Shown here: in pieces, positions 1 to 64,000 of the stretch | Layout of the letters: each line of letters begins with the position of its first letter | Numbering within the stretch: position 1 is the stretch's first letter | Source: a virus | Lineage: Duplodnaviria > Caudoviricetes | DNA length: 64,000 bases | Reading direction: 5' to 3' (one strand) | Virus record (IMG/VR): IMGVR_UViG_3300026549_000054 | Coordinates: 40,767 to 104,766 of that record | Translations under genes and position numbers: made by a program | The notes under the pieces: model-generated | Seen by the model: only the letters and a program-made list of their open reading frames with translations | The model's database searches: none | What the model was told of the DNA's origin: nothing

Positions 1-48
1 TGTTCGTATTCGTATATGGAGGGTTACTTAAAATAACATCAAATTTCA

Positions 49-1950
49 TTACTTACTAATTCCAAGTAATTCTTTACGGAACGCAGTATCTTCGCCCATA
101 GTATTTTCACAAGCCTTTTCAACTAAGTCATTCCACTGTAATTGAATCAACTTACGAGAATTTGGATTTAGACAAAGTTCGGATAACTGTTCAGCATTAG
201 CTTCTCCCCAACCCTTTAAACGAGAGACTGTGTAGTCAGTACATTTGAGTGCCTTCATTTTCTTATCTACTTCGGCACGGGTCATACCAAATGCTTTGAC
301 CTTCGCACCTGTGGCAATAAACAATGGGGCATCAATTATATACAAGTGTCCGTTCTTAATCAAATCAGGCATATAGTTAATAAAGAAACTTGTACACAAA
401 TTACAAATATGGAAACCATCCGGGTCCACATCAGCTAACAAAATGACCTTACCAAATCTCAATTTGCTTTCGTCATAATCGTCCTGAATACCACAACCTA
501 GAGCAGCAACCAAGTCTTTAATCTCTCTATTACCTTCGCATTTAGCTTCGCCCTTCTTTGTTGGTTTACCAAACAATTCTTCAGGAGTTGCTTTAGCTGC
601 GTTAATAATCTTACCGCGGATTTTCAATTCACCCTGGAATGACTCACGGGCCTGTTTAAAGTGACCACCAGCAGAATCACCTTCCACAATGAACATTTCC
701 AAATCTTTAGGGTTCTTGTGCTTTCTTCTGTCTGCGTCCAAGAATTTATCACTAATGTAACGAGAACCAGCATTCAAAGTCTTTAGACCCTTCAACAAAT
801 CCTTAGAAGCTTTCATCTTCTCTTTTTGTTCAAGCATCTTTTCCGCATAAGTTACAATTCTGTTCAATAGTTCCTTATTCTTACGGAAGAATTTGGTAAG
901 TGGTGGAGTCAACTTTTCAATGATTTCTTTTTCAACAGGAGTGTTGGTTAATTCGTTCTTTGTTTGACCCTGATACTGTGGTTCAGCCATTTTGTGGTGA
1001 ATGGCACCTACAATACCTTCCATAATGTCATCATTGAGAATTTTCTTTTTGGAATTATCCTTGATTACATTACAAATAGCTTTCTTCAAGCCATTCAAGT
1101 GAGTGCCGCCAAGGTTCGTATAACATACATTAACGAAACTTCTAAATGAGTTGCCATCTTTCTTTGTGAAATTCAAAGCAACTTCTGTGTAATCGTCTGC
1201 GTATGTAAACAAGTCAGCATTTTCGTCTGCGTCAGGACAAACAAGTTCTTCCAAACCTTTCTCGGAATAAAATTCGTTTTCTTCACCGTCAATGTTTGTG
1301 TGAATATGTAAGCCAGGGCACAAATACTGAATGTCTTTAATTTCTCTCTTTAGACGAGGCAAATCCAAGTCAATAGAATCAGTAAAAATTGTTTCGTCAG
1401 GAATCCAAGTTACAATGGTTCCTTTCTTCTTAATGAGTTTCTTATATTCTTCAGGTATTCTACAACGAGTCACATCACTTGTAGCAATTCCCTTTTCAAA
1501 TGTTTGTGTGTACCACCAGTTATCTGTACTGTTATTAGACCAAACCTGTAATGTTTTAGAAAGAGCTGCAATAGCCTTTTGTCCGATACCATTCAAGCCT
1601 GATGAAGTAGCATAATTCTGCTTATCAAACTTACCACCTGCGTGTAATTGAGTGAATACAAGTGTTAGAGAATCCATTTGGGCTTTTTCATTCCAACCAA
1701 CTGGAATACCTCTACCATTGTCAATTACTGTAATTCGTTTTGTTTTAGAATCGTAGAAAACATAAATTTGTTTGTTATAGCCTGCCAAGTATTCGTCAAT
1801 AGAGTTATCTAATGCTTCACGAAAAAGTCTATACAAACCATCAGATGGATTTCCTGATACTGCACCAATGTACATACCAGGTCGCTTACGAACTGTTTCT
1901 AGGCCTTTCAAAAAATCTATGCTATCCGCACCATAATTATGTTCTGCCAT
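49..1950 (-). CDS. Type IIA DNA topoisomerase, ATPase/TOPRIM subunit (GyrB/ParE-like)
   Basis: VRKRPGMYIG, EALDNSIDE, DNGRGIP, HAGGKF (GHKL ATPase), EGDSAGG and DVDPDG (TOPRIM) motifs. Confidence 0.95.
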   Translation of the reverse strand: MAEHNYGADSIDFLKGLETVRKRPGMYIGAVSGNPSDGLYRLFREALDNSIDEYLAGYNKQIYVFYDSKTKRITVIDNGRGIPVGWNEKAQMDSLTLVFTQLHAGGKFDKQNYATSSGLNGIGQKAIAALSKTLQVWSNNSTDNWWYTQTFEKGIATSDVTRCRIPEEYKKLIKKKGTIVTWIPDETIFTDSIDLDLPRLKREIKDIQYLCPGLHIHTNIDGEENEFYSEKGLEELVCPDADENADLFTYADDYTEVALNFTKKDGNSFRSFVNVCYTNLGGTHLNGLKKAICNVIKDNSKKKILNDDIMEGIVGAIHHKMAEPQYQGQTKNELTNTPVEKEIIEKLTPPLTKFFRKNKELLNRIVTYAEKMLEQKEKMKASKDLLKGLKTLNAGSRYISDKFLDADRRKHKNPKDLEMFIVEGDSAGGHFKQARESFQGELKIRGKIINAAKATPEELFGKPTKKGEAKCEGNREIKDLVAALGCGIQDDYDESKLRFGKVILLADVDPDGFHICNLCTSFFINYMPDLIKNGHLYIIDAPLFIATGAKVKAFGMTRAEVDKKMKALKCTDYTVSRLKGWGEANAEQLSELCLNPNSRKLIQLQWNDLVEKACENTMGEDTAFRKELLGISK

Positions 1951-2228
1951 TACTTATCTCCTTTGAATTTAAACATTACTATTGTTTCGTCTGTTTCATT
2001 ATTGTATTCTATTGACGCAATTTCAAATGCAGTATCAAGTTGTTTAAACACTGCTAACCAGGCATTTGGATTTTTCTTTAAGTATTGGAGCACTTCTGCT
2101 TCAAACAAGTCAAACAATCGTGACTGACCTGGTGTACTTTCTGCATCGTCAATTATTGTCATTTGTTTTTTTACGATTTTTAACTTTACCATAACTTTCC
2201 TATATTTGTTTGGAATATATTTATACAA
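1950..2228 (-). CDS. Hypothetical protein (true start probably the Met near 2192)
   Basis: Stop abuts the topoisomerase start; a late-promoter box overlaps the predicted 5' end. Confidence 0.6.
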   Translation of the reverse strand: MYKYIPNKYRKVMVKLKIVKKQMTIIDDAESTPGQSRLFDLFEAEVLQYLKKNPNAWLAVFKQLDTAFEIASIEYNNETDETIVMFKFKGDK

Positions 2229-2291
2229 ATCAAATATAACAAAAAATCGCCCTGTTATGGGCGATTTTTATTTTTTAAAACTTCAAAGAAA

Positions 2292-3152
2292 TTAGTCACC
2301 TTGATATTTTGCAGTTCTATAAAATTCGGATGCTCCGTGTTCAAACGCATCTGAAGAAGCACGATCAGATTTAATTTTTTTGATTTCATCGTCAGTTAAA
2401 TAATCTTGTGCTTCGGAAAATTCTTTGACTGCTGGCAAGAATATATCGTATGGAATTTTCCAAGTATTTCTGTGTTCATCTTGATACTCGGCTAATTCAA
2501 TACATTTCTTTGCTTTGCCATTTGAGTATCTACCTAATCTTCTTAAAGCACTGTAGTTTCCAATGTCTGCGTTTTCAAGACTAACTGGCATAGAGAAATA
2601 GAATCTATCAATACCATTGTTTATAGACAAAGTAACTTTATCAGGAACATCCTGGTCAAATTCTTCACCTTCAGGGAAATCTTTGAAGAATGATGTTGCT
2701 TCATACCAGCGAGACCAAGGTTCTTTCTTTTCAACTTTACAACCATATTTAACTAATTTAGATAAGATGTTTTCTTTAAATTCAGGCCAAACTTCAGTTA
2801 CAAGGCGTTTAATACTTTCAAATTTTCTCTTTTCACGATTATAACGTTCTATTTCTCTTTGTTTCTTATCATTAAGCTTTTCCCAAACTCGGCAAGCATC
2901 AGCAATTATTCTTGCTTCTTTGTAATCAAAAAATTCACCAGCTTTCTTTGTGCCAATCCAACCTTTTATCAATGAAGGATTTAATTTCTTCATTTCGTTA
3001 TACTGTTCGTCAGTGAGTTCAGTAATGTCGGCAAAATCATTTAAAATTGTTGTTGCCCAATCTACCTTTTCCTGAACAGCTTTACTTGTGGCTTCATCTA
3101 TTAGATGATAACCCTTGCCATTTAAAAATTCTTTAGCTTCTCTTAAATCCAT
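2292..3152 (-). CDS. Hypothetical protein with shared N-terminal leader (putative internal head protein)
   Basis: N-terminus MDLREAKEFLNGKGYHLIDE; GGAG RBS. Confidence 0.7.
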   Translation of the reverse strand: MDLREAKEFLNGKGYHLIDEATSKAVQEKVDWATTILNDFADITELTDEQYNEMKKLNPSLIKGWIGTKKAGEFFDYKEARIIADACRVWEKLNDKKQREIERYNREKRKFESIKRLVTEVWPEFKENILSKLVKYGCKVEKKEPWSRWYEATSFFKDFPEGEEFDQDVPDKVTLSINNGIDRFYFSMPVSLENADIGNYSALRRLGRYSNGKAKKCIELAEYQDEHRNTWKIPYDIFLPAVKEFSEAQDYLTDDEIKKIKSDRASSDAFEHGASEFYRTAKYQGD

Positions 3153-3161
3153 TTTATCTCC

Positions 3162-3473
3162 TTATTTTTTATATAATTTAAATGCCTGTATTACCATTTC
3201 ATACTGTGGATAACGAAGCATAAGTCCATCTCTTAAATCGTTCCAAATGTCACCAATGCCATTATACCACATTACAAACCACCACAAGTTTGAAGTTCCG
3301 TAAATGTTTTGTGAAATAATATCTGGTCTACCAACTTCGTAATAGTGAACCATATACGATTTAGTTTCACCAAAGTCATAATTGCCGAAATTAATACTCC
3401 CTAAATCATACTCAAGGAACCCTTCAGTATCTTCTTCTTTTAAATAATTTGGTCTGTATGTTATGTTGTTCAT
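3162..3473 (-). CDS. Baseplate wedge protein, T4 gp53/LysM-like
   Basis: RPDIISQNIYGTSNLWWFVMWYNGI pattern typical of gp53-like proteins. Confidence 0.75.
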   Translation of the reverse strand: MNNITYRPNYLKEEDTEGFLEYDLGSINFGNYDFGETKSYMVHYYEVGRPDIISQNIYGTSNLWWFVMWYNGIGDIWNDLRDGLMLRYPQYEMVIQAFKLYKK

Positions 3474-3481
3474 TTATTAAA

Positions 3482-3724
3482 TTAATACTCCAATTTTTTA
3501 GAGTCTATCCATCTGATTGTTTCGTATTCAAATTTTTTCTTAAACCAGACCAAGGCTTGGGTTTCTGCAAGGTTATCATTATCTGTAAATTCTATTTTTG
3601 TTTTTGTAGCCATTTCGCCATTTGTATCTGTATAACAGATTGTAACAGAATAGTAATTACCTTCTTCTTTTTCAACCAAATAGCCATTTTTATTCAAAAT
3701 ATTTTCTGCTTCTTCTAATCTCAT
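3482..3724 (-). CDS. Hypothetical protein with shared N-terminal leader
   Basis: MRLEEAENILNKNGYLVEKE; GAGG RBS. Confidence 0.7.
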   Translation of the reverse strand: MRLEEAENILNKNGYLVEKEEGNYYSVTICYTDTNGEMATKTKIEFTDNDNLAETQALVWFKKKFEYETIRWIDSKKLEY

Positions 3725-3744
3725 TTTTACCTCGTTTTAAATGT

Positions 3745-4836
3745 TTATATTACCCAATGTATATAAATCCGGTGGGGGGATTCTTTATCCACACGTTCAA
3801 TTGCTGCATCGTATCTTTCTTTATATGAACTATACAATGAATCGCCATTTAACTGACCACCACCAGCAATAGTCAAACTATACTTTCTCAAAGCATTAGT
3901 CCAAATCATACCGGCCTTACATACTACAAGTTCTTTGAACCAGTAGTCATTGAAAATCTTAAATGATTTTTGTTTCTTTACAACTTCAATCAAACCGTGA
4001 ACAGGTCTTTTTGGTGTCGGCCATACAGAAAGTTCTTTTTCTTTCATATTATAACGAACTTGATAGCTTTCACCCAAATCAAATTTAACTTGTTCCAACC
4101 AAACTAATTGAGCATTAAAGTTACCCATTACATCACCGTAACTGGAATCACCATAACACATTCCATTATAATTAAAGTTATTCATTCCCATCATCTGGTC
4201 ATACAAAATGTTGTGTGGGATAGTGAATAATTCGTTAATGTTACCTAACCAGCTAGCTGTTTGGAAGTCCACAACAGATTCCAATTCTTGACAAAGTTTA
4301 TAATGAGTTTTACCTGGTTGTAATTCCATACACAAATAATCACGATAGTTACCTTCACGATAATAGTATCTTTGTATGTACTGAACCATATCTCTAATAA
4401 TGTCAATCAACTGGGCATCAGATATTTCAACACAAATTACAGGAGAACCAAGTTGACCTTTAATGTAAGCAATCAACTGTGGAATGTTCTGTATTTCGTG
4501 GTCAGCCATAAACATATCCTGAGCACAGCAATAGTTATCTCTAGGAATATGCTTTAAATGGTGTGGTGGAAATGGTGGAACAGGTGGTTTAGGAGGTGGA
4601 GGAGGTGGTTCAGGTGGGTCTGGATACTTTCCTGATGGTGGCTCTACACTCCAATCTGGTGGAACCGCTTGCCAATCAGGTGGAATTTCCTTCCAATCTT
4701 TAGGCGGAATTCCTTCACCCGGATTCGGACAATGACCCGGTGGGAATGGTGCAGGAAGAGGAGGATGTGGCTTATAAGCTTCATCCTTAGTCCAAGGTGG
4801 TCTGCATTTACAATCTTTCTTTTCGTTTTCACCCAT
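3745..4836 (-). CDS. Neck/head-tail adaptor, T4 gp13-like, with Pro-rich N-terminal extension
   Basis: LIAYIKGQLGSPVICVEISDAQL and W..ALRKY...AGGGQLNGD motifs. Confidence 0.85.
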   Translation of the reverse strand: MGENEKKDCKCRPPWTKDEAYKPHPPLPAPFPPGHCPNPGEGIPPKDWKEIPPDWQAVPPDWSVEPPSGKYPDPPEPPPPPPKPPVPPFPPHHLKHIPRDNYCCAQDMFMADHEIQNIPQLIAYIKGQLGSPVICVEISDAQLIDIIRDMVQYIQRYYYREGNYRDYLCMELQPGKTHYKLCQELESVVDFQTASWLGNINELFTIPHNILYDQMMGMNNFNYNGMCYGDSSYGDVMGNFNAQLVWLEQVKFDLGESYQVRYNMKEKELSVWPTPKRPVHGLIEVVKKQKSFKIFNDYWFKELVVCKAGMIWTNALRKYSLTIAGGGQLNGDSLYSSYKERYDAAIERVDKESPHRIYIHWVI

Positions 4837-4861
4837 TCTGTTAATACCTCTAATGTATTTA

Positions 4862-4969
4862 TTAGACCACCAGGTTCTCTTGTTCCAAAGTATATAATTC
4901 TTCCAGTGTTAATTCTTGAACTTTTCCATAACTATCTTGAACTTTTACTTTGGAATCTCCTGTCAAGCA
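4862..4969 (-). other. Split intein N-fragment (35 aa)
   Basis: CLTGDSKVKVQDSYGKVQELTLEELY..* with Cys1 and block A, then stop. Confidence 0.9.
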
Positions 4970-5755
4970 CATATATTCTTGTCTGACGAACATTTCCCCA
5001 TTATCTTGAATTTGTTTTTGAAGCCATTTCTCATCTCTACCTTCAACTTCGTACCATTGAACTTTACAAGGTATAAATGAGTTCTTTCCAGCAACGGCCT
5101 TAGTCCAAATGTCATAGAAGTGGTTCATACCCTTTGGAGTTGAAATTAGCATCATCATAGCGTCTTTCTTTGCAGCTTGTGTTGGGAAAACAGACTGCAT
5201 AAACTTGGTAGCCATATTATCGTCAATGAACGCAAATTCGTCTACAAGCAATAAGTCAATAGATTTACCACGAACAGAAGAACTAGAACTAGCACCGCAG
5301 AAAATCTTTGTCTTATTTTCCATCGTGATTTCACCATTGTTCCATTTTACAAGGCCCTGTTGAAGCCACATTGGTAATTCTGTATAAGCGTTCTTAATAC
5401 GAAGCAAAATTTCTTCTGCCTGTGAAGCTTTGTTTGCTAGAACTGCAATACATTTAGATTTGTGGAAAAGAGCATACCAGAGAATATACAAAGTAGCAAT
5501 AGTTGTCTTACCTGTTTGACGTCCCATCATAATAATTCTGTTATTCTTTTCAGGTATTTTCGCACAAATTACTTTTACAATCTTTTCCTGATAATCACGA
5601 AGTTTCATCTTTTCTTCACCGGCAGGACCAATGATAGTAAAATACTTAGCGAAATGGAAAATACTTTGTTTACATTTCAAGTATTCCTTAATTTCTTCTT
5701 CAGTCATTGGTACAGTTTCGCCGGCACCGCGAAGCTTTTCATTATTAAAAAACAT
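4862..5755 (-). CDS. terL: Terminase large subunit N-terminal (ATPase) half fused to N-intein
   Basis: LRDYQ Q-motif, GRQTGKTT Walker A, LLLVDEFAF Walker B, ISTPKG motif III; ends QEYM then CLTGDSKV intein block A. Confidence 0.95.
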   Translation of the reverse strand: MFFNNEKLRGAGETVPMTEEEIKEYLKCKQSIFHFAKYFTIIGPAGEEKMKLRDYQEKIVKVICAKIPEKNNRIIMMGRQTGKTTIATLYILWYALFHKSKCIAVLANKASQAEEILLRIKNAYTELPMWLQQGLVKWNNGEITMENKTKIFCGASSSSSVRGKSIDLLLVDEFAFIDDNMATKFMQSVFPTQAAKKDAMMMLISTPKGMNHFYDIWTKAVAGKNSFIPCKVQWYEVEGRDEKWLQKQIQDNGEMFVRQEYMCLTGDSKVKVQDSYGKVQELTLEELYTLEQENLVV

Positions 5756-5759
5756 TAAA

Positions 5760-7010
5760 TCACCTCATCAATTCTTCAACTTTATCTTCAATTTCTTCTT
5801 GACTTGGTTTACTATGGTTATACAAATAAGCACCATAATACCAATTCTTAAGTTCATTTAGTATCGCACCAAATTGAGAACCGTGTACACCACTATCTAT
5901 AATAGCATTACTCAATTTCTTATTATCAGGCAATACATTTTCTGCCAAATCAGTTAATACTTTTCTTTCTTTGTTAGAAATTGCTTCATCGTTGATTACA
6001 TAATCTACTACATTCAAAATTTCAAAATCTTTATTCGTGAAAATAGTTAATGTCTTGTTCAAGTCTCCATACAAATTATTTGTAAATCCAAGAGCACCAT
6101 AAACATATTTCAAAGTTTTCATTAAGTCATTTTCCAATCTAAACAACTTGATACATTCAGGTAAATTGTCGCAATCGTAGAATAACAAACCAAACAAAAC
6201 CTTTGGGTCAGCTTCTGTTTTATCCATCTGTGCATATTTTCTAGTGAACTGTTTTGCGAACTTCCAGTTGATTAACATTTCAGGGTCAATTACTTCATTC
6301 GCACCTGTTTTCATTAACAATCCAATAACATCAGCAAAAGCTTGTTTACCATATTCGGCAGTTTTCATTAGTTCAGCACCAATTCTTTCTTTTGCGATTT
6401 TATCCAAATTGCCCTTAATGTTCTTAATGCCCTGCATTGTTTCAGGGTCTATCTTCATTCCAAATCTAGCTGCAAAACGCATAGCACGGATAATTCTTAA
6501 AGCGTCTTCACCAAATCTCTTATTAGAATCTCCGACTGTTCTAAGTATATTATCGTCTAAATCTTTCTCGCCATTGTAATAGTCAATCAAATTACCGCGA
6601 CAGTCAATACCCATAGCATTTATTGTAAAATCTCTGCGGGCTACATCGTCCTTAAATGACTTTGTAAATTGAACAGAGTCAGGATGTCTACCGTCACTGT
6701 AATCTCCGTCAGTACGGAACTGTGTTACTTCAAATACTTCTTTCTGCCATTTAACGAGAATAGTCCCGTGGGCTTCACCATTGTTAGAAGTACATTTGAA
6801 GTTATCGTACAATTCGTCAATCGGCATATTAGTTGCTATATCAACGTCGTGAATTTTAGGGTCGCCTTTCTGTCCGTTTTTATACCAGCGGACTATATCA
6901 CGAACACAACCACCTACTAGATATGCTTCGTAACCGAATGATTCAATCTGTTGGCACAAGTCAGTACCAATTTGGACTTCTTCATTGAATAACGATAAAT
7001 CAATTTTCAT
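5760..7010 (-). CDS. cca: tRNA nucleotidyltransferase (CCA-adding enzyme, class II)
   Basis: YLVGGCVRD, DVDIAT, GEAHGT, DGRHP, RRDFTINA, EDALRIIRAMRF, ERIGAE; lacks the poly(A) polymerase GRRF signature. Confidence 0.9.
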   Translation of the reverse strand: MKIDLSLFNEEVQIGTDLCQQIESFGYEAYLVGGCVRDIVRWYKNGQKGDPKIHDVDIATNMPIDELYDNFKCTSNNGEAHGTILVKWQKEVFEVTQFRTDGDYSDGRHPDSVQFTKSFKDDVARRDFTINAMGIDCRGNLIDYYNGEKDLDDNILRTVGDSNKRFGEDALRIIRAMRFAARFGMKIDPETMQGIKNIKGNLDKIAKERIGAELMKTAEYGKQAFADVIGLLMKTGANEVIDPEMLINWKFAKQFTRKYAQMDKTEADPKVLFGLLFYDCDNLPECIKLFRLENDLMKTLKYVYGALGFTNNLYGDLNKTLTIFTNKDFEILNVVDYVINDEAISNKERKVLTDLAENVLPDNKKLSNAIIDSGVHGSQFGAILNELKNWYYGAYLYNHSKPSQEEIEDKVEELMR

Positions 7011-7012
7011 AA

Positions 7013-7795
7013 TTACTTAATTTGTTTCTTTGTATATTTCTTAATTACACCTTCTTTACACAAATATGTAAAGAATTTCTGTTTGTAGCCTCTAGTATAT
7101 GCTGAACATACTCTCAATCCATATTCAGCTACTTTAGTTGGGTCATATTCAAATTCATAGATTTCTTTTACAAAGCCATCTTTTTTAGCAGCTTTTAATT
7201 CTTCATCATTAAGGAATGTAAAATATGTTTTCCAACGAGTAATCATTACTGCATGATTACCTTCTGCTGCTTTAATAGCGGATTTCTTAATTCTACCACT
7301 AGCAGTTCTGTTAGCAACAGCGTTCTTACCACCAATTCTTTGTATGTGGAGTTCTTTAAACTTCTTGTTTAATTCGTTTGCTTTTGCTTCCCAAACACCA
7401 CTATGTCCAAGTCCATCAGTTCCCCAACCAAGAGCATTACACCATTTGCGGCTCATAGCATAACCAACTTTATTAGCAGCTTTTATTTGTTCTTTTGTAA
7501 TGGAAGCATTGTGAAAATAATGGCACATTTCGTGAACGAAAGTGTTTCTAAAAGCAGCATAGTCAGTCAATTCATTTCTATTCAAAATGATTTCAAGAGT
7601 AATAATTTGTTGTTTAACTGTGTTAAACTGAGCTACACATCTACCTAATGCTTTTAAATGACTGGACCAAGTTAATGTAATTGGCTTTAATTTGCCATTG
7701 AAATATAATTTGTTAAATCTTTTAAATTCAGTTTCCAAGAAACTTGTAGTGAATTTAACTTCTGGTAATTCTGCTTTTCTTGCTTCGTCTAACAT
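7013..7795 (-). CDS. SprT-like zinc metalloprotease
   Basis: FNKLYFNGKL...NTFVHEMCH...GHSGVW. Confidence 0.8.
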   Translation of the reverse strand: MLDEARKAELPEVKFTTSFLETEFKRFNKLYFNGKLKPITLTWSSHLKALGRCVAQFNTVKQQIITLEIILNRNELTDYAAFRNTFVHEMCHYFHNASITKEQIKAANKVGYAMSRKWCNALGWGTDGLGHSGVWEAKANELNKKFKELHIQRIGGKNAVANRTASGRIKKSAIKAAEGNHAVMITRWKTYFTFLNDEELKAAKKDGFVKEIYEFEYDPTKVAEYGLRVCSAYTRGYKQKFFTYLCKEGVIKKYTKKQIK

Positions 7796-8064
7796 TATTC
7801 AATCTCCACTGTTGTAGAAGCACCATCTTCAACATAAACGGCTTTCCATACTGCTTTAAATGCCTGGTCTAAATCCATATCTCTACTGTATGCTTCAAAC
7901 ATTACAGTTTCCAATAGTTCAGGGTCTACTGTATAATTCACTTCTTTCGCAAAATTTAGAATACGAGTTCTTAATTGGTCTAAGTATTCTTTCTCATACA
8001 TTTCTTCATTAAGTACTTTATATCCAAATTTCTTTAATTTTTCAATAGCTTCTCTTAATAACAT
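7795..8064 (-). CDS. Hypothetical protein with shared N-terminal leader
   Basis: MLLREAIEKLKKFGYKVLNE; late promoter upstream. Confidence 0.7.
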   Translation of the reverse strand: MLLREAIEKLKKFGYKVLNEEMYEKEYLDQLRTRILNFAKEVNYTVDPELLETVMFEAYSRDMDLDQAFKAVWKAVYVEDGASTTVEIE

Positions 8065-8084
8065 ATTAAAATCTCCTTATATAC

Positions 8085-8092
8085 TATTTATG
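8085..8092 (-). promoter_or_regulatory. T4-type late promoter (CATAAATA)
   Basis: Variant of TATAAATA just upstream of the RBS; similar boxes at 2218-2225, 8990-8997, 9537-9544, 12781-12788, 32957-32964. Confidence 0.6.
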
Positions 8093-8093
8093 A

Positions 8094-8121
8094 AAAAGAC
8101 CGCTTTTTCAGCGGTCTTTTT
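8094..8121 (-). terminator. Intrinsic terminator
   Basis: AAAAAGACCGCT-loop-AGCGGTCTTTTT inverted repeat. Confidence 0.8.
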
Positions 8122-8144
8122 GAATTTATGTGTAATAGAAATTA

Positions 8145-8960
8145 TTACTTTACAAAGTGATTACGGATTCTTCTCTGCAAATTTACTACAGGGTCTTTTG
8201 TTCCGAAAACATCTTCAATTATTGTAAATGCGTAAGCCTTAATTTCTTTGTCATCTACTTCAAAGTCTGTATCTTTAATGATGCCAGATACGAAAGCAGG
8301 TGTCAAGGCTTTCTTCAAGAACAATGTTTTGGCTCTGAAATCGTCTTTGAAATCATCCCAATTATCTGTACCTTTCTGTTCAGTATTGGGCTTGCGGAAA
8401 GTTTCAGGAAAATCATCTTCTAATGATTCGTCCAAATCGTCATCATCGTCTTCGCACTTTCCGCCTTTCTTTCCACCACAGCAACCCTTTGGTTTTCTGC
8501 CGGCAACTTTTTCTTTGTGAGAGAACTTGTCACCCTTTGGCTTAGATTTGCCTTCGGTCATATATGCTTCGTCAACTGGAACATCGTCATATTCAACGGC
8601 AGTGTCATCAACAGTTTCGTCACCGAAATCTTCTGGGTTCTGTCCTTCACATTCGCAATTTTCGTAAGCAAGAATCTTAACAATGTCTTCAGCGGCAACA
8701 CCCTTCTGTGAGAGTTCGTCAATGCGTTCATTGTTGGCTGTCATAATGTCAGCAACTTCTTGTGCGTCAAATCCTTCGTCACCGAGACCCTGTTCAACAG
8801 CACCATAGACATCACTGTCAAGCTGTTCTTCACCTTCAGCAGGCAAAGCTTCTTGGTTTGTATCAACAACGTCATCATAGACAGCGTCATCTTCAAAGTC
8901 TTCCGATACGATTCTGTAACCTTCGGAAAGCAACAATTCTTTAGCGGTTTCGTATTTCAT
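8145..8960 (-). CDS. Acidic low-complexity protein with shared leader (putative head internal/scaffold-like)
   Basis: MKYETAKELLLSEGYRIVSE; very D/E-rich; late promoter at 8990-8997. Confidence 0.7.
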   Translation of the reverse strand: MKYETAKELLLSEGYRIVSEDFEDDAVYDDVVDTNQEALPAEGEEQLDSDVYGAVEQGLGDEGFDAQEVADIMTANNERIDELSQKGVAAEDIVKILAYENCECEGQNPEDFGDETVDDTAVEYDDVPVDEAYMTEGKSKPKGDKFSHKEKVAGRKPKGCCGGKKGGKCEDDDDDLDESLEDDFPETFRKPNTEQKGTDNWDDFKDDFRAKTLFLKKALTPAFVSGIIKDTDFEVDDKEIKAYAFTIIEDVFGTKDPVVNLQRRIRNHFVK

Positions 8961-9002
8961 ATTATACTCCTTAAAAATTAAATTTATTATATTTATAAAA
9001 AT

Positions 9003-9518
9003 CTAGTCTTCGTCAAAGTCTATATTATTATCTTCTTGTAATTTAAACCAAATTTTATCAAATTCAGTCATAGATAATGTTTTTGTTTTATACTTTTTCT
9101 TTTGTCCTTTCCATTCCAATCTAATACAATCGTCATCAAGTACAACTTCAATTATTTCATCAGGACCATTAAACCAAAAATCAGGCATTATGATATTTAA
9201 TGTGTTATCATTAACTATCTTTACTCTGCCTTTGTGTTTCTTTAAATAGATATTGTTATCAAAAAGCCAGTCTCTAATATCTTCAATAGAAACTACTTTT
9301 GTATTAAAAGTTTTAGCATTACTGATTTTATCTTTTAATTTGGGTCTTTCTTCGTCAAGCCAAATTAGTCTGTCCATTTCTTTTTTAGTCAAATCACCGC
9401 GGCCGTGACCAGCATGGTATCTGCGCATCAAATCTTCATATTCTTCGTCATTAGTTTCTGTATCTTCAAGTATATAACCGTGCTTTTTCAGCAATTCTTT
9501 GGCTTCATTTAAATCCAT
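9003..9518 (-). CDS. Hypothetical protein with shared N-terminal leader
   Basis: MDLNEAKELLKKHGYILED. Confidence 0.7.
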   Translation of the reverse strand: MDLNEAKELLKKHGYILEDTETNDEEYEDLMRRYHAGHGRGDLTKKEMDRLIWLDEERPKLKDKISNAKTFNTKVVSIEDIRDWLFDNNIYLKKHKGRVKIVNDNTLNIIMPDFWFNGPDEIIEVVLDDDCIRLEWKGQKKKYKTKTLSMTEFDKIWFKLQEDNNIDFDED

Positions 9519-9578
9519 ATTAGTCTCCTTATATGGTATTTATGAAAAAAGCCAGGTTTTTTAACCCGGCTTTTTAAT

Positions 9579-11411
9579 TTAATAGTAATAACCCGCTAAA
9601 CTATCGTTTTCTTTGAACTTTTTCGCCATTTCTTCGTGTTTTGGCGAGTTATAAGGGCATTTATCGTAATCTTCCATATCGGCTATACCATCCATTAAAT
9701 ACAAATTAGAATTAGTAATGTCTTCTGGGCAACCTTTAGGGAAGTGTTTCTCCAAATACTCTCTGTTATCGTAATCGTCATTTCTCAACCAATCAAAGTT
9801 GTCATAAGGAATACGAATACAATAAGCACCGTGTTCATTTGGCACATTCTTTTCTTCGTCCTTCAAATGAGCATATTCAGGCTTATATTGAAGTTCTTGT
9901 GTAAATGAACTGTAGTCTACGTGGTGGTGGATTCTTTCAAACTTGTAAATCATTGTCGCATATTGTGGATAAGTTTCAACAAGCAACTGTGATTTTGGAA
10001 TAGTTCCACCAATGTCCTTAGAATAGAACACTTCTGTATTACCGCCCTTAACGGCCTGCGTGTGCATCTTGTCTGCCAACATACAGTTGAATTGAACAGT
10101 ACACCAACCGTGACTTAGAACATCCAAAGACTGAATAGTATCTTCGTTATATCTTCCACGCTGCATAATATATGGGCAGTTCAAATTCCACAAACCATAA
10201 GAATAAATACGGGTGTTAATGATTACAGGTGGGATATGTTCTCCGCCGATAGCGAAGCATTCATAATTCAAACCTGCCAAACCAATGTTCGTAAATCGGT
10301 CAACGTATCGTTCGCAACTTCTAAAGATTTCAGGACTATGAGAAATGACTCTGCGACCTCTCCAATATCTTGTGAATTGGTCGGTGTTGTCATCCAAAAT
10401 CCAACACCAGTTTTGCTTCAAAGTATTTTTAGCATAATCAGCTGCCCAGTTTCTTGCTGCACCAGGGCCAGTTACTGGCTTACCATTTCTAGGGTCAATC
10501 TTACTTCCCAAATCAGGGTTAATGACATCGTACTTGTCCTTATAACTCATATCCATTTGTAGAATAGTACAGTATGGACTTTCATTCAATTTACATTTAA
10601 CATAATTGTCATAGTCCCAGTCTTCTACAACAATGTAATGGTTTACTTGCATCTTTGTAAGCTGGTGAGAAATGTGGTTTTTAAATTCACCACTTCTTCC
10701 ACGGGACACAACAAAGATAGGATATTTTGGCTGTTCACCACCCAACCAGCGAATACGATGCTTTGTGTGTTCTTGCCATTTCTGTATAGGGTACCAACAG
10801 TCTTCAGGGCTGATACCAAAACTTTGTTCAAAAATTTCCATTAACTGTTCAAGAGAATAGTCCTTCTTTTTGAAATACATTTGAATTTTTGTGAAGGAGT
10901 ATTCCTTGAAATTGAAAATGAACTCTGGCATATCTCGCCAGGAATCCCAATAATTCCAAGACTTTGCGTTGCGTGCTTTTAGATGTTTGTATTTGTTCTT
11001 GAATTTGAAATCTGGAAATCTTGCTTCTTCAGTGAAATTTGTCATTCGGTAGTCTTCAATTCTTTCGTGACACAAACCAATGTCATCAGATACCAAATTT
11101 CTTTTACGAGCATCAGCACAAATTCTCTTATACAATTTATCCAAATCTTCCTGGCAACGAACTTGCGTACTGAACTTCCAATAACCAGTATCTGTAACTT
11201 CTAAATCAGTGTAATTCTTAACCATTACACCATCTTTGTTGAAAAATCGGTATTCTTCGTTACCATATTTCAACATACTGATTTTGAAACCAAATTCTTC
11301 GCAGAAATCTTTTAAAGTATCTGGCTTGATTTTCATTGTTGCCATATCGTCTTTTGTTAAATATGGCTTACATTTCAACAATTCCAATAAGTCTTTTTTA
11401 TTTGATTGCAT
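9579..11411 (-). CDS. GT-A fold glycosyltransferase (TAGT/GREB1-like C-terminal domain), probable DNA base modification
   Basis: PKYPIFVVSRGR, GPGAARNW, WILDDN, RYNEDT, KGGNT motifs. Confidence 0.7.
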   Translation of the reverse strand: MQSNKKDLLELLKCKPYLTKDDMATMKIKPDTLKDFCEEFGFKISMLKYGNEEYRFFNKDGVMVKNYTDLEVTDTGYWKFSTQVRCQEDLDKLYKRICADARKRNLVSDDIGLCHERIEDYRMTNFTEEARFPDFKFKNKYKHLKARNAKSWNYWDSWRDMPEFIFNFKEYSFTKIQMYFKKKDYSLEQLMEIFEQSFGISPEDCWYPIQKWQEHTKHRIRWLGGEQPKYPIFVVSRGRSGEFKNHISHQLTKMQVNHYIVVEDWDYDNYVKCKLNESPYCTILQMDMSYKDKYDVINPDLGSKIDPRNGKPVTGPGAARNWAADYAKNTLKQNWCWILDDNTDQFTRYWRGRRVISHSPEIFRSCERYVDRFTNIGLAGLNYECFAIGGEHIPPVIINTRIYSYGLWNLNCPYIMQRGRYNEDTIQSLDVLSHGWCTVQFNCMLADKMHTQAVKGGNTEVFYSKDIGGTIPKSQLLVETYPQYATMIYKFERIHHHVDYSSFTQELQYKPEYAHLKDEEKNVPNEHGAYCIRIPYDNFDWLRNDDYDNREYLEKHFPKGCPEDITNSNLYLMDGIADMEDYDKCPYNSPKHEEMAKKFKENDSLAGYYY

Positions 11412-11416
11412 ATAAA

Positions 11417-11743
11417 TTATTCCTCAAAATCTTTGGCAATTTTATCTAATCTTTTTTGATTATCTTTTGCTTTATATATAAGCGAACATCCTTCGCTGAC
11501 TAATTCGCTAGTTAAACAATACAAATCATCAAATTTTGTTCTAAATAATTTTCCACCTTCATAATCTTTTCTAATTATTATGTTATCATAATTGAGTATC
11601 TTTACAGAAATTTTAACTGCATCTGGACACTGGTAATAACCAAATTCATTCCAGTCATCTTTCTTAAAATCAAATTTATTCGCAATCCAACCGATGTTAT
11701 AAAATGTCATCAGTAGTTCACTCAAATTGTATTTTCTATTCAT
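11417..11743 (-). CDS. DF-tail family protein
   Basis: Ends KRLDKIAKDFEE. Confidence 0.7.
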   Translation of the reverse strand: MNRKYNLSELLMTFYNIGWIANKFDFKKDDWNEFGYYQCPDAVKISVKILNYDNIIIRKDYEGGKLFRTKFDDLYCLTSELVSEGCSLIYKAKDNQKRLDKIAKDFEE

Positions 11744-11822
11744 ACACCAAAATATAGCAATAAAATAAAAAACCAGGAAAATTTTTATTTTTCCTGGTAC
11801 TGTTAAAATTTATTTGTTCAGA

Positions 11823-12749
11823 TTAGTTTGTGCGATAGCAGTAATATCCGCAATCAAGTGAAATTTCATCACCATCATAACGAGCCAAAAAATTAGCAGG
11901 ACCATCTGCATCTATGATTGCTTCAGCAAGTTTATTAAGGTTAATCAAGTTGTTTTTCTTAACAATTTCAGTAAATTGTTTCTTACCGAAGTTGTCAATA
12001 TACCATTGAACGTCATCACCATCATAATAATCTTCAAGATATTTTTCAACGGCTTCGTCTTCATCTACATCACCAAATTCTTCTTGGTATCTTTCAGGTT
12101 CACTTTCGTGAATATCAGATACATAGTATTCAGCATCTTCTTTCTTGGCATCTTCAAACCAACCAGTATCTACAAATTGTTCAATTCCACCAATGTTTTC
12201 AAAACGAATACCTTCAATGCCTACATCGTCAAAGAGTTCCTTACAATCTTCCTGAGCGGCTTCTTCTGCTTCGTCATAAGATTCGTAGCAATAGTATTCT
12301 TCATTACCAAATGTAACTTGAACAGCTAATTGACCTGGACCTTCATTGTATTCTACTTCAGCATCGGCATAGTCATTACCTGTGTATTCAGCAAGTTCAC
12401 GAACCATTGTCTTAATTTCGTCAGATTCACCTTCTAATGGGTCATCTTCAGTTTCTTCGTCATCTGGTTCTTCAGCTACATCTTCGTCTTCGGCTTCTTT
12501 CAAGATACGATAGCCAAAGGATTCGCAAACCTTCATAGCTTCAGCAAGGTCGGAACCTTCAACTTCTTCTATGAACATATCTTTAACAATAGGGAACAAA
12601 TCTCTATCATTAACTTCTTCATCCAAGTTAGCCTTTACATAAGCAAAACACTTCTGCAAGTTTGGTTCTCTGCCGTGTGTTTCACAAAATTCCTTATAGT
12701 CATTGACTAACAAATTAATCTCTGACATGTAACCTTCGTTAATTTTCAT
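11823..12749 (-). CDS. Acidic protein with internal copy of the leader motif
   Basis: DLAEAMKVCESFGYRILKEA; late promoter at 12781-12788. Confidence 0.7.
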   Translation of the reverse strand: MKINEGYMSEINLLVNDYKEFCETHGREPNLQKCFAYVKANLDEEVNDRDLFPIVKDMFIEEVEGSDLAEAMKVCESFGYRILKEAEDEDVAEEPDDEETEDDPLEGESDEIKTMVRELAEYTGNDYADAEVEYNEGPGQLAVQVTFGNEEYYCYESYDEAEEAAQEDCKELFDDVGIEGIRFENIGGIEQFVDTGWFEDAKKEDAEYYVSDIHESEPERYQEEFGDVDEDEAVEKYLEDYYDGDDVQWYIDNFGKKQFTEIVKKNNLINLNKLAEAIIDADGPANFLARYDGDEISLDCGYYCYRTN

Positions 12750-12820
12750 AATAACTCCTTCCTATAAAATTCGTTTATAGTATTTATAAATTTTTAGAAG
12801 TCTGTACTTATTTTCGCTAT

Positions 12821-13210
12821 TCATATTCTATTCAAGTGCCTTTTGTAGATTAAATCTATATCATTACTGATAGCCTTCGCAGTTTCAATGATTTTATCTA
12901 CATCTGATATATCGTATTTCTTCAGTTTCTTTTTGTTTGTTTTGTGTTTTTTGATTAGTTTTTCCAAATTACCGCCATGATGAACAAAATAATTAGTAGC
13001 TTTTGAATGCAAATAAGGACTAATTCCGAACCCCTTTTGAGTACAATTCTTTTTATTTGCTATTTTTTCAGGAGCAAAACCCCAAGTTAAAATAAGATTT
13101 GGTAGTATTTTAGAAGGGGTATTATTTAAAAAATAATTTAATGGCAATTCTTGTTTTATGTAGTCTTTAATTTCCTTTCGCATAGTTCTTGTAATACACT
13201 CCAAGTTCAC
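12821..13210 (-). CDS. Hypothetical protein
   Basis: ORF within minus-strand operon. Confidence 0.55.
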   Translation of the reverse strand: MNLECITRTMRKEIKDYIKQELPLNYFLNNTPSKILPNLILTWGFAPEKIANKKNCTQKGFGISPYLHSKATNYFVHHGGNLEKLIKKHKTNKKKLKKYDISDVDKIIETAKAISNDIDLIYKRHLNRI

Positions 13211-13781
13211 AAATTTTATCCAAAGTATTAGTTAAGTTATTCAATCGTTCTTCAATCTTATCATTCTTTTCTTTTAGGACTTTAACTGCCAATCTTTCTT
13301 CTTCCAAATTGTGCTTATGGATTTCCAAATCCTTATTCTTCGCATCAATTTCGTCTTTCTGTTTGGCTATAATTCCATTCAACTTTGTGATTTCATCCAA
13401 ACCGTGAGAAGTATTAACATTCTGTCTTAAAATGGTTTCGGACTGGTTCTTGATAAGTTCATTCTTTTCTGCCAATTCTTGTACTGTCTTTGCAGTTTGG
13501 ATTTTGTATTCACAAATTGTTTCTGTATTTTCTTTGATTATATTTTCTTTCTTAATGAGTTCGCCTTGAAGAACGTCCATATCCTTCTTTAGAGCAGCCG
13601 TATCTTCAGCATACTTTGTTTTAAGATTTTCAAGTTCTTCTTTGGCTGTGCTATACCATTTTACAATTTCATCAAGTGCTTCATCCACATATTTTGCTTC
13701 ATAAGCATCAATCGTAACTGTTTTACCCGCAGGCCAAACTTTTCTAGTAACTTCAATTTTGTTTAATTCTTCGTATTTCAT
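13167..13781 (-). CDS. Coiled-coil protein
   Basis: Heptad-like K/E/L-rich sequence; GAGGTG RBS. Confidence 0.7.
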   Translation of the reverse strand: MKYEELNKIEVTRKVWPAGKTVTIDAYEAKYVDEALDEIVKWYSTAKEELENLKTKYAEDTAALKKDMDVLQGELIKKENIIKENTETICEYKIQTAKTVQELAEKNELIKNQSETILRQNVNTSHGLDEITKLNGIIAKQKDEIDAKNKDLEIHKHNLEEERLAVKVLKEKNDKIEERLNNLTNTLDKICELGVYYKNYAKGN

Positions 13782-13793
13782 TAAATCACCTCA

Positions 13794-14345
13794 CTAAAAA
13801 TCATTGTTTATATTTATAATTTTGGTTATCTGATTTTGGATTTTAGTTTTTGTTTCTTTACGAAGTTGCTTAATTTCTTCTTCTTTCCTGTTAATTAAAG
13901 CCATCGTTTTCAATAAATTTTTAACTTCAGGTTTCTTATAAAATTCTACAACTTCTTTATATGTTGTTTCCATTTCAGTTAATTTGTTATCCAAATCTTC
14001 TAAACTATTTACTGGTTTCCAATCCCACTGAATATCTTGGAAATCCTGAATTTCTTGAAGTTTAGGTGGCATACAGATGTCTTTGATAAAACCATCACTT
14101 ATCCTTAGAACTGAAAAATCATTTGGAACATTTACTACTTTCTTCGCAAAAGCCAAATTCTTAAACTTAGAAAACTTCACATATTCATCATCGCCATAAT
14201 TAGCCTGAAAATTGTACATATCTCCCTTATACTTCTTATCCAAAATTTGTATGAATTTCGTATAATTAACCTGTACATTATGTTTGGCAAGTATTTCGTC
14301 TACTTGCTTACACATATCCCAATCAAATTTAATTACATTTATCAT
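13794..14345 (-). CDS. DF-tail family protein
   Basis: Ends KIININNDF. Confidence 0.7.
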   Translation of the reverse strand: MINVIKFDWDMCKQVDEILAKHNVQVNYTKFIQILDKKYKGDMYNFQANYGDDEYVKFSKFKNLAFAKKVVNVPNDFSVLRISDGFIKDICMPPKLQEIQDFQDIQWDWKPVNSLEDLDNKLTEMETTYKEVVEFYKKPEVKNLLKTMALINRKEEEIKQLRKETKTKIQNQITKIININNDF

Positions 14346-14647
14346 TTGAAGTCCTCCTTTAATTTTTCAGTTCGTTTTTGTTCTTTAATTTGTTTGAACC
14401 ATAAAGATTTTCTATCAAAAAATGCTCTTAATTTATCTTCTTTATTAAACAGTGTAAAACCATCTATATTAGCTGTGTCATCTTTTTCAGGAATAAAATG
14501 GTAATCTTCCCCATAAGGATTTGAAATATAATCAAAATATCCAATTCGTTCACCCATAAAATAAACACCACTGGAAATTGAAATCTTCAGTGAATAATCA
14601 CCAAATACTTTAAACAGTTCCTTCATCGTCATCAGTAAAATCCTCAT
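14342..14647 (-). CDS. DF-tail family protein
   Basis: Ends RTEKLKEDFK. Confidence 0.7.
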   Translation of the reverse strand: MRILLMTMKELFKVFGDYSLKISISSGVYFMGERIGYFDYISNPYGEDYHFIPEKDDTANIDGFTLFNKEDKLRAFFDRKSLWFKQIKEQKRTEKLKEDFK

Positions 14648-14954
14648 TCAGTTCTCTTATTTTCAATTCCTGTTTGTATTTCTTATATACAAGGTCAAAT
14701 TCCATAAATTTTAATCTGCAAAATTCGTAACAATCACCATTAGTTCCGAAAATCAAAGTATAAACTAAACCATTCTTGTCTATACCAGTTAAATATGAAT
14801 TTAAATCATAAGTTCCATTAGTACACCTGAAATCAAATACATCTGGAACATTATGGTTTATAATTGGCATTGACAAAGTAATAGAATTTGTATACTTGTT
14901 TTTTAACAAATTAAATTCTTCTGCCAATTTAATTATATCATCATAGTTAATCAA
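14610..14954 (-). CDS. DF-tail family protein
   Basis: KIRELNEDF near C-terminus. Confidence 0.7.
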   Translation of the reverse strand: MINYDDIIKLAEEFNLLKNKYTNSITLSMPIINHNVPDVFDFRCTNGTYDLNSYLTGIDKNGLVYTLIFGTNGDCYEFCRLKFMEFDLVYKKYKQELKIRELNEDFTDDDEGTV

Positions 14955-15210
14955 AGTCGCTCTCCATTTTCCCGAGTTTCTTCCAAAGTAGTCTTTGCTT
15001 TAATTCTAACATTTTATCGTTTAAATACTCTTTTAAACTTTCTTCTTTTGTTGTTGCTATTACACCCTTATCAGTATACAAAAATGTTTTCTGTCCACTT
15101 GAAGAAAAATCGCAAATACAATAATCACCTGACATGGCTTGATAAAATATATCTTTCTTTACTTTCAAACCATATTCTTCACATATTCGTAAAAATGATG
15201 GTAGTGTCAT
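14947..15210 (-). CDS. DF-tail family protein
   Basis: Ends KKLGKMESDFD. Confidence 0.7.
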   Translation of the reverse strand: MTLPSFLRICEEYGLKVKKDIFYQAMSGDYCICDFSSSGQKTFLYTDKGVIATTKEESLKEYLNDKMLELKQRLLWKKLGKMESDFD

Positions 15211-15599
15211 TCAAAGTCCTTCTTCATACTCACAATTCGTTTGTTCGCACCAAACTGTTTCTTGTAAAGAGAAAACTGACTATATGTTTCAATCAGATTC
15301 TTACAATGTTTCCTTAGTTCTTTAAGACTCCAAATTTCTTCTGCTTCATCATCACCACCCCACATAATTTTCAAATTATTACTGTGGCTGTTATATTCTA
15401 ATTTCATACAAGTTCGGCAAAAGGCATAATCGTCTGATGGGTCATATAAGAACACAGGACAATAGTAACCATCTTCGTCCTTGATTTTCGTGCCAGGAAA
15501 AGTTGCTACATAACAATCGTGTGATTTATCAAATTTATAACTCAGCTTAAGTTCTGTGGCTAATTTTTTAAGACTGTCTTTGTTAATTTCATCGTTCAT
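15207..15599 (-). CDS. DF-tail family protein
   Basis: Ends KRIVSMKKDFE. Confidence 0.7.
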   Translation of the reverse strand: MNDEINKDSLKKLATELKLSYKFDKSHDCYVATFPGTKIKDEDGYYCPVFLYDPSDDYAFCRTCMKLEYNSHSNNLKIMWGGDDEAEEIWSLKELRKHCKNLIETYSQFSLYKKQFGANKRIVSMKKDFE

Positions 15600-15865
15600 T
15601 CAAAGTCTCTCTCCATTTTTAAAATCTTTCTTTCTAATTCTTGTTGTTTCAAATATATCAAAATTTCATTTAACCATTCTCTACAGGCACTTTCCGTACT
15701 TGTAGCATAATAATATCCGTCCTCATCCAACACATAAATTAAACCAGTACTCAATAAGTACATTACAACTCTACCGCGATAACAAGCAATAGGGTCACCA
15801 TTAATCGGGTCCATTCTCAATTCAAATCCATATTCCTCAACAAGTTTATTAAATACTTTTTTCAT
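15596..15865 (-). CDS. DF-tail family protein
   Basis: Ends RKILKMERDFE. Confidence 0.7.
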   Translation of the reverse strand: MKKVFNKLVEEYGFELRMDPINGDPIACYRGRVVMYLLSTGLIYVLDEDGYYYATSTESACREWLNEILIYLKQQELERKILKMERDFE

Positions 15866-16134
15866 TTGAAATCACTCTCCAATGCCTGTTCCTTAAAATG
15901 TACTTTCCACTTCTTAATTATTGGAATATATGCTTTAACACATTCTTCAGCAAATTTTATATCTTCTGTTTGTTCATACATTCTGGTTTTAGTGTTATAC
16001 ACAATCAAACCGTTAAATCCAGCTTCAATAACATAATAATTACAGTATTTTCCTAATGTTTCTTGTCTTCTGTGTTCTATTACTAAGCCAAATTTAGCAC
16101 TTAATTCGTGTACTGTCTGTTCCCATTTAGTCAA
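15862..16134 (-). CDS. DF-tail family protein
   Basis: Ends KEQALESDFK. Confidence 0.7.
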   Translation of the reverse strand: MTKWEQTVHELSAKFGLVIEHRRQETLGKYCNYYVIEAGFNGLIVYNTKTRMYEQTEDIKFAEECVKAYIPIIKKWKVHFKEQALESDFK

Positions 16135-16375
16135 AATCTTGCCCCAGTTGATATAGTCTTTTTTCGTTCTTTTCTGCTTTAATTTTCCTTAGACATTCAC
16201 CAATCCGTAATCTTGCTTCTTCTTTAGTTCCAACAAACTTTTTCATTAAACGATTAGTTCGGATATAAATTGTGTTATACATTAGGGACATCACGTATGT
16301 ATCGTCATAAGTGGCATATTTTATTACACCATCTTCAACTGTCAATCCAAATTCACTAACCAATTCTTCAAACAA
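16127..16375 (-). CDS. DF-tail family protein
   Basis: Ends KRLYQLGQDFD. Confidence 0.7.
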   Translation of the reverse strand: MFEELVSEFGLTVEDGVIKYATYDDTYVMSLMYNTIYIRTNRLMKKFVGTKEEARLRIGECLRKIKAEKNEKRLYQLGQDFD

Positions 16376-16646
16376 AATCTGCCTCCATTTTTCTCAATCT
16401 TTCTTTCCCAAGTTCTTTCTTAAATTCCAACTCCGCCCTAGCAATATAAGCTAAACACTTTTCTAATTTATCCACTGCATCATCCAAATTATCTGCGTAT
16501 TGAAATCCAAAATCCGAACCTAACCAAATACTTAAACTATTTGTTCCAGGAAAATATAACATAACTGCATAGCCTAAATAACGAGCCACATTATTCTCTA
16601 CTTCAAACTTGTGTTCATTACTTAGTTTTTCAAAAATTTCTTTCAT
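16368..16646 (-). CDS. DF-tail family protein
   Basis: Ends ERLRKMEADFV. Confidence 0.7.
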   Translation of the reverse strand: MKEIFEKLSNEHKFEVENNVARYLGYAVMLYFPGTNSLSIWLGSDFGFQYADNLDDAVDKLEKCLAYIARAELEFKKELGKERLRKMEADFV

Positions 16647-16975
16647 TAGAAATCCTTCGCAATCTTCTTCAGTTTAATTTCTAATTCTTCTTTTTTAGTT
16701 TCTATAATAGTGTTTTTCAAAATTACTTCTATATCAGATTTTAAATCCATATAATTACTAAAATTATGACCCATCCATACTGAAACTTTACCATCGGAAT
16801 TATCATACATCAATACAACTAAATCCTTATAAATGCAGTAAATGTAATTTTCCTGTCTCTCGGCTTTCAATCCATAAGATATAACAAGTTCATTAAGTTC
16901 ATTATTAGTCATAACTGACATTTCTCCATAGAAAATTAAAAATTTTATAAGCGCAGATTTTTTTCTAACACCCAT
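16646..16975 (-). CDS. DF-tail family protein (true start probably near 16921)
   Basis: Ends KLKKIAKDF; GGAG precedes MSVMTN. Confidence 0.7.
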   Translation of the reverse strand: MGVRKKSALIKFLIFYGEMSVMTNNELNELVISYGLKAERQENYIYCIYKDLVVLMYDNSDGKVSVWMGHNFSNYMDLKSDIEVILKNTIIETKKEELEIKLKKIAKDF

Positions 16976-17070
16976 TTTCCTATAATATAGAAACTTTCCT
17001 ATAACTTAGCAATATACAGAAAACACATTTTTTCCATAGAATACTTCATTTTTATAAGTGCTGATTTTTT
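16922..17070. repeat. Imperfect direct repeat, about 42 bp x2
   Basis: ttctccatagaaaattaaaaattttataagcgcagattttt vs ttttccatagaatacttcatttttataagtgctgattttt. Confidence 0.6.
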
Positions 17071-17444
17071 TATTTTGCCCATATAGAGCGAAAAAGAGAA
17101 CTGTTGCCTTAGCAACCCTAATTGGGTATTTTTCAGTACTTCTAGACCGAATTTTTGTATCAGATTTTTTTCAGATGCCACCCAGATTAAGAAACTGACG
17201 ACTGATTTTTGATAGAGCTTTGGTTCGCCACCATTCGCCCATACACCCCCTATATGCCCTTAATACAAATTTTCAGACCCATCTGACATCCATCCTGCGA
17301 AAAATATGCCCAAAAACGGGCATTTTTGGGTCATTTTTGGGGTCTAGGAAATGACATATTTAGGGTCCCATTTTGGGTTGTATTTTATGACATACGCACT
17401 TTCGGCAGTTCAACTGGGTCAGCTCGGGACTGTCAGTAGGACCT

Positions 17445-17828
17445 TTAGAAGTCGGACTGGAGGCGGTCTTGTCGGCGTTGAATCTCAAATTCTTTCAGTT
17501 CCTTGACCAGACGATTGAACTTCAAACACATTAACTTGAAAAGTTTAGGGCTAAATTGAGAGACTGAGAACAAAAAGATATGTTGATTATCTCTATCAAT
17601 GTTAGCGGGCATATATAGGGAATCTTTAATTATATTATATTCTAGGATAAAAAAACCTTGAACATATTTAGAAGGTATGATGGCATTGATAATATATTGG
17701 GTTTGAAGGTTAATAGTAAGGTTATATTCCTTACATAGTGAATAGAATAGTTCTTTATTTGAAATCTTCATTTGCTTTTTCAATTCGTTTCCTCTCAATA
17801 ATACCTTTAAGGAATAAAACGGCTTCAT
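17445..17828 (-). CDS. DF-tail family protein (start probably near 17771)
   Basis: Ends RQDRLQSDF. Confidence 0.65.
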   Translation of the reverse strand: MKPFYSLKVLLRGNELKKQMKISNKELFYSLCKEYNLTINLQTQYIINAIIPSKYVQGFFILEYNIIKDSLYMPANIDRDNQHIFLFSVSQFSPKLFKLMCLKFNRLVKELKEFEIQRRQDRLQSDF

Positions 17829-18072
17829 TTATAATAGGGATGGCCTTATCAACAGACTTAGTATCTGTATGGAAGAATTCGGGAGAACCCCAACGAAGTA
17901 TATGAATTTTATTAGTAACTTGGAATACAGGTTTACCTTTATAGAAACCTGTATAGGTATGTTCATAATTATATAATGGACGAACTGTGTCTTTAACTTC
18001 TGTAACATAGGGACGCAGTTTATCAACTACTTCTTCTGCATTGAAGGTATAATTTAATTTAGAAGTCCGCAT
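17755..18072 (-). CDS. DF-tail family protein
   Basis: Ends RIEKANEDFK. Confidence 0.7.
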   Translation of the reverse strand: MRTSKLNYTFNAEEVVDKLRPYVTEVKDTVRPLYNYEHTYTGFYKGKPVFQVTNKIHILRWGSPEFFHTDTKSVDKAIPIINEAVLFLKGIIERKRIEKANEDFK

Positions 18073-18373
18073 TTATTTGTGTTATCCTCAATAGGTTATC
18101 AAATTCTTTTATATTTCTCAAAGTGGTAGATAAGGCTTTTAGGGCGGGCTTTTCGGATTTATAAGTCTTTGTAGTCCAATCGGCCCATACCTTAAGTTTA
18201 CCTTCACTATCATATTTTTTATGGTTATTGATGATATGAATGGTTATATCTTTATCTGCCTTATTATAATAAAACAGATAGTAATTAGGGTCCTTATATC
18301 TACCTTCAATAGAATAATTTGTTTCATTAACAATAGGTACTAAAGCTTTAAATTTATCTACATTAGCAATCAT
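18059..18373 (-). CDS. DF-tail family protein
   Basis: Ends RITQINADF. Confidence 0.7.
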   Translation of the reverse strand: MIANVDKFKALVPIVNETNYSIEGRYKDPNYYLFYYNKADKDITIHIINNHKKYDSEGKLKVWADWTTKTYKSEKPALKALSTTLRNIKEFDNLLRITQINADF

Positions 18374-18683
18374 CTTGAATTCTCTTAAGTTTTTCGTGAT
18401 AACCAGGAAATTTAAGTTCTAGGAAAGTATCTTTGATTTTAGGTAATAAACGGCGGACATCAAAGAAGTTCTTACAGACTTCAAAATCCCATTCAAGTTC
18501 ATTAAAGTCTTTTATATAATTAACACCCATAATATGTTCACCGAAATAAGTAAACATTGTATAATTATAGTTACTGATTGAATGATTCAAGTGCCCGATT
18601 ATCCAGCCACCTTGGGTTTTAAATTCCATATAAGGACTAAGTAAATCTTTTACTTTCTTCCATTCAAGTTCTTTAAAAGTCAT
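18363..18683 (-). CDS. DF-tail family protein (variant tail)
   Basis: Ends KLKRIQDDC. Confidence 0.7.
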   Translation of the reverse strand: MTFKELEWKKVKDLLSPYMEFKTQGGWIIGHLNHSISNYNYTMFTYFGEHIMGVNYIKDFNELEWDFEVCKNFFDVRRLLPKIKDTFLELKFPGYHEKLKRIQDDC

Positions 18684-19032
18684 CTTTAATCTTCTTCAAT
18701 CGTTTAGATTCTAAGTGTCTTTTATAGTTTCGTTCAAATCGGGATAGTTTAGCGAGAAGATAATCTAACTTTCTGTAAGCTTCTTCTATGGTTGTATACT
18801 TACCCCAACCAATACAGGCTATATCGGAATCACCCGGAGTGTATTCAAAGTCATTTACAATTAAGAAGTTATTATGGTCATCAATCTTAACTGTGTAACC
18901 ATAGAACTCTAGGCCTGACGGGAAATTATAACAATTCCAACCATCAATCTTACTCAATGAATACTTTAGAACACAAGCATTCAACAGCTCTTGTGCAGTA
19001 AGTGTGTCCTTAGCCATAGTTAGTATCTCCAT
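18673..19032 (-). CDS. DF-tail family protein
   Basis: Ends KRLKKIKDDF. Confidence 0.7.
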   Translation of the reverse strand: MEILTMAKDTLTAQELLNACVLKYSLSKIDGWNCYNFPSGLEFYGYTVKIDDHNNFLIVNDFEYTPGDSDIACIGWGKYTTIEEAYRKLDYLLAKLSRFERNYKRHLESKRLKKIKDDF

Positions 19033-19063
19033 ATCCCCAGGTTTACTGGGGCTTGTACGTCAA

Positions 19064-19552
19064 TTACTGTAGATTACTGACAATCTCGTCAAACATTCCG
19101 TCAATGGATTTGGCTTTAGAGAACAGTACAGAATGTCCACCTGCCTCACGGTAGTTCGTTACATTCTTTTCCTTATCGTCAATTAGGATAGAATCGGGCG
19201 TAGCTTCTTTATGCTTAAAATTACCATTGTTGATAATCTTAATAAGCTCTGCCGGAATGAATGGAGCATACTTCTTTAACCAAGCTTTCTTTCCACTCTT
19301 ACCTTCCCAAAGGTGAACTGCAGAGAAGATACCAACCTCAATGTCGGGATTCTCTTTAACATATTCTTCAACCTTCTTCAAGAGCATAAGGCCCTCTGGG
19401 ATTGGCTTCATATCACTCCAAAATGACGGACCAATCTCCTTCATCTTATTCCAATTACACTTATGAACATCGGGTTTCCAACATTCAAGTTCGTCACAAC
19501 GGCCCTCAAAATCACAAAGCACACCGTCCATATCAAAGTAAATCGTTTTCAT
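19064..19552 (-). CDS. HAD-family 5'(3')-deoxyribonucleotidase-like phosphatase
   Basis: IYFDMDGVLCDF, GKKAWL, ILIDD motifs. Confidence 0.85.
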   Translation of the reverse strand: MKTIYFDMDGVLCDFEGRCDELECWKPDVHKCNWNKMKEIGPSFWSDMKPIPEGLMLLKKVEEYVKENPDIEVGIFSAVHLWEGKSGKKAWLKKYAPFIPAELIKIINNGNFKHKEATPDSILIDDKEKNVTNYREAGGHSVLFSKAKSIDGMFDEIVSNLQ

Positions 19553-19575
19553 TTAAACCTCTTTTTTATATAACA

Positions 19576-19604
19576 AATATAGATTATTTTGCGGTATTTG
19601 TCAA
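19576..19604 (-). promoter_or_regulatory. Sigma70-type early promoter, representative of about 18 copies
   Basis: TTGACA-N17-TATATT; other -35 boxes end near 21103, 23872, 24339, 26689, 30027, 33260, 33445, 35254, 36891, 38065, 39639, 43016, 45077, 46492, 47187, 53610, 54240. Confidence 0.85.
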
Positions 19605-19689
19605 TTAAAGTTATGTAAACTTTTATAAACAAAAAATGCTCCCGTTTGATAGGGAGCGGTAGGAATACACATGAACAGTTAAAAAAAGT

Positions 19690-20169
19690 CTAACTATGCC
19701 ATTCTTCATTTAGATTATAACCAGGTTTTGTTTGTAATCTTTTAGCTTCTGTGATACCTTGTGGACATTGAACATTAAGCTGATGCATAAATCTCTTAAA
19801 CATTCCATTGTCAAAAGCATAAGGAATCTGGTCCTTAATTACATATTCAACAGAGGTAGAATCGTAAAATCTGTCAATCAACACCCTAAGTGCTCGTTTT
19901 AATGCTAATGCTCTGCCATAAGCATACACATAATTATCCTTATCTGCACATACAGCAACGGCTTTGGCGAGTAATAGTTTAGATACAGTTTCCGGGTGTT
20001 TAGGTGAAGGACACCCACGAACTGTTGAATTTGGGTATTTGTATTCAAGTTCATTCGTAGCAAGGCCTGTCATTTCCCATATTTCACAGGTACAAGTCTT
20101 ATCTTTATGGGTGAAGAATACTTGGAATTTACGGTCTTTTCCGTCGGTACATTTAGTTGTAAAAATCAT
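19690..20169 (-). CDS. Hypothetical phage protein
   Basis: AVCADKDNY..AYGRALALKRA motif seen in phage proteins. Confidence 0.65.
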   Translation of the reverse strand: MIFTTKCTDGKDRKFQVFFTHKDKTCTCEIWEMTGLATNELEYKYPNSTVRGCPSPKHPETVSKLLLAKAVAVCADKDNYVYAYGRALALKRALRVLIDRFYDSTSVEYVIKDQIPYAFDNGMFKRFMHQLNVQCPQGITEAKRLQTKPGYNLNEEWHS

Positions 20170-21037
20170 CTATTTCTCCACTTGGAATTGAGCCATTCTC
20201 TACAGCAGCTTTTATATGTTCATATCCAATACCATTACATTTTGGTATATTACTTTTTCTATTAATTTTTGTATTTTGTGATTGAATTGTAGATTTTTTT
20301 ACTTTTTTAATTTTTAATGTATTATTTAAATTACTTCTAAAAATTAAGTATTCATATCTGCTAGCCAAAATTAGCATTTTTTTAATTGCAGATCTATCTT
20401 TATATTTACCTTTATATCTTCTTGCATATTTAAAAGCTTCATCATAGTATTCGTGATAATAAGTATCATTAGATAAATTTATATTTAACTGTTGTTCAAG
20501 CGAAGAAACATCTTTTCTAAGTTTTTCCATACTGGTAAAACTTGTATTTGGCTTTTTATATAATTTATGATAAGATATACAAGTTTTATTTTGTTTTGTT
20601 AACTTATTTTGTTTAGAAGTCTTATTTTGACTGTTTGCAAGGATTTCATCACACACAATCTTTACAAATGTTTTATAGTCTGTATTATTTTCTCTTATAA
20701 CTTTCAAACACTTTTTATCTGTATCATCAAGAGCATTAAATGATTTATTAACTTGACCAAAACTTATTTCCCAGCAATTCTTTGTGACCTGTACTAAATT
20801 CAAGGTATGTTTTGATTTATTATATTTTTGTATTGATTTGTCACGAATTATTTTAGGTATTCCGGTTTCTAAGTGTATAGTTGATTTTGTTATTTTACTT
20901 TTATTTCGTTCAACAATTTCCGCATGAAGTCCAGTATACCCTATATATTTCTTTAATATATTTTGTTCTGTCTTACTATAATCGCTAATGTCAATACCGG
21001 ATTGCTCCATATTCTTGCTTTTAGTGATTTGTTTCAT
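20153..21037 (-). CDS. Basic hypothetical protein
   Basis: Long K-rich ORF behind its own promoter. Confidence 0.65.
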   Translation of the reverse strand: MKQITKSKNMEQSGIDISDYSKTEQNILKKYIGYTGLHAEIVERNKSKITKSTIHLETGIPKIIRDKSIQKYNKSKHTLNLVQVTKNCWEISFGQVNKSFNALDDTDKKCLKVIRENNTDYKTFVKIVCDEILANSQNKTSKQNKLTKQNKTCISYHKLYKKPNTSFTSMEKLRKDVSSLEQQLNINLSNDTYYHEYYDEAFKYARRYKGKYKDRSAIKKMLILASRYEYLIFRSNLNNTLKIKKVKKSTIQSQNTKINRKSNIPKCNGIGYEHIKAAVENGSIPSGEIDDFYN

Positions 21038-21127
21038 AATTTTTCCTTTTTATTTAGTTTTATTTTTACATACAAAAATGGTTAAAAACTAGCATCTTGT
21101 CAATATCAATTTGTAAATTTTAATTTA

Positions 21128-22114
21128 CTAGGAAACTTTAGAGTCATTGTAATCAAGGTAAATATCCATAGCACTATCTGTTTTTGTTTTCAATTTATCA
21201 AGTATTAAATCAAAACATATAACATCGTCACTTTCACTATCAAGTATATTTTTAATGATATTCCAATCCTTATTAACTTTGCCCCAACCAAATTTAACAC
21301 TAAGGCTAGTTTTATGATTAACTAAAGTAACCTTGGCTTTATCTTTCATAATTCTAAGGGCGCCTATTACATTCTTTTTATTTGCATCTTTGGAAGAAGC
21401 TAAAGAATTTGGTTTATGAGTTCCTTCACCTATGTAAACAAAAGGATATGAATTAGTAGTAATTCCTGCATTATAACAATCATAAAACCAAACAAAGTCT
21501 TCGGACAAATACTCAACACTTCTAAACATTAAATCACGATGTTCTCTTAAAAAGTCATTGTTTAATATAGAATGTTGTGTCCACGCAGTTTTATTATTAA
21601 CATAAAGTTCTGGTTTCTTTGCATAAGTACCTGTTTGAATTTCATAAGGACACCCGCCACTAAATATATCTTTATTCTTTAAGTGTAAATCACATAGAAT
21701 ACCTAATGCGTTCTTTAAAGGAATATAGATACAATTTTTAGTAGATTCAGGTCTCAAGTCGGCAATTTTACAATTATTTAAATCGTCATCAATAATAATG
21801 TAATCTTTAACATCTGGACGATTATCTGCCATATAATTCTGTAACCAATGCTTTTTTAATCTAAAGTTTCTCCATTGTTCTTTAATCTTTACAAAAGTTA
21901 CATTAGGTGCGGTGATTTTATCATATCCTGATGCTGTATAGTCTTCATCATAAACTACACAAATAATTTCATTATCAGATATATTCTCCGGATGCTTTAA
22001 TATACAATTACTTCTAAACTTGTATGATATAACCACTACTGGAATTGTAGGTGTGTAATTCTTCCAGTTGTTATCGTATTCAATAATTTGGTTTCTTTCT
22101 TCTGTACTAATCAT
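21128..22114 (-). CDS. GT-A fold glycosyltransferase (TAGT-like)
   Basis: PVVVISYKFR, YIIIDDDL, LSEDFVW; paralog of the adjacent gene. Confidence 0.65.
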   Translation of the reverse strand: MISTEERNQIIEYDNNWKNYTPTIPVVVISYKFRSNCILKHPENISDNEIICVVYDEDYTASGYDKITAPNVTFVKIKEQWRNFRLKKHWLQNYMADNRPDVKDYIIIDDDLNNCKIADLRPESTKNCIYIPLKNALGILCDLHLKNKDIFSGGCPYEIQTGTYAKKPELYVNNKTAWTQHSILNNDFLREHRDLMFRSVEYLSEDFVWFYDCYNAGITTNSYPFVYIGEGTHKPNSLASSKDANKKNVIGALRIMKDKAKVTLVNHKTSLSVKFGWGKVNKDWNIIKNILDSESDDVICFDLILDKLKTKTDSAMDIYLDYNDSKVS

Positions 22115-23121
22115 TCAAGAAAACTCCAATCACTCTCTGGTTTAATTAACTTTTCTTTTACAATTTGGTCTATTTTAGCAAAACAAACTTCAAATTGTTC
22201 ATCCGTAAACTGCGTATTAATATCAGTCCAATTAGGTAAAACTTTATCAAGTATTTCTTTTATATCTTGATAGAATACACAAGGTTTACCTATACCAGGA
22301 ATCCAACAATTCCAGGAAGAACTTATAACAATTTTACATTCATTCTTCATAATTCTCAAAGCATTAATTTGATTTTTCTTTAAATTGAGACTTGAAGAAG
22401 CTATACTGTTATTTGAACTATTTGTTTCTAAGTATAATGGTTGAAAACAATTATAATGTTGTCCGTTTTTATTACAGTCAAACCAAATAATAACATCTTC
22501 TGCGACATTCTGTAAATCTCTAAATCTACATTCAGGATGTTTAATGACCCAATCATTCTCAAATAAGTAACACTGATAGAATGGATTTTGTTTTGAAATT
22601 TTAGTAGTATGAGCAAAGGCTAAACTATTAAATTCAGGACCAGATACTGTTCTATAACCAAATTTTAAATGGTATTCTTCTAATAACCCTAATGTATTTT
22701 TCAATGGAATATACATTGTAGTATCTTTATCTGTGACGATTTTACCGCGTTTCATATCGTCATCAATCATAATATATCGTTCAATTTCGGGTCTTTTTAC
22801 GAAAAATTCTTGGATATATCGTCTTTTCTTTTGAATACTGCGCCAATTTTCATCAATTTGTACAAATTCTACATTAGGTTGACAGTCATATTCTTTATAG
22901 TTTTCATAATCTTCTTTATAAACAAACACAAAAATTTTATTATCACTTACATCCTGTAAATGCTGTACTATATTCCCTGCTCTATTTTTATATGAAGGAA
23001 TCACTATAGGGCATTTAGGTGAATAATCTTGATAATGCTCACTATAAAATTTTATTTGTTCTAATTCTGTCATATCAGTATGTATAAAGAAAAATGGAGC
23101 GGGCTCACAGTCCCGCCCCAT
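22111..23121 (-). CDS. GT-A fold glycosyltransferase (TAGT-like; true start probably near 23073)
   Basis: PIVIPSYKNR, YIMIDDDM, VAEDVIIW. Confidence 0.65.
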   Translation of the reverse strand: MGRDCEPAPFFFIHTDMTELEQIKFYSEHYQDYSPKCPIVIPSYKNRAGNIVQHLQDVSDNKIFVFVYKEDYENYKEYDCQPNVEFVQIDENWRSIQKKRRYIQEFFVKRPEIERYIMIDDDMKRGKIVTDKDTTMYIPLKNTLGLLEEYHLKFGYRTVSGPEFNSLAFAHTTKISKQNPFYQCYLFENDWVIKHPECRFRDLQNVAEDVIIWFDCNKNGQHYNCFQPLYLETNSSNNSIASSSLNLKKNQINALRIMKNECKIVISSSWNCWIPGIGKPCVFYQDIKEILDKVLPNWTDINTQFTDEQFEVCFAKIDQIVKEKLIKPESDWSFLE

Positions 23122-23152
23122 TCAATTAACCGGAGAGTTAATTATGGTTAGA

Positions 23153-23797
23153 TTAAGCCTTCTTGGCTTCGGCCTTTGGAGCCTGTGGCTTCTTACCACG
23201 CTTCTTGGCATTGAAAGCCTTCGTCAAGAAGATAAGACCGCCACCTTCGGAAACCAGCTTATCATTGATGAACAACTTACGGCCGAACACACGCTTGTGT
23301 GCATTCTTCATTGGCTTTACATGACCCATTTCAAGACGGAAATCACCCTGTGGAACCTTACCCGTGAGAGTAGTGTCAGTCATGGTAAATTCGTCCTTGT
23401 GGTCCTTAATGTAGGCACACATAGACTTAATTTCGGAGAAATCAACATCTACAGTGAGACGCTGGCGAGGAGCCTTCGTAGTTGTCAATCCGTGGACAAT
23501 CTTATACAAATACTCCTTCTTGTATTCGCCCAGTTCAACCTTCTGTTCCGCACCGTCCACAACGCGGTAGAGTTCACGCTTCTTGAACTGCTTGCCACTC
23601 TTACCAGTCTTGGCAACGAGCTTCACAATGTAGTCATTGACCTTGGAATCAACTTCAACACTCGGGAATCGCCAGGAGTTGTCATCAATCTTGACGATAG
23701 ACTGCTTGTTGGTTGAAACCATATCACGGAGCTTACTTGCTAGAAGTTCGCGGGAGTTCATCTTTGTTGGCTGAGCCATAGTTGAATTAGTTTTCAT
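23153..23797 (-). CDS. Basic hypothetical early protein
   Basis: Own promoter and terminator; optimized codon usage. Confidence 0.7.
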   Translation of the reverse strand: MKTNSTMAQPTKMNSRELLASKLRDMVSTNKQSIVKIDDNSWRFPSVEVDSKVNDYIVKLVAKTGKSGKQFKKRELYRVVDGAEQKVELGEYKKEYLYKIVHGLTTTKAPRQRLTVDVDFSEIKSMCAYIKDHKDEFTMTDTTLTGKVPQGDFRLEMGHVKPMKNAHKRVFGRKLFINDKLVSEGGGLIFLTKAFNAKKRGKKPQAPKAEAKKA

Positions 23798-23906
23798 AGT
23801 TTTATTCCTTTATAGTTAAATTGTTAAACATTCAACATAATCAAATGTAAATAAAACGAAACAAGTTGTCAATAGTTACATTGACAACTTTTGTTCCGAT
23901 TAGAAC

Positions 23907-24269
23907 TTAGAGTTTGATAGTCAAACGATACTTGTCTGCGTTGGGTTCTTTCTTGATTACTTCGGAGAGGGAGGCAATCATCTTGATGACCTTTTCACGA
24001 GGGATGAGCATATCAATCTTGTCATCGTCGGCCACATACTTAATTCGCATTTGTTCCTTGGCGAGAGCTTGTTCAGCAGCAGCGAGTGCGTCCTGTTCCG
24101 CCTTAATGCGGGCCTTGCGTTCGGCAATTTCCTGTTCCAAAGACTTCTGTGCGGGACGAACCTGAGTTGCCGGCTTAATGACACGCTGGTCATACTGTTC
24201 CAAATCATTACCCTGAAGAACATTGAGAAGGTCACCGAGGTTCAAGAACTGATAGTTAGTATTTTGCAT
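23907..24269 (-). CDS. Hypothetical protein with coiled coil
   Basis: Own promoter; AAGGA RBS. Confidence 0.7.
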   Translation of the reverse strand: MQNTNYQFLNLGDLLNVLQGNDLEQYDQRVIKPATQVRPAQKSLEQEIAERKARIKAEQDALAAAEQALAKEQMRIKYVADDDKIDMLIPREKVIKMIASLSEVIKKEPNADKYRLTIKL

Positions 24270-24372
24270 TAGTTTTCCTTTTGTTAAAATGTTTTACATT
24301 GTCATACTATAATATAGTAAATAAACTTATGGTTGTCAATGGTATTTTGCCCATTTTTATGTAAAATTTTAT

Positions 24373-25125
24373 TTACTTTTTAATAATATAGTTGTCATAG
24401 CAGTTCGTCATTACAGGTTTTTCAAACATTTTCATATAACCTTCGGCAACTTGCTTAATTTCGTCATAAGTTCCCACATAATTACAGTATTCGTCTTTAA
24501 CGAAAGGCCAATAAGCATTTATTTCCCAACACTGTACATTTTTTGATTTAACTGTGAATGAATCAAAGGTTATATTATATAAACTGTTGCCCTTATTGAC
24601 AAACTTATAGGTATTATAAATTGACGCTGGGTTAGAAGGATGTTCTGAAGAAAACTCATAACCATACTTCTCTGCCAATGTCATAAAATCAAGTTCTATT
24701 TCATCGGTGTTAATATCGTTAATCTTTCGTGCAGTTTCCGTTTCTTTTCGTTTCAATTCATACTTAGAAGCTTCGGTAGCATATTTCTGTTTATATGCTT
24801 CAAACAGTTCTTCAAGTGTTAAGGCCATATTCTTAAAGAAAGGTCGGGAAACATAAGTATAATCGGACTGTATATCTGCTAGGTAATAATTATCCGAACC
24901 AGGATGTACTTCTTCAAACTTAAAGTATAACGTGGCGCCGCGTTCATTCCATACAATGTTTGAGTAAACTGTTATAGAATTGATTTTCCAGTTATAATTA
25001 TATGTTCGGAAATTATACAACTTAGCAAAATCTTCAATTTCTTGCCTTGTATAATAAGAAAACTTCTCGGCAAAATAGGGAGAAGTCTTATCTTTTGAAA
25101 TGTTATTATTAGTTACAATTTTCAT
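24373..25125 (-). CDS. Hypothetical protein
   Basis: 250-aa ORF, AAGGA RBS. Confidence 0.65.
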   Translation of the reverse strand: MKIVTNNNISKDKTSPYFAEKFSYYTRQEIEDFAKLYNFRTYNYNWKINSITVYSNIVWNERGATLYFKFEEVHPGSDNYYLADIQSDYTYVSRPFFKNMALTLEELFEAYKQKYATEASKYELKRKETETARKINDINTDEIELDFMTLAEKYGYEFSSEHPSNPASIYNTYKFVNKGNSLYNITFDSFTVKSKNVQCWEINAYWPFVKDEYCNYVGTYDEIKQVAEGYMKMFEKPVMTNCYDNYIIKK

Positions 25126-25142
25126 AGTTATCCTTTATGTAA

Positions 25143-25225
25143 CGGAAGGTGAGGGACTTGAACCCCCAAGGGATTTCTCCCGGCAGATTAGTAATCTGCT
25201 GCTTTACCAATTAAGCTAACCTTCC
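25143..25225 (-). tRNA. tRNA-Ser(ACT)
   Basis: GGAAGGT/ACCTTCC acceptor, G73, GCAGA-TTACTAA-TCTGC arm, long variable arm. Confidence 0.85.
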
Positions 25226-25598
25226 ATAAATCCGTTAGTAATCGTACTTTTCGGATTGTTTCTTTTCAGTCTTTTCCTTCTTAATTCCAGCTTGTTTTGC
25301 GAAAGACTTTGCCATCTTTCTCATCTTTTCCCAGCGTGCCTGTTTCTGTTCTTCAGTTTCTTTTTCTTTTACTTCTTTTCTCTTTTTCATCTTGTTTTCC
25401 TTCAAAAAGTTAGGGTATTGGTCTGCGCCCAGCGATAGTTGAGTTGCTACCTAAACCATACATTCTCTTTCAAATCTTCGTGCCTTGCGACAAGGATAAC
25501 TCACCAAACCTTTCACAGAGGTCTTACTGCGGGCTTCTTGAACACGCATTCTAGAACTGTGTGCAGAGAATTATACCCAATTCTGTTTATAAAAATAG

Positions 25599-25715
25599 CG
25601 GGTGCCGGGGATTTGAACCACCACCTGGATGTTATATATTACTATATTAAATGTAATATATGTTTTAATCTATTATTATATCTCTAATGTCCCGTACTAC
25701 TTATACGAAGCACCC
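25599..25715 (-). pseudogene. tRNA-like element with AT-rich insert replacing the anticodon loop
   Basis: GGGTGCT/GGCACCC acceptor, D-arm, GGTTCAAATCC T-loop, about 55-nt AT-rich insert. Confidence 0.55.
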
Positions 25716-25869
25716 ATCGTTTTAAGGCAAACCAATTAGCCAATCCTATACAGCTACCACTTCAAGGGACTAATTGTAAACCATTTCATTCTATGTCTAT
25801 AATATAGTTTATTATTTATAATTTGACAATACCCATTTGAACATTTTTGTTTCAAGTGAGAACTTACAA

Positions 25870-25896
25870 AAATCCCTCCCACGGATGGGAGGGATT
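25870..25896 (-). terminator. Intrinsic terminator
   Basis: AATCCCTCCCA/TGGGAGGGATT stem with U-tract on minus strand. Confidence 0.8.
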
Positions 25897-25916
25897 GGAG
25901 GTAACAACAAAATTCG

Positions 25917-26084
25917 TTAGGTCACGGGACGTTCGTCAATCTCGGTATCGGCCAAGAAAGAACCAAACTGCTTGATGATCTTCTGTCGGTCTGCTTCAGC
26001 ATCCGCCTTATTCTTACGGACAGACCAAATCATACGGCGGTCCGGTTTATCGTTAGTGTTGTAAGTTACTACAAATACGTTCAT
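25917..26084 (-). CDS. Small hypothetical protein (55 aa, MNVFVVTYNT...)
   Basis: GAGGT RBS; below ORF-track cutoff. Confidence 0.65.
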   Translation of the reverse strand: MNVFVVTYNTNDKPDRRMIWSVRKNKADAEADRQKIIKQFGSFLADTEIDERPVT

Positions 26085-26105
26085 ATTTTTACCTCTCTTT
26101 TTAAA

Positions 26106-26630
26106 TTAAAATCCCAAACGGCGGGCGGCAGTACCCAAATTGCGGAGCTGTGCGGTGTAATTTGCCATATTAACCAAAGACATACCATTCACAGTATAAT
26201 CTTCAACCTTCTTTGCGAACCGTTCGTAATGTTCATTAAGAATCATAGCACACTTCACAAAAGCATTGATGCCATTCGGAACATACTTCAACATTTCCAA
26301 ATGAGCGGGTTCATACACGAAATCAAAGAAACTCTGCTGGACACCACTTTCGCTCTTAAACAGAGCACGAACTTCATTTGTCTTCGCATGGTTTTCCTGA
26401 ATCAGTTCGTTAGACTTCTTGTCAAACATCTGCCACAGAAGGTCAAGGTCCTTGTTTTCGGGTCGGCGAGATGCTGCCATAAAATTGTAATTACCTTCAA
26501 CCTTTTCAATCATATCAATCATAAGGTCCTTCATAGTGCGAACATTGTGTTCAAAGTTGGCTCGGAACATATTGAGAGCCATTTCGGAAGTGGAAGAATT
26601 GATGTTGATGTTGATATTGATTGTTGTCAT
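26106..26630 (-). CDS. Hypothetical early protein
   Basis: Own promoter; GAGGTAACAACT RBS. Confidence 0.7.
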   Translation of the reverse strand: MTTININININSSTSEMALNMFRANFEHNVRTMKDLMIDMIEKVEGNYNFMAASRRPENKDLDLLWQMFDKKSNELIQENHAKTNEVRALFKSESGVQQSFFDFVYEPAHLEMLKYVPNGINAFVKCAMILNEHYERFAKKVEDYTVNGMSLVNMANYTAQLRNLGTAARRLGF

Positions 26631-26730
26631 AGTTGTTACCTCTTTTATTATTGTATTACAAATATAGTTAAAACTATGAACCTTGTCAATAAGAACTGCG
26701 CATTTTTATGTAAAATTTCGTTTACAAATG

Positions 26731-27105
26731 CTAAAAATCTTTCTTAATTTTGGCTAATTTCGCTCTTTCCGCTAATGTTTTTATCCTTAATGCCATTTTT
26801 TGAAACTTTTTATCAACCTTTTCGGGTGTAATTTCGTTATACATTTCATCGTCTGCCCAATCTACTGTTACTTCATCCGCAGTCGCAATCCCATCTTTAG
26901 TAATATAAAATTTAGAATAGAACTGAATTTCTTCTAATTTTGGCTTATATTCGTCAAAGTCTAGAACTGCCAATACATTCCTGCTATCTGTATTATTCGT
27001 TAATGAGGACTTTGAATACACATACAGACATCTTTTATCTTTAGTTAGTTCTTCACAGAAAAGTCCATTCTTTTCCAGGATAGGTAGTAATTCTTCATAA
27101 GTCAT
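26731..27105 (-). CDS. DF-tail family protein
   Basis: Ends KLAKIKKDF. Confidence 0.7.
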   Translation of the reverse strand: MTYEELLPILEKNGLFCEELTKDKRCLYVYSKSSLTNNTDSRNVLAVLDFDEYKPKLEEIQFYSKFYITKDGIATADEVTVDWADDEMYNEITPEKVDKKFQKMALRIKTLAERAKLAKIKKDF

Positions 27106-27258
27106 AGTTTATTCCTTTTAATAAAAAAAAGCACCCTAACATTCGCTAGGGTGCTCTGAGTTGAACAACAACCCAAGGAGGTAACAACAATTTCAATAGA
27201 TTTTCTTTTGATCGGTGGAGAAAATTGTAAAGAACCAATTTATCGCGTTGCAAATTTA

Positions 27259-27331
27259 TAGCGGGGACCGGACTTGAACCGGTGACCTTTAGGTTATGAG
27301 CCTACTGAGCTACCAACTGCTCTACCCCGCG
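27259..27331 (-). tRNA. tRNA-Met(CAT), initiator-type
   Basis: CGCGGGG 5' end with unpaired C1; CT-CAT-AA loop. Confidence 0.9.
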
Positions 27332-27491
27332 ATGAGTAAAATTTGGAGAAACATACAAAACTCCAGGTAAAAGGGGATTCTCAACCAACTAAGTCCAATG
27401 TTGAGTTTGTATATTTTTTAAACACACTGGTGAAAATGCTACCCCAACTTGGTCTGTCACATCCAAGTGTTCACAGATTATGCCACAAAGC

Positions 27492-28151
27492 CTAGCAAGT
27501 AACACCATTAATCTTTTCTTTGATTTGTTTCCAAGTTAAATTATCTTTATCCAAAATAATTATTCGTATTCCATTCTGTTGTTGAACTTTTTCAATTTTT
27601 TCAACATCAGTTATTCCAAATCGTTTGGACTCATTGTTAATCAAATAATCATTTTTAGGGTCAAGATATACATTATATTCAGGAAGATAAAAATCAGGAT
27701 AATAACGATGTTTTACACCATTAGAATCTTCCCAAAGATAATAAGTAGGTCTTTCCCATTTAACCTGGTTATCGTCAAGTTCTTTTGCTACTTCAAATTC
27801 ATATTGAGAATCTAGTTTAATACCTTTATATTCAATAGTTTTTGAAGTATGCCAACCGCCTAAATGTCTTTCAAATGCGATTTCACTCATACGTTGTTTA
27901 AATTCTTCTGTATGAGCACGTCCAAAAATTCGTTTACCTTCTTCAGTACCTTTGTATAATCTTGAAGTAGTTTCACCATATTTTCGTACACGTTCGTCGG
28001 TTTCTTTAGTCAATCCTTTGTTCCAAGCTTTAAGTCCGATAGTATGACTAACATAATTTCTATCAGGATTTTTAGGGCAAGTTCTTTCGTGATTTCTTAA
28101 AGAATTCGCATTTTTACATTCTTTTCCGCAAAATTTACAAATAAATTCCAT
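27492..28151 (-). CDS. Putative homing endonuclease (Zn-finger, NUMOD-like, PD-(D/E)xK domain)
   Basis: CKFCGKEC..HERTC, AWNKGLTKETDERV, YYPDFYLP..VYLDPK. Confidence 0.75.
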   Translation of the reverse strand: MEFICKFCGKECKNANSLRNHERTCPKNPDRNYVSHTIGLKAWNKGLTKETDERVRKYGETTSRLYKGTEEGKRIFGRAHTEEFKQRMSEIAFERHLGGWHTSKTIEYKGIKLDSQYEFEVAKELDDNQVKWERPTYYLWEDSNGVKHRYYPDFYLPEYNVYLDPKNDYLINNESKRFGITDVEKIEKVQQQNGIRIIILDKDNLTWKQIKEKINGVTC

Positions 28152-28185
28152 ATTATATGTATATTTTGGTAGAGCAGTTGATTAA

Positions 28186-28266
28186 AGCCGGAGAGAGGAT
28201 TCGGACCTCCGAAGCTTTCGCGGCTGATTACAAATCAGCTCCATTTGTCCACTTTGGTACTCCGGC
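28186..28266 (-). tRNA. tRNA-Thr(TGT) with long variable arm
   Basis: GCCGGAG acceptor; GCTGA-TTTGTAA-TCAGC; GC-GAAA-GC variable stem. Confidence 0.75.
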
Positions 28267-28363
28267 AATTTAAAGATTTGGGTAGTTCAAAGCACTACCC
28301 AGCTTGCGGGAACCCTTATCAGGGGTATCGCTCCACATAGGTTAAGCCTATGACTCTTTTTCG

Positions 28364-28448
28364 CTCTAGAGGCAGGACTCGAACCTGCGGCGGACTTGCG
28401 TCAAGAGATTAACAGTCTCCCCCCTGCTACCAGCTCGGGTACCCTAGA
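28364..28448 (-). tRNA. tRNA-Asn(GTT) with long variable arm
   Basis: GGAGA-CTGTTAA-TCTCT; G73; GAC-GCAA-GTC variable stem. Confidence 0.8.
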
Positions 28449-28454
28449 ATAAAT

Positions 28455-29065
28455 CTAATCAAATCCGTGGTATCTTCGGAGCCTCACACTTCCGAAGTTG
28501 TTTGTGGGCAAAACAAGAGGGCAACCACCCACAAAGCAAGCCAAACCACCGTGGCTCCCGCATGAAAAATCAACCAGACACACATACAAGACTTGGCACA
28601 CTTGTAATAATATATTCAAACATTATTCTGTCATCACTAACCATTTACTCTGGAGCGACCGTTTCAATGTATTGTCAGTGTTGGGATTTTCACACAAAAG
28701 ATAGGAACCGATGCCTAAACAATAGCTTCACTATCTACCGATTTCTTCATCATTGGCCTGTGCGACTATTAGTGAACTCTACCGCCACAGTAGTTTCGTA
28801 CCAATAGGTCCCTGGGATTTCACCAAATACCTATTGGATAATAACCATCACATAATGAATACTCACGCACATTATGTTTTTACGAATACATTATACCTAC
28901 TTCCATACCTTTTCAGTATTTCCATAGTCCCTTCAAGCTCGGTTGGAACCTGTGTTAGGGGAATGTATGTCTGGTTGATTTCTCAACCTTCGTTTTTTAT
29001 TTATAGTTTTTGTTAAGGTCAGTGCTAATTAACTACCTAGTACTTTTAAACTACAGTCCATAACA
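28455..29065 (-). ncRNA. Candidate large structured ncRNA
   Basis: No credible ORF; long-range AAATCAACCAGACA/TGTCTGGTTGATTT pairing and several local hairpins. Confidence 0.45.
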
Positions 29066-29074
29066 AAAGAGTAG

Positions 29075-29156
29075 TCGGTAAGGTGGGACTTGAACCCACA
29101 CCCCTCTCGGGACCGGATTTTGAGTCCGGCGCGTCTACCAATTCCGCCACCTACCG
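29075..29156 (-). tRNA. tRNA-Leu(CAA)
   Basis: CCGGA-CTCAAAA-TCCGG; class II cloverleaf. Confidence 0.9.
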
Positions 29157-29158
29157 GT

Positions 29159-29821
29159 TTATTCGTAAACCCCTATTAAATCTTTATTGGATGGAAAATT
29201 AAATCTATTATGTTTGGTTTTGTTTGATAGATTTCTAAAATAAGGAATCCATTTTCTAAACTTTCTTCTACATTCTACGATGTTATTTTCTTCTCCAAAT
29301 TTTGAAACACAATCCCAATTTTCAGAATGATATTTGTTCCATAATTTTCTATAAAATTCTTTTTGCGTTACTTTTATTTTTTCATTTTCGCCATGAAACA
29401 AATTTCTTCCTTCAATCCAAGTTTCATCAGGTGCGACAATAAAATGTTTACATTCACCAGTGTTTCTATTTGTGAACCAATGTTTACCAAAATGAGAATT
29501 ATTAACACCACCTTGTTTTACTTTCATATTTTCTCGGTGAACATTAACATATTCTTTTCTAAGTAATTCATAAGCTCTAGCATTTATATATCTTTCACAT
29601 TTTTGTGTTGGTTTTAATTTCATACTCCAAAAAGCATATAACATTTTCTTTCGTTCATTTGAACCTTTTGGATATATTTTAATCAGTAGCCAATGACATA
29701 TAAAATGTTCTCTTGGTGTTAGTAACACCATATTATAAGAATTGTTAACACCACCTAAACTTTTAGGTAATATATGATGATTCTCATAATAGTTAGACGA
29801 GCCGCTTGGTTCTATTTTCAC
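29159..29821 (-). CDS. HNH homing endonuclease
   Basis: ENHHILPKSLGG..N...LTPREHFICHWLL. Confidence 0.85.
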   Translation of the reverse strand: MKIEPSGSSNYYENHHILPKSLGGVNNSYNMVLLTPREHFICHWLLIKIYPKGSNERKKMLYAFWSMKLKPTQKCERYINARAYELLRKEYVNVHRENMKVKQGGVNNSHFGKHWFTNRNTGECKHFIVAPDETWIEGRNLFHGENEKIKVTQKEFYRKLWNKYHSENWDCVSKFGEENNIVECRRKFRKWIPYFRNLSNKTKHNRFNFPSNKDLIGVYE

Positions 29822-29886
29822 ACCTTGCGTTAAAAATAATTCTCAAATAAATTTCTCTATAATTCATAATGTATTTATTTTTTCTT

Positions 29887-29964
29887 TGGAGCGGGTGACG
29901 GGAATCGGACCCACACCATCTGACACCGGATATGCCAGTACTCTACCAATTAAGCTACACCCGC
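29887..29964 (-). tRNA. tRNA-Gly(TCC)-like with expanded anticodon arm
   Basis: GCGGGTG acceptor, U73, encoded CCA; CTGGC-ATATCCGGT-GTCAG. Confidence 0.65.
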
Positions 29965-30071
29965 CCAAATAGAGGACTATTCCGTCTCAACATTTAGTAA
30001 TATAGTAAAATCTATTCTCATTGTCAATAGTGTTTGTATTTTCTTTGTTTCAAGTTAAACTTCTGTTTTCG

Positions 30072-30155
30072 TGGGTCCGGAGAGATTTGAACTCTCAATC
30101 CTTTGCAGGCTTTCGGGTTTAAGCCGAAATTGTATACCAGTTCCAACACGAACCC
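30072..30155 (-). tRNA. tRNA-Leu(TAA)
   Basis: TTCGG-CTTAAAC-CCGAA; class II. Confidence 0.9.
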
Positions 30156-30162
30156 AGTTTAG

Positions 30163-30236
30163 TCCACACTCAGGGACTTGAACCCCGGACCCGTGCCTTA
30201 TAAGAGCGCTGCTCTCACCAACTGAGCTAAGTGTGG
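30163..30236 (-). tRNA. tRNA-Ile(TAT)
   Basis: CT-TAT-AA loop; CCACACT/AGTGTGG acceptor. Confidence 0.85.
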
Positions 30237-30303
30237 ATTTAGTTTGTCTTAATATCGCAGTTACTCTCTGCTTGGGGGATTCGCACCCGCCGTTACATTT
30301 TCG

Positions 30304-30378
30304 TTGAGGTGGCTGGATTCGGACCAGCGAATACAGGAGTCAAGGTCCTGTGCCTTAGACCAGCTTGGCGACACCTCA
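30304..30378 (-). tRNA. tRNA-Gln(TTG)
   Basis: CAGGA-CCTTGAC-TCCTG. Confidence 0.85.
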
Positions 30379-30614
30379 GAGTTTGATGAATTGGTGATTA
30401 CGGACATCCATCAGGTCCGTGGTACGAACTTTATCACCTAAGTCATGCTGTCCGATTAGAGGGTCTCGGGTAGGATTCTTTATTTCGCAATCTGTTTTTA
30501 CGGGGAGCCAGCGCCCATGCCCCAACCTGTTTTTTGCCTCTAGCGAAACGGTTGTGAACCTTGCAGCAAGATTTGACTCTCGCCACTAATCGCTTGTAAA
30601 CTAATCAGCATTAG

Positions 30615-30688
30615 TACACCCGGCAGGATTTGAACCTGCGACCCTCTGTTTAGAAGACAGATGCTCTATCCAACTGAGCTACGGGTGC
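30615..30688 (-). tRNA. tRNA-Arg(TCT)
   Basis: TCTGT-CTTCTAA-ACAGA. Confidence 0.9.
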
Positions 30689-30898
30689 ATAAGACCAGTG
30701 TTGTTGCACTTACTTCACCTGTGCGATACATCGCAGCCTTTTCAACTTTGTCTTAAAAAGCTCATTTGTGTTAGATTGGTTACTAACATCGCCCGCGGAG
30801 TGCTATCTTCTCTGCCGAGTTGTTTGCACCATACAGTTGCCGCCGGAGTACTAAGGATATGTGCTATTAACACATACTCATTTATACTAACAAATTAG

Positions 30899-30983
30899 TG
30901 CTAGCTGGTGGATTCGGACCACCGAAAGCCCAGGGGGCGGGAAATTTACAGTCTCCAGGAATTGACCACTATCCGAAACTAGC
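30899..30983 (-). tRNA. tRNA-Tyr(GTA)
   Basis: GGAGA-CTGTAAA-TTTCC; long variable arm. Confidence 0.85.
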
Positions 30984-30984
30984 A

Positions 30985-31404
30985 TATCAAAAACTTTCGT
31001 TGGTTTGCGAGAGTTCCAACTTCTCAGTGGGCTACCACCTTTGCGTTGCAGGGCTACCTGCTATTGCGTTTTAAATGCGGGCCCCATTGTCATACAAAAT
31101 AATTCGTACCAACGGGGTACTCGGTCCATGCTTCGGCTCTGTTTTATTCCTTGCATGATTCCAACATTCGTATAAAACCGGTGGAACTAGCAGAAAACTA
31201 TCCTAGGTTTCGTTTCTGTTGTTCTAGTTCCATTTGAGTTATATTGTCTTTGGGCTTCACCATTCTTCTTACTATCTTACCCAACCAAGTACCGGGAAGG
31301 TCCCCTTTAGGCAGTGTTAATGGTATCTGTGGAGGTGGTTGAATGTCCTCAATCTCCGGTGGTTACCGGTGTTTTTCCTGAAAAACTTCACAGGTGTTTA
31401 ATAG
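30985..31404 (-). ncRNA. Candidate structured ncRNA with RNase P RNA-like motifs
   Basis: Non-coding, GC-richer; GAGGACATTC, CAACAGAAACGAAACC, AAACAGAGCCG; GGAACTAG/CTAGTTCC stem. Confidence 0.35.
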
Positions 31405-32043
31405 TTAGTGTTCCAATGAACTACTCAAATTAAAGTCATAAAAATCTAAAAACAATTCAATTTTATCTTTCATCATTAGTTTGCCATCATTAGTTTTTAT
31501 TTCATTCCAAGCAATACGATAGACAAAATAACCTTGTTTTCTTAAAAATTCATCTCTTATAGTATCAGATTCTTTTCTGTCTTTATATTTGTGTTGTTTG
31601 CCATCAATTTCTAAATCTATATTTCCAATAACAAAATCTAAAAAGTATTTTCCGACTTTCTTTTCACGATTATATTTTATTTTGTTATTATTTAATACAG
31701 TTTCAAAAAATCGTTCCGCATAAGATTTTATATTTCGTGTAGTCCAACCTTTATGTGTTCCATTTTGAACTTTTTCAAGTTGGATTTTACGAAGTTTTTC
31801 TTTTTGTTTATCAGAAATTTTCTTATGTTTTCTACAACATATTTGACAGTATCCAGTACTATTTCTTCTTTCTAATTTGGTGTGACAATCTAAACAAAAT
31901 TTATCTGGCAATCGTTTTAACTGCTTTGAAATTTTCTGTTTTTGTTCTTCAGTGTGTTTTCTTTTGTTAGCACAACTTCTAGAACAAAATCGTCCAGAAC
32001 CAAATACTGAAAGCATTTCTTTTCCGCAACATTCACATTTCAT
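31405..32043 (-). CDS. Putative homing endonuclease, DUF559/Vsr-like (start at MKCECCGK)
   Basis: GRFCSRSCAN, SYAE, YFLDF..LEIDGKQH..RDEFL..GY.V.RI.W; the ORF-track extension overlaps tRNA-Pro. Confidence 0.8.
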   Translation of the reverse strand: MKCECCGKEMLSVFGSGRFCSRSCANKRKHTEEQKQKISKQLKRLPDKFCLDCHTKLERRNSTGYCQICCRKHKKISDKQKEKLRKIQLEKVQNGTHKGWTTRNIKSYAERFFETVLNNNKIKYNREKKVGKYFLDFVIGNIDLEIDGKQHKYKDRKESDTIRDEFLRKQGYFVYRIAWNEIKTNDGKLMMKDKIELFLDFYDFNLSSSLEH

Positions 32044-32048
32044 ATTCG

Positions 32049-32123
32049 TCGGGATAGCTGGATTTGAACCAGCAATCTCTCGGTCCCAAGCCGAGCGACT
32101 TAACCAGGTTAGCCTATACCCCG
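32049..32123 (-). tRNA. tRNA-Pro(TGG)
   Basis: CTCGG-CTTGGGA-CCGAG; CGGGGTA acceptor. Confidence 0.9.
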
Positions 32124-32262
32124 AGTTTCCGTGTGTCAAATCATCCTGCATTTATCGGAGCAGCGCCGGAGGCCTTCACATTCATCTTTTAGACGGGCGG
32201 GGACGAATCAACTGCTTTAGGAAGTGACAGACTAACGTCCCGCTTGATTTGATTTTTTTTCG

Positions 32263-32292
32263 TGAGGATGGCGGGGGTCGGACCCGCGACCA
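32263..32292 (-). pseudogene. tRNA 3'-half remnant
   Basis: GGTCGCGGGTCCGACCCCCGCCATCCTCA (T-arm plus acceptor strand) abutting the endonuclease stop; no 5' half seen. Confidence 0.55.
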
Positions 32293-32952
32293 TCACTCAA
32301 GTTTTTCAAAAACTAATTTCAAGTATTCAGATTTCTTTTCTTTTGACAAATGTTTAAATTCACTCCATCTCACTCTTTCTATACAAGTCCATCCATTTTC
32401 TAAAAGTTTTTGGGTTCTAACTTTATCGTGTTCAACTATTCGTTTATCCAAATAATGTTGTTCACCATCAACTTCTAAATAGATTTTCTTTTCAGGCCAA
32501 GCAAAATCAAGGAAATAACCACACTGATAATAATTTTGTTTATATTCAATATGTTCATTATCAAAAACTTCTTTGAAGTATTTCTCTGGGTAACTATCAC
32601 CTTTTGAATGGTGGTTAATCAAATATGGAACTTTATCAGGATGTTCAATCAAATACTGTTTTCGTCCTTCCGAAATTTTCTTTTTATGTTCATCACTATG
32701 ATGTGTTCCAGTATTAGGATTCACTAATCGTCCAGATTTATAACCTTCGCTTAAAGTTTCACCTCTCTGTTTTACTCTCTTATCAGTTTCTTTTGTTAAA
32801 CCCTTATTCCAAGCATCGTGAGTTGCGTTCCATTTTACAAATGGTGAAATTTTCCTGTTAGGATTTTTCTTACACAACCTTTCGTGATTTCTTAATGAAT
32901 TTGGGTTTAAGCACGGTTTTCCACAAAATTTACAAATACAATCATTTTCCAT
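32293..32952 (-). CDS. Putative homing endonuclease, DUF559/Vsr-like
   Basis: CKFCGKPC..HERLC, AWNKGLTKETD, SYPE, LDFAWPEKKIYLEVDGEQH. Confidence 0.8.
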   Translation of the reverse strand: MENDCICKFCGKPCLNPNSLRNHERLCKKNPNRKISPFVKWNATHDAWNKGLTKETDKRVKQRGETLSEGYKSGRLVNPNTGTHHSDEHKKKISEGRKQYLIEHPDKVPYLINHHSKGDSYPEKYFKEVFDNEHIEYKQNYYQCGYFLDFAWPEKKIYLEVDGEQHYLDKRIVEHDKVRTQKLLENGWTCIERVRWSEFKHLSKEKKSEYLKLVFEKLE

Positions 32953-32995
32953 ATTGTATTTATAATTCGGTAGAGTATCGTACTTGTATCTCTTA

Positions 32996-33067
32996 TGCGG
33001 CCAACGGGACTCGAACCCGTGTCCCTAGATTAAAAGTCTAGTGCTTCACCATCAAAGCTTTAGCCAC
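32996..33067 (-). tRNA. tRNA-Lys(TTT)
   Basis: CTAGA-CTTTTAA-TCTAG. Confidence 0.9.
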
Positions 33068-33641
33068 ATAACGAGAGTTTTAACGAGTTTTCTTTCTCAA
33101 CCCTATTTTCACGTCTCCAAAACATATATTTGGATTTAAGCAGCCGTTAGGCATACATTATCGTCGGGTTATCTGGTTCCAAATTTTCAATCTTCTCATT
33201 GGTTTCACGAACCAATCTCATTGTATTCACTAATATAGAAAAATCTATTTGGTTTGTCAACCGTTTTTAGTGATTTTTTTGTAAATTGTAATTTACATTG
33301 GGTTTATTGTTTCTGGTCAATAACTCATCGCCACTTCAGCAAACATAAACCACAACGCAAATCTTTCAATCTACTAATCAAGCTCTCGGCTCAATTCATT
33401 CTCAATTACAGGTTAAAATATAGTAACTAACTACATCCTTGTCAATCCCATTTTGTTAATTTTATTGTAAATTTTTCTAAACAAAAAACCGCAACATTTT
33501 TTATGTCGCGGTATCCTGTTCTCCTTCTAGAAAGAAATAATTAACTTACACAACAGAAATACCGCTATCCTCCAAATAGTGTTTAGGCAATCTAACTTGT
33601 GTATTAATTATTAAATTCATATTGTATATATAATAAATTTT

Positions 33642-34157
33642 TTAGAAATCTTGACCCATTCGTACTTTTCTGTATAATTCTTTACTTAGCTTTTCCCATT
33701 TGTACATAAAGGCATCAATCTTGTCCTTATGAGTATGAGTATCTGCTTTACTCTTAATTGGCAGTTTACGATAATCGTCAATGAGTTCCTTGGCGGCTTT
33801 TAGATTTTCTACATTATATGTTTCAAAACGAATACTGCCACCTAATGCTGGAACCCAATGTCCGAAATTTACCACATAATTAGGTTTATTATCGTGTACT
33901 TTACCAGGTCCCCAAAACGCAAATTCTCTATAAGAAGATGAAGGTTCTTGTTGTATCATACATATAGGTATCAGACGAGCCACTTTAACTTCCAGTGAAA
34001 TCGGGAGTGTATGATTTATAAGGTTGTTATGAACTACTTCATCTCCCCACAAGAAATTACTTTCCCAACCTTTCAAGATGAAAATGTCGGAGTCATTAAC
34101 TGTATACTGTGTAAGAATGTTAATTACATCTTTACAAGCAGATAATGCAGGTTTCAT
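33642..34157 (-). CDS. DF-tail family protein
   Basis: Ends RKVRMGQDF. Confidence 0.65.
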   Translation of the reverse strand: MKPALSACKDVINILTQYTVNDSDIFILKGWESNFLWGDEVVHNNLINHTLPISLEVKVARLIPICMIQQEPSSSYREFAFWGPGKVHDNKPNYVVNFGHWVPALGGSIRFETYNVENLKAAKELIDDYRKLPIKSKADTHTHKDKIDAFMYKWEKLSKELYRKVRMGQDF

Positions 34158-34756
34158 TACTTCTTCTCCGGGATTGGTTCACGTTCAATTTGAGCAATTT
34201 CTGTGTAAACCTTTTCCTTGAAAATCATTTCATCCACGAAGTGCTCATACATCATTAACTGCGAACAGAAAGCCATAAATGCGAGTTCACCGCACTTACC
34301 GAAATGACGCTTAATCTTCGGGAACTTGTCAATCAAATAGCGCTGGAGTTCCGGGTCCTTACATTTGCCCTTATTAGCAACTGCGAGTGCCATTAGCAAA
34401 GCCCCATTCACACCATCGGTACACTTCAGCTGGTCATTAACAATTCGGTCAAAAAGCATTTCATTCAAGTTCATACCGAGACGAGAAGCAAGCCTCATCA
34501 TTACATCTTCTTCTGCGTCGGACTTATCATCAACAAACGCATACTTGAAATCAGTAATCATTTTGAAAATCTTTTTCGGGCCTTGTTCGTTGATAGCTTC
34601 GTTATAAAGTTTTTGAGCTTCTTTATTGCGGATCTTCTCAGGAAAATTCTTACGAACCGATTCCAGGAGTTCGTCCTGTTCGTATTCGCCCATAGGGTCC
34701 TTACTCAGATTTCGCTTGAAATCTTCAAAATCCATTTCGTCATCGTCTTTAAACAT
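34157..34756 (-). CDS. Hypothetical protein
   Basis: Translationally coupled ORF. Confidence 0.7.
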   Translation of the reverse strand: MFKDDDEMDFEDFKRNLSKDPMGEYEQDELLESVRKNFPEKIRNKEAQKLYNEAINEQGPKKIFKMITDFKYAFVDDKSDAEEDVMMRLASRLGMNLNEMLFDRIVNDQLKCTDGVNGALLMALAVANKGKCKDPELQRYLIDKFPKIKRHFGKCGELAFMAFCSQLMMYEHFVDEMIFKEKVYTEIAQIEREPIPEKK

Positions 34757-34935
34757 TAGCCTCTCCTTGCGTCAGTATCTACAATGTCCAAGTCATAGCT
34801 TTCTTCGCCGATGCCTGACAAACCATTCTTTGCGATGCCAGCTATAAATTCATCTACATTATCCAAGAAATTGAAGTAGTTCCCGGACTTAGTCAATGGT
34901 TCAACCCATAATTCAATTACAACCTTTTTAGCCAT
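34756..34935 (-). CDS. Small hypothetical protein (59 aa, MAKKVVIELW...)
   Basis: AAGGA RBS; stop overlaps next start. Confidence 0.6.
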   Translation of the reverse strand: MAKKVVIELWVEPLTKSGNYFNFLDNVDEFIAGIAKNGLSGIGEESYDLDIVDTDARRG

Positions 34936-34948
34936 AGTTCAATCCTTA

Positions 34949-35254
34949 TTACTTGGTGTGAATTTCAAGGTAGGTAAGCATCTGGTTAGCAGACACATAG
35001 TCAAAATGAGAAAATTTTTCTTGACCGTGGAAGTTTTCCTTGAATGTGATAGAAAACATAGCACCATTCGGTTGCTTACAAGGATACTTAGACCAAGCAG
35101 TAATTTGGACACAGGAACGAGTACCAGGCTTAGGTGCATTCTGTTCGTTGAATTTGTTGATGTATTCCCAAACCTTCATTTCTTGTTCTTTATTCATTGT
35201 TAACCTCTTTCTTTTTACATAAGTAAATATAGTTAAAACTGTGATTATTGTCAA
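34949..35254 (-). CDS. Hypothetical protein (start probably MNKEQE near 35197)
   Basis: GAGG RBS; own promoter. Confidence 0.6.
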   Translation of the reverse strand: MTIITVLTIFTYVKRKRLTMNKEQEMKVWEYINKFNEQNAPKPGTRSCVQITAWSKYPCKQPNGAMFSITFKENFHGQEKFSHFDYVSANQMLTYLEIHTK

Positions 35255-35399
35255 TAAAAATGATGTAAAATATAGTTTACATACTACTTTCGCAGTACTT
35301 GAGCGGTACGTGGCAGTTTAATCTGGTCAATTAACTATACTAAAACAACAAAACTGGCCCAGTAACGAGCCAGTCCTGCCAAACAAAACGAAGGAAAAA

Positions 35400-35669
35400 C
35401 TATTCGTAGATACCCAAATCCATACACTTATCACGGGCATTTGCCAAACCAATCAAAGCCCAGTAATAATCGTCATCATAAATCTTTTCGTAATTCGTGA
35501 TGGGATCTGAGCCACTGATGAACTGTTCGTAATATGCGACCTTGAACTTCGCAAATTCCAAACTAGCCTTGGCGGCTTCAACCTTCTTCCCGGCCTGAGT
35601 AAGGGTGTTGATTTCCTTAATCTTCTGGTCGGCAGTCTTCAAAAATTCTTCGTGATAAATTGTAACCAT
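35400..35669 (-). CDS. Hypothetical protein
   Basis: AAGGAG RBS. Confidence 0.7.
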   Translation of the reverse strand: MVTIYHEEFLKTADQKIKEINTLTQAGKKVEAAKASLEFAKFKVAYYEQFISGSDPITNYEKIYDDDYYWALIGLANARDKCMDLGIYE

Positions 35670-35743
35670 TTCTTTACTCCTTATTAGTAGTTAATCGCAA
35701 AGTCCACTCTGTTCAAGCTGGTCATTCAGGTCAATGAAGTTCT

Positions 35744-36829
35744 TCAAAATTCGGGAGAGTTTTCAAGGCCCTGACCAGCAGCCTGTGCGTTATTGATGGC
35801 CTGACCCAAATTCTTTGCGGTCTGTTGCATCTGTTGCATCAGCTGCGGGTCCACACCTGTTTGTGCCTGAGCAGTATTATTCGGGTCGGCATCCACACTG
35901 GTGCCATCGTCCTTGGTAACATTCAAACCACGTGCACGAATAAGTGCGATAGCCTTTTCCAATTCGTCATCCACAGGAGTTTCAGCAACAGGAGCAAGTT
36001 CGTAGTCCAACACACCCTTAATTTCGTGTTTCGGATCTGCCCATTCTGTGAACTTTTCAACCTTGGCAATCAAACCATCTGTAAATGCTCGGTAAGAGTC
36101 CAAATCTTCAACTTCGCCACTCTTAACTACCTTGCCCTGATTGTCAAGAATCAGATGACCTCTTTCGTCTCTGGCGTCCTTCATCCACGGTTTAATAATT
36201 TCACGATACTTATCCCACCATTCACGGGACTGATTCTGCTTATCGTAGTTCATCATATTCGTGATATTGGTTTCAAGGATAGTACGGTCACCCTCAGGAT
36301 ACAAGCGGTGAATGGCATTGTAATAAACAGAACGATAACCAGCTTCAAATTCTGCTTCGCGGCGGACCTTAGGGGAGTGAATGAGCTGTTCCATCGTGTA
36401 GGTCTTACCCTTCATAAGCGGGCTAGTAAATTCGCCCTGGTCACGGGAGAAATGGAGAAAGTGACATGCTTCGTGAACGAAAATAGCAAAAGCCTTTTCC
36501 GCAGTCATTGGTTCATAATCAGGATGTTCCTTCATAAAATCTGCCGACACAGTTTCATCCACGAACTTAATGGTCTTATTCGCAATGTCTGGTACAGCAA
36601 TTCGTGGAAGGTTGATCTGGTCCAAATTCAAAGTATTGGTGAAATAACCACCAACACCTTCTTCCATCGGCACACCAACAGAGAAAGTTGCGAACCCAGA
36701 TTCATTGTTTTCCATCGCATCCATAACAGTTGCGAAAAATTCGCGGCGACCAGGATTCGGGTCATCCAATGTCCAGTCCTGGAAATCACAAGAAATGTTA
36801 AACGGCTTTTCGTCTGATTTTACGAGCAT
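35744..36829 (-). CDS. Putative zincin metallopeptidase-domain protein
   Basis: IFVHEACHFLH with downstream EAEFEA. Confidence 0.55.
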   Translation of the reverse strand: MLVKSDEKPFNISCDFQDWTLDDPNPGRREFFATVMDAMENNESGFATFSVGVPMEEGVGGYFTNTLNLDQINLPRIAVPDIANKTIKFVDETVSADFMKEHPDYEPMTAEKAFAIFVHEACHFLHFSRDQGEFTSPLMKGKTYTMEQLIHSPKVRREAEFEAGYRSVYYNAIHRLYPEGDRTILETNITNMMNYDKQNQSREWWDKYREIIKPWMKDARDERGHLILDNQGKVVKSGEVEDLDSYRAFTDGLIAKVEKFTEWADPKHEIKGVLDYELAPVAETPVDDELEKAIALIRARGLNVTKDDGTSVDADPNNTAQAQTGVDPQLMQQMQQTAKNLGQAINNAQAAGQGLENSPEF

Positions 36830-36880
36830 TTATTTACCTCTTTTTCTAAGTTTTCTTAATTAAATATAGATTTTTAAAAT

Positions 36881-37117
36881 CTACTTGTCAATAGTTTTTT
36901 TATTTTTATTTGAAATAAATTTATCGTGAACTTTCATTGCTGAGACAAAATTATCAATCTTTTCATAAACCTTATCGTCTTCAATGTAAAACGGGTCAAT
37001 TCCATACCAACGTTCAAAATTCACAATGAACTGCCAAAATCTCCAATCAGGGAAGTTCTGCTTATGAACTTGCTTGAGGTATTCATACAACGGGTCCAAA
37101 CGATCTGCATCTCTCAT
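36881..37117 (-). CDS. Conserved small phage protein
   Basis: MRD..R.......PDWRFWQ...DPFYIED pattern. Confidence 0.7.
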   Translation of the reverse strand: MRDADRLDPLYEYLKQVHKQNFPDWRFWQFIVNFERWYGIDPFYIEDDKVYEKIDNFVSAMKVHDKFISNKNKKTIDK

Positions 37118-37182
37118 TTCTGTTTTCCTTAAAAAAGAAAGGAACAGTCCCGTTTCCGGGACCCGTTCCGTTTTAGTTTCGG

Positions 37183-37992
37183 TTAGGCGTCAATGCCAAA
37201 TTCGTCAAGATAGGTCTCAACATTGAGGTTGACGTCAAACTTATCGTTAATGCCACGGGCGAAGGCCACGGTCTTGAGCTTTTCGTAGTCCTTGTAAGAG
37301 TAGGCACAAACCACCTGACCATTCTTGGTGATGTAACGGAAGCTCTTCCAGTCGTAGTCCGGAACATTCTTTTCGGTTTCTTCAAAAATGCGAACCAACT
37401 TGCGGAAGATTTCAAGGTGCTTGCCATCCTTGGTAGCACGAAGGCGGTTGGTGACGAACGGACCGTTGTTCTTGCTATATTCGTCAAGTTCAGCAAGGAT
37501 GTTGCGGTCAGTGCAAATGTGGTTAATCTTACGGAAGTAGACGTGCTTGGAAACCTTCCACTGCATAACGATGGACTTGTTCATAAGAAGTTCTTCTTCA
37601 ACACGCACCATATTACGTTCGTATTCGTCATTCTTAATCTTCTTATCACGCTTGGTCATGACCTGTTCGGACTTCTTGACAACATCTGCGATGACCTGGT
37701 CCGGGTTGGCACGGTAGTCATCCGCCTGGATAACATACACAAAGTCCGGGGAAGTAATCATCTTGTGGTCCTTGTAGCCCTTGAAACGATAGACACGGGC
37801 ATGCTTCTTACCGCTCTTGATACAGAGGCGATGCTTCATCAGGCGTTCCTGAATGTCAGCGTGTTCGGCGTCGGTGAGGGGAGCCGGTTCGTAATGGGTC
37901 TTCTTTTCAGCGGTCTTGACAGTCTTCTTCATAGAAACCTTCTTGGTGTTGAGGGTGGAAATCTTCTTGGTGGTGGTGTTGGTCTTCTTCAT
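37183..37992 (-). CDS. Basic hypothetical early protein
   Basis: Own promoter and terminator; optimized codons. Confidence 0.7.
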   Translation of the reverse strand: MKKTNTTTKKISTLNTKKVSMKKTVKTAEKKTHYEPAPLTDAEHADIQERLMKHRLCIKSGKKHARVYRFKGYKDHKMITSPDFVYVIQADDYRANPDQVIADVVKKSEQVMTKRDKKIKNDEYERNMVRVEEELLMNKSIVMQWKVSKHVYFRKINHICTDRNILAELDEYSKNNGPFVTNRLRATKDGKHLEIFRKLVRIFEETEKNVPDYDWKSFRYITKNGQVVCAYSYKDYEKLKTVAFARGINDKFDVNLNVETYLDEFGIDA

Positions 37993-38097
37993 AATTAGTA
38001 CCTCTTGTTTTGTGGTTTTGTTTTGTTTACAGTTTAAATATAGTTATTTTAGACTGTCTTGTCAATGGATTTTGTGTATTTTTGTGTAAAAAGAAAT

Positions 38098-38607
38098 TTA
38101 CAAAGAGTCAGTTTTCTCAATCACCTCATCATAAGCGATGTTAATGAGTTTAACCATTTGTTCCCTCTCACGAAGGTAAATTTTCATAAACATAAAATAC
38201 TCCTGGAGCATGCGATAACAGAAATCTAACTGTTTCTTAAATTCGTTCAGATCTCCTTTACATTCGCCTACTGTCCAGGTGAATCTCCAATCTCGGTCAA
38301 CATCACGATAAAGGAGATTTTTGAAACCTTTACTGTCGGCCTGCTTACCATAACCAATGCAGACCAAAACATAGGTTTTATCAGTATGTTCCGGATCATT
38401 CCAATCAACACCGAAGATAGGAGCATTTTCGCTATATCCAAACTGAATCATGGCCTTCTTCCAATCTTCCGGTAAATCCTTTACATACAGAGCATTATGG
38501 TAAATGACCCACGAACCAGGAACATTAGCTTCAATTAGTTCCTCAATCTTTCCGATATTCTTAAAAATTCCCATTTTAAATTTCCTTTTTATTGCAGTTA
38601 TTAACAT
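38098..38607 (-). CDS. Hypothetical protein
   Basis: ORF in operon. Confidence 0.65.
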   Translation of the reverse strand: MLITAIKRKFKMGIFKNIGKIEELIEANVPGSWVIYHNALYVKDLPEDWKKAMIQFGYSENAPIFGVDWNDPEHTDKTYVLVCIGYGKQADSKGFKNLLYRDVDRDWRFTWTVGECKGDLNEFKKQLDFCYRMLQEYFMFMKIYLREREQMVKLINIAYDEVIEKTDSL

Positions 38608-38831
38608 ACTTCTGTTACTACTTCATATTGAATGTTCTGTTTATCAAGTTCGTCTTTTACCAACGGCAGTTCATATTCGGCAAAACAAACTCGGTCATTG
38701 AAATCATATCCCCACTTAAATTCGTAAGTGCGTTCAATAGGGCGACATCCGAGCATACCAGGTTTACCCATAGTGGCTCTTGTAATAAAGTCCACCATTA
38801 TCTTATCACCACTTACAATATGATAAACCAT
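38601..38831 (-). CDS. Hypothetical protein
   Basis: ORF in operon. Confidence 0.6.
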   Translation of the reverse strand: MVYHIVSGDKIMVDFITRATMGKPGMLGCRPIERTYEFKWGYDFNDRVCFAEYELPLVKDELDKQNIQYEVVTEVC

Positions 38832-38833
38832 TC

Positions 38834-39151
38834 TTACACCTTCTTCCAGTAAGTGATACGATACTTGGAACCTTCATACAGATATGGAACCTTACCGATA
38901 TAATCGTGTTCCGGATGCTTTTCCATAAACTTCAAACATTCTTGCTCAGATCCCACGAACTCACTAAATTCATACTTATTCGGGTCATTGGGATCCGAGA
39001 CCTGAAAGTCAACCGGACGCATACCCAAAACCTGCGGGTGTTCGTCAAGTTTCTTGTCAATCTTTGCCTGGAACTTTTTGGCAATCTTTTCGGCCTTCTC
39101 TGCGCGGGCTATTGCCATTTCTGCCTTAGTTCTACGATGACGCTTTGCCAT
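38834..39151 (-). CDS. Hypothetical protein with RRTKAEM basic N-terminus
   Basis: MAKRHRRTKAEM. Confidence 0.65.
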   Translation of the reverse strand: MAKRHRRTKAEMAIARAEKAEKIAKKFQAKIDKKLDEHPQVLGMRPVDFQVSDPNDPNKYEFSEFVGSEQECLKFMEKHPEHDYIGKVPYLYEGSKYRITYWKKV

Positions 39152-39155
39152 ATTC

Positions 39156-39398
39156 TTACCCCAACTTGTTCTGGTTCAAAAGTGTAACGAAAGTTGTATA
39201 TTCGCACTTGGCATACTTCAAATGAAGCATCCTGCCATTAACCTTCAAATCTACTCCATCGTCCTTGAATTCGCCAATTTTGCCATTATTCTTATAAATC
39301 GCAAGTCCCATAACATTCGTCTTGTCATTCTTGAAACCCTTTATTTCACAGCCCGCCACAGAAAGCAACTGCATAACGATGTTCTTATTGATATTCAT
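39156..39398 (-). CDS. Hypothetical protein
   Basis: AAGGAG RBS. Confidence 0.6.
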   Translation of the reverse strand: MNINKNIVMQLLSVAGCEIKGFKNDKTNVMGLAIYKNNGKIGEFKDDGVDLKVNGRMLHLKYAKCEYTTFVTLLNQNKLG

Positions 39399-39415
39399 TC
39401 CGGTTTCTCCTTAGA

Positions 39416-39580
39416 TTAAAGTCCCATTTGAAGGTTGATAAAGCCATCCAAGAAAATCAAACCAAAGAACACTACCATACCGACAATACCCTGGAGAATG
39501 TACTTTCTCTTTTCCTTACGAGCCATAGCGCGGTTGTATTCTGTCCAGTTCGTGTAACCATTCGGGATGTATTCGTTCAT
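39416..39580 (-). CDS. Small membrane protein (54 aa)
   Basis: GAGG RBS; ILQGIVGMVVFFGLIFL hydrophobic segment. Confidence 0.6.
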   Translation of the reverse strand: MNEYIPNGYTNWTEYNRAMARKEKRKYILQGIVGMVVFFGLIFLDGFINLQMGL

Positions 39581-39686
39581 AGTTTAACCTCTTGTTTAAT
39601 TTCTAAAGTAAATATAGATAATTTAAACTGAACTGTCAATAGTTTTATTCACCTTTTCTGTAACTTTTTCTTTACATACATAATCT

Positions 39687-39962
39687 ATGACTAATTTTGA
39701 TGGCTTCTTAACAAATAATAATGCAGTTTTAATTAACTTCGTGTCAGTATATGACAATGACCCTTATTTACAAAAGTTTACAGAAGATTCATCAGATAAA
39801 AAAGAGGTAGTATATAAGACTACCTTCAATGGAATTTTAACAAATACAGAAGATTACTTGAAATGTACTTTAACAGAATTTAAGAGCATTTATGAGAATG
39901 ATTTGTATTTAAGTAACTTTAAAGAAACAATTAAAAATGAATTAGAAGAATTTTTAGAATAA
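39687..39962 (+). CDS. Hypothetical protein
   Basis: Lone plus-strand ORF followed by a hairpin terminator at about 39984-40016. Confidence 0.55.
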   Translation: MTNFDGFLTNNNAVLINFVSVYDNDPYLQKFTEDSSDKKEVVYKTTFNGILTNTEDYLKCTLTEFKSIYENDLYLSNFKETIKNELEEFLE

Positions 39963-40460
39963 TCTAGTTTGCTATCGCAAACAAAAACATTTGAAGGATA
40001 AACCTTCAAATGTTTTTTATTTTCTATAAAGGAGAATTAAATCTTTTTGGGCAACCGGGAAGTTTGAAACTTCAGCCTATTTAGGAACACTAGAACTGAA
40101 GTTTTTGATTCTTTTTGGTATAACGTATGAAGAATCACTTCTGTGGGATTTACGAATAAGCTTATGGGTCGGTCTTCCTGTACTCCAGCTACATCTTATT
40201 CAACCAAGGCGGCTATGTGTTAAACTTGCGAAGTTTAACTACGATGTTAGATTTTCAATGATAGTTTACTCAGTCTTCAAACCTTTTAACCTATCCAAGT
40301 GTGTAACTAACTTTTACACATATTGGCTATCCCTCTACCGATAGTGGCATTGAATTGTACTTCGTTCCGAGGAAATAGACTTTCAAATGTCAATAGCCAA
40401 ATATAGTAATTATTACTTTATGTGTAAAAAATTTTAAAAATTTTTGATCTGCAGAATTAG

Positions 40461-40532
40461 AGCCCTATACCAGATTCGGACTGGTGCCACCTGCTTGGAA
40501 GGCAGAAATGCTAACCACTACACCAATAGGAC
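40461..40532 (-). tRNA. tRNA-Gly(TCC)
   Basis: TCTGC-CTTCCAA-GCAGG; U73. Confidence 0.85.
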
Positions 40533-40536
40533 AGTA

Positions 40537-40612
40537 TCTCCCCTACTGGAGTCGTACCAGTGTTATTTTTCGGTGTAAACGAAGTGCCATAAACCATCTA
40601 GGCGAAGGGGAG
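40537..40612 (-). tRNA. tRNA-Val(TAC)
   Basis: TTCG-TTTACAC-CGAA. Confidence 0.75.
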
Positions 40613-40616
40613 TTAG

Positions 40617-40685
40617 TTGCAGGTATGGGTGCCGACACCACTGCCACAAAGATATGAGCTTCGTGTGTATGCCGATACCCCTGCA
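40617..40685 (-). tRNA. tRNA-Met(CAT), divergent (could be Ile2)
   Basis: CGAAG-CTCATAT-CTTTG; short D-arm, atypical T-arm. Confidence 0.55.
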
Positions 40686-40689
40686 ATAG

Positions 40690-40760
40690 TTGTTCGTGCT
40701 GGAATCGGACCAACATTAAGTGATTCAGAGTCACCTGTACTACCGTTATACTAACGAACA
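40690..40760 (-). tRNA. tRNA-Gln(CTG)
   Basis: GGTGA-CTCTGAA-TCACT. Confidence 0.85.
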
Positions 40761-40768
40761 ATAATTTA

Positions 40769-40841
40769 TCCCAATGCCGGAGAACGATTCCGAACTACAA
40801 GTGCCACAAACTTGTGTGCTACCAATTACACCACATCAGGG
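40769..40841 (-). tRNA. tRNA-His(GTG)
   Basis: CAAGT-TTGTGGC-ACTTG; no encoded G-1:C73 pair. Confidence 0.75.
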
Positions 40842-40850
40842 ATGAAGTAG

Positions 40851-40923
40851 TGCTCCATCAAGGACTCGGACCTTGGACTCGCTGATTAAGAGTCAGCTAC
40901 TCTACCAACTGAGTTAATGGAGC
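40851..40923 (-). tRNA. tRNA-Lys(CTT)
   Basis: GCTGA-CTCTTAA-TCAGC. Confidence 0.9.
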
Positions 40924-41550
40924 ATTAGTAATAAAATCTATAATTTTTTCAACATATTTTTGTTTTTCTTCTAATGATAATTTTTGGTATTCGGCCCAAT
41001 TACATCTACCAATTAAAGTCCATCCTTCACTTGATAAATTTTGAGTTCTTTTATTATCATATAGTTTTCCTTCTTCTGTATAATGTGTCCTTCCATCTAC
41101 TTCAAAATATATTTTCTTTTCAGGCCAAGCAAAATCTAACCAATAAGGTTTAACATAATAATTATTTTCAAAATTTATATTTTTGTTTGTAAAAATGTTA
41201 AACCAACTTTGTTCTGCATAACTTCTTTGTCTTCGCCCTATCCAAGAACTTGCTCTACCTTCTTTGTGTGCTTTTATCATTCCTTTTGATATATTTTTTC
41301 TTCCTTGCTCAGACATAATATATTTTTTATATGGTATTTTATTTGGATTTAATTCACAATGTTTTTCGTGATTAATCATTGTTGATTTTGTTGTATATTT
41401 TGAAAAACCACAAAATTTACAAGATAAATTATATTTTGGTTGTTGTCCTCCATTATTTAATATATTATGAACTTTTATTTTATGACTGTATAATTCTTTC
41501 TTATCATCAAAGATTTCTTTACATATTTTACATTTATATTTTAATTTCAT
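40897..41550 (-). CDS. Putative homing endonuclease, DUF559/Vsr-like; stop codon lies inside tRNA-Lys
   Basis: C2H2 fingers, SYAEQ, LDFAWPEKKIYFEVDGRTH. Confidence 0.8.
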   Translation of the reverse strand: MKLKYKCKICKEIFDDKKELYSHKIKVHNILNNGGQQPKYNLSCKFCGFSKYTTKSTMINHEKHCELNPNKIPYKKYIMSEQGRKNISKGMIKAHKEGRASSWIGRRQRSYAEQSWFNIFTNKNINFENNYYVKPYWLDFAWPEKKIYFEVDGRTHYTEEGKLYDNKRTQNLSSEGWTLIGRCNWAEYQKLSLEEKQKYVEKIIDFITNAPLTQLVE

Positions 41551-41565
41551 ATTTTTATTTATTTA

Positions 41566-41639
41566 AGCACACTGAGGGATTTGAACCCCCGAATCGCGGA
41601 GTTGCAGTCCGCTGCATTACCAGGCTTTGCTAAGTGTGC
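41566..41639 (-). tRNA. tRNA-Cys(GCA)
   Basis: GCGGA-CTGCAAC-TCCGC; U73. Confidence 0.9.
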
Positions 41640-41699
41640 GAATTGATTACTGTGGAAATTTATTTAAATGGCGACGTATCCTCCACCACAGTAATCTTA

Positions 41700-41773
41700 A
41701 GTGGCTACTGGGATTTGAACCCAGGTAACCTGTTTGGTAAACAGGCTCATTAACCAGACTATGATATAGCCAC
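41700..41773 (-). tRNA. tRNA-Gly(ACC)
   Basis: CCTGT-TTACCAA-ACAGG; U73. Confidence 0.8.
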
Positions 41774-41782
41774 ATTTGTTCG

Positions 41783-41857
41783 TACATCTGATAGGAGTTG
41801 AACCTATATCACATCGGCGTTCGTAGCACCGGACTCTTCCAATTAAGCTACAGATGC
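41783..41857 (-). tRNA. tRNA-Arg(ACG)
   Basis: CGGTG-CTACGAA-CGCCG. Confidence 0.9.
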
Positions 41858-41863
41858 ATTTAG

Positions 41864-41950
41864 AGGAGGTAGAAGGATTTGAACCCTCGTGTGATTTCTC
41901 ACCCACTGTTTTCAGGACAGGTCCGATAAGCCAGGCTCCGGCATACCTCC
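41864..41950 (-). tRNA. tRNA-Ser(TGA)
   Basis: CTGT-CCTGAAA-ACAG; long variable arm. Confidence 0.85.
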
Positions 41951-41954
41951 ATAA

Positions 41955-42028
41955 TCGCCCAGGTGGGACTCGAACCCACAAAATTCTGCTTCTAAGGCAG
42001 ACACGTATACCAGTTCCATCACCGGGCG
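41955..42028 (-). tRNA. tRNA-Leu(TAG) lacking long variable arm
   Basis: TCTGC-CTTAGAA-GCAGA, then ATTTT directly into the T-stem. Confidence 0.8.
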
Positions 42029-42042
42029 TTAATTTGTTTTAA

Positions 42043-42113
42043 CAGAAGTACCAGGACTCGGACCCAGACGAACAGACTTGGAAACTGCCATGCTACCGTT
42101 ACATCATACTCCT
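42043..42113 (-). tRNA. tRNA-Trp(CCA)
   Basis: AGGAGTA acceptor, G73, TT-CCA-AG loop. Confidence 0.8.
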
Positions 42114-42119
42114 ATTTAG

Positions 42120-42193
42120 CGACATCGGCGGGATTCGGACCCGCGAATGATGGTTAGACAGACCACTGTGTTAGACCACTTCACCACGATGCC
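42120..42193 (-). tRNA. tRNA-Asp(GTC)
   Basis: GTGGT-CTGTCTA-ACCAT; G73. Confidence 0.85.
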
Positions 42194-42199
42194 ATATAG

Positions 42200-42274
42200 T
42201 CCATAGGGATGGATTTGAACCATCAGTCTCCACCTTATCAGAGTGGCAAACGGAACCAGTCGTTATGCCTATGG
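42200..42274 (-). tRNA. tRNA-Ile(GAT)
   Basis: CCACT-CTGATAA-GGTGG. Confidence 0.8.
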
Positions 42275-42286
42275 ATAATTTGTTAG

Positions 42287-42359
42287 TGCCGCCCTCCCGT
42301 AACGATCGGGAATCTCAGGATTTTCAGTCCCGCGCATAGACCATCTTTGCTAGAGCGGC
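42287..42359 (-). tRNA. tRNA-Phe(GAA)
   Basis: CGGGA-CTGAAAA-TCCTG. Confidence 0.85.
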
Positions 42360-42363
42360 ATAG

Positions 42364-42437
42364 TGGATACATACGGGATTCGGACCCGTGACCTCTTCAG
42401 TGCTAATGAAGCGCTCTTCCAACTGAGCTAATGACCC
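42364..42437 (-). tRNA. tRNA-Ala(AGC)
   Basis: CTTCA-TTAGCAC-TGAAG; G3:U70. Confidence 0.8.
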
Positions 42438-42446
42438 AAAAGTTTA

Positions 42447-42521
42447 TGGACACATAAGGGATTTGAACCCTTGACATCCTGCGTGCAAGGCAGGCGTTCT
42501 ACCAAACTGAACTAATGGCCC
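42447..42521 (-). tRNA. tRNA-Ala(TGC)
   Basis: CCTGC-CTTGCAC-GCAGG; G3:U70. Confidence 0.9.
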
Positions 42522-42528
42522 GTTTTCG

Positions 42529-42600
42529 TAGTACATTCGGGAGTCGGACCCGAGTTTCCGCCTTGAAAGGGCAGCGAACTAACCACTATTCTAATGTACC
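42529..42600 (-). tRNA. tRNA-Glu(TTC)
   Basis: CTGCC-CTTTCAA-GGCGG. Confidence 0.85.
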
Positions 42601-42607
42601 ATATTCG

Positions 42608-42681
42608 TAGTGCTATCCGGATTTGAACCGGAGTTTTAAGAGTGAAATTCTTATGTCCTAACCAAACTAGACGATAGCACC
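42608..42681 (-). tRNA. tRNA-Glu(TTC), second copy
   Basis: TAAGA-ATTTCAC-TCTTA. Confidence 0.85.
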
Positions 42682-42683
42682 AT

Positions 42684-42720
42684 AAAAGAAAAATCCCGTG
42701 GTTTGTGTTCCACAGGATTT
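42684..42720 (-). terminator. Intrinsic terminator (putative attenuator) immediately before the tRNA array
   Basis: AAATCCTGTGG-AACACAAA-CCACGGGATTT followed by TTCTTTT. Confidence 0.8.
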
Positions 42721-42745
42721 AATTTGTTACGCCGGAAAATTATAA

Positions 42746-42859
42746 CTAATCAAATGCCTGTGTAGAACCTCTATCTTCGCCTGCGACTGCACCTTCAAAT
42801 CGTTCGTCAATGGCGAACCAATCCTGTGCGAGGCAAATGTGGGACTTAAGCATCATCAT
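42746..42859 (-). CDS. Putative leader peptide of the tRNA array (37 aa)
   Basis: MMMLKSHICLAQDWFAIDERFEGAVAGEDRGSTQAFD*; TAAGGA RBS; lies between promoter and terminator. Confidence 0.7.
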   Translation of the reverse strand: MMMLKSHICLAQDWFAIDERFEGAVAGEDRGSTQAFD

Positions 42860-42987
42860 AATTTCTTTTTTCCTTATATTGTATATATAACTTTTAATTT
42901 CTGTTTTTTGATTCTTTTGTTAAACACATCCAAAATAATTGTTATTGGTTTTTCAACCGCTACACAATCATTTTGTTTACATAGACA

Positions 42988-43016
42988 AATATAGTATTTA
43001 ATTTTATATTTGTCAA
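42988..43016 (-). promoter_or_regulatory. Sigma70-type promoter for leader and tRNA array
   Basis: TTGACA-N17-TATATT. Confidence 0.85.
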
Positions 43017-43053
43017 TGGGTAAATGTAATAATTTTGATTTTTTTGATCTTCG

Positions 43054-43521
43054 TTATTTAAAGTCTTTTGCAAATTTAGCTTCTTTGATATACTCCTGCA
43101 TAAGTTTTGAGGCTTCGCTTACTTCCATCCATTTGCCAAATTTAGTAACCAACTTCTGTAACTGTTCAAAAGTCAAATTCTTACATTTTGATTCAAATTC
43201 ACTCTGTATATTCCACCAATCGGGAACATTCTTTGTTCCGGTACTGGAGTAGGCAGGCGTGTAATAAAAACTGTATCTAGTATTATTCTTAACTGTTCCA
43301 ATTTTTATACTTGCGTCATATCCATATCCATTGTAACCAGATGAAAAAGTGATTTTACATTCAATTCTCGGTTTGCTTTGTAGATTGCCTATAATGTCAA
43401 AGCAATCAAACTGCCCACCGAATTTTAATGTTGCTAGTTTATCAACTGCTACTTTAATGTTTTCAGCATTAGTAATAGCTGTGTTGCATAAATGTTTTAT
43501 TCTTTCTTCTGCGTAACTCAT
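43054..43521 (-). CDS. DF-tail family protein
   Basis: Ends KEAKFAKDFK. Confidence 0.65.
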   Translation of the reverse strand: MSYAEERIKHLCNTAITNAENIKVAVDKLATLKFGGQFDCFDIIGNLQSKPRIECKITFSSGYNGYGYDASIKIGTVKNNTRYSFYYTPAYSSTGTKNVPDWWNIQSEFESKCKNLTFEQLQKLVTKFGKWMEVSEASKLMQEYIKEAKFAKDFK

Positions 43522-43589
43522 TTTAAACTCCTATGAAAAAGAGGGTTAGGTTGTTACACCCAACCCTCTCGGGAGGTACAACAAACTAA

Positions 43590-45005
43590 CTATTCTTCAA
43601 TGGAGAAGAGCTGTTCGGTAGTGAGATGGTACAAGCACCAATCCGGGATGTAACTCTCAGTACCTGGCGTGGAAATCATAAAGATTTTCTTGAAGAAATG
43701 TTCAGGCTTCGGGAAATCAAATCCCATATCAGTGAAATAGATGATACCATCAAATTTCGCCTTTCTTTCCTTAATTGCTTCAAGAACGCATTCAGGGTTC
43801 GTGCATCCGCGACCAATCAGCTTGAAGTCGGACTTCTTCTGCTTCTGTTCGGTGAATGGACCGCAAACACCATCCCAGAAACAATAGGACACATCAGCGT
43901 GTTTTACGAACTTGTTCACAATCGCACAACCACGTTCCACGTCCTTATCGTCCATAGAGCCGGAGCAGTCAATCGCCACCAAAATGCGAGAACGGAATTT
44001 GTGCTTCTTACCAGGAACATCAAATCCCTTTCTGCGATCTGGTCGCATACGGGTATCTTCAGTGTACTTATCCACTGTGTTCGCCTTGAATCTCTTCAGG
44101 ACTGTCTTCGGGTCAAATTTTGGAGTATTGGCAGCAAGAATTGCCTGGAGCAAACCACCACTAATGTTACCCCACTGAGAAGCATTTTCTGCAATGTGGT
44201 GAGTGATTTCCTGGATTTCCTGGTCTACCAGAGTATTTTCTTCCCAACCTTCCGTAGCCTTTTCAGCTGCGTCCTGGGAGCCATCAAAATACTCATCCAA
44301 TGCGTCCTTCGTCGGGTTTCCGCTTCCGCCCTTACCCTGTTGGTTTCCCTTGCCCTGGCCCTGTCCATTACCTTGTCCCTGACCCTGACCTTGTCCCTGA
44401 CCCTGTCCGCCACCACCTTGCTTTTCAGCGCAATCCATCAACATAGAGAACACCTTTTCAAGGAACCAGTGGTCTTCTTCATTGAACTTGATTTTGGCGG
44501 TTTCTTGACGGAATTTTGCCTTGTTCGGAAATTCCTGGAGCATCTGCATAACTTCTTGCTTGTGAGTATTCAACACAGAACGCTGATTTTCGTCAAACGA
44601 GATATAGTCAGATGCCTTCTTGAAAATCTGGAGCGGGTAGCATTTACGAGTAGTGATGTGGTGCAAAGCAATTCGCAAACATTCACTAAACATAATGTAA
44701 GCCAAAATGGAACATTCCTGAATCTTGTTCAACCAAATCGGGTTATATTCCATATTGATAGCACTACCAGTGCCACGGCAATTCAAGCGGAGAGTGACCT
44801 GCGGGTCCTTGACCGGCTTTAAATCACACAAACCAAAGTATGTGAGAACCGCCGGCTCAAATTGCATCAACTTCACCGCGGAAGTGATGAGCTGTTCGGA
44901 CTTGGAATTACATTCATCCCACAGTTCCATATATTTCTTATTATCTTCTTTATAAAGCTGGGCGAGTTCGTCCTTGGGAAGATTTGAAATTTGAATTAGA
45001 GCCAT
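43590..45005 (-). CDS. VWA-domain protein (DUF2201-like), MoxR partner
   Basis: AIDCSGSM MIDAS, GRGCT, IYFTDMG; (GQ)n linker. Confidence 0.85.
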   Translation of the reverse strand: MALIQISNLPKDELAQLYKEDNKKYMELWDECNSKSEQLITSAVKLMQFEPAVLTYFGLCDLKPVKDPQVTLRLNCRGTGSAINMEYNPIWLNKIQECSILAYIMFSECLRIALHHITTRKCYPLQIFKKASDYISFDENQRSVLNTHKQEVMQMLQEFPNKAKFRQETAKIKFNEEDHWFLEKVFSMLMDCAEKQGGGGQGQGQGQGQGQGNGQGQGKGNQQGKGGSGNPTKDALDEYFDGSQDAAEKATEGWEENTLVDQEIQEITHHIAENASQWGNISGGLLQAILAANTPKFDPKTVLKRFKANTVDKYTEDTRMRPDRRKGFDVPGKKHKFRSRILVAIDCSGSMDDKDVERGCAIVNKFVKHADVSYCFWDGVCGPFTEQKQKKSDFKLIGRGCTNPECVLEAIKERKAKFDGIIYFTDMGFDFPKPEHFFKKIFMISTPGTESYIPDWCLYHLTTEQLFSIEE

Positions 45006-45194
45006 AAATTTGTACCTCTTAAATTAGTTTTCGTTTTTCGTATAGTCTAATATAGTAAATTGTGAGACGTATGTCAATCCAAATTGGGTAAAATAAAATT
45101 TACAAAGAAAAAAGGTGGTTTTCCCATTTAGTTGAGAAAACCACCCTCAACCACCAATAAGGAAATTTGGGCATTATACCCAAAACGAATTAGA

Positions 45195-46400
45195 TTACTT
45201 AAATTCGTTCTGGATACGGACAATGCTAGTATAGAGAGCGTTCAGTGCGTTCACTTCCATACCATTTTCGTCCTTGACGCGGATTGGGCAGCTCTTACCG
45301 ACCAACTTCGTCCACTTCTGCTTCTTTTCACGTGCCGTTTCCACAGCGTTCGTGTACACTTCCACCTGGATTTCCTTGGCGAGATGGGTGAGGAAGTAGT
45401 AGTAGTTAGTTGCGTACTTCTTGCCGAGTTCGGTCGGAGAATCAGGAGTTCCCATCTTGGATTCCTGTTCGTGGAGATACTGGCACACAGACTGTCCGAG
45501 CTGTACCGCCTCAATCTTGGACTTCTTGCAGAGCTTTTCTACCTTGGAGCCAAATTCCTTTTCAAAGTCCTTGGACTCCATAAGAGCCTTAGCATCCATA
45601 CCGGTACCATGCTGAGCATAGTAGGTCTTGAACTTGGCCGCTATAGCCTGACCAACATAACCGGCGCAGGATTCCTGGAGAATACCGAGACCCTTGTTGC
45701 CTTCAAACAAACCCTTTTCTGTTGCCATATCAAGGAAGTTTGCGAAATGAACCCAGGTACGGCGGGATGGGAGAATACCATCAAAGCTCTTACCGGCCGT
45801 CTTGCTAGCCTGGGCGTTGGAGTATGGGTCAAGGTCACCGGAGTACTGGGAGATATAACCCGTGACAACGCGGTTCACACCTGCTTCAGTTGCCCAGTCA
45901 AGCCATTCCTGGACAGTCGGAGTGAAATTGTACACAACGAAACGGTCCATCTTTGCCGGGTCAAATTCTTCAACGTCATAATTGCCGTCGTCACCCGGAT
46001 TGATAGCACAAATGACGTGAGAGCCAGGAGCAAGCTTGAAGTTCAAAATCTTGTGGTCAAGGCCCAGCTGCATCATAGCATTCGTTACGAGAGTAGTACC
46101 ACGGTTGATTTCATCCAGGAACAAAGTCACTGGGAGCGGGTTGCCGTGTTCGTCCTTCTTATACCAATATGGCGGAACGAATTCGGTTTCACCAGTTTCG
46201 GAATTGATGCGAGGAAGACCAATAAGGTCACCGACATCGGAAATCTGGGAGGCCTGGAATTCAATACAGTCCTGGTGCCAAACATTCTTTGCAAGCCAGC
46301 GAATGACTTCGGTCTTACCGATACCGTGCGGACCCTTCAACATCACGGTGTGAGAGTTAGGAGTTGCTGCGAGAACCATCTTGAGAGTCTGAATATCCAT
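45195..46400 (-). CDS. MoxR-type AAA+ ATPase
   Basis: GPHGIGKT, DLIGLP, LFLDEINR, CAINP, DPAKMDRF. Confidence 0.9.
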   Translation of the reverse strand: MDIQTLKMVLAATPNSHTVMLKGPHGIGKTEVIRWLAKNVWHQDCIEFQASQISDVGDLIGLPRINSETGETEFVPPYWYKKDEHGNPLPVTLFLDEINRGTTLVTNAMMQLGLDHKILNFKLAPGSHVICAINPGDDGNYDVEEFDPAKMDRFVVYNFTPTVQEWLDWATEAGVNRVVTGYISQYSGDLDPYSNAQASKTAGKSFDGILPSRRTWVHFANFLDMATEKGLFEGNKGLGILQESCAGYVGQAIAAKFKTYYAQHGTGMDAKALMESKDFEKEFGSKVEKLCKKSKIEAVQLGQSVCQYLHEQESKMGTPDSPTELGKKYATNYYYFLTHLAKEIQVEVYTNAVETAREKKQKWTKLVGKSCPIRVKDENGMEVNALNALYTSIVRIQNEFK

Positions 46401-46520
46401 AATTTATCTTTTTCCTTTTTGTTTTATGGTGATTGTTTCAGTTAGTTAAAAATTACAAGTTAAAATATAGTTTCTGTTTTCTGCCTTGTCAATGGGTAGT
46501 TTTGTAAAATGATTTTTACA

Positions 46521-46898
46521 TTAGAAATCTTCCATCAACGCAGCGAGACGTTTCTTTTGGAAATGAGCCTTGTATTCCTTACACAGTTCACCCAAATGTT
46601 CACACAACATTTCATCTGTGTAGGTCCACGCCGGAACACATCCATTGAAGACGAAATCCTTATTCCCCAGGCTATCCTGCATATCTTCTACAGTTTCCAA
46701 ACACGCATAAACGCATTCATCAATCATAGACAGAATGTAGCCTGAATTGTTCAGGAAACTTTCTTCATTCACATAAGCCATGACCGGTTCGTGTTTCATC
46801 CGTTCCGGATCATTCATAATCGCCTGCGAGTTCTGGTCCACATAAAGACCCAGGAGCATTACAATCTTATTAAAGCGTTCAATACCTTCTGTTACCAT
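46521..46898 (-). CDS. DF-tail family protein
   Basis: Ends KRLAALMEDF. Confidence 0.7.
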   Translation of the reverse strand: MVTEGIERFNKIVMLLGLYVDQNSQAIMNDPERMKHEPVMAYVNEESFLNNSGYILSMIDECVYACLETVEDMQDSLGNKDFVFNGCVPAWTYTDEMLCEHLGELCKEYKAHFQKKRLAALMEDF

Positions 46899-46901
46899 TT
46901 G

Positions 46902-47126
46902 TTACCCCATATAAATGTTGTTGTAAATTTCGTCCGCAATTTCTGAAATTGACTTCTTGTCCTTCCAACCATCGCGGATATAGGTATAAATGTCTGCCTG
47001 ACATTCAGCCGTAAATTCGTTGTATTCGTCTTCATCTGCAGTAAATTCTTTAATGGCACGATATACACCATAGAAGAATTTATCAGGAACGATGGAATTT
47101 TTACGATTTTTAATATGGTTGAACAT
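46902..47126 (-). CDS. Hypothetical protein
   Basis: Own promoter; GAGG RBS. Confidence 0.65.
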   Translation of the reverse strand: MFNHIKNRKNSIVPDKFFYGVYRAIKEFTADEDEYNEFTAECQADIYTYIRDGWKDKKSISEIADEIYNNIYMG

Positions 47127-47226
47127 TTGTACCTCTATTGTTGTTCGTTTCGTATTATAATATAGTAAAAGAAAAACGGCTTGTCAATGGACAAACCGCT
47201 TAAATTGTGTAAAAAGATGTTTACAA

Positions 47227-47406
47227 TTAGTATTCTTCGTCTGAGTCACTCAAGCCAATGCCACACGCTTCATCCCATCCTTCTTTTTCAACAATGTCCT
47301 GGACAGTATCTGCGTCAATATACATTAGTAACTGCTCTACAACTTCAGCTGCGTCTAAGGCACCATCTTGTGCGGCAGTTAAGAGTTTTTCCTTTATATC
47401 ATCCAT
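47227..47406 (-). CDS. Small acidic protein (59 aa, MDDIKEKLL...)
   Basis: AAGGAG RBS. Confidence 0.6.
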   Translation of the reverse strand: MDDIKEKLLTAAQDGALDAAEVVEQLLMYIDADTVQDIVEKEGWDEACGIGLSDSDEEY

Positions 47407-47422
47407 TTTTATATCTCCTTTA

Positions 47423-47632
47423 TTAAAAATCGTTTGCTATGTTTGCTTGTTTACAGAAACTTTGTTTGTACTTCTTTTTTATATCTTTGATTTCGCCATT
47501 TATCCTTTCCAGGTCCGCTATTCTTTGTTTGTACTGATTCGTCCAATTTCGCAAATCCTGAGAATTTTGTAATGATTTACATACCTTCAAATAAGTTAAT
47601 AGTTCTGTATAAGCTTTTTCTAAGTCTTCCAC
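47423..47632 (-). CDS. DF-tail family protein
   Basis: Ends QANIANDF. Confidence 0.6.
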   Translation of the reverse strand: MEDLEKAYTELLTYLKVCKSLQNSQDLRNWTNQYKQRIADLERINGEIKDIKKKYKQSFCKQANIANDF

Positions 47633-47988
47633 TGTATATATAGGAACTGGTTCGCTACTCCATCTGCGAAAAATTGAGGTGGAATCTTTCCCTTTTCCAA
47701 AAACAAATCTACATCGTAATTACTTATACTTGTCAAATCTGCTGGCTTATAAAAGAATACCGGAGCTTTGACTGTCTTTCGTCCTGTCATAGTCCAAACA
47801 TATCTTTCAAAATTCATTAAAGAACTTCCATCATGTTTGTATGAATCACCGGAAAATTCAAAGACATCCCACTTTGGTCTTCGCTCAAAGTATTGTTTTG
47901 TTTCTGGTATTTGGGCAAATCGTATACTGTTAAACCCTAGTGCTATTTGGTGCTTCGCACACCATTCTTTTACTTCTTTCCAAGTCAT
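47620..47988 (-). CDS. Hypothetical protein
   Basis: GAGG RBS. Confidence 0.65.
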   Translation of the reverse strand: MTWKEVKEWCAKHQIALGFNSIRFAQIPETKQYFERRPKWDVFEFSGDSYKHDGSSLMNFERYVWTMTGRKTVKAPVFFYKPADLTSISNYDVDLFLEKGKIPPQFFADGVANQFLYIQWKT

Positions 47989-48047
47989 ATTAAAAACCTC
48001 TTTTAGTTTGTTTAATAATAGTAAATTTACTTAAACCTTCCAATACC

Positions 48048-48425
48048 CTAAAAATCGCTTTGAATACGATTAAGTTTCATTTCATACTTCTTCTGCTTGA
48101 TTTCTTTTTCCAATTCTAACCACTTTAAATGCATTTGTCCGACTTTGTAAATTAAGGTATTATCATCGCATAATTCCATCTTAAAAGTGGTATTTTCCCA
48201 TATAAGTTCATAACTTTCTAATTCACCATTCTTATCCCTATGTTCTAACCAATGCCATTCGTACTTTTCACGAACATTCAATAAACACCTATTCATCCCA
48301 TAACTTACTACCCACTGCGTACCTTCCCCAAATCGCAGATATCGCATACCACTTCTATCCTTGGTTTCTACCATATTGAACTTTTCTTTCAATAGGTCCA
48401 TTACCTCATCCTGCGACATTATCAT
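48048..48425 (-). CDS. DF-tail family protein
   Basis: Ends KLNRIQSDF. Confidence 0.7.
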   Translation of the reverse strand: MIMSQDEVMDLLKEKFNMVETKDRSGMRYLRFGEGTQWVVSYGMNRCLLNVREKYEWHWLEHRDKNGELESYELIWENTTFKMELCDDNTLIYKVGQMHLKWLELEKEIKQKKYEMKLNRIQSDF

Positions 48426-48957
48426 ACTTCAACTCCAATTTAGTAACTTCATCGTGTATAATTCCTATTGGATAATAACTGTCCGAATGATCAGTATAAC
48501 ACTCAAATATAGTCTTATGCTTACATTTAACTTTCAAATGAATCTTATATATCTTCTTATCAACCCAGGAATCTTTTACTTCTTTCTCAATCCTTTGATT
48601 TTCTGTATAACTGCAATTTAAGTCAAATGCTTCTAGGTTTTTCGTCAAGCACAGTTCTTTATTCTTAATTTGATATAAACCGGCATAACTGCGATAACCA
48701 TCATCCTTATCCACAAAACAAATCCAATTATAATATAAATCCTTATTCTTCATTGTAACAAAGTATACTTGTTCACACCATCCTTCACTTACTTCATTTG
48801 GATGATAAGAACAATCTTCTACTTCATTTCCCCTTTCATTATATACTTTAATCTGGGAATTATCAAATTCATTACCTATAGTTTGTAACTTATGTAACAT
48901 AGCCAATACTTTCTTGGCTCTGTCTAAATCCGTCCTTTCTATCCCTATTAACTTCAT
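48406..48957 (-). CDS. Hypothetical protein
   Basis: Coupled ORF inside the array, no DF tail. Confidence 0.65.
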   Translation of the reverse strand: MKLIGIERTDLDRAKKVLAMLHKLQTIGNEFDNSQIKVYNERGNEVEDCSYHPNEVSEGWCEQVYFVTMKNKDLYYNWICFVDKDDGYRSYAGLYQIKNKELCLTKNLEAFDLNCSYTENQRIEKEVKDSWVDKKIYKIHLKVKCKHKTIFECYTDHSDSYYPIGIIHDEVTKLELKYDNVAG

Positions 48958-48959
48958 AT

Positions 48960-49322
48960 TTAAAAATCTTCCTTCATCTTATCTAATTTCTGCTGTTCTT
49001 TCAGCTTTTTGCTCTTTTCTATATCCTTCTTAAAATGCTCAATAACCTGCTCCATATTCCATAAATCACACCTATATTCATTTTTCTTTTCCTTCCCACC
49101 TATCCTCGCTATATAATAAAAACTCTTCGTATCTGTATGATAATATAACCTTATAAAAGTATCGTTCATTTCCCATTCATTACTAAATAATGGCAAATCC
49201 CCATAATATACCATTTCATAGAAAAAATCATCATCTGGATGATGCTTCAATATAGGGCACTTTTCTAGTAATTCACTGATTACTTCGTCTTTTGTGTATC
49301 GCTTTAGTATCTTCATAACCAT
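48960..49322 (-). CDS. DF-tail family protein
   Basis: Ends KLDKMKEDF. Confidence 0.7.
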   Translation of the reverse strand: MVMKILKRYTKDEVISELLEKCPILKHHPDDDFFYEMVYYGDLPLFSNEWEMNDTFIRLYYHTDTKSFYYIARIGGKEKKNEYRCDLWNMEQVIEHFKKDIEKSKKLKEQQKLDKMKEDF

Positions 49323-49500
49323 AATATAATAACTTTTCCAGGCTTTTACAATATATACCGCTTTTTCAAATTTTTTTTATTTTAAGGATGAACTTCACAC
49401 AAAATGGGTCAAACAAAAGTCTCGGTAGGTGTACCACATTATGAAGCACTTTTCGGTCGCAGATTTCACAAATAAATACTATAGGGTAAAATCCAACTGG

Positions 49501-49914
49501 TTAGAAGTCATCCTTTATCTTTTTTAGTTTAATAAATTCTTTCATTCTTTTAATTTCTTTTAAAGTAAACCCACATAAATCTTCTATATCTTTAGGGGTA
49601 GGGGATAAATTCATTTGGTAATCATCGTACCTAGCAATTAGTTTATTATCTTTATCCATACAAGCTATACCTGTATAACCATAATAAGGTAAATCGTGAA
49701 TATAATCTAAATGATGTGGATAAAGTAATCTATCGTTATCATATAATATAAGAACACATTGGCCTTCGTCTTTAAAATAATACTGAGCATGAAGATAAAT
49801 TGAATAATTAGAAGGATGGTCAATAATAGCTTCTTTAGGAAAGTAATGATATAGGGCTTCTTTTACTCTATAATAGTTTTTAATTTGAGTTCTTTTGGTA
49901 TTAGATTTAGTCAT
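49501..49914 (-). CDS. DF-tail family protein
   Basis: Ends KLKKIKDDF. Confidence 0.7.
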   Translation of the reverse strand: MTKSNTKRTQIKNYYRVKEALYHYFPKEAIIDHPSNYSIYLHAQYYFKDEGQCVLILYDNDRLLYPHHLDYIHDLPYYGYTGIACMDKDNKLIARYDDYQMNLSPTPKDIEDLCGFTLKEIKRMKEFIKLKKIKDDF

Positions 49915-50269
49915 TGAAGTCCTCGGAAAGGTTAGATAAGCGTTTATTTTGTATAGATTCTTTGTATCGTTTAAATGCGTGTATATACTTAGTTTTGAGT
50001 TGATTTAGTTTAGTTTTTGCTTCTTCAACAGAAAAGATAACATCAGCAGAGAAGTAGCACCATTCAAACTTATTAGGTGTTTGGAAAACGTATATATCGT
50101 GAGCAACATACCAAGCAGTAGAATCGTGCCAGATTAGATGAGAATTATAATCTTTATTGGATTGGGTTATATCCACGAAAGCATATTCTAAAATGTTCGG
50201 AGTATTGACTTTCACATATAGGCCGAGTTCTTTCATTACAGAAGGTGGAAGTTCATTGAAAGGTAGCAT
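49907..50269 (-). CDS. DF-tail family protein
   Basis: Ends RLSNLSEDFND. Confidence 0.7.
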   Translation of the reverse strand: MLPFNELPPSVMKELGLYVKVNTPNILEYAFVDITQSNKDYNSHLIWHDSTAWYVAHDIYVFQTPNKFEWCYFSADVIFSVEEAKTKLNQLKTKYIHAFKRYKESIQNKRLSNLSEDFND

Positions 50270-50270
50270 A

Positions 50271-50594
50271 TTAGAAGTCCTTTTCTAAATTAGATAGTTT
50301 CTTTTCTACTTTATATCGTTTATAGAGAGAGATAGCTGCATTATATTCTTTTTGCATCTGAATGAAGTACTGTTCATAATCTTCAGGATAGATTCTATTC
50401 CAACCGGCATACTCTATACAGGTTTCTGTCGCAAAGATATCGGTTGCAGCAAAGACATTATAAGGAGCAATCTTACTAAATGCGAACAAATTACCCACAA
50501 TAGGATAGTGGCAGGGGTTTTTGAAAATATAATAGTTCTTAACAGGGAGCTGTTCTAAATCGTATTCTCTAATATAATCTTCTAAAGTTTTCAT
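50271..50594 (-). CDS. DF-tail family protein
   Basis: Ends KLSNLEKDF. Confidence 0.7.
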   Translation of the reverse strand: MKTLEDYIREYDLEQLPVKNYYIFKNPCHYPIVGNLFAFSKIAPYNVFAATDIFATETCIEYAGWNRIYPEDYEQYFIQMQKEYNAAISLYKRYKVEKKLSNLEKDF

Positions 50595-50926
50595 TTAAAG
50601 TCCTCTTTTATTTTCTTTAGTTTGTTCTTAACTTTTGTTTCTTTTACATAGAGAACTGCGTCATCTATCTGTCTTTTAAGGTTGATAAGGTGCTGAACCA
50701 TTGCGGCCTCTCTATTCATTGGTATCGCACCAAAGTAATACCACACAGATAGATTTTTAGAGACTTTAACCTTTTCTGCTATTTTCCAACCATCTTCTAT
50801 TTCGCTATACCACATTAGATGTGTCTCAAGTACAGGATAATAACCTTTAAACCCATACTCATCTTGATTTGGGTCTCTCAGTTCTAAATCTAATAAATCT
50901 ATCATTTCTTGAGGTAGAGGTTCCAT
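50591..50926 (-). CDS. DF-tail family protein
   Basis: Ends KLKKIKEDFK. Confidence 0.7.
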   Translation of the reverse strand: MEPLPQEMIDLLDLELRDPNQDEYGFKGYYPVLETHLMWYSEIEDGWKIAEKVKVSKNLSVWYYFGAIPMNREAAMVQHLINLKRQIDDAVLYVKETKVKNKLKKIKEDFK

Positions 50927-51294
50927 TAGAAATCCTGTTTTATTTTGAGTTCTCTTAATTTGTTTTGAATTTCTTTAATTCGTTTAAGATACTTATGGCA
51001 TTCTTTTTTGAATTGAGAGAGAGAAGGCTTTTCAATTTTACGAAAATTACCTATATCCATAGCAGTTTCATCTCTATCTTTCTCTTTAGGTCTTATCCAG
51101 CCATTACCCTCTAATTCTAGTTTGTATGGAATAAAGAGATACTCTTTATCATACTGTAAGATAGTATAACCACAACGAGGTCCAAAGATAACCTCACCAT
51201 CTAAATCAAAATACCAACCGTGATGGTCTGAGAGAGCATCAGGTCGGAAAATTTCTTTAGCCGCATTAAAATAATCTTCATAAGTGTGTTTCAT
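50926..51294 (-). CDS. DF-tail family protein (start at MKHTYED)
   Basis: Ends ELKIKQDF; start overlaps the upstream stop. Confidence 0.65.
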   Translation of the reverse strand: MKHTYEDYFNAAKEIFRPDALSDHHGWYFDLDGEVIFGPRCGYTILQYDKEYLFIPYKLELEGNGWIRPKEKDRDETAMDIGNFRKIEKPSLSQFKKECHKYLKRIKEIQNKLRELKIKQDF

Positions 51295-51641
51295 ACAAAA
51301 TCCCTTTGCATTTTCATAAGTTTTCTGTGTGCTATTCTTTCTTTGCCTTCTTTTATTCTTTTCTTTATAGAGGTTCTCAAATGATAAAGATGATTTCTTA
51401 CTTCGTTCTCTGTTTGAAAATTTATAGAGCCAGCATAACCCCACCAATAATGAGTGTCATCATTGTTCATATAAATTTGCTTTGCCATTCCAAAACTGCC
51501 ATTATCATAGAACCACAGCAAATGCCCAGACTCTGGGATAAAGTCACTAAATCCATATTCAAGTCGGTCAGTATCTGTATCATAGTCTATTTTGACTAAA
51601 TTTAATTTGTCTATAAGAGATTGAGAGAGCTGTGCTTTCAT
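51291..51641 (-). CDS. DF-tail family protein
   Basis: Ends KLMKMQRDFV. Confidence 0.7.
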   Translation of the reverse strand: MKAQLSQSLIDKLNLVKIDYDTDTDRLEYGFSDFIPESGHLLWFYDNGSFGMAKQIYMNNDDTHYWWGYAGSINFQTENEVRNHLYHLRTSIKKRIKEGKERIAHRKLMKMQRDFV

Positions 51642-52057
51642 TTGAAGTCCTTTTTCATATTAGCAAGTTTCTTATTTACAAGTTTTTCTTTTTCACACTT
51701 CTTATAGAGTTGAAGGAGATTAAATTGAGCTTCTGCCCATTGAGAGAGAATTTGGAAATTGAATTTATCTGTATCTTCTACTTTATAACTAGCAGTGTTA
51801 CAAGAGAAGGAGTGTTTCCCTGTCGGAAGGAAAGAATACACCATAGTATCATACTCAATAGAGAGATAGCCAGTTCTAACATTACCTGAGATATAGACTG
51901 AACTACTCTTATCACCAAAATTCAAACAAGAAAAACAATAGAAATCGTCATTACAAGTACGCTTAAAAGAGGTACTGTAATCATAACCATATTGTGAGAG
52001 AGTATCTTTTATTTTGTTCAAAAAGTTACTGAGATTAGTGTATTCGTTACGCTTCAT
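51638..52057 (-). CDS. DF-tail family protein
   Basis: Ends KLANMKKDFK. Confidence 0.7.
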   Translation of the reverse strand: MKRNEYTNLSNFLNKIKDTLSQYGYDYSTSFKRTCNDDFYCFSCLNFGDKSSSVYISGNVRTGYLSIEYDTMVYSFLPTGKHSFSCNTASYKVEDTDKFNFQILSQWAEAQFNLLQLYKKCEKEKLVNKKLANMKKDFK

Positions 52058-52434
52058 TCAAAATCTTCCTTCATTTTATTAAGTTTCAAGTATTCTTTCA
52101 TTCGTAAAATTTCACTGGAAACTATATCACAGATGCGATTATATTCCTTTTCTGTATTGAATTTAGCCACAGAGTAATCACGCAAATCCAGTACACGTTT
52201 CCCATCTTTAGACGGAGAAATTTTATTGTTTATTTTGTCATAATAGAGATTTTCCGCATAAAGTATGTTTTTGTTCTCTTTGACAATTAGAACATAGGGG
52301 CACAGATCATACGTGAAAATTCTACTACCGTCCAAAAATATACCTTTGGAACCTTCATTGATGTAAAGAAGTTTTTCAGGAAATCTTTTTAAAAGAACAC
52401 CTTTAATCAGTTCAAACACTTGTTTTTCGGTCAT
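52054..52434 (-). CDS. DF-tail family protein
   Basis: Ends KLNKMKEDFE. Confidence 0.7.
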   Translation of the reverse strand: MTEKQVFELIKGVLLKRFPEKLLYINEGSKGIFLDGSRIFTYDLCPYVLIVKENKNILYAENLYYDKINNKISPSKDGKRVLDLRDYSVAKFNTEKEYNRICDIVSSEILRMKEYLKLNKMKEDFE

Positions 52435-52643
52435 TCAAAATCTTCCTGCATTTTTTCCAAACGCTGTTTCATTTTGTGTTTCTTCTTTTCAAGTGGAGTC
52501 ATTTCCCTTTCGGCCTTGTCAATATACCATTCTCTAATTTCTTTGAAAATTAAATTGTGTGTATCACAGACATGCTGAGCATATTCTTCAGCGGTTCGCC
52601 TAGTTTGGAAAATCACATTGTCGCAACCATAAAGTTTTTCCAT
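52431..52643 (-). CDS. DF-tail family protein
   Basis: Ends RLEKMQEDFE. Confidence 0.7.
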   Translation of the reverse strand: MEKLYGCDNVIFQTRRTAEEYAQHVCDTHNLIFKEIREWYIDKAEREMTPLEKKKHKMKQRLEKMQEDFE

Positions 52644-52834
52644 TAGAAGTCCTCCTCCATTTTCTGTAAACAGTGGTCAATTTTATCTATCTTTCTGTCA
52701 TATTCAGTTTGTTGTTTAGCCAATACAGCACTACGAAGATTTGTTTTAGCAATAGTATCAGTAAGACCAGTCGCCTGAGCATATCGCTGAGCGGCTCTCT
52801 TTGATATAAATGTTCTGCGACTGATCCAACTCAT
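52643..52834 (-). CDS. DF-tail family protein
   Basis: Ends LQKMEEDF. Confidence 0.65.
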   Translation of the reverse strand: MSWISRRTFISKRAAQRYAQATGLTDTIAKTNLRSAVLAKQQTEYDRKIDKIDHCLQKMEEDF

Positions 52835-52949
52835 TTTCTTTCCTTTATTAGAAATGATGCGAAAGTTTCAATAATCAAATTAGGCTTGAAAAATCGCATA
52901 CAAATTGCGATAGCTGCGCAAGCAATTAGAATAGCCAAATCCAAAGTCA

Positions 52950-53201
52950 TTAGCCCTCCCTCTTCACAACATCTTCAAATGTTTTACACGGTTCAGGCGG
53001 AACAATCGGATCCCCACAAACAGGGCAACAACGGAACGGGAAACTAATTTCCTGATGTCCGCAATCGTCAAGAATTTCAATCGTGCACTTGCTCAAATCA
53101 CTGGTGATAGAGCTGTTGTGGTTATTGTCAGCCCAATGACAGGTAATCTGAATTGGGTGCTTTGTTGAAACATTATTTAGTTTGTCGCAAAATTCGCACA
53201 T
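52950..53201 (-). CDS. Small zinc-ribbon protein (start at MCEFC)
   Basis: CEFC...CCPVCG. Confidence 0.65.
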   Translation of the reverse strand: MCEFCDKLNNVSTKHPIQITCHWADNNHNSSITSDLSKCTIEILDDCGHQEISFPFRCCPVCGDPIVPPEPCKTFEDVVKREG

Positions 53202-53202
53202 A

Positions 53203-53550
53203 TTACTTACCCTTCTTTTCTGCCTTCTTAATTTCGTTGTCAATTTCGGATTCGTCTGCCCAACCCTTGAGAACACGAACCATAGAAGTTACAATGTTGT
53301 CAATCTTGCTGAAACCCTTGGATTCCGGTTCCCAACCTTCGCAAGAAAACGATGCAGTCTTCAATCCGTCAGTATTTTCCGGGAACCATTCGCATTCGTT
53401 GAATTTGGAGCAGCGACCACTGGTTGATACACATTCACGCCAGCCATCACGAAAATGACGCTTGCCCTTGTACTGGGTTGCGGTGAATGTAAGTTCTTCA
53501 CCATTGATGGTAGCTGTGCGAGTGATAGATTTAATTGCCTTCATAGCCAT
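53203..53550 (-). CDS. Hypothetical early protein
   Basis: Own promoter; GAGGTACAACT RBS. Confidence 0.65.
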   Translation of the reverse strand: MAMKAIKSITRTATINGEELTFTATQYKGKRHFRDGWRECVSTSGRCSKFNECEWFPENTDGLKTASFSCEGWEPESKGFSKIDNIVTSMVRVLKGWADESEIDNEIKKAEKKGK

Positions 53551-53642
53551 AGTTGTACCTCTTGTTTTAGTTTCTAAGTATAAAATAGAAAAATTTTATC
53601 GGTTTGTCAATAAGAAAATCACAAAATTATGTAAAATTATGT

Positions 53643-54188
53643 TTACAATTTCGGTCCGAAAACACTTTCATTCAGATGAAGTTCTGTAAACTTTTCGTTT
53701 AATTCGTGGCATTTTTCTTTAAATTCGGGACTGTGGTCATTTTCTGTATGAAGTCCAATAACATTGTTAATAGCAGACCAATAAATAGTTCTAATTAGTT
53801 CATTATCGGCGTGCTGGATAACAAAATCCCCCATCTTTTCTTTTATCGCATTAGCATTTGCCCATTCCACAACAGAAGGCGGATTTTTAAGGCAGTCCCA
53901 GTAATGTACCATTTCGTGAATTAAAACATTTCGGAACAAATACTCATTTTTCAGTTCCTTCATATTTAACTGAATTTGTATAGGAGTTATTGTTTCTTCT
54001 TCAAGCTGAGTAAGGTAGTTGAACTGACCCCAAATTTGCCATAAATCGTTATTAACAACCATTTTAAGGGCTGGTAATTCGCCATTGAAATACCGCTCAT
54101 TGTATTCGTCAAACTTTTTGTAAATGTATTTTAAATCATTCCTGTGAAGGAATTGTTTAAATGTGTTTACAATTTTGAGCATTCCCAT
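53643..54188 (-). CDS. SprT-like zinc metalloprotease
   Basis: YNERYFNGELP..NVLIHEMVH..DHSPEF. Confidence 0.8.
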   Translation of the reverse strand: MGMLKIVNTFKQFLHRNDLKYIYKKFDEYNERYFNGELPALKMVVNNDLWQIWGQFNYLTQLEEETITPIQIQLNMKELKNEYLFRNVLIHEMVHYWDCLKNPPSVVEWANANAIKEKMGDFVIQHADNELIRTIYWSAINNVIGLHTENDHSPEFKEKCHELNEKFTELHLNESVFGPKL

Positions 54189-54279
54189 AGTTGTTACCTC
54201 TTTTTTCTTTTAATATAGAAAAATAAACGCAGTTTGTCAATAAACAAACTGCGAAATTGTGTTAATTTTTGTTTACAAT

Positions 54280-54912
54280 TTATGCGAACACTGCGTCTTC
54301 ATCTCCATTAGTGCTGTCTAATTCGCAATCGTGATTATTAGAGAATTTAACCCCGAGTGTAGTGTAAACACTGTCGCCATAATCATACACGTCCGAACTT
54401 GCGTATAATGTTGCGTTGTATTTTTTCAATAAATCGGAAAGCTCATTTTTAAATTCAGTTTCATATTTAGTTTGTCTATCTTTCTCTATTTTCTTTAGTC
54501 TATCATTGGTTACTGTTTCAAAAAATCTCTTAATTTCGTCATCAAAGTTGGTTCTGCCTTCAAACGGACAAGAAGGTTTACTCAACCAAGTTTTAATTGC
54601 TGAAGGAGTTCCTTTGTATTGTAAATGATATGGAATATATTTTTTAGTTAAATCTGTGTTTGTATCAAAAAAGCTTGAATAACTTGATTTAGTACAAGCA
54701 TTTAAAGATGTAGAATCTTTTACAAATTTATCTTTTTTGAGTGAACCCCATACAGACAAGACAAGATAAACACTTTTATCTTCTTTTAAATGACCTATAA
54801 GGAATTGTTCATAAACTCTATTTCCATCGTCAGTGTAACGCCATTCATTGAGTGTAAAGTTATGTTCTTTTAAAATTTCTTGTGCTTCTTTTAAATCCAT
54901 TTTAATACCCAA
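54280..54912 (-). CDS. Hypothetical protein with shared N-terminal leader
   Basis: MDLKEAQEILKEHNFTLNE. Confidence 0.7.
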   Translation of the reverse strand: MGIKMDLKEAQEILKEHNFTLNEWRYTDDGNRVYEQFLIGHLKEDKSVYLVLSVWGSLKKDKFVKDSTSLNACTKSSYSSFFDTNTDLTKKYIPYHLQYKGTPSAIKTWLSKPSCPFEGRTNFDDEIKRFFETVTNDRLKKIEKDRQTKYETEFKNELSDLLKKYNATLYASSDVYDYGDSVYTTLGVKFSNNHDCELDSTNGDEDAVFA

Positions 54913-55294
54913 AACAGTCCTGCCATTCGTTACTTACATCTTCTGTAAATTGTTCCAATTCGGGAGTCATTTCTGCTTCTAGTTTATCTTCCCACCAACC
55001 TTTGACATTTTTAATTTTTACATTTTTAGTAAAGTCTTTAAACACTAATTTAGCATTACCAAAATTAAATGTAACTAACAATGTATCAGTATTAGGGTCC
55101 CACTTATAATAAGTATCTACGTCATATTCTCGCATAGCAGTACCAACAAATTCGTTTTCTTTATCACCAGGTTTAAATTCTTCGTCTTGAAATACAGCAT
55201 TGATGATTTCACCAATTTCATATTTCCTTCTTGACTCTACAAGATACCCGTGTAATTGTAATTTGGCAATAGCTTCATCTATATTCATTATCAT
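54902..55294 (-). CDS. Hypothetical protein with shared N-terminal leader
   Basis: MNIDEAIAKLQLHGYLVES. Confidence 0.7.
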   Translation of the reverse strand: MIMNIDEAIAKLQLHGYLVESRRKYEIGEIINAVFQDEEFKPGDKENEFVGTAMREYDVDTYYKWDPNTDTLLVTFNFGNAKLVFKDFTKNVKIKNVKGWWEDKLEAEMTPELEQFTEDVSNEWQDCFGY

Positions 55295-55304
55295 ATTTTA
55301 CTCC

Positions 55305-56684
55305 TTATGAAATGGAACAGACTTCGTCATCTGCTTCACCATTCAAAAGGTCTGCAATTTCTTCATCAGATAGTCCTAAGGCTTTAAGTTTATTGACATC
55401 CCATTTCTTATTGGTTTTTTCATTTAGCCAAGTCTTGAAGTCTTGTTCCGTACTTTCTGTTTTTGTTTGTGTTTCTTCTTTTCTTATTGTTTTGATTTCG
55501 CCCACTTTCTTTAGTGGTTTGAAAGCGTGTGTATGTGTCATTTGTTTAAATTGGTCTTTGCCCATAAGGTAAGGTTCCTTATCTATATCGTTAATAGGGA
55601 ATAATGCTAATGCTTGTGGTGCTTCAATTTTAGCTGCACTAATTTTATTTGTTGCTCCATTTAAGCAGTTAATGCCGTGGTATCGTGCTTCCATTTGTAA
55701 TTTATAATCGTTACCAGCGTATTCAAATACACCTTCTCTACAAATGCCCATTAGTTTTTCAAAGTCTGTTCTGTTCATAATAGAATAAGTGTAATTCTTC
55801 TTTATTTTACCAAAGACTTGTACATATTCATAATATGATTCAACAATGAAAGCATCTTTTAATTTGTTAATGAGAGCCATTTTATCTTGTTCAGCATTTT
55901 TACTTTTATACTCATTTCTAGTAATGCCTAATTCTTTGTACTTCTTATTCAATTCTTTGGCTTTCTTTAACCAGATACCATTATGACAAGTAGCATCTGA
56001 ACAATCTAATATAGAAAGCCACTTTCTTCTTTTACCACGGCAAAAATAATTATATGCTTCATACCAAGCTTCTTCAGCCAATCCATTATCATAACAGTGA
56101 ACATAATAGTGAAGCATTTCGTGAACAAGTGTATTTCTAAATTCTGCTAATGAAACATTACAACTAGGGTCAATTAAAATTACTGATGGTTCAAACTTTT
56201 GTGCACTGAAATTAACTGAGTAACTAAATTTTCCCATACAATCTTTTAATGGTTCTATTCTGACAGGGAGTTTATCTAGTTTGTTATCAAAATACTTAGC
56301 ATTAAATTTGTCAAAAGCCTGATTAACGAATTCATTTGTTAATTCTATCTTTTGGTAGTCGCTTGAATCTATTTCAACTTCGGCTGGTTTTTCATTTTGA
56401 ACAGGAGTTTCGTCTTTTGGCTCTCTATGTTTGATAACTGTAGTATCTTCACCAGTTTCCAAATAAGTTGCGATAGTGTCAATAAGACTTCTAATCTTAC
56501 CTTTGGCTCTATCATCTAAGGGGTATTCGTGATAAATGTAAGCCAGTTGATTTTTGATTTTCATTGAGTTCTTTTTATTCTTTTTCCAAGAGTTATATGC
56601 GTGGATAGCCTTCCAATAGTTATCCATCTGGTCAGGAGACAAATCATCTGCTAATTTTTCGTTTAAAAAATGCTCAAATTCCAT
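55305..56684 (-). CDS. SprT-like metalloprotease-domain protein
   Basis: FNAKYFDNKL..NTLVHEMLH..CHNGIW; N-terminus MEFEHFLNE. Confidence 0.8.
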   Translation of the reverse strand: MEFEHFLNEKLADDLSPDQMDNYWKAIHAYNSWKKNKKNSMKIKNQLAYIYHEYPLDDRAKGKIRSLIDTIATYLETGEDTTVIKHREPKDETPVQNEKPAEVEIDSSDYQKIELTNEFVNQAFDKFNAKYFDNKLDKLPVRIEPLKDCMGKFSYSVNFSAQKFEPSVILIDPSCNVSLAEFRNTLVHEMLHYYVHCYDNGLAEEAWYEAYNYFCRGKRRKWLSILDCSDATCHNGIWLKKAKELNKKYKELGITRNEYKSKNAEQDKMALINKLKDAFIVESYYEYVQVFGKIKKNYTYSIMNRTDFEKLMGICREGVFEYAGNDYKLQMEARYHGINCLNGATNKISAAKIEAPQALALFPINDIDKEPYLMGKDQFKQMTHTHAFKPLKKVGEIKTIRKEETQTKTESTEQDFKTWLNEKTNKKWDVNKLKALGLSDEEIADLLNGEADDEVCSIS

Positions 56685-56688
56685 ATTT

Positions 56689-56700
56689 TATTTATAAATA
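56689..56700. promoter_or_regulatory. Overlapping divergent T4-type late promoters
   Basis: TATTTATAAATA palindrome gives TATAAATA on both strands between divergent genes. Confidence 0.7.
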
Positions 56701-56708
56701 ATTAAGAT

Positions 56709-57572
56709 ATGACAGATTTCGCTAGTGAATTTAAGAAAATTTTTAGTAATAGTTGCCCACCACAGACAGACTGGAACCAACCTAGATACTTTGATTCCTT
56801 AAACAATGACTGTTATGGTAGTGAAGCAGCTTTAATGGCAAGTTTAACGAGCGAAGCTTATAACAAATATGGTTTATCTGTTTATTATTTTGTTAAAGAA
56901 CACGATACAAAGTTTGACCCATTACTTGGCGAAGACCAATTAGAAAACATTAAAAGAAGATTTGCTTTACAAGTCTATGCCGAGAATGTTCCACAATTAC
57001 AGAAACAGTATCAATTACAAGGTATGATTTATACCGAAATTGTGGAAGTTCAATGTACAATTCAACATTTCGCTGAAGCTTCTCGTTACGATTGGAAAAC
57101 AGAAAATCCAACCGCATACGATTCTATTGTTCCAAAGATAGGCGACTTAATGTATTTCAAATACTCTGATTTGTATTATGAAGTTTTGAATGTAAAAGAT
57201 TTTGCTGAAGGCACAACTTTCTTAAGTACACCAATTACATACAAGTTTAGTTTGAGAGTTTGGAGAAATTCTCACGAAAATGTGGATGAATTGAATGTAA
57301 ACGATGACAATATGGAACATTTGAGAAGTTATGTTGAACTTGGCGAAACTTTCAATGTTGAACACGATATGGGTGAAAACAACAAGCATATATCCGTGGA
57401 AGAACACCCTGACTACGTTCCTGACCAGACTAGCGTCGTTAAGGCCCAGGGAGACATACTGGCTATAAACGATAATCTCAAAGAAAAGGAGCAAGCACAG
57501 GCCGTTTATGACCCAAATACTGACGAGTCTAAAAAAGATTTGACCCGAATTGACCCCTTTGACGGTTGGTAA
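56709..57572 (+). CDS. Neck/head completion protein, T4 gp14-like
   Basis: EAYNKYGLSVYY..DPLLGED..PKIGDLMYF..YEV pattern. Confidence 0.8.
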   Translation: MTDFASEFKKIFSNSCPPQTDWNQPRYFDSLNNDCYGSEAALMASLTSEAYNKYGLSVYYFVKEHDTKFDPLLGEDQLENIKRRFALQVYAENVPQLQKQYQLQGMIYTEIVEVQCTIQHFAEASRYDWKTENPTAYDSIVPKIGDLMYFKYSDLYYEVLNVKDFAEGTTFLSTPITYKFSLRVWRNSHENVDELNVNDDNMEHLRSYVELGETFNVEHDMGENNKHISVEEHPDYVPDQTSVVKAQGDILAINDNLKEKEQAQAVYDPNTDESKKDLTRIDPFDGW

Positions 57573-57609
57573 TTATAAATAATAGACAAATTAAATGTGA
57601 GGTGATATT

Positions 57610-58029
57610 ATGATAGAGAAAAAATGTAAAATCTGCGGTAACTTCTTTCATTCACGAAAGATAGCAATGCATTATTGGAATATCCACCATAAGAAATATG
57701 GCGAATATAAAGATAATGAAGAAACGAGAGAAGTTCCTGACCCAGTTGGAGAAGAAGATGAGAAGAAAACCAGTAAGAAAACCAAAGCCAGTTCCACCAC
57801 AGGAACCACAGAAGTAGAAATCCAAACAACCCCGATAGAAACCGAAACAGTTCAAGAAGGTATTGTAAAAGTACCTGAAACAGAAGAAATCCCTTCGCCT
57901 GAATTATGGAAAGAAACAGCCCACTTGTTTGATGGGCCTGTTACTAATGAAGCAAGTAATGTTTTAAGAAAAACAGAAAAAGCAAATCCATTTGATAACG
58001 GCGAAACTATAAACGAATGGTGTAATTAA
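57610..58029 (+). CDS. C2H2 zinc-finger protein with acidic tail
   Basis: CKICG..F......HYWNIH; late promoter at 57574-57581. Confidence 0.65.
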   Translation: MIEKKCKICGNFFHSRKIAMHYWNIHHKKYGEYKDNEETREVPDPVGEEDEKKTSKKTKASSTTGTTEVEIQTTPIETETVQEGIVKVPETEEIPSPELWKETAHLFDGPVTNEASNVLRKTEKANPFDNGETINEWCN

Positions 58030-58031
58030 AT

Positions 58032-58316
58032 ATGAAAATTTTAACTCCCACAGGTTATCAAAATTATCAAAAGATTATTAAGAAGAAAGCTGAATGTATT
58101 AAGCTTGTTTTTGACGATACAAGCATAAATTGTAGTTTAGACCACCGATTTGACAATGACGGTGTAGAAATTCCCGCAAACAAACTAAAAGTAGGTGATA
58201 CTTTGTGCGGAAAGGTAATCAAAAAGATAGTTCCTTTGGGTGTTAAAGATGTTTATTCACCACTTATGGTAGAAGGTGGACATAAATACTTATCAAATGG
58301 TTTAATAAACTATAAC
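58032..58316 (+). other. Split intein C-fragment (95 aa)
   Basis: KILTPTGY, CSLDH (block B), DVY (block F), terminal Asn followed by Cys+1. Confidence 0.9.
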
Positions 58317-59066
58317 TGTTCATTTGAAGGTTCTTCACCTACACTTATTGAAGGTGATATAATCAAAACTTGGATTGGTATTGAACCAAAACGCACAGAT
58401 TATGGTTATCACATGAAAGTATTTGAAGATCCAATGCCCGGTGTTACTTATGTAATGGGTGTGGATAGTTCAACTGGTGTCGGTCAAGACGATTGTGCGT
58501 TCCAAGTTCTTAAAATTGTGAACAAAGAATTATACGAACAGGTAGCTGTTTATAAAAACAACAAAATTAAACCATACGAATATGCCGCTGTGGTTGCCGA
58601 AGCAAGTGAACGATACAATAACTGTCTTATGGTTGTTGAAAACAATGACTGTGGACGTTTCGTTACTGAAGAACTTTGGTATAACATTGGATGTGGTAAC
58701 ATATTGAATACAGATGGCAAAGGTATTGGTACAAGAGCAACACCTGCATCTAAACTTGAGGCCTGTATTATGCTTCGTGACGTAGCAAACGCAAAGAAAC
58801 TTATTATTCACGATTCCGAAACGATTTATCAGTTGAGTAGATTTGAACAAATCTCACCAAACCACTTTAGAGGTGCTAAAGGTTGCCACGATGACCTTGT
58901 ATCTAGTTTATATTGGGCAATTTATTGCTTGAAACAACCTCAATTTGATTTGGATGCTGTACAGAACGCAGTAGTTGCTAAAAATGTTCAAGACGATTAC
59001 GCTCCTCCACCTTGTTTATTTGATGAGTCATCAGACAATAGTGATTTTTGGAAGAGTTTTAATTAA
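58032..59066 (+). CDS. terL: C-intein fused to terminase large subunit C-terminal (nuclease) half
   Basis: Intein ends YLSNGLINYN/C; extein CSFEGSSPTLI, YVMGVDSSTGVGQDD, VVENN, GCHDDLV. Confidence 0.95.
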   Translation: MKILTPTGYQNYQKIIKKKAECIKLVFDDTSINCSLDHRFDNDGVEIPANKLKVGDTLCGKVIKKIVPLGVKDVYSPLMVEGGHKYLSNGLINYNCSFEGSSPTLIEGDIIKTWIGIEPKRTDYGYHMKVFEDPMPGVTYVMGVDSSTGVGQDDCAFQVLKIVNKELYEQVAVYKNNKIKPYEYAAVVAEASERYNNCLMVVENNDCGRFVTEELWYNIGCGNILNTDGKGIGTRATPASKLEACIMLRDVANAKKLIIHDSETIYQLSRFEQISPNHFRGAKGCHDDLVSSLYWAIYCLKQPQFDLDAVQNAVVAKNVQDDYAPPPCLFDESSDNSDFWKSFN

Positions 59067-59684
59067 ATGAGCTTTGCTAATAAAATAATACCTAGATTAG
59101 GACAACCGGCTGACAACAGTGAATGGTATGTTAATGCGATGTATCAGTCTTTAAACGAATATATGGCTGATATTGAAATTGCTATGGCAAGACCACAATT
59201 CACAATAGCCGGTATTACTACAGTTCCTGGTTCTCCACCTATTCCAACACCTGTAACAGCTCCAGTAGGTCAGGTTTCAAACAAACATATACGATTAACA
59301 TATCCTGAAGTAAAAGCAGCTATGTTTTGTGGGAATGGAGCATTAACTTTTCCTAATTTGTTCAAACTATTTGCATCCAAACTAATGCTTAATTTCAACA
59401 ATGCTTATTCTTCGGCGATAGTTAGTGGACTTACCGCATTTACATTTGATGCTATAACACCTTTCACAACAATGGTAACAGCATTTATGACAGAAATAAC
59501 TGGTATTGGGGCAGCTGGTGCTATGACACCTGAAATTTTCCATAATTCAATGAGTAAATACTTGGATTTAGCATTTAAATCTATCATTCCAGTAACAATG
59601 CCCTTTGTAGGTATGGGTTTAGTTCCAACAGGTCCGTTTACTGGCACGATTGTAATAGCATTTCAACAGGTAGTATTAGTATGA
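59067..59684 (+). CDS. Hypothetical, probably virion-associated protein
   Basis: A/G/P/T-rich ORF in the structural operon. Confidence 0.6.
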   Translation: MSFANKIIPRLGQPADNSEWYVNAMYQSLNEYMADIEIAMARPQFTIAGITTVPGSPPIPTPVTAPVGQVSNKHIRLTYPEVKAAMFCGNGALTFPNLFKLFASKLMLNFNNAYSSAIVSGLTAFTFDAITPFTTMVTAFMTEITGIGAAGAMTPEIFHNSMSKYLDLAFKSIIPVTMPFVGMGLVPTGPFTGTIVIAFQQVVLV

Positions 59685-60562
59685 TAGCACAAACATATAA
59701 TAATTATTGGAAACTTGATTTGAAAGAATTACCAACAATGGGTAAGTTATATCCTGAAGGTACAGTAATCAAGATTAGACCTTTAAATGTTCAAGAAATC
59801 AAATACTTGGCAACCATTTGTGAAGAAAATGCTACTGATATCATTAACGAGATACTTGAGAAATGTGTATTATTGAAAAACATTGAATTTGAAGATATAT
59901 TTTTAGGTGACAGAACTTATTTAGCATTTTGGGTTCGTATTAACAGTTTCACAAAGAACTCTGGTTACGATATAAACATTAAGGAATGTGATAAGTGTAA
60001 GAACCCTTATACAACCAACATAAAACTAACAGACTTTGAAGAAAAATATATCACTGAAGACCCACAGGAAATAGATTTACCTGATGCTGGTATTACATTG
60101 AAATTAAAATACCCTACAATTAGGGATTTGGAAGTCAAATGCGAAGATAAAGAAGTAGAAAAATTTATTCGTCATATTGACGTTGCCGACAAAAATGTTG
60201 TTATATTGGAACAATTCATTAGAGGACTAAGTGCCTTAGATTATTCCATAATGAAAAACACAATAGATAAAATGGAAATCGGATTTAGTAATCAGGTAAC
60301 CATTTATTGTCCTTTGTGCGGACAGCCACACACTTACACGATTGAATATACTGATATGGGATTGTTAGGTAGTGTAAACATATTTGAAATTCTTGAAATG
60401 ACATTGAGAATAGCCAAGTCAATGAATTATCAAATTATGGATGATATGCCTTGGATGGAAGTAGAAATCTTACAGGAAGCTGCTAATAAGATTGACGAAG
60501 AAGAAAGAAAGCAGATGGAAAAAGACAATGGTAAGATTACTATGAACAGAAATAATATATAA
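59681..60562 (+). CDS. Baseplate hub assembly protein, T4 gp26-like
   Basis: LPTMGKLY..IRPLNVQE..GDRTYL..VRINS, CDKC and CPLCG, KYPT. Confidence 0.7.
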   Translation: MIAQTYNNYWKLDLKELPTMGKLYPEGTVIKIRPLNVQEIKYLATICEENATDIINEILEKCVLLKNIEFEDIFLGDRTYLAFWVRINSFTKNSGYDINIKECDKCKNPYTTNIKLTDFEEKYITEDPQEIDLPDAGITLKLKYPTIRDLEVKCEDKEVEKFIRHIDVADKNVVILEQFIRGLSALDYSIMKNTIDKMEIGFSNQVTIYCPLCGQPHTYTIEYTDMGLLGSVNIFEILEMTLRIAKSMNYQIMDDMPWMEVEILQEAANKIDEEERKQMEKDNGKITMNRNNI

Positions 60563-60698
60563 GTTCTCAAAAATAAAAATTTTCCGACAGTTTAAAGTTA
60601 ATTAACTATATTTAATCATAGTTAAAACAAATTAATAGACTCTGATAACTATGCGTAAGGACTGTAACAAGGAGGCTAATTAGAAAGGAAATTTTATT

Positions 60699-61326
60699 AT
60701 GGCGAAACAAGACGATGAAAAGAAGTATTATGTAGATAACGCACGATTGAGAGAAGTAATCATTGAGTATAATCGTATGAACATTGACGATAATCGGTGA
60801 TTGGTGTGCTTCGTATCTCCAGCGTTTGGAAAATAAATTTTTAAAGCAGAAAATCACAGAAGAAAAGTACAATTCTGCCAAACAATTTATCATAAACAAG
60901 TCTAGACAAATTAACAACCTTCACGAATCATATAATAATATGAGTCCTGAAGAAAAGCGTAAATTTAGACTTAATTTGGATAAACTAAAGAATGAAATGT
61001 GCGAATACTTCCTAAAGATTATTAACGGTCGTATCAATTCATTTAGACTTCGTTCATCAGGTGCTTTAAAGAACCACGAGGACATTAACGATATAGTCCA
61101 AGACGCATTTATCGCAGTAATGACATATATCAACCGTTACAATGATGAGAGAGCAACTTCTGCTTTCGCTTATGTAACCCAGCTCGCAACAAATAGCATT
61201 TTGTTCTCATTGAATGAAATTAAGGAACGTGAACAGAAAATGGTTACTGGACTTGATTTCTACGATAACTTGAACACTATTGATGACCCTCATAGTATGG
61301 ATGGTTTGAATAAGTTCGTGGAGTAA
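60699..61326 (+). CDS. Late-transcription sigma factor, T4 gp55-like (+1 frameshift near 60790)
   Basis: MAKQDDEKKYYVDNARLREVIIEY in one frame; DIVQDAFIAVMTYINRYN..SAFAYVTQ in the next. Confidence 0.8.
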
Positions 61327-61328
61327 TT

Positions 61329-61646
61329 ATGGGTGGTTGGGAATTACAATGTGATGGATATTCTACTGCTAGGTATTTGTGGGAACATTATCCTGAGTTA
61401 CACGATTTTCTTAAACCAATAGTAGAAGCAAATAAATGTACAAGGATTTATCCCTGCTATTTAAAAGTTGCTGATGAAAATGGTAATGAGTATTATGTTT
61501 TGCGATTTATGGGCAAAGGTAAAATGCCCATATACTGCACTACTGATAGAAACAAAAAGTTAGTTACCATTGTTGCTGTAACAAGAAAAGTACCTGTAGC
61601 AGAATTAGATTTAAACGAATTATACGAACATAGGGAATTACAATGA
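61329..61646 (+). CDS. Hypothetical protein
   Basis: ORF in operon. Confidence 0.65.
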   Translation: MGGWELQCDGYSTARYLWEHYPELHDFLKPIVEANKCTRIYPCYLKVADENGNEYYVLRFMGKGKMPIYCTTDRNKKLVTIVAVTRKVPVAELDLNELYEHRELQ

Positions 61647-62155
61647 AAGAAATTGAAGTAGAAGTTACTTTGTTGGAAATCAAGAATTTGTATGAGTATT
61701 TCTTTGCTGCATACAGACAACCTGGTTTGAGCCTTGAATGGAGTAAGGTAACAGTAAAGAATGTAAAATACTTGGAAACCCCATACAACCAAATTAGTCA
61801 GGGTGTTTACAATGAAGAAAAAGACCCAAAATTCTTTGAGTTCAGTGACAAATACCAAAAACTAATTAAGAAGTATGCGGACCGTGATGACCAAGGAAAC
61901 ATTGTTTATGAAAATGATGACCCGGTCATTACAGAAATGATAGTAGAATTTGATAAAGCAAAGACTGAACTAGAATGTGAATACAAAGACTTGTTAGACA
62001 AATTACATAACAAGAATGATATTAACAATAAATTCTTAAATCAAAAGGTCAAGATTAAGATAATGGTGCCGAACCTTGAGAGTGATATACCTGGAGCTGT
62101 TCCGCCATTTGTTGTAGATGTTGTTACACGATATACAAAGAAAGAGGGTGAATAA
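61643..62155 (+). CDS. Hypothetical protein
   Basis: LIKKYADRDDQG motif; coupled ORF. Confidence 0.65.
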   Translation: MKEIEVEVTLLEIKNLYEYFFAAYRQPGLSLEWSKVTVKNVKYLETPYNQISQGVYNEEKDPKFFEFSDKYQKLIKKYADRDDQGNIVYENDDPVITEMIVEFDKAKTELECEYKDLLDKLHNKNDINNKFLNQKVKIKIMVPNLESDIPGAVPPFVVDVVTRYTKKEGE

Positions 62156-62167
62156 CCCTCTTTTTTA

Positions 62168-62935
62168 TTATACCTTAACTTGTATGTTACCCAAACAATG
62201 CGGTGCTCCACAAATCAAGCACGATGGTAAGTTGTTCACAAGTTGTTTTGCTAAATTATTTCCTAATGTAATTTGTCCTGTAGTTGCTTGTATATCTACA
62301 TTTCCGAAAGCACTAACAGTAGTATTTCCCATTGAGTTAATCGTAACATCACCACTTACATTTACATTCAATGGTGCTGGACCAGCACTATAAATGCTAG
62401 TTTGTATATCAATACTTCCATCTGGGTTAATTCTTGTGACAGCACCTGTGTGGTGAGTAAAAGCAATCTCACCTGTCTTACGATTCATAACAAGATAATC
62501 TCTCTGGTCTGTTTGGAACAATACCATTGTCTGTGGATAGTCTTCAGTTCTTAAAAACCAATCCTTTGGGTTATATTTCAAATCTGAATATGAAGCGTTA
62601 AATGCGACAGAAGTATATACTGGCTTACTATCGTCACCGTTATCAAAATAACCACGAACAATAGTGTTCAATTCAGGAATAACGAAATTACCTTTAGTTG
62701 ATGCCATAGAAGGTATATCTGGAATAGCCCAAGGAATGTTAGTTGTGGCTAAATCGTCATAATAACCATAGATTTTAATCTGACATCTACCTAATTGGTC
62801 TGGGTCATTGTTGTTAATGACAATACCAGTCCAGTGGTTGTTATCAGGTGTGTCTTTCTTTGGCACAATTTGGTCAGTAGCAATACTCTGTGTATTACCG
62901 CCCATAAGTTGTCTAAATTGTTCTATATCATTCAT
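62168..62935 (-). CDS. Baseplate spike/hub protein, gp5 N-terminal OB-fold type
   Basis: WTGIVINNNDPDQLGRCQIKIYG..IPWA..FDNGD; beta-repeat region; C-terminal CLICGAPH. Confidence 0.8.
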   Translation of the reverse strand: MNDIEQFRQLMGGNTQSIATDQIVPKKDTPDNNHWTGIVINNNDPDQLGRCQIKIYGYYDDLATTNIPWAIPDIPSMASTKGNFVIPELNTIVRGYFDNGDDSKPVYTSVAFNASYSDLKYNPKDWFLRTEDYPQTMVLFQTDQRDYLVMNRKTGEIAFTHHTGAVTRINPDGSIDIQTSIYSAGPAPLNVNVSGDVTINSMGNTTVSAFGNVDIQATTGQITLGNNLAKQLVNNLPSCLICGAPHCLGNIQVKV

Positions 62936-62943
62936 AATCTCAC

Positions 62944-64000
62944 CTATTTCTTTTTAGCCTTTTCTTCCTGTTCTTCCAATATACCCATTCCGTAAGTACC
63001 ATCTGTAACACATTTGACTTCCATTGTGTAAGACTGGAATGCTTTGAAATGGTGCGATATACCAGCAATAATATAATTACCAGTATGGATTTTATCAACC
63101 GCATCTGCAGTAGAGAAATCCATATTTATTTTGTCACCGAGTACAGGGCGACATTTAGCTGTTTGATATTCTTTTGGTAATCTATGAACATCAACAGTCA
63201 TATTTATAAAGTTTTGAAAGAACGAACGTCTAATCATTTCATTATGAACTGGTGCTATATCGTAGTGGTCGTGATACTCTTTGAAATATACGCCAGCGTC
63301 AATGTTCTTTGTTAATCTATCTAATTGAGAAGCAGCTTTATTACTTCTACTTGCGATATACGGGTCATCTTGCTGATAAACGGCTTCTCTAAATTTTCCT
63401 AATGTTTTCTTGTCTGCAATTTGTGCGTCCACAATGCCCATAGGGTCTAGGTTACCTTGGGCTGCCAAATCCTTCAATAATTCAACAACGTCTATATCTT
63501 TTGGTGTAATATCCAAATCAAATAATGATAATGCGTTATAAGGTGTGTAGTAATTAGCACGAACCTTATAACCACCCTGGTTTAGAATAGGGCCAGCTGC
63601 GTGTAAGAATTGTACTGAAGTAAATGGGTATTCCAAATCTTCTTTCTGTGTGCTAGAACCTTGTAGACTTTCAATATAATTCTTGACATTGGTAAATGTA
63701 CAAAGTTTCTTTTGTTGTGCTATTGTCTTGATAGAAGTATAAATTGTTTCACCATTCAAATTTGTATAGAGAATTGGAGCATCATCTTTGTCAATCCAAG
63801 CGTGTTCAACAATCTTCTCAATGAACTGGGCTCTTGTTTTGCGACAATTTAACCACAATCCTTTATCACTACCATCTATCTTCTTTGTAAGTTTCAATGT
63901 TGTATCGTCTAATACTTCTTGAATAGCTTCGTCACTTCTTTTTGTGTTTTGGAACAACAAAGAATCAGGAGTTGTTTTTGGATATGAAGCAATTTCATTC
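62944..64000 (-). CDS. Baseplate hub-like protein (5' end outside window)
   Basis: C-terminal LGDKI..TGNYIIAGISHHF typical of gp27/VgrG-like hubs; adjacent to gp5-like gene. Confidence 0.55.
   Translation of the reverse strand, partial: NEIASYPKTTPDSLLFQNTKRSDEAIQEVLDDTTLKLTKKIDGSDKGLWLNCRKTRAQFIEKIVEHAWIDKDDAPILYTNLNGETIYTSIKTIAQQKKLCTFTNVKNYIESLQGSSTQKEDLEYPFTSVQFLHAAGPILNQGGYKVRANYYTPYNALSLFDLDITPKDIDVVELLKDLAAQGNLDPMGIVDAQIADKKTLGKFREAVYQQDDPYIASRSNKAASQLDRLTKNIDAGVYFKEYHDHYDIAPVHNEMIRRSFFQNFINMTVDVHRLPKEYQTAKCRPVLGDKINMDFSTADAVDKIHTGNYIIAGISHHFKAFQSYTMEVKCVTDGTYGMGILEEQEEKAKKK

What the first reader, a model, noticed from the sequence alone, without database searches (positions are those of the whole stretch)
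42684..43016. Leader-peptide attenuator that appears to sense every tRNA in the downstream phage tRNA array
Seen: on the minus strand the order is sigma70 promoter (43016-42988), RBS, 37-codon ORF MMMLKSHICLAQDWFAIDERFEGAVAGEDRGSTQAFD, intrinsic terminator (42720-42684), then 19 tRNAs. The first 32 codons use exactly 16 amino acids (M,L,K,S,H,I,C,A,Q,D,W,F,E,R,G,V), the same set the 19 tRNAs supply. N, P and Y are absent from both. The only extra residue, Thr33, lies in GGTTCTACACAGGCATTT, which can pair with the terminator 5' arm AAATCCTGTGGAAC; a second 9-nt complement (CACAGGATT) sits at 42828-42820. Codons also match isoacceptors (AAG/Lys-CTT, CAG/Gln-CTG, GGT/Gly-ACC). Established: trp/his-type attenuators use ribosome stalling to choose antiterminator over terminator, and host anticodon nucleases deplete tRNAs during infection. 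Inference: stalling at any depleted codon frees the antiterminator and transcribes the replacement tRNAs, an inducible pan-tRNA counter-defence switch. I know of no described phage example.
Basis: partly seen in the sequence, partly recalled or inferred. Interest (0 to 1): 0.93.

Follow-up and report, generated by a model that had tools for sequence, protein, structure and literature searches.

The report
Ribosome-operated switch before phage tRNA genes
A large uncultured rumen phage puts a tiny conserved reading frame and a two-way RNA hairpin switch in front of 18 of its tRNA genes, so it probably makes those tRNAs only when ribosomes read the tiny frame slowly; part of the encoded peptide also resembles TnaC, the tryptophan-sensing peptide of E. 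coli.

Summary
The observation largely holds. Tools tRNAs serving 15 amino acids, not 19. Thirteen more tRNAs, including Asn, Pro, Thr, Tyr and Met, lie further downstream.

The anatomy is a trp-type attenuator. An antiterminator of about -20 kcal/mol (42769-42707) contains the leader stop codon and competes with the -15 kcal/mol terminator. Only 4-8 of 3000 shuffles match it, and 6 of 6 relatives keep it.

One finding is new. Leader residues 7-21 match the sensor half of TnaC, the only Pfam, NCBIfam and PDB hit (E 0.002-0.009). The TnaC stalling proline is missing.

The 16-amino-acid match is rarer than chance: 45 of 2,000,000 random peptides, or 5e-4 given the TnaC-like residues. Codons 1-29 are all readable by the array (p 0.007-0.017). 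Relatives are too similar to test co-variation (one case for, one against).

Verdict: an attenuator is very likely. What stalls the ribosome, tRNA supply or a TnaC-like arrest, remains open.

The scan met this family before on a relative's DNA (e1-5915286, e1-5915297). Three literature searches found no paper on it.

The parts
42988..43016 (-). Sigma-70-type early promoter TTGACA-17-TATATT. It is one of at least 10 identical copies on this strand in the window.
   Evidence: Found by the scans. It is kept in 7 of 7 related loci and in L019.
42931..42975 (-). 5'-terminal hairpin of the leader transcript (12+2+4 pairs). It is part of a 5' UTR that is 93-99% identical in relatives.
   Evidence: Folds. 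Identity table.
42848..42875 (-). Region 1: the translation initiation region, with RBS AAGGA (42875-42871) and three ATGs from 42859. In the terminator state it pairs with region 2.
   Evidence: Helices 42873-42868:42739-42734, 42863-42859:42748-42744 and 42854-42848:42759-42753. Cognate duplexes are 1-3 kcal/mol better than window/L016 chimeras.
42746..42859 (-). Leader ORF of 37 codons plus TAG. Codons 3-23 are nearly invariant in 19 variants. The tail is variable and includes frameshifts.
42797..42841 (-). Codons 7-21 (HICLAQDWFAIDERF). This segment resembles the TnaC sensor domain (HICVTSKWFNIDNKI).
   Evidence: Pfam PF08053 E 0.004-0.009. TIGR02616 E 0.015-0.031. The only PDB hits are TnaC chains. 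It is the only hit in a six-frame search of the 104.8-kb record, E 0.002.
42742..42769 (-). Region 2: the 5' strand of the antiterminator. It contains the stop codon TAG at 42748-42746.
   Evidence: Folds.
42707..42730 (-). Region 3: the 3' strand of the antiterminator. It overlaps the terminator 5' arm (42720-42710).
42682..42720 (-). Intrinsic terminator: an 11-bp stem, an 8-nt loop and the run TTCTTTTAT. It ends 1 nt before tRNA-Glu.
   Evidence: Energy -14.9 kcal/mol. Kept in 6 of 6 relatives that reach it.
40460..42681 (-). The regulated array: 18 tRNA genes (Glu x2, Ala x2, Phe, Ile, Asp, Trp, Leu, Ser, Arg, Gly, Cys, Lys, His, Gln, Val, Gly). It also holds a DUF559 endonuclease ORF (41550-40897) and a CAT-anticodon element (40688-40613).
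   Evidence: No consensus promoter lies between 42690 and 41640 on this strand.

Best explanation
This is a ribosome-operated transcription attenuator of the trp type. It gates read-through from an early phage promoter into the 18-tRNA array.

The leader RNA has four regions:
- Region 1: the RBS and start codons.
- Region 2: the last leader codons and the stop codon.
- Region 3: the stretch that overlaps the terminator 5' arm.
- Region 4: the terminator 3' arm.

Proposed operation (inferred from the anatomy):
- With no ribosome, regions 1:2 and 3:4 pair and transcription stops 1-9 nt before tRNA-Glu.
- A ribosome that starts but is held up with its P site at about codon 28 or earlier keeps region 1 open and leaves region 2 free. 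Regions 2:3 then form the antiterminator and the tRNAs are transcribed.
- A ribosome that runs on to the stop codon covers region 2. Regions 3:4 form and transcription stops.

The hairpins and the geometry are shown. The behaviour is inferred.

I think the most likely cause of the hold-up is slow decoding of the leader. Codons 1-29 are all of the kinds that the array's own tRNAs read. The switch would then raise tRNA output when those tRNA species run short, and it would shut itself off again. The attenuator itself I put at about 0.75. The attenuator with this input I put at about 0.5, which is the confidence given for this explanation.

The TnaC-like segment of the nascent chain may anchor or slow the ribosome. 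Its role is unresolved.
For: **Anatomy**
- The promoter, RBS, ORF and terminator are all present, and the first tRNA starts 9 nt after the hairpin.
- No consensus promoter lies between the terminator and the next 13 tRNAs. These conserved tRNAs can therefore only be made by read-through.

**Antiterminator**
- It spans 42769-42707, has an energy of -20.0 kcal/mol, and pairs all 14 nt of the terminator's 5' arm. The terminator is -14.9 kcal/mol.
- Of 3000 dinucleotide shuffles, 8 reach -20 kcal/mol and 4 also pair all 14 nt. Of 3198 genomic 55-mers, 5 do.
- It is kept in 6 of 6 relatives that reach the terminator, at -20.5 to -22.6 against -14.9 to -16.6 kcal/mol. L016 has a different 5' strand and still pairs.
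- Two one-sided changes keep pairing: C-G to U.G, and G.U to A-U.

**Two-state leader**
- In the whole naked leader the two states differ by 2.3 kcal/mol (-67.2 against -64.9).
- In the terminator state region 2 pairs with the RBS/AUG region.
- Cognate region 1 x region 2 duplexes are -14.6 and -13.5 kcal/mol. The chimeras are -11.6 and -12.5.

**Evidence that the ORF is coding**
- DNA loci show 4 synonymous changes against 1 non-synonymous change in codons 1-23. A 3-nt deletion in L016 keeps the frame.
- Gene callers found the ORF on other contigs, in 17 clusters.

**Input**
- The exact 16-residue set arose in 45 of 2,000,000 random peptides. Given the TnaC-like residues the probability is 5e-4.
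- Codons 1-29 are all readable by the array, p 0.007 under phage codon usage and 0.017 under uniform usage.
- The first codon the array cannot read is AGA at codon 30. By footprint arithmetic, a stalled ribosome there would already reach the antiterminator core.
- None of 19 peptide variants has N, P, T or Y before position 29.

**RNA libraries**
- Contigs assembled from 4 of 4 rumen RNA libraries cover the leader. In 2 of the 4 a contig bridges the terminator into the tRNAs.
Against: - There is no run of regulatory codons. Most codons occur once, so sensitivity to partial shortage would be low.
- No helix shows a change on both sides (0 of 19 pairs; 16 never vary).
- At equilibrium the naked leader is 94% terminator.
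- The relatives are very close (leader 94-100% identical). Endonuclease genes inside the arrays could homogenise the region by gene conversion, so conservation is weak evidence.
- The stop position varies from 29 to 59 codons. In 3 of 19 variants the ORF runs to or through the terminator arm.
Gly-TCC has no GGA or GGG codon in the leader.
- The only Trp codon is lost in 3 of 19 variants and the only Val codon in 9 of 19.
- Array/leader co-variation is one case for and one against. L001 has no tRNA-Val and no Val codon. L020 has a broken tRNA-Val but keeps the Val codon.
- Duplicated residues (I, D, E, F) are also invariant, and the core matches TnaC. A mere codon list does not explain either.
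- The composition statistic was defined after seeing the data.
- RNA-library contigs cannot prove transcription.
Confidence: 0.5

Rival explanations
1. The attenuator is the same, but the input is a TnaC-type nascent-chain arrest. Leader residues W14, F15, I17 and D18 would form a ligand pocket in the exit tunnel, for L-tryptophan or another small molecule. The arrested ribosome would then leave the antiterminator free. tRNA output would follow a metabolite, not the tRNA supply.
For: - PF08053 Tna_leader is the only one of 24,736 Pfam families hit: E 0.004-0.009, residues 7-20 against profile positions 5-18.
- TIGR02616 gives E 0.015-0.031.
- The only PDB hits among 177,635 sequences are TnaC chains, E 0.6-1 with the single sequence and 0.07 with the profile.
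- It is the only hit in a six-frame search of the 104.8-kb record.
- In 596 Gb of genomes the motif HIC-x4-WF-x-ID gave 51 matches. The 9 that sit in a short Met-started ORF are all Escherichia/Shigella-type tnaC.
- The residues reported to contact L-Trp (W12, I15, D16) are all matched. So are the aromatic F13 and basic K18 (passages of PMC8429421).
- An arrest at W+12 (codon 26) would put the ribosome edge exactly at the start of the antiterminator.
- DNA similarity to E. coli tnaC is only 25 of 45 nt in the block, so the likeness lies at the peptide level.
Against: - All scores are below the curated cut-offs (16.8 against 25 bits; 14.8 against 23.55).
- Pro at W+12 is essential in TnaC, and single-residue indels between W12 and P24 abolish induction (passages of PMC3299997, PMC8429421 and PMC10941005). 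None of the 19 variants has Pro at W+12: the position is Ala, Glu or Lys.
- Two-residue indels do occur downstream of the core.
- W14 is Cys or Leu in 3 of 19 variants, although any change of W12 abolishes TnaC stalling.
- Position W+7 is Phe, whereas TnaC tolerates only medium-sized hydrophobic residues there.
- There is no obvious reason to tie tRNA output to tryptophan.
Confidence: 0.22
2. There is no sensing. The ORF is an ordinary small phage protein gene with its own partial terminator. The tRNAs are made by constitutive leaky read-through. The alternative hairpin and the composition match are by-products.
For: - The peptide core is conserved as a sequence, not just as a composition.
- Phage early regions commonly have leaky terminators (general knowledge, no call).
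- Two more distant relatives (L005, L008) have a different conserved 49-50-aa ORF that ends 4-5 nt before tRNA-Leu, with no terminator.
- In 2 of 4 RNA libraries a contig bridges the terminator.
Against: - The antiterminator is stronger than the terminator, uses all of its 5' arm, contains the stop codon and beats shuffles.
- There is a three-region architecture that involves the RBS.
- The C-terminal third of the peptide tolerates frameshifts, which is unusual for a functional protein.
- PHROGs has no family for it.
Confidence: 0.15
3. The function lies in the RNA alone. The roughly 300-nt leader would be a stable small RNA, or a processing or RNase P leader element. The ORF would not be translated.
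For: - The 5' UTR is as conserved as the ORF (93-99% identical, against 83-92% for the neighbouring 155-aa gene).
- RNA-library contigs of about leader size exist.
- The RBS and AUGs are paired in the lowest-energy fold.
Against: - No Rfam family matches; the best is the trpB motif at E 1.1.
- The synonymous-biased changes and the frame-keeping deletion point to coding.
- The peptide-level match to TnaC comes without any DNA-level match.
- A real gene in this phage uses the same RBS type.
Confidence: 0.08

Closest known systems
Leader-peptide transcription attenuators of enterobacterial amino-acid operons (trpL, hisL, pheL, thrL, the ilvGMEDA leader) and of pheST (pheM)
   Same: A promoter-proximal short ORF is followed by an intrinsic terminator and a mutually exclusive antiterminator. 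A protector pairing is present. The position of the ribosome chooses the hairpin. The multivalent ilv and thr leaders already sense several amino acids, and pheM controls a translation-machinery gene.
   Different: The regulated genes are tRNAs, not enzymes, and the element sits in a phage. There is no run of regulatory codons; instead there are about one or two codons for each of 15-16 amino acids. Region 1 is the RBS/AUG region itself. These comparisons rest on my own knowledge of those operons and on no call.
TnaC / tnaCAB leader of Escherichia coli (Pfam PF08053, TIGR02616)
   Same: It is a leader peptide that controls transcription termination. The block HIC-x4-WF-x-ID-x-(K/R)-(I/F) is shared, including the residues reported to contact L-Trp.
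   Different: There is no Pro at W+12. The stop codon is TAG, not TGA. The peptide is longer. An intrinsic terminator with an antiterminator replaces the Rho-dependent rut/boxA mechanism (described in passages of PMC3299997 and PMC10941005). The downstream genes are tRNAs, not tnaA/tnaB. Scores fall below the family cut-offs.
T-box riboswitches
   Same: They use antitermination to couple the expression of translation genes to the state of tRNAs.
   Different: T-boxes bind uncharged tRNA directly and need no ORF. No T-box match was found at E<=1 or E<=10.
Codon-matched leader ORFs before tRNA blocks noted earlier in this scan (e1-5915286 and e1-5915297 on a relative; e1-5791530, e1-6029292, e1-5790771 and others on unrelated phages)
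   Same: The layout is the same: a tiny ORF written in the codons of the tRNAs behind it, joined to a hairpin switch.
   Different: Those are AI notes that I did not re-test. As shown to me, none mentions the TnaC-like core.

Membership tests
Ribosome-mediated leader-peptide attenuators (trp type) | Short ORF with an RBS directly after a promoter and upstream of the regulated genes | tested here: met
Ribosome-mediated leader-peptide attenuators (trp type) | Intrinsic terminator between the ORF and the regulated genes | tested here: met
   Energy -14.9 kcal/mol. It ends 1 nt before tRNA-Glu.
Ribosome-mediated leader-peptide attenuators (trp type) | Antiterminator that shares a strand with the terminator and is at least as stable | tested here: met
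   -20.0 against -14.9 kcal/mol. Of 3000 shuffles, 4-8 match it. Kept in 6 of 6 relatives.
Ribosome-mediated leader-peptide attenuators (trp type) | A ribosome at the end of the ORF masks the antiterminator | tested here: met
   The stop codon (42748-42746) lies inside the 5' strand (42769-42742). This holds in 16 of 19 peptide variants (by inference from lengths).
Ribosome-mediated leader-peptide attenuators (trp type) | Protector (1:2) pairing | tested here: inconclusive
   It is predicted between the RBS/AUG region and region 2. Cognate pairs are 1-3 kcal/mol better than chimeras, with only one divergent lineage to compare.
Ribosome-mediated leader-peptide attenuators (trp type) | Clustered regulatory codons for the sensed amino acid | tested here: not met
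   There is no run. Sixteen amino acids occur in 25 codons.
Ribosome-mediated leader-peptide attenuators (trp type) | Read-through depends on leader translation | not testable with these tools
   This needs reporter, Term-seq or in vitro assays.
TnaC (PF08053 / TIGR02616) | Score above the curated cut-off | tested here: not met
   16.8 against 25 bits, and 14.8 against 23.55 bits.
TnaC (PF08053 / TIGR02616) | Conserved Trp, with Asp four residues later | tested here: met
   W in 16 of 19 variants and D in 19 of 19. The requirement comes from passages of PMC3299997 and PMC8429421.
TnaC (PF08053 / TIGR02616) | Pro twelve residues after the Trp, at the arrest site | tested here: not met
   0 of 19 variants.
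TnaC (PF08053 / TIGR02616) | Lies upstream of tnaA/tnaB with Rho-dependent termination | tested here: not met
   tRNA genes lie downstream, after an intrinsic terminator.
T-box riboswitch | Match to the Rfam T-box model | tested here: not met
   No hit at E<=1 over 24000-44500, or at E<=10 over the leader.

The most novel reading that the evidence does not exclude
The most novel reading is a phage-built OR gate. Its leader carries about one codon for nearly every tRNA of the array behind it. The nascent chain keeps a TnaC-type tunnel anchor. Loss of any one host tRNA, for example to an anticodon nuclease, would arrest the ribosome, open the antiterminator and switch on a replacement tRNA set. 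The switch would then turn itself off. If the unrelated cases noted by this scan hold, this would be a general and undescribed way for phages to control tRNA genes.
Probability: 0.2. Interest if true: 0.9.

Novelty: new variant of a known kind. Interest (0 to 1): 0.72.

Why it matters
Phage tRNA arrays are usually discussed as constitutive codon-usage aids or as spare parts against tRNA-cleaving defences. How their expression is controlled is hardly known.

A translation-operated switch in front of such an array would mean the phage measures decoding capacity and supplies tRNAs on demand. It would extend leader-peptide attenuation from amino-acid operons to tRNA genes.

The TnaC-like core is a second point of interest. 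It is a possible natural case of a TnaC sensor segment joined to an intrinsic-terminator switch, outside any tryptophanase operon.

Both ideas can be tested with short reporter constructs and cell-free translation.

Tried and rejected
**Relatives among isolated phages.** A blastn search of 42400-45100 hit only tRNA genes.

**IMG/VR.** Only one close relative contig has the leader. More distant relatives (L004, L005, L008-L010) lack this leader.

**Context of homologues.** The 155-aa neighbour gene has 113 homologues.

**Profile search of 1.84 billion representatives.** It found only the family itself and two unrelated repeat proteins.

**Motif scan of viral contigs.** It gave 7 stretches. One is the known relative. 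The other six are not Met-started leader ORFs.

**Covariation.** No pair changes on both sides.

**A second attenuator before the distal tRNAs.** A 24-codon ORF rich in N, P, T and Y follows promoter 33260-33232. It has no SD and no terminator.

**Internal promoter.** TCTACA-16-TATAAT at 42766-42739 lies upstream of the terminator. Its -10 element is lost in L016. I rejected it as the array promoter.

**RNA libraries.**
- Contigs in two studies end near the terminator: X1 at 42684 and X2 at 42717.
- These ends are 33 nt apart, and no DNA run was laid for comparison. Contigs cannot show RNA ends. I count this as no more than a hint.
- Gaps in cover over the tRNAs are not evidence.

**Rfam on the leader.** Only chance-level matches appeared: trpB motif E 1.1, cow-rumen-1 E 5.8.

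**Rows dropped.**
- P0114 and P0120 (2 of 17 database peptides) were left out of alignment A2. Their called starts lie upstream, and their cores are the same.
- L014 was left out of the energy table because its contig ends inside the terminator.

**Literature.** Three searches found no paper on a leader-peptide attenuator of phage tRNA genes or on a phage TnaC-like peptide. I saw the listings only. Supplements were not opened.

Full report
**What is there**

The window is part of a 104.8-kb virus record that CheckV rates as 31% complete, so the phage is large. RNA and DNA libraries that hold the stretch are from cattle and sheep gut or rumen.

- a TTGACA-17-TATATT promoter at 43016-42988;
- AAGGA 11 nt before three ATGs;
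- a 37-codon ORF at 42859-42746;
- an 11-bp hairpin with a T-run at 42720-42682;
- tRNA-Glu starting at 42681.

ARAGORN and Rfam agree on 31 tRNAs in the window, all on this strand. Eighteen form the proximal array (42681-40460) and serve 15 amino acids. Thirteen more lie at 33068-25142 and include Asn, Pro, Thr, Tyr, Met and Arg-TCT.

No tool calls it a tRNA.

No consensus promoter lies between the terminator and the next 13 tRNAs. They can therefore only be transcribed through the terminator.

**The switch**

I folded the leader up to the terminator loop. This gives a 23-pair hairpin of -20.0 kcal/mol, in which 42769-42742 pairs with 42730-42707. It uses all 14 nt of the terminator's 5' arm, and the leader stop codon lies in its 5' strand. 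The terminator alone is -14.9 kcal/mol.
- Of 3000 dinucleotide shuffles of the upstream 55 nt, 8 reach -20 kcal/mol and 4 also pair all 14 nt.
- Of 3198 genomic 55-mers, 5 do.

In the whole naked leader the terminator state (-67.2) and the antiterminator state (-64.9) are close in energy. In the terminator state, region 2 pairs with the RBS and start codons in three helices of 6, 5 and 7 pairs.

This is the 1:2, 2:3, 3:4 logic of the trp attenuator, with the translation start as region 1.

By footprint arithmetic, taking about 15 nt of mRNA covered downstream of the P site:
- a ribosome with its P site at codon 28 or earlier leaves the antiterminator core free;
- a ribosome at the stop codon covers the core.

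**Relatives**

The neighbouring 155-aa gene has 113 homologues at 68-92% identity.

Seven related contigs with the leader came from IMG/VR and JGI metagenomes. Identity to the window, segment by segment:

| Segment | Identity |
|---|---|
| 155-aa gene | 83-92% |
| 5' UTR | 93-99% |
| Leader codons 1-23 | 94-100% |
| Leader codons 24 to stop | 69-98% |
| Terminator | 92-100% |

All 6 relatives that reach the terminator keep an antiterminator stronger than the terminator: -20.5 to -22.6 against -14.9 to -16.6 kcal/mol. L016 achieves this with a different 5' strand.

Pair counts show 16 invariant pairs, 2 one-sided compatible changes and no two-sided change. Cognate region 1 x region 2 duplexes are slightly better than window/L016 chimeras.

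Endonuclease ORFs sit inside these arrays, and in L020 one is inserted into tRNA-Val. Gene conversion could explain part of the conservation.

**The peptide**

Seventeen database peptides, plus translations from the loci, give 19 aligned variants. Two database peptides were left out because their called starts lie upstream.
- Residues 3-23 are nearly invariant.
- The tail varies, with frameshifts, and lengths run from 29 to 59 residues.
- Pro occupies position 33 in 17 of 19 variants. The window's Thr is the exception, and all 4 RNA-library runs carry the Pro allele.
- DNA loci show 4 synonymous changes against 1 non-synonymous change in codons 1-23, and a frame-keeping 3-nt deletion.

**A new lead: TnaC**

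The only Pfam family hit is PF08053 Tna_leader (E 0.004-0.009, 16.8 bits, cut-off 25).
- NCBIfam TIGR02616 agrees.
- The only PDB matches are two TnaC chains. They align HICLAQDWFAIDERF with HICVTSKWFNIDNKI.
- A six-frame search of the whole record hits only this ORF.
- The exact motif occurs 51 times in 596 Gb of prokaryote genomes. The 9 occurrences in short Met-started ORFs are all Escherichia/Shigella-type tnaC.
- DNA identity in the block is only 25 of 45.

Passages I read say the following:
- W12, D16, I19 and P24 are critical.
- F13 must be aromatic.
- L-Trp contacts W12, I15 and D16.
- Indels between W12 and P24 abolish induction (PMC8429421, PMC3299997 and PMC10941005).

The leader matches the sensor half of TnaC. 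It has Ala, Glu or Lys at W+12 in all 19 variants. It lacks W in 3 of 19. It tolerates indels downstream of the core. It is therefore not a TnaC family member, though it may work partly like one.

The exact 16-residue set is rare:
- 45 of 2,000,000 random peptides gave it;
- none of 11,721 real 32-mers gave it;
- given the TnaC-like residues, the probability is 5e-4.

Given the peptide, codons 1-29 are all readable by the array, with p 0.007 under phage codon usage and 0.017 under uniform usage. Codon 30 (AGA) and the later Thr, Pro or Asn codons are not readable by the array. They lie where a stall would no longer open the switch.

These numbers were computed after the fact on a pattern picked by eye. 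Points against:
- Met has no called tRNA.
- Gly-TCC has no codon of its own in the leader.
- Val is lost in 9 of 19 leaders.
- L001 has no tRNA-Val and no Val codon, which fits the idea. L020 has a broken tRNA-Val but keeps the Val codon, which does not.

**Earlier notes of this scan**

Earlier notes report the same layout on a relative (e1-5915286, e1-5915297) and on several unrelated phages. I did not re-test those. They raised my prior a little.

**Verdict**

- An attenuator that reads leader translation: about 0.75.
- Within that, slow decoding of array-type codons is the likeliest input (about 0.45-0.5 overall).
- A TnaC-type arrest is second (about 0.2).
- No sensing, or an RNA-only function, shares the rest.

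Three literature searches found no described case (listings only).

Noticed in passing
window 40141-40245 (-): There is a full-length match to the Rfam motif cow-rumen-2 RNA (RF02947): 105.6 bits against a gathering score of 66. It lies directly after the tRNA array, behind a promoter-like TTTACA-17-TATATT at 40428-40400. This places an orphan rumen RNA motif in a large phage next to tRNA genes.
   Followed up: no
window 40613-40688 (-); also L001, L013, L017, L020: A conserved 76-nt element lies between tRNA-Gln and tRNA-Val. It has a canonical CAT anticodon loop but no normal T arm. ARAGORN and Rfam do not call it, even at E<=10. It may be an aberrant tRNA-Met/Ile-like gene.
   Followed up: partly
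window 40897-41550 (-); L020 about 5050-5870: A DUF559 endonuclease ORF with a zinc finger lies inside the array between tRNA-Cys and tRNA-Lys. It is absent from L001 and L013. In L020 a similar ORF is inserted into tRNA-Val and destroys it.
   Followed up: partly
window 33221-33147 (-): A 24-codon ORF (MRLVRETNEKIENLEPDNPTIMYA) starts about 10 nt after promoter 33260-33232 and lies ahead of the distal tRNA-Lys(TTT). It is rich in N, P, T and Y, the residues the proximal leader lacks. It has no SD and no terminator. The region is 99% kept in G001, although the tRNA-Lys behind it is a different sequence there.
   Followed up: partly
L005 10407-10559; L008 15249-15398: More distant relatives have a conserved basic ORF of 49-50 aa that ends 4-5 nt before tRNA-Leu(TAA). 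In L005 it sits behind the same promoter type. There is no terminator.
   Followed up: no
window, minus strand: 45077, 43016, 39639, 38065, 36891, 35254, 33445, 33260, 30027, 26689: Ten identical promoter-like sites TTGACA-17-TATATT lie on one strand, far more regular than shuffles give. They are probably the phage's early promoters, read by the host sigma-70.
   Followed up: no
window 25142-42681: The two tRNA groups split the code. The proximal array has Lys-CTT, Gln-CTG, Leu-TAG and Arg-ACG. The distal group has Lys-TTT, Gln-TTG, Leu-TAA/CAA, Arg-TCT and Ile-TAT. Together they cover all 20 amino acids. First-reader note e1-6243989 also saw this.
   Followed up: partly
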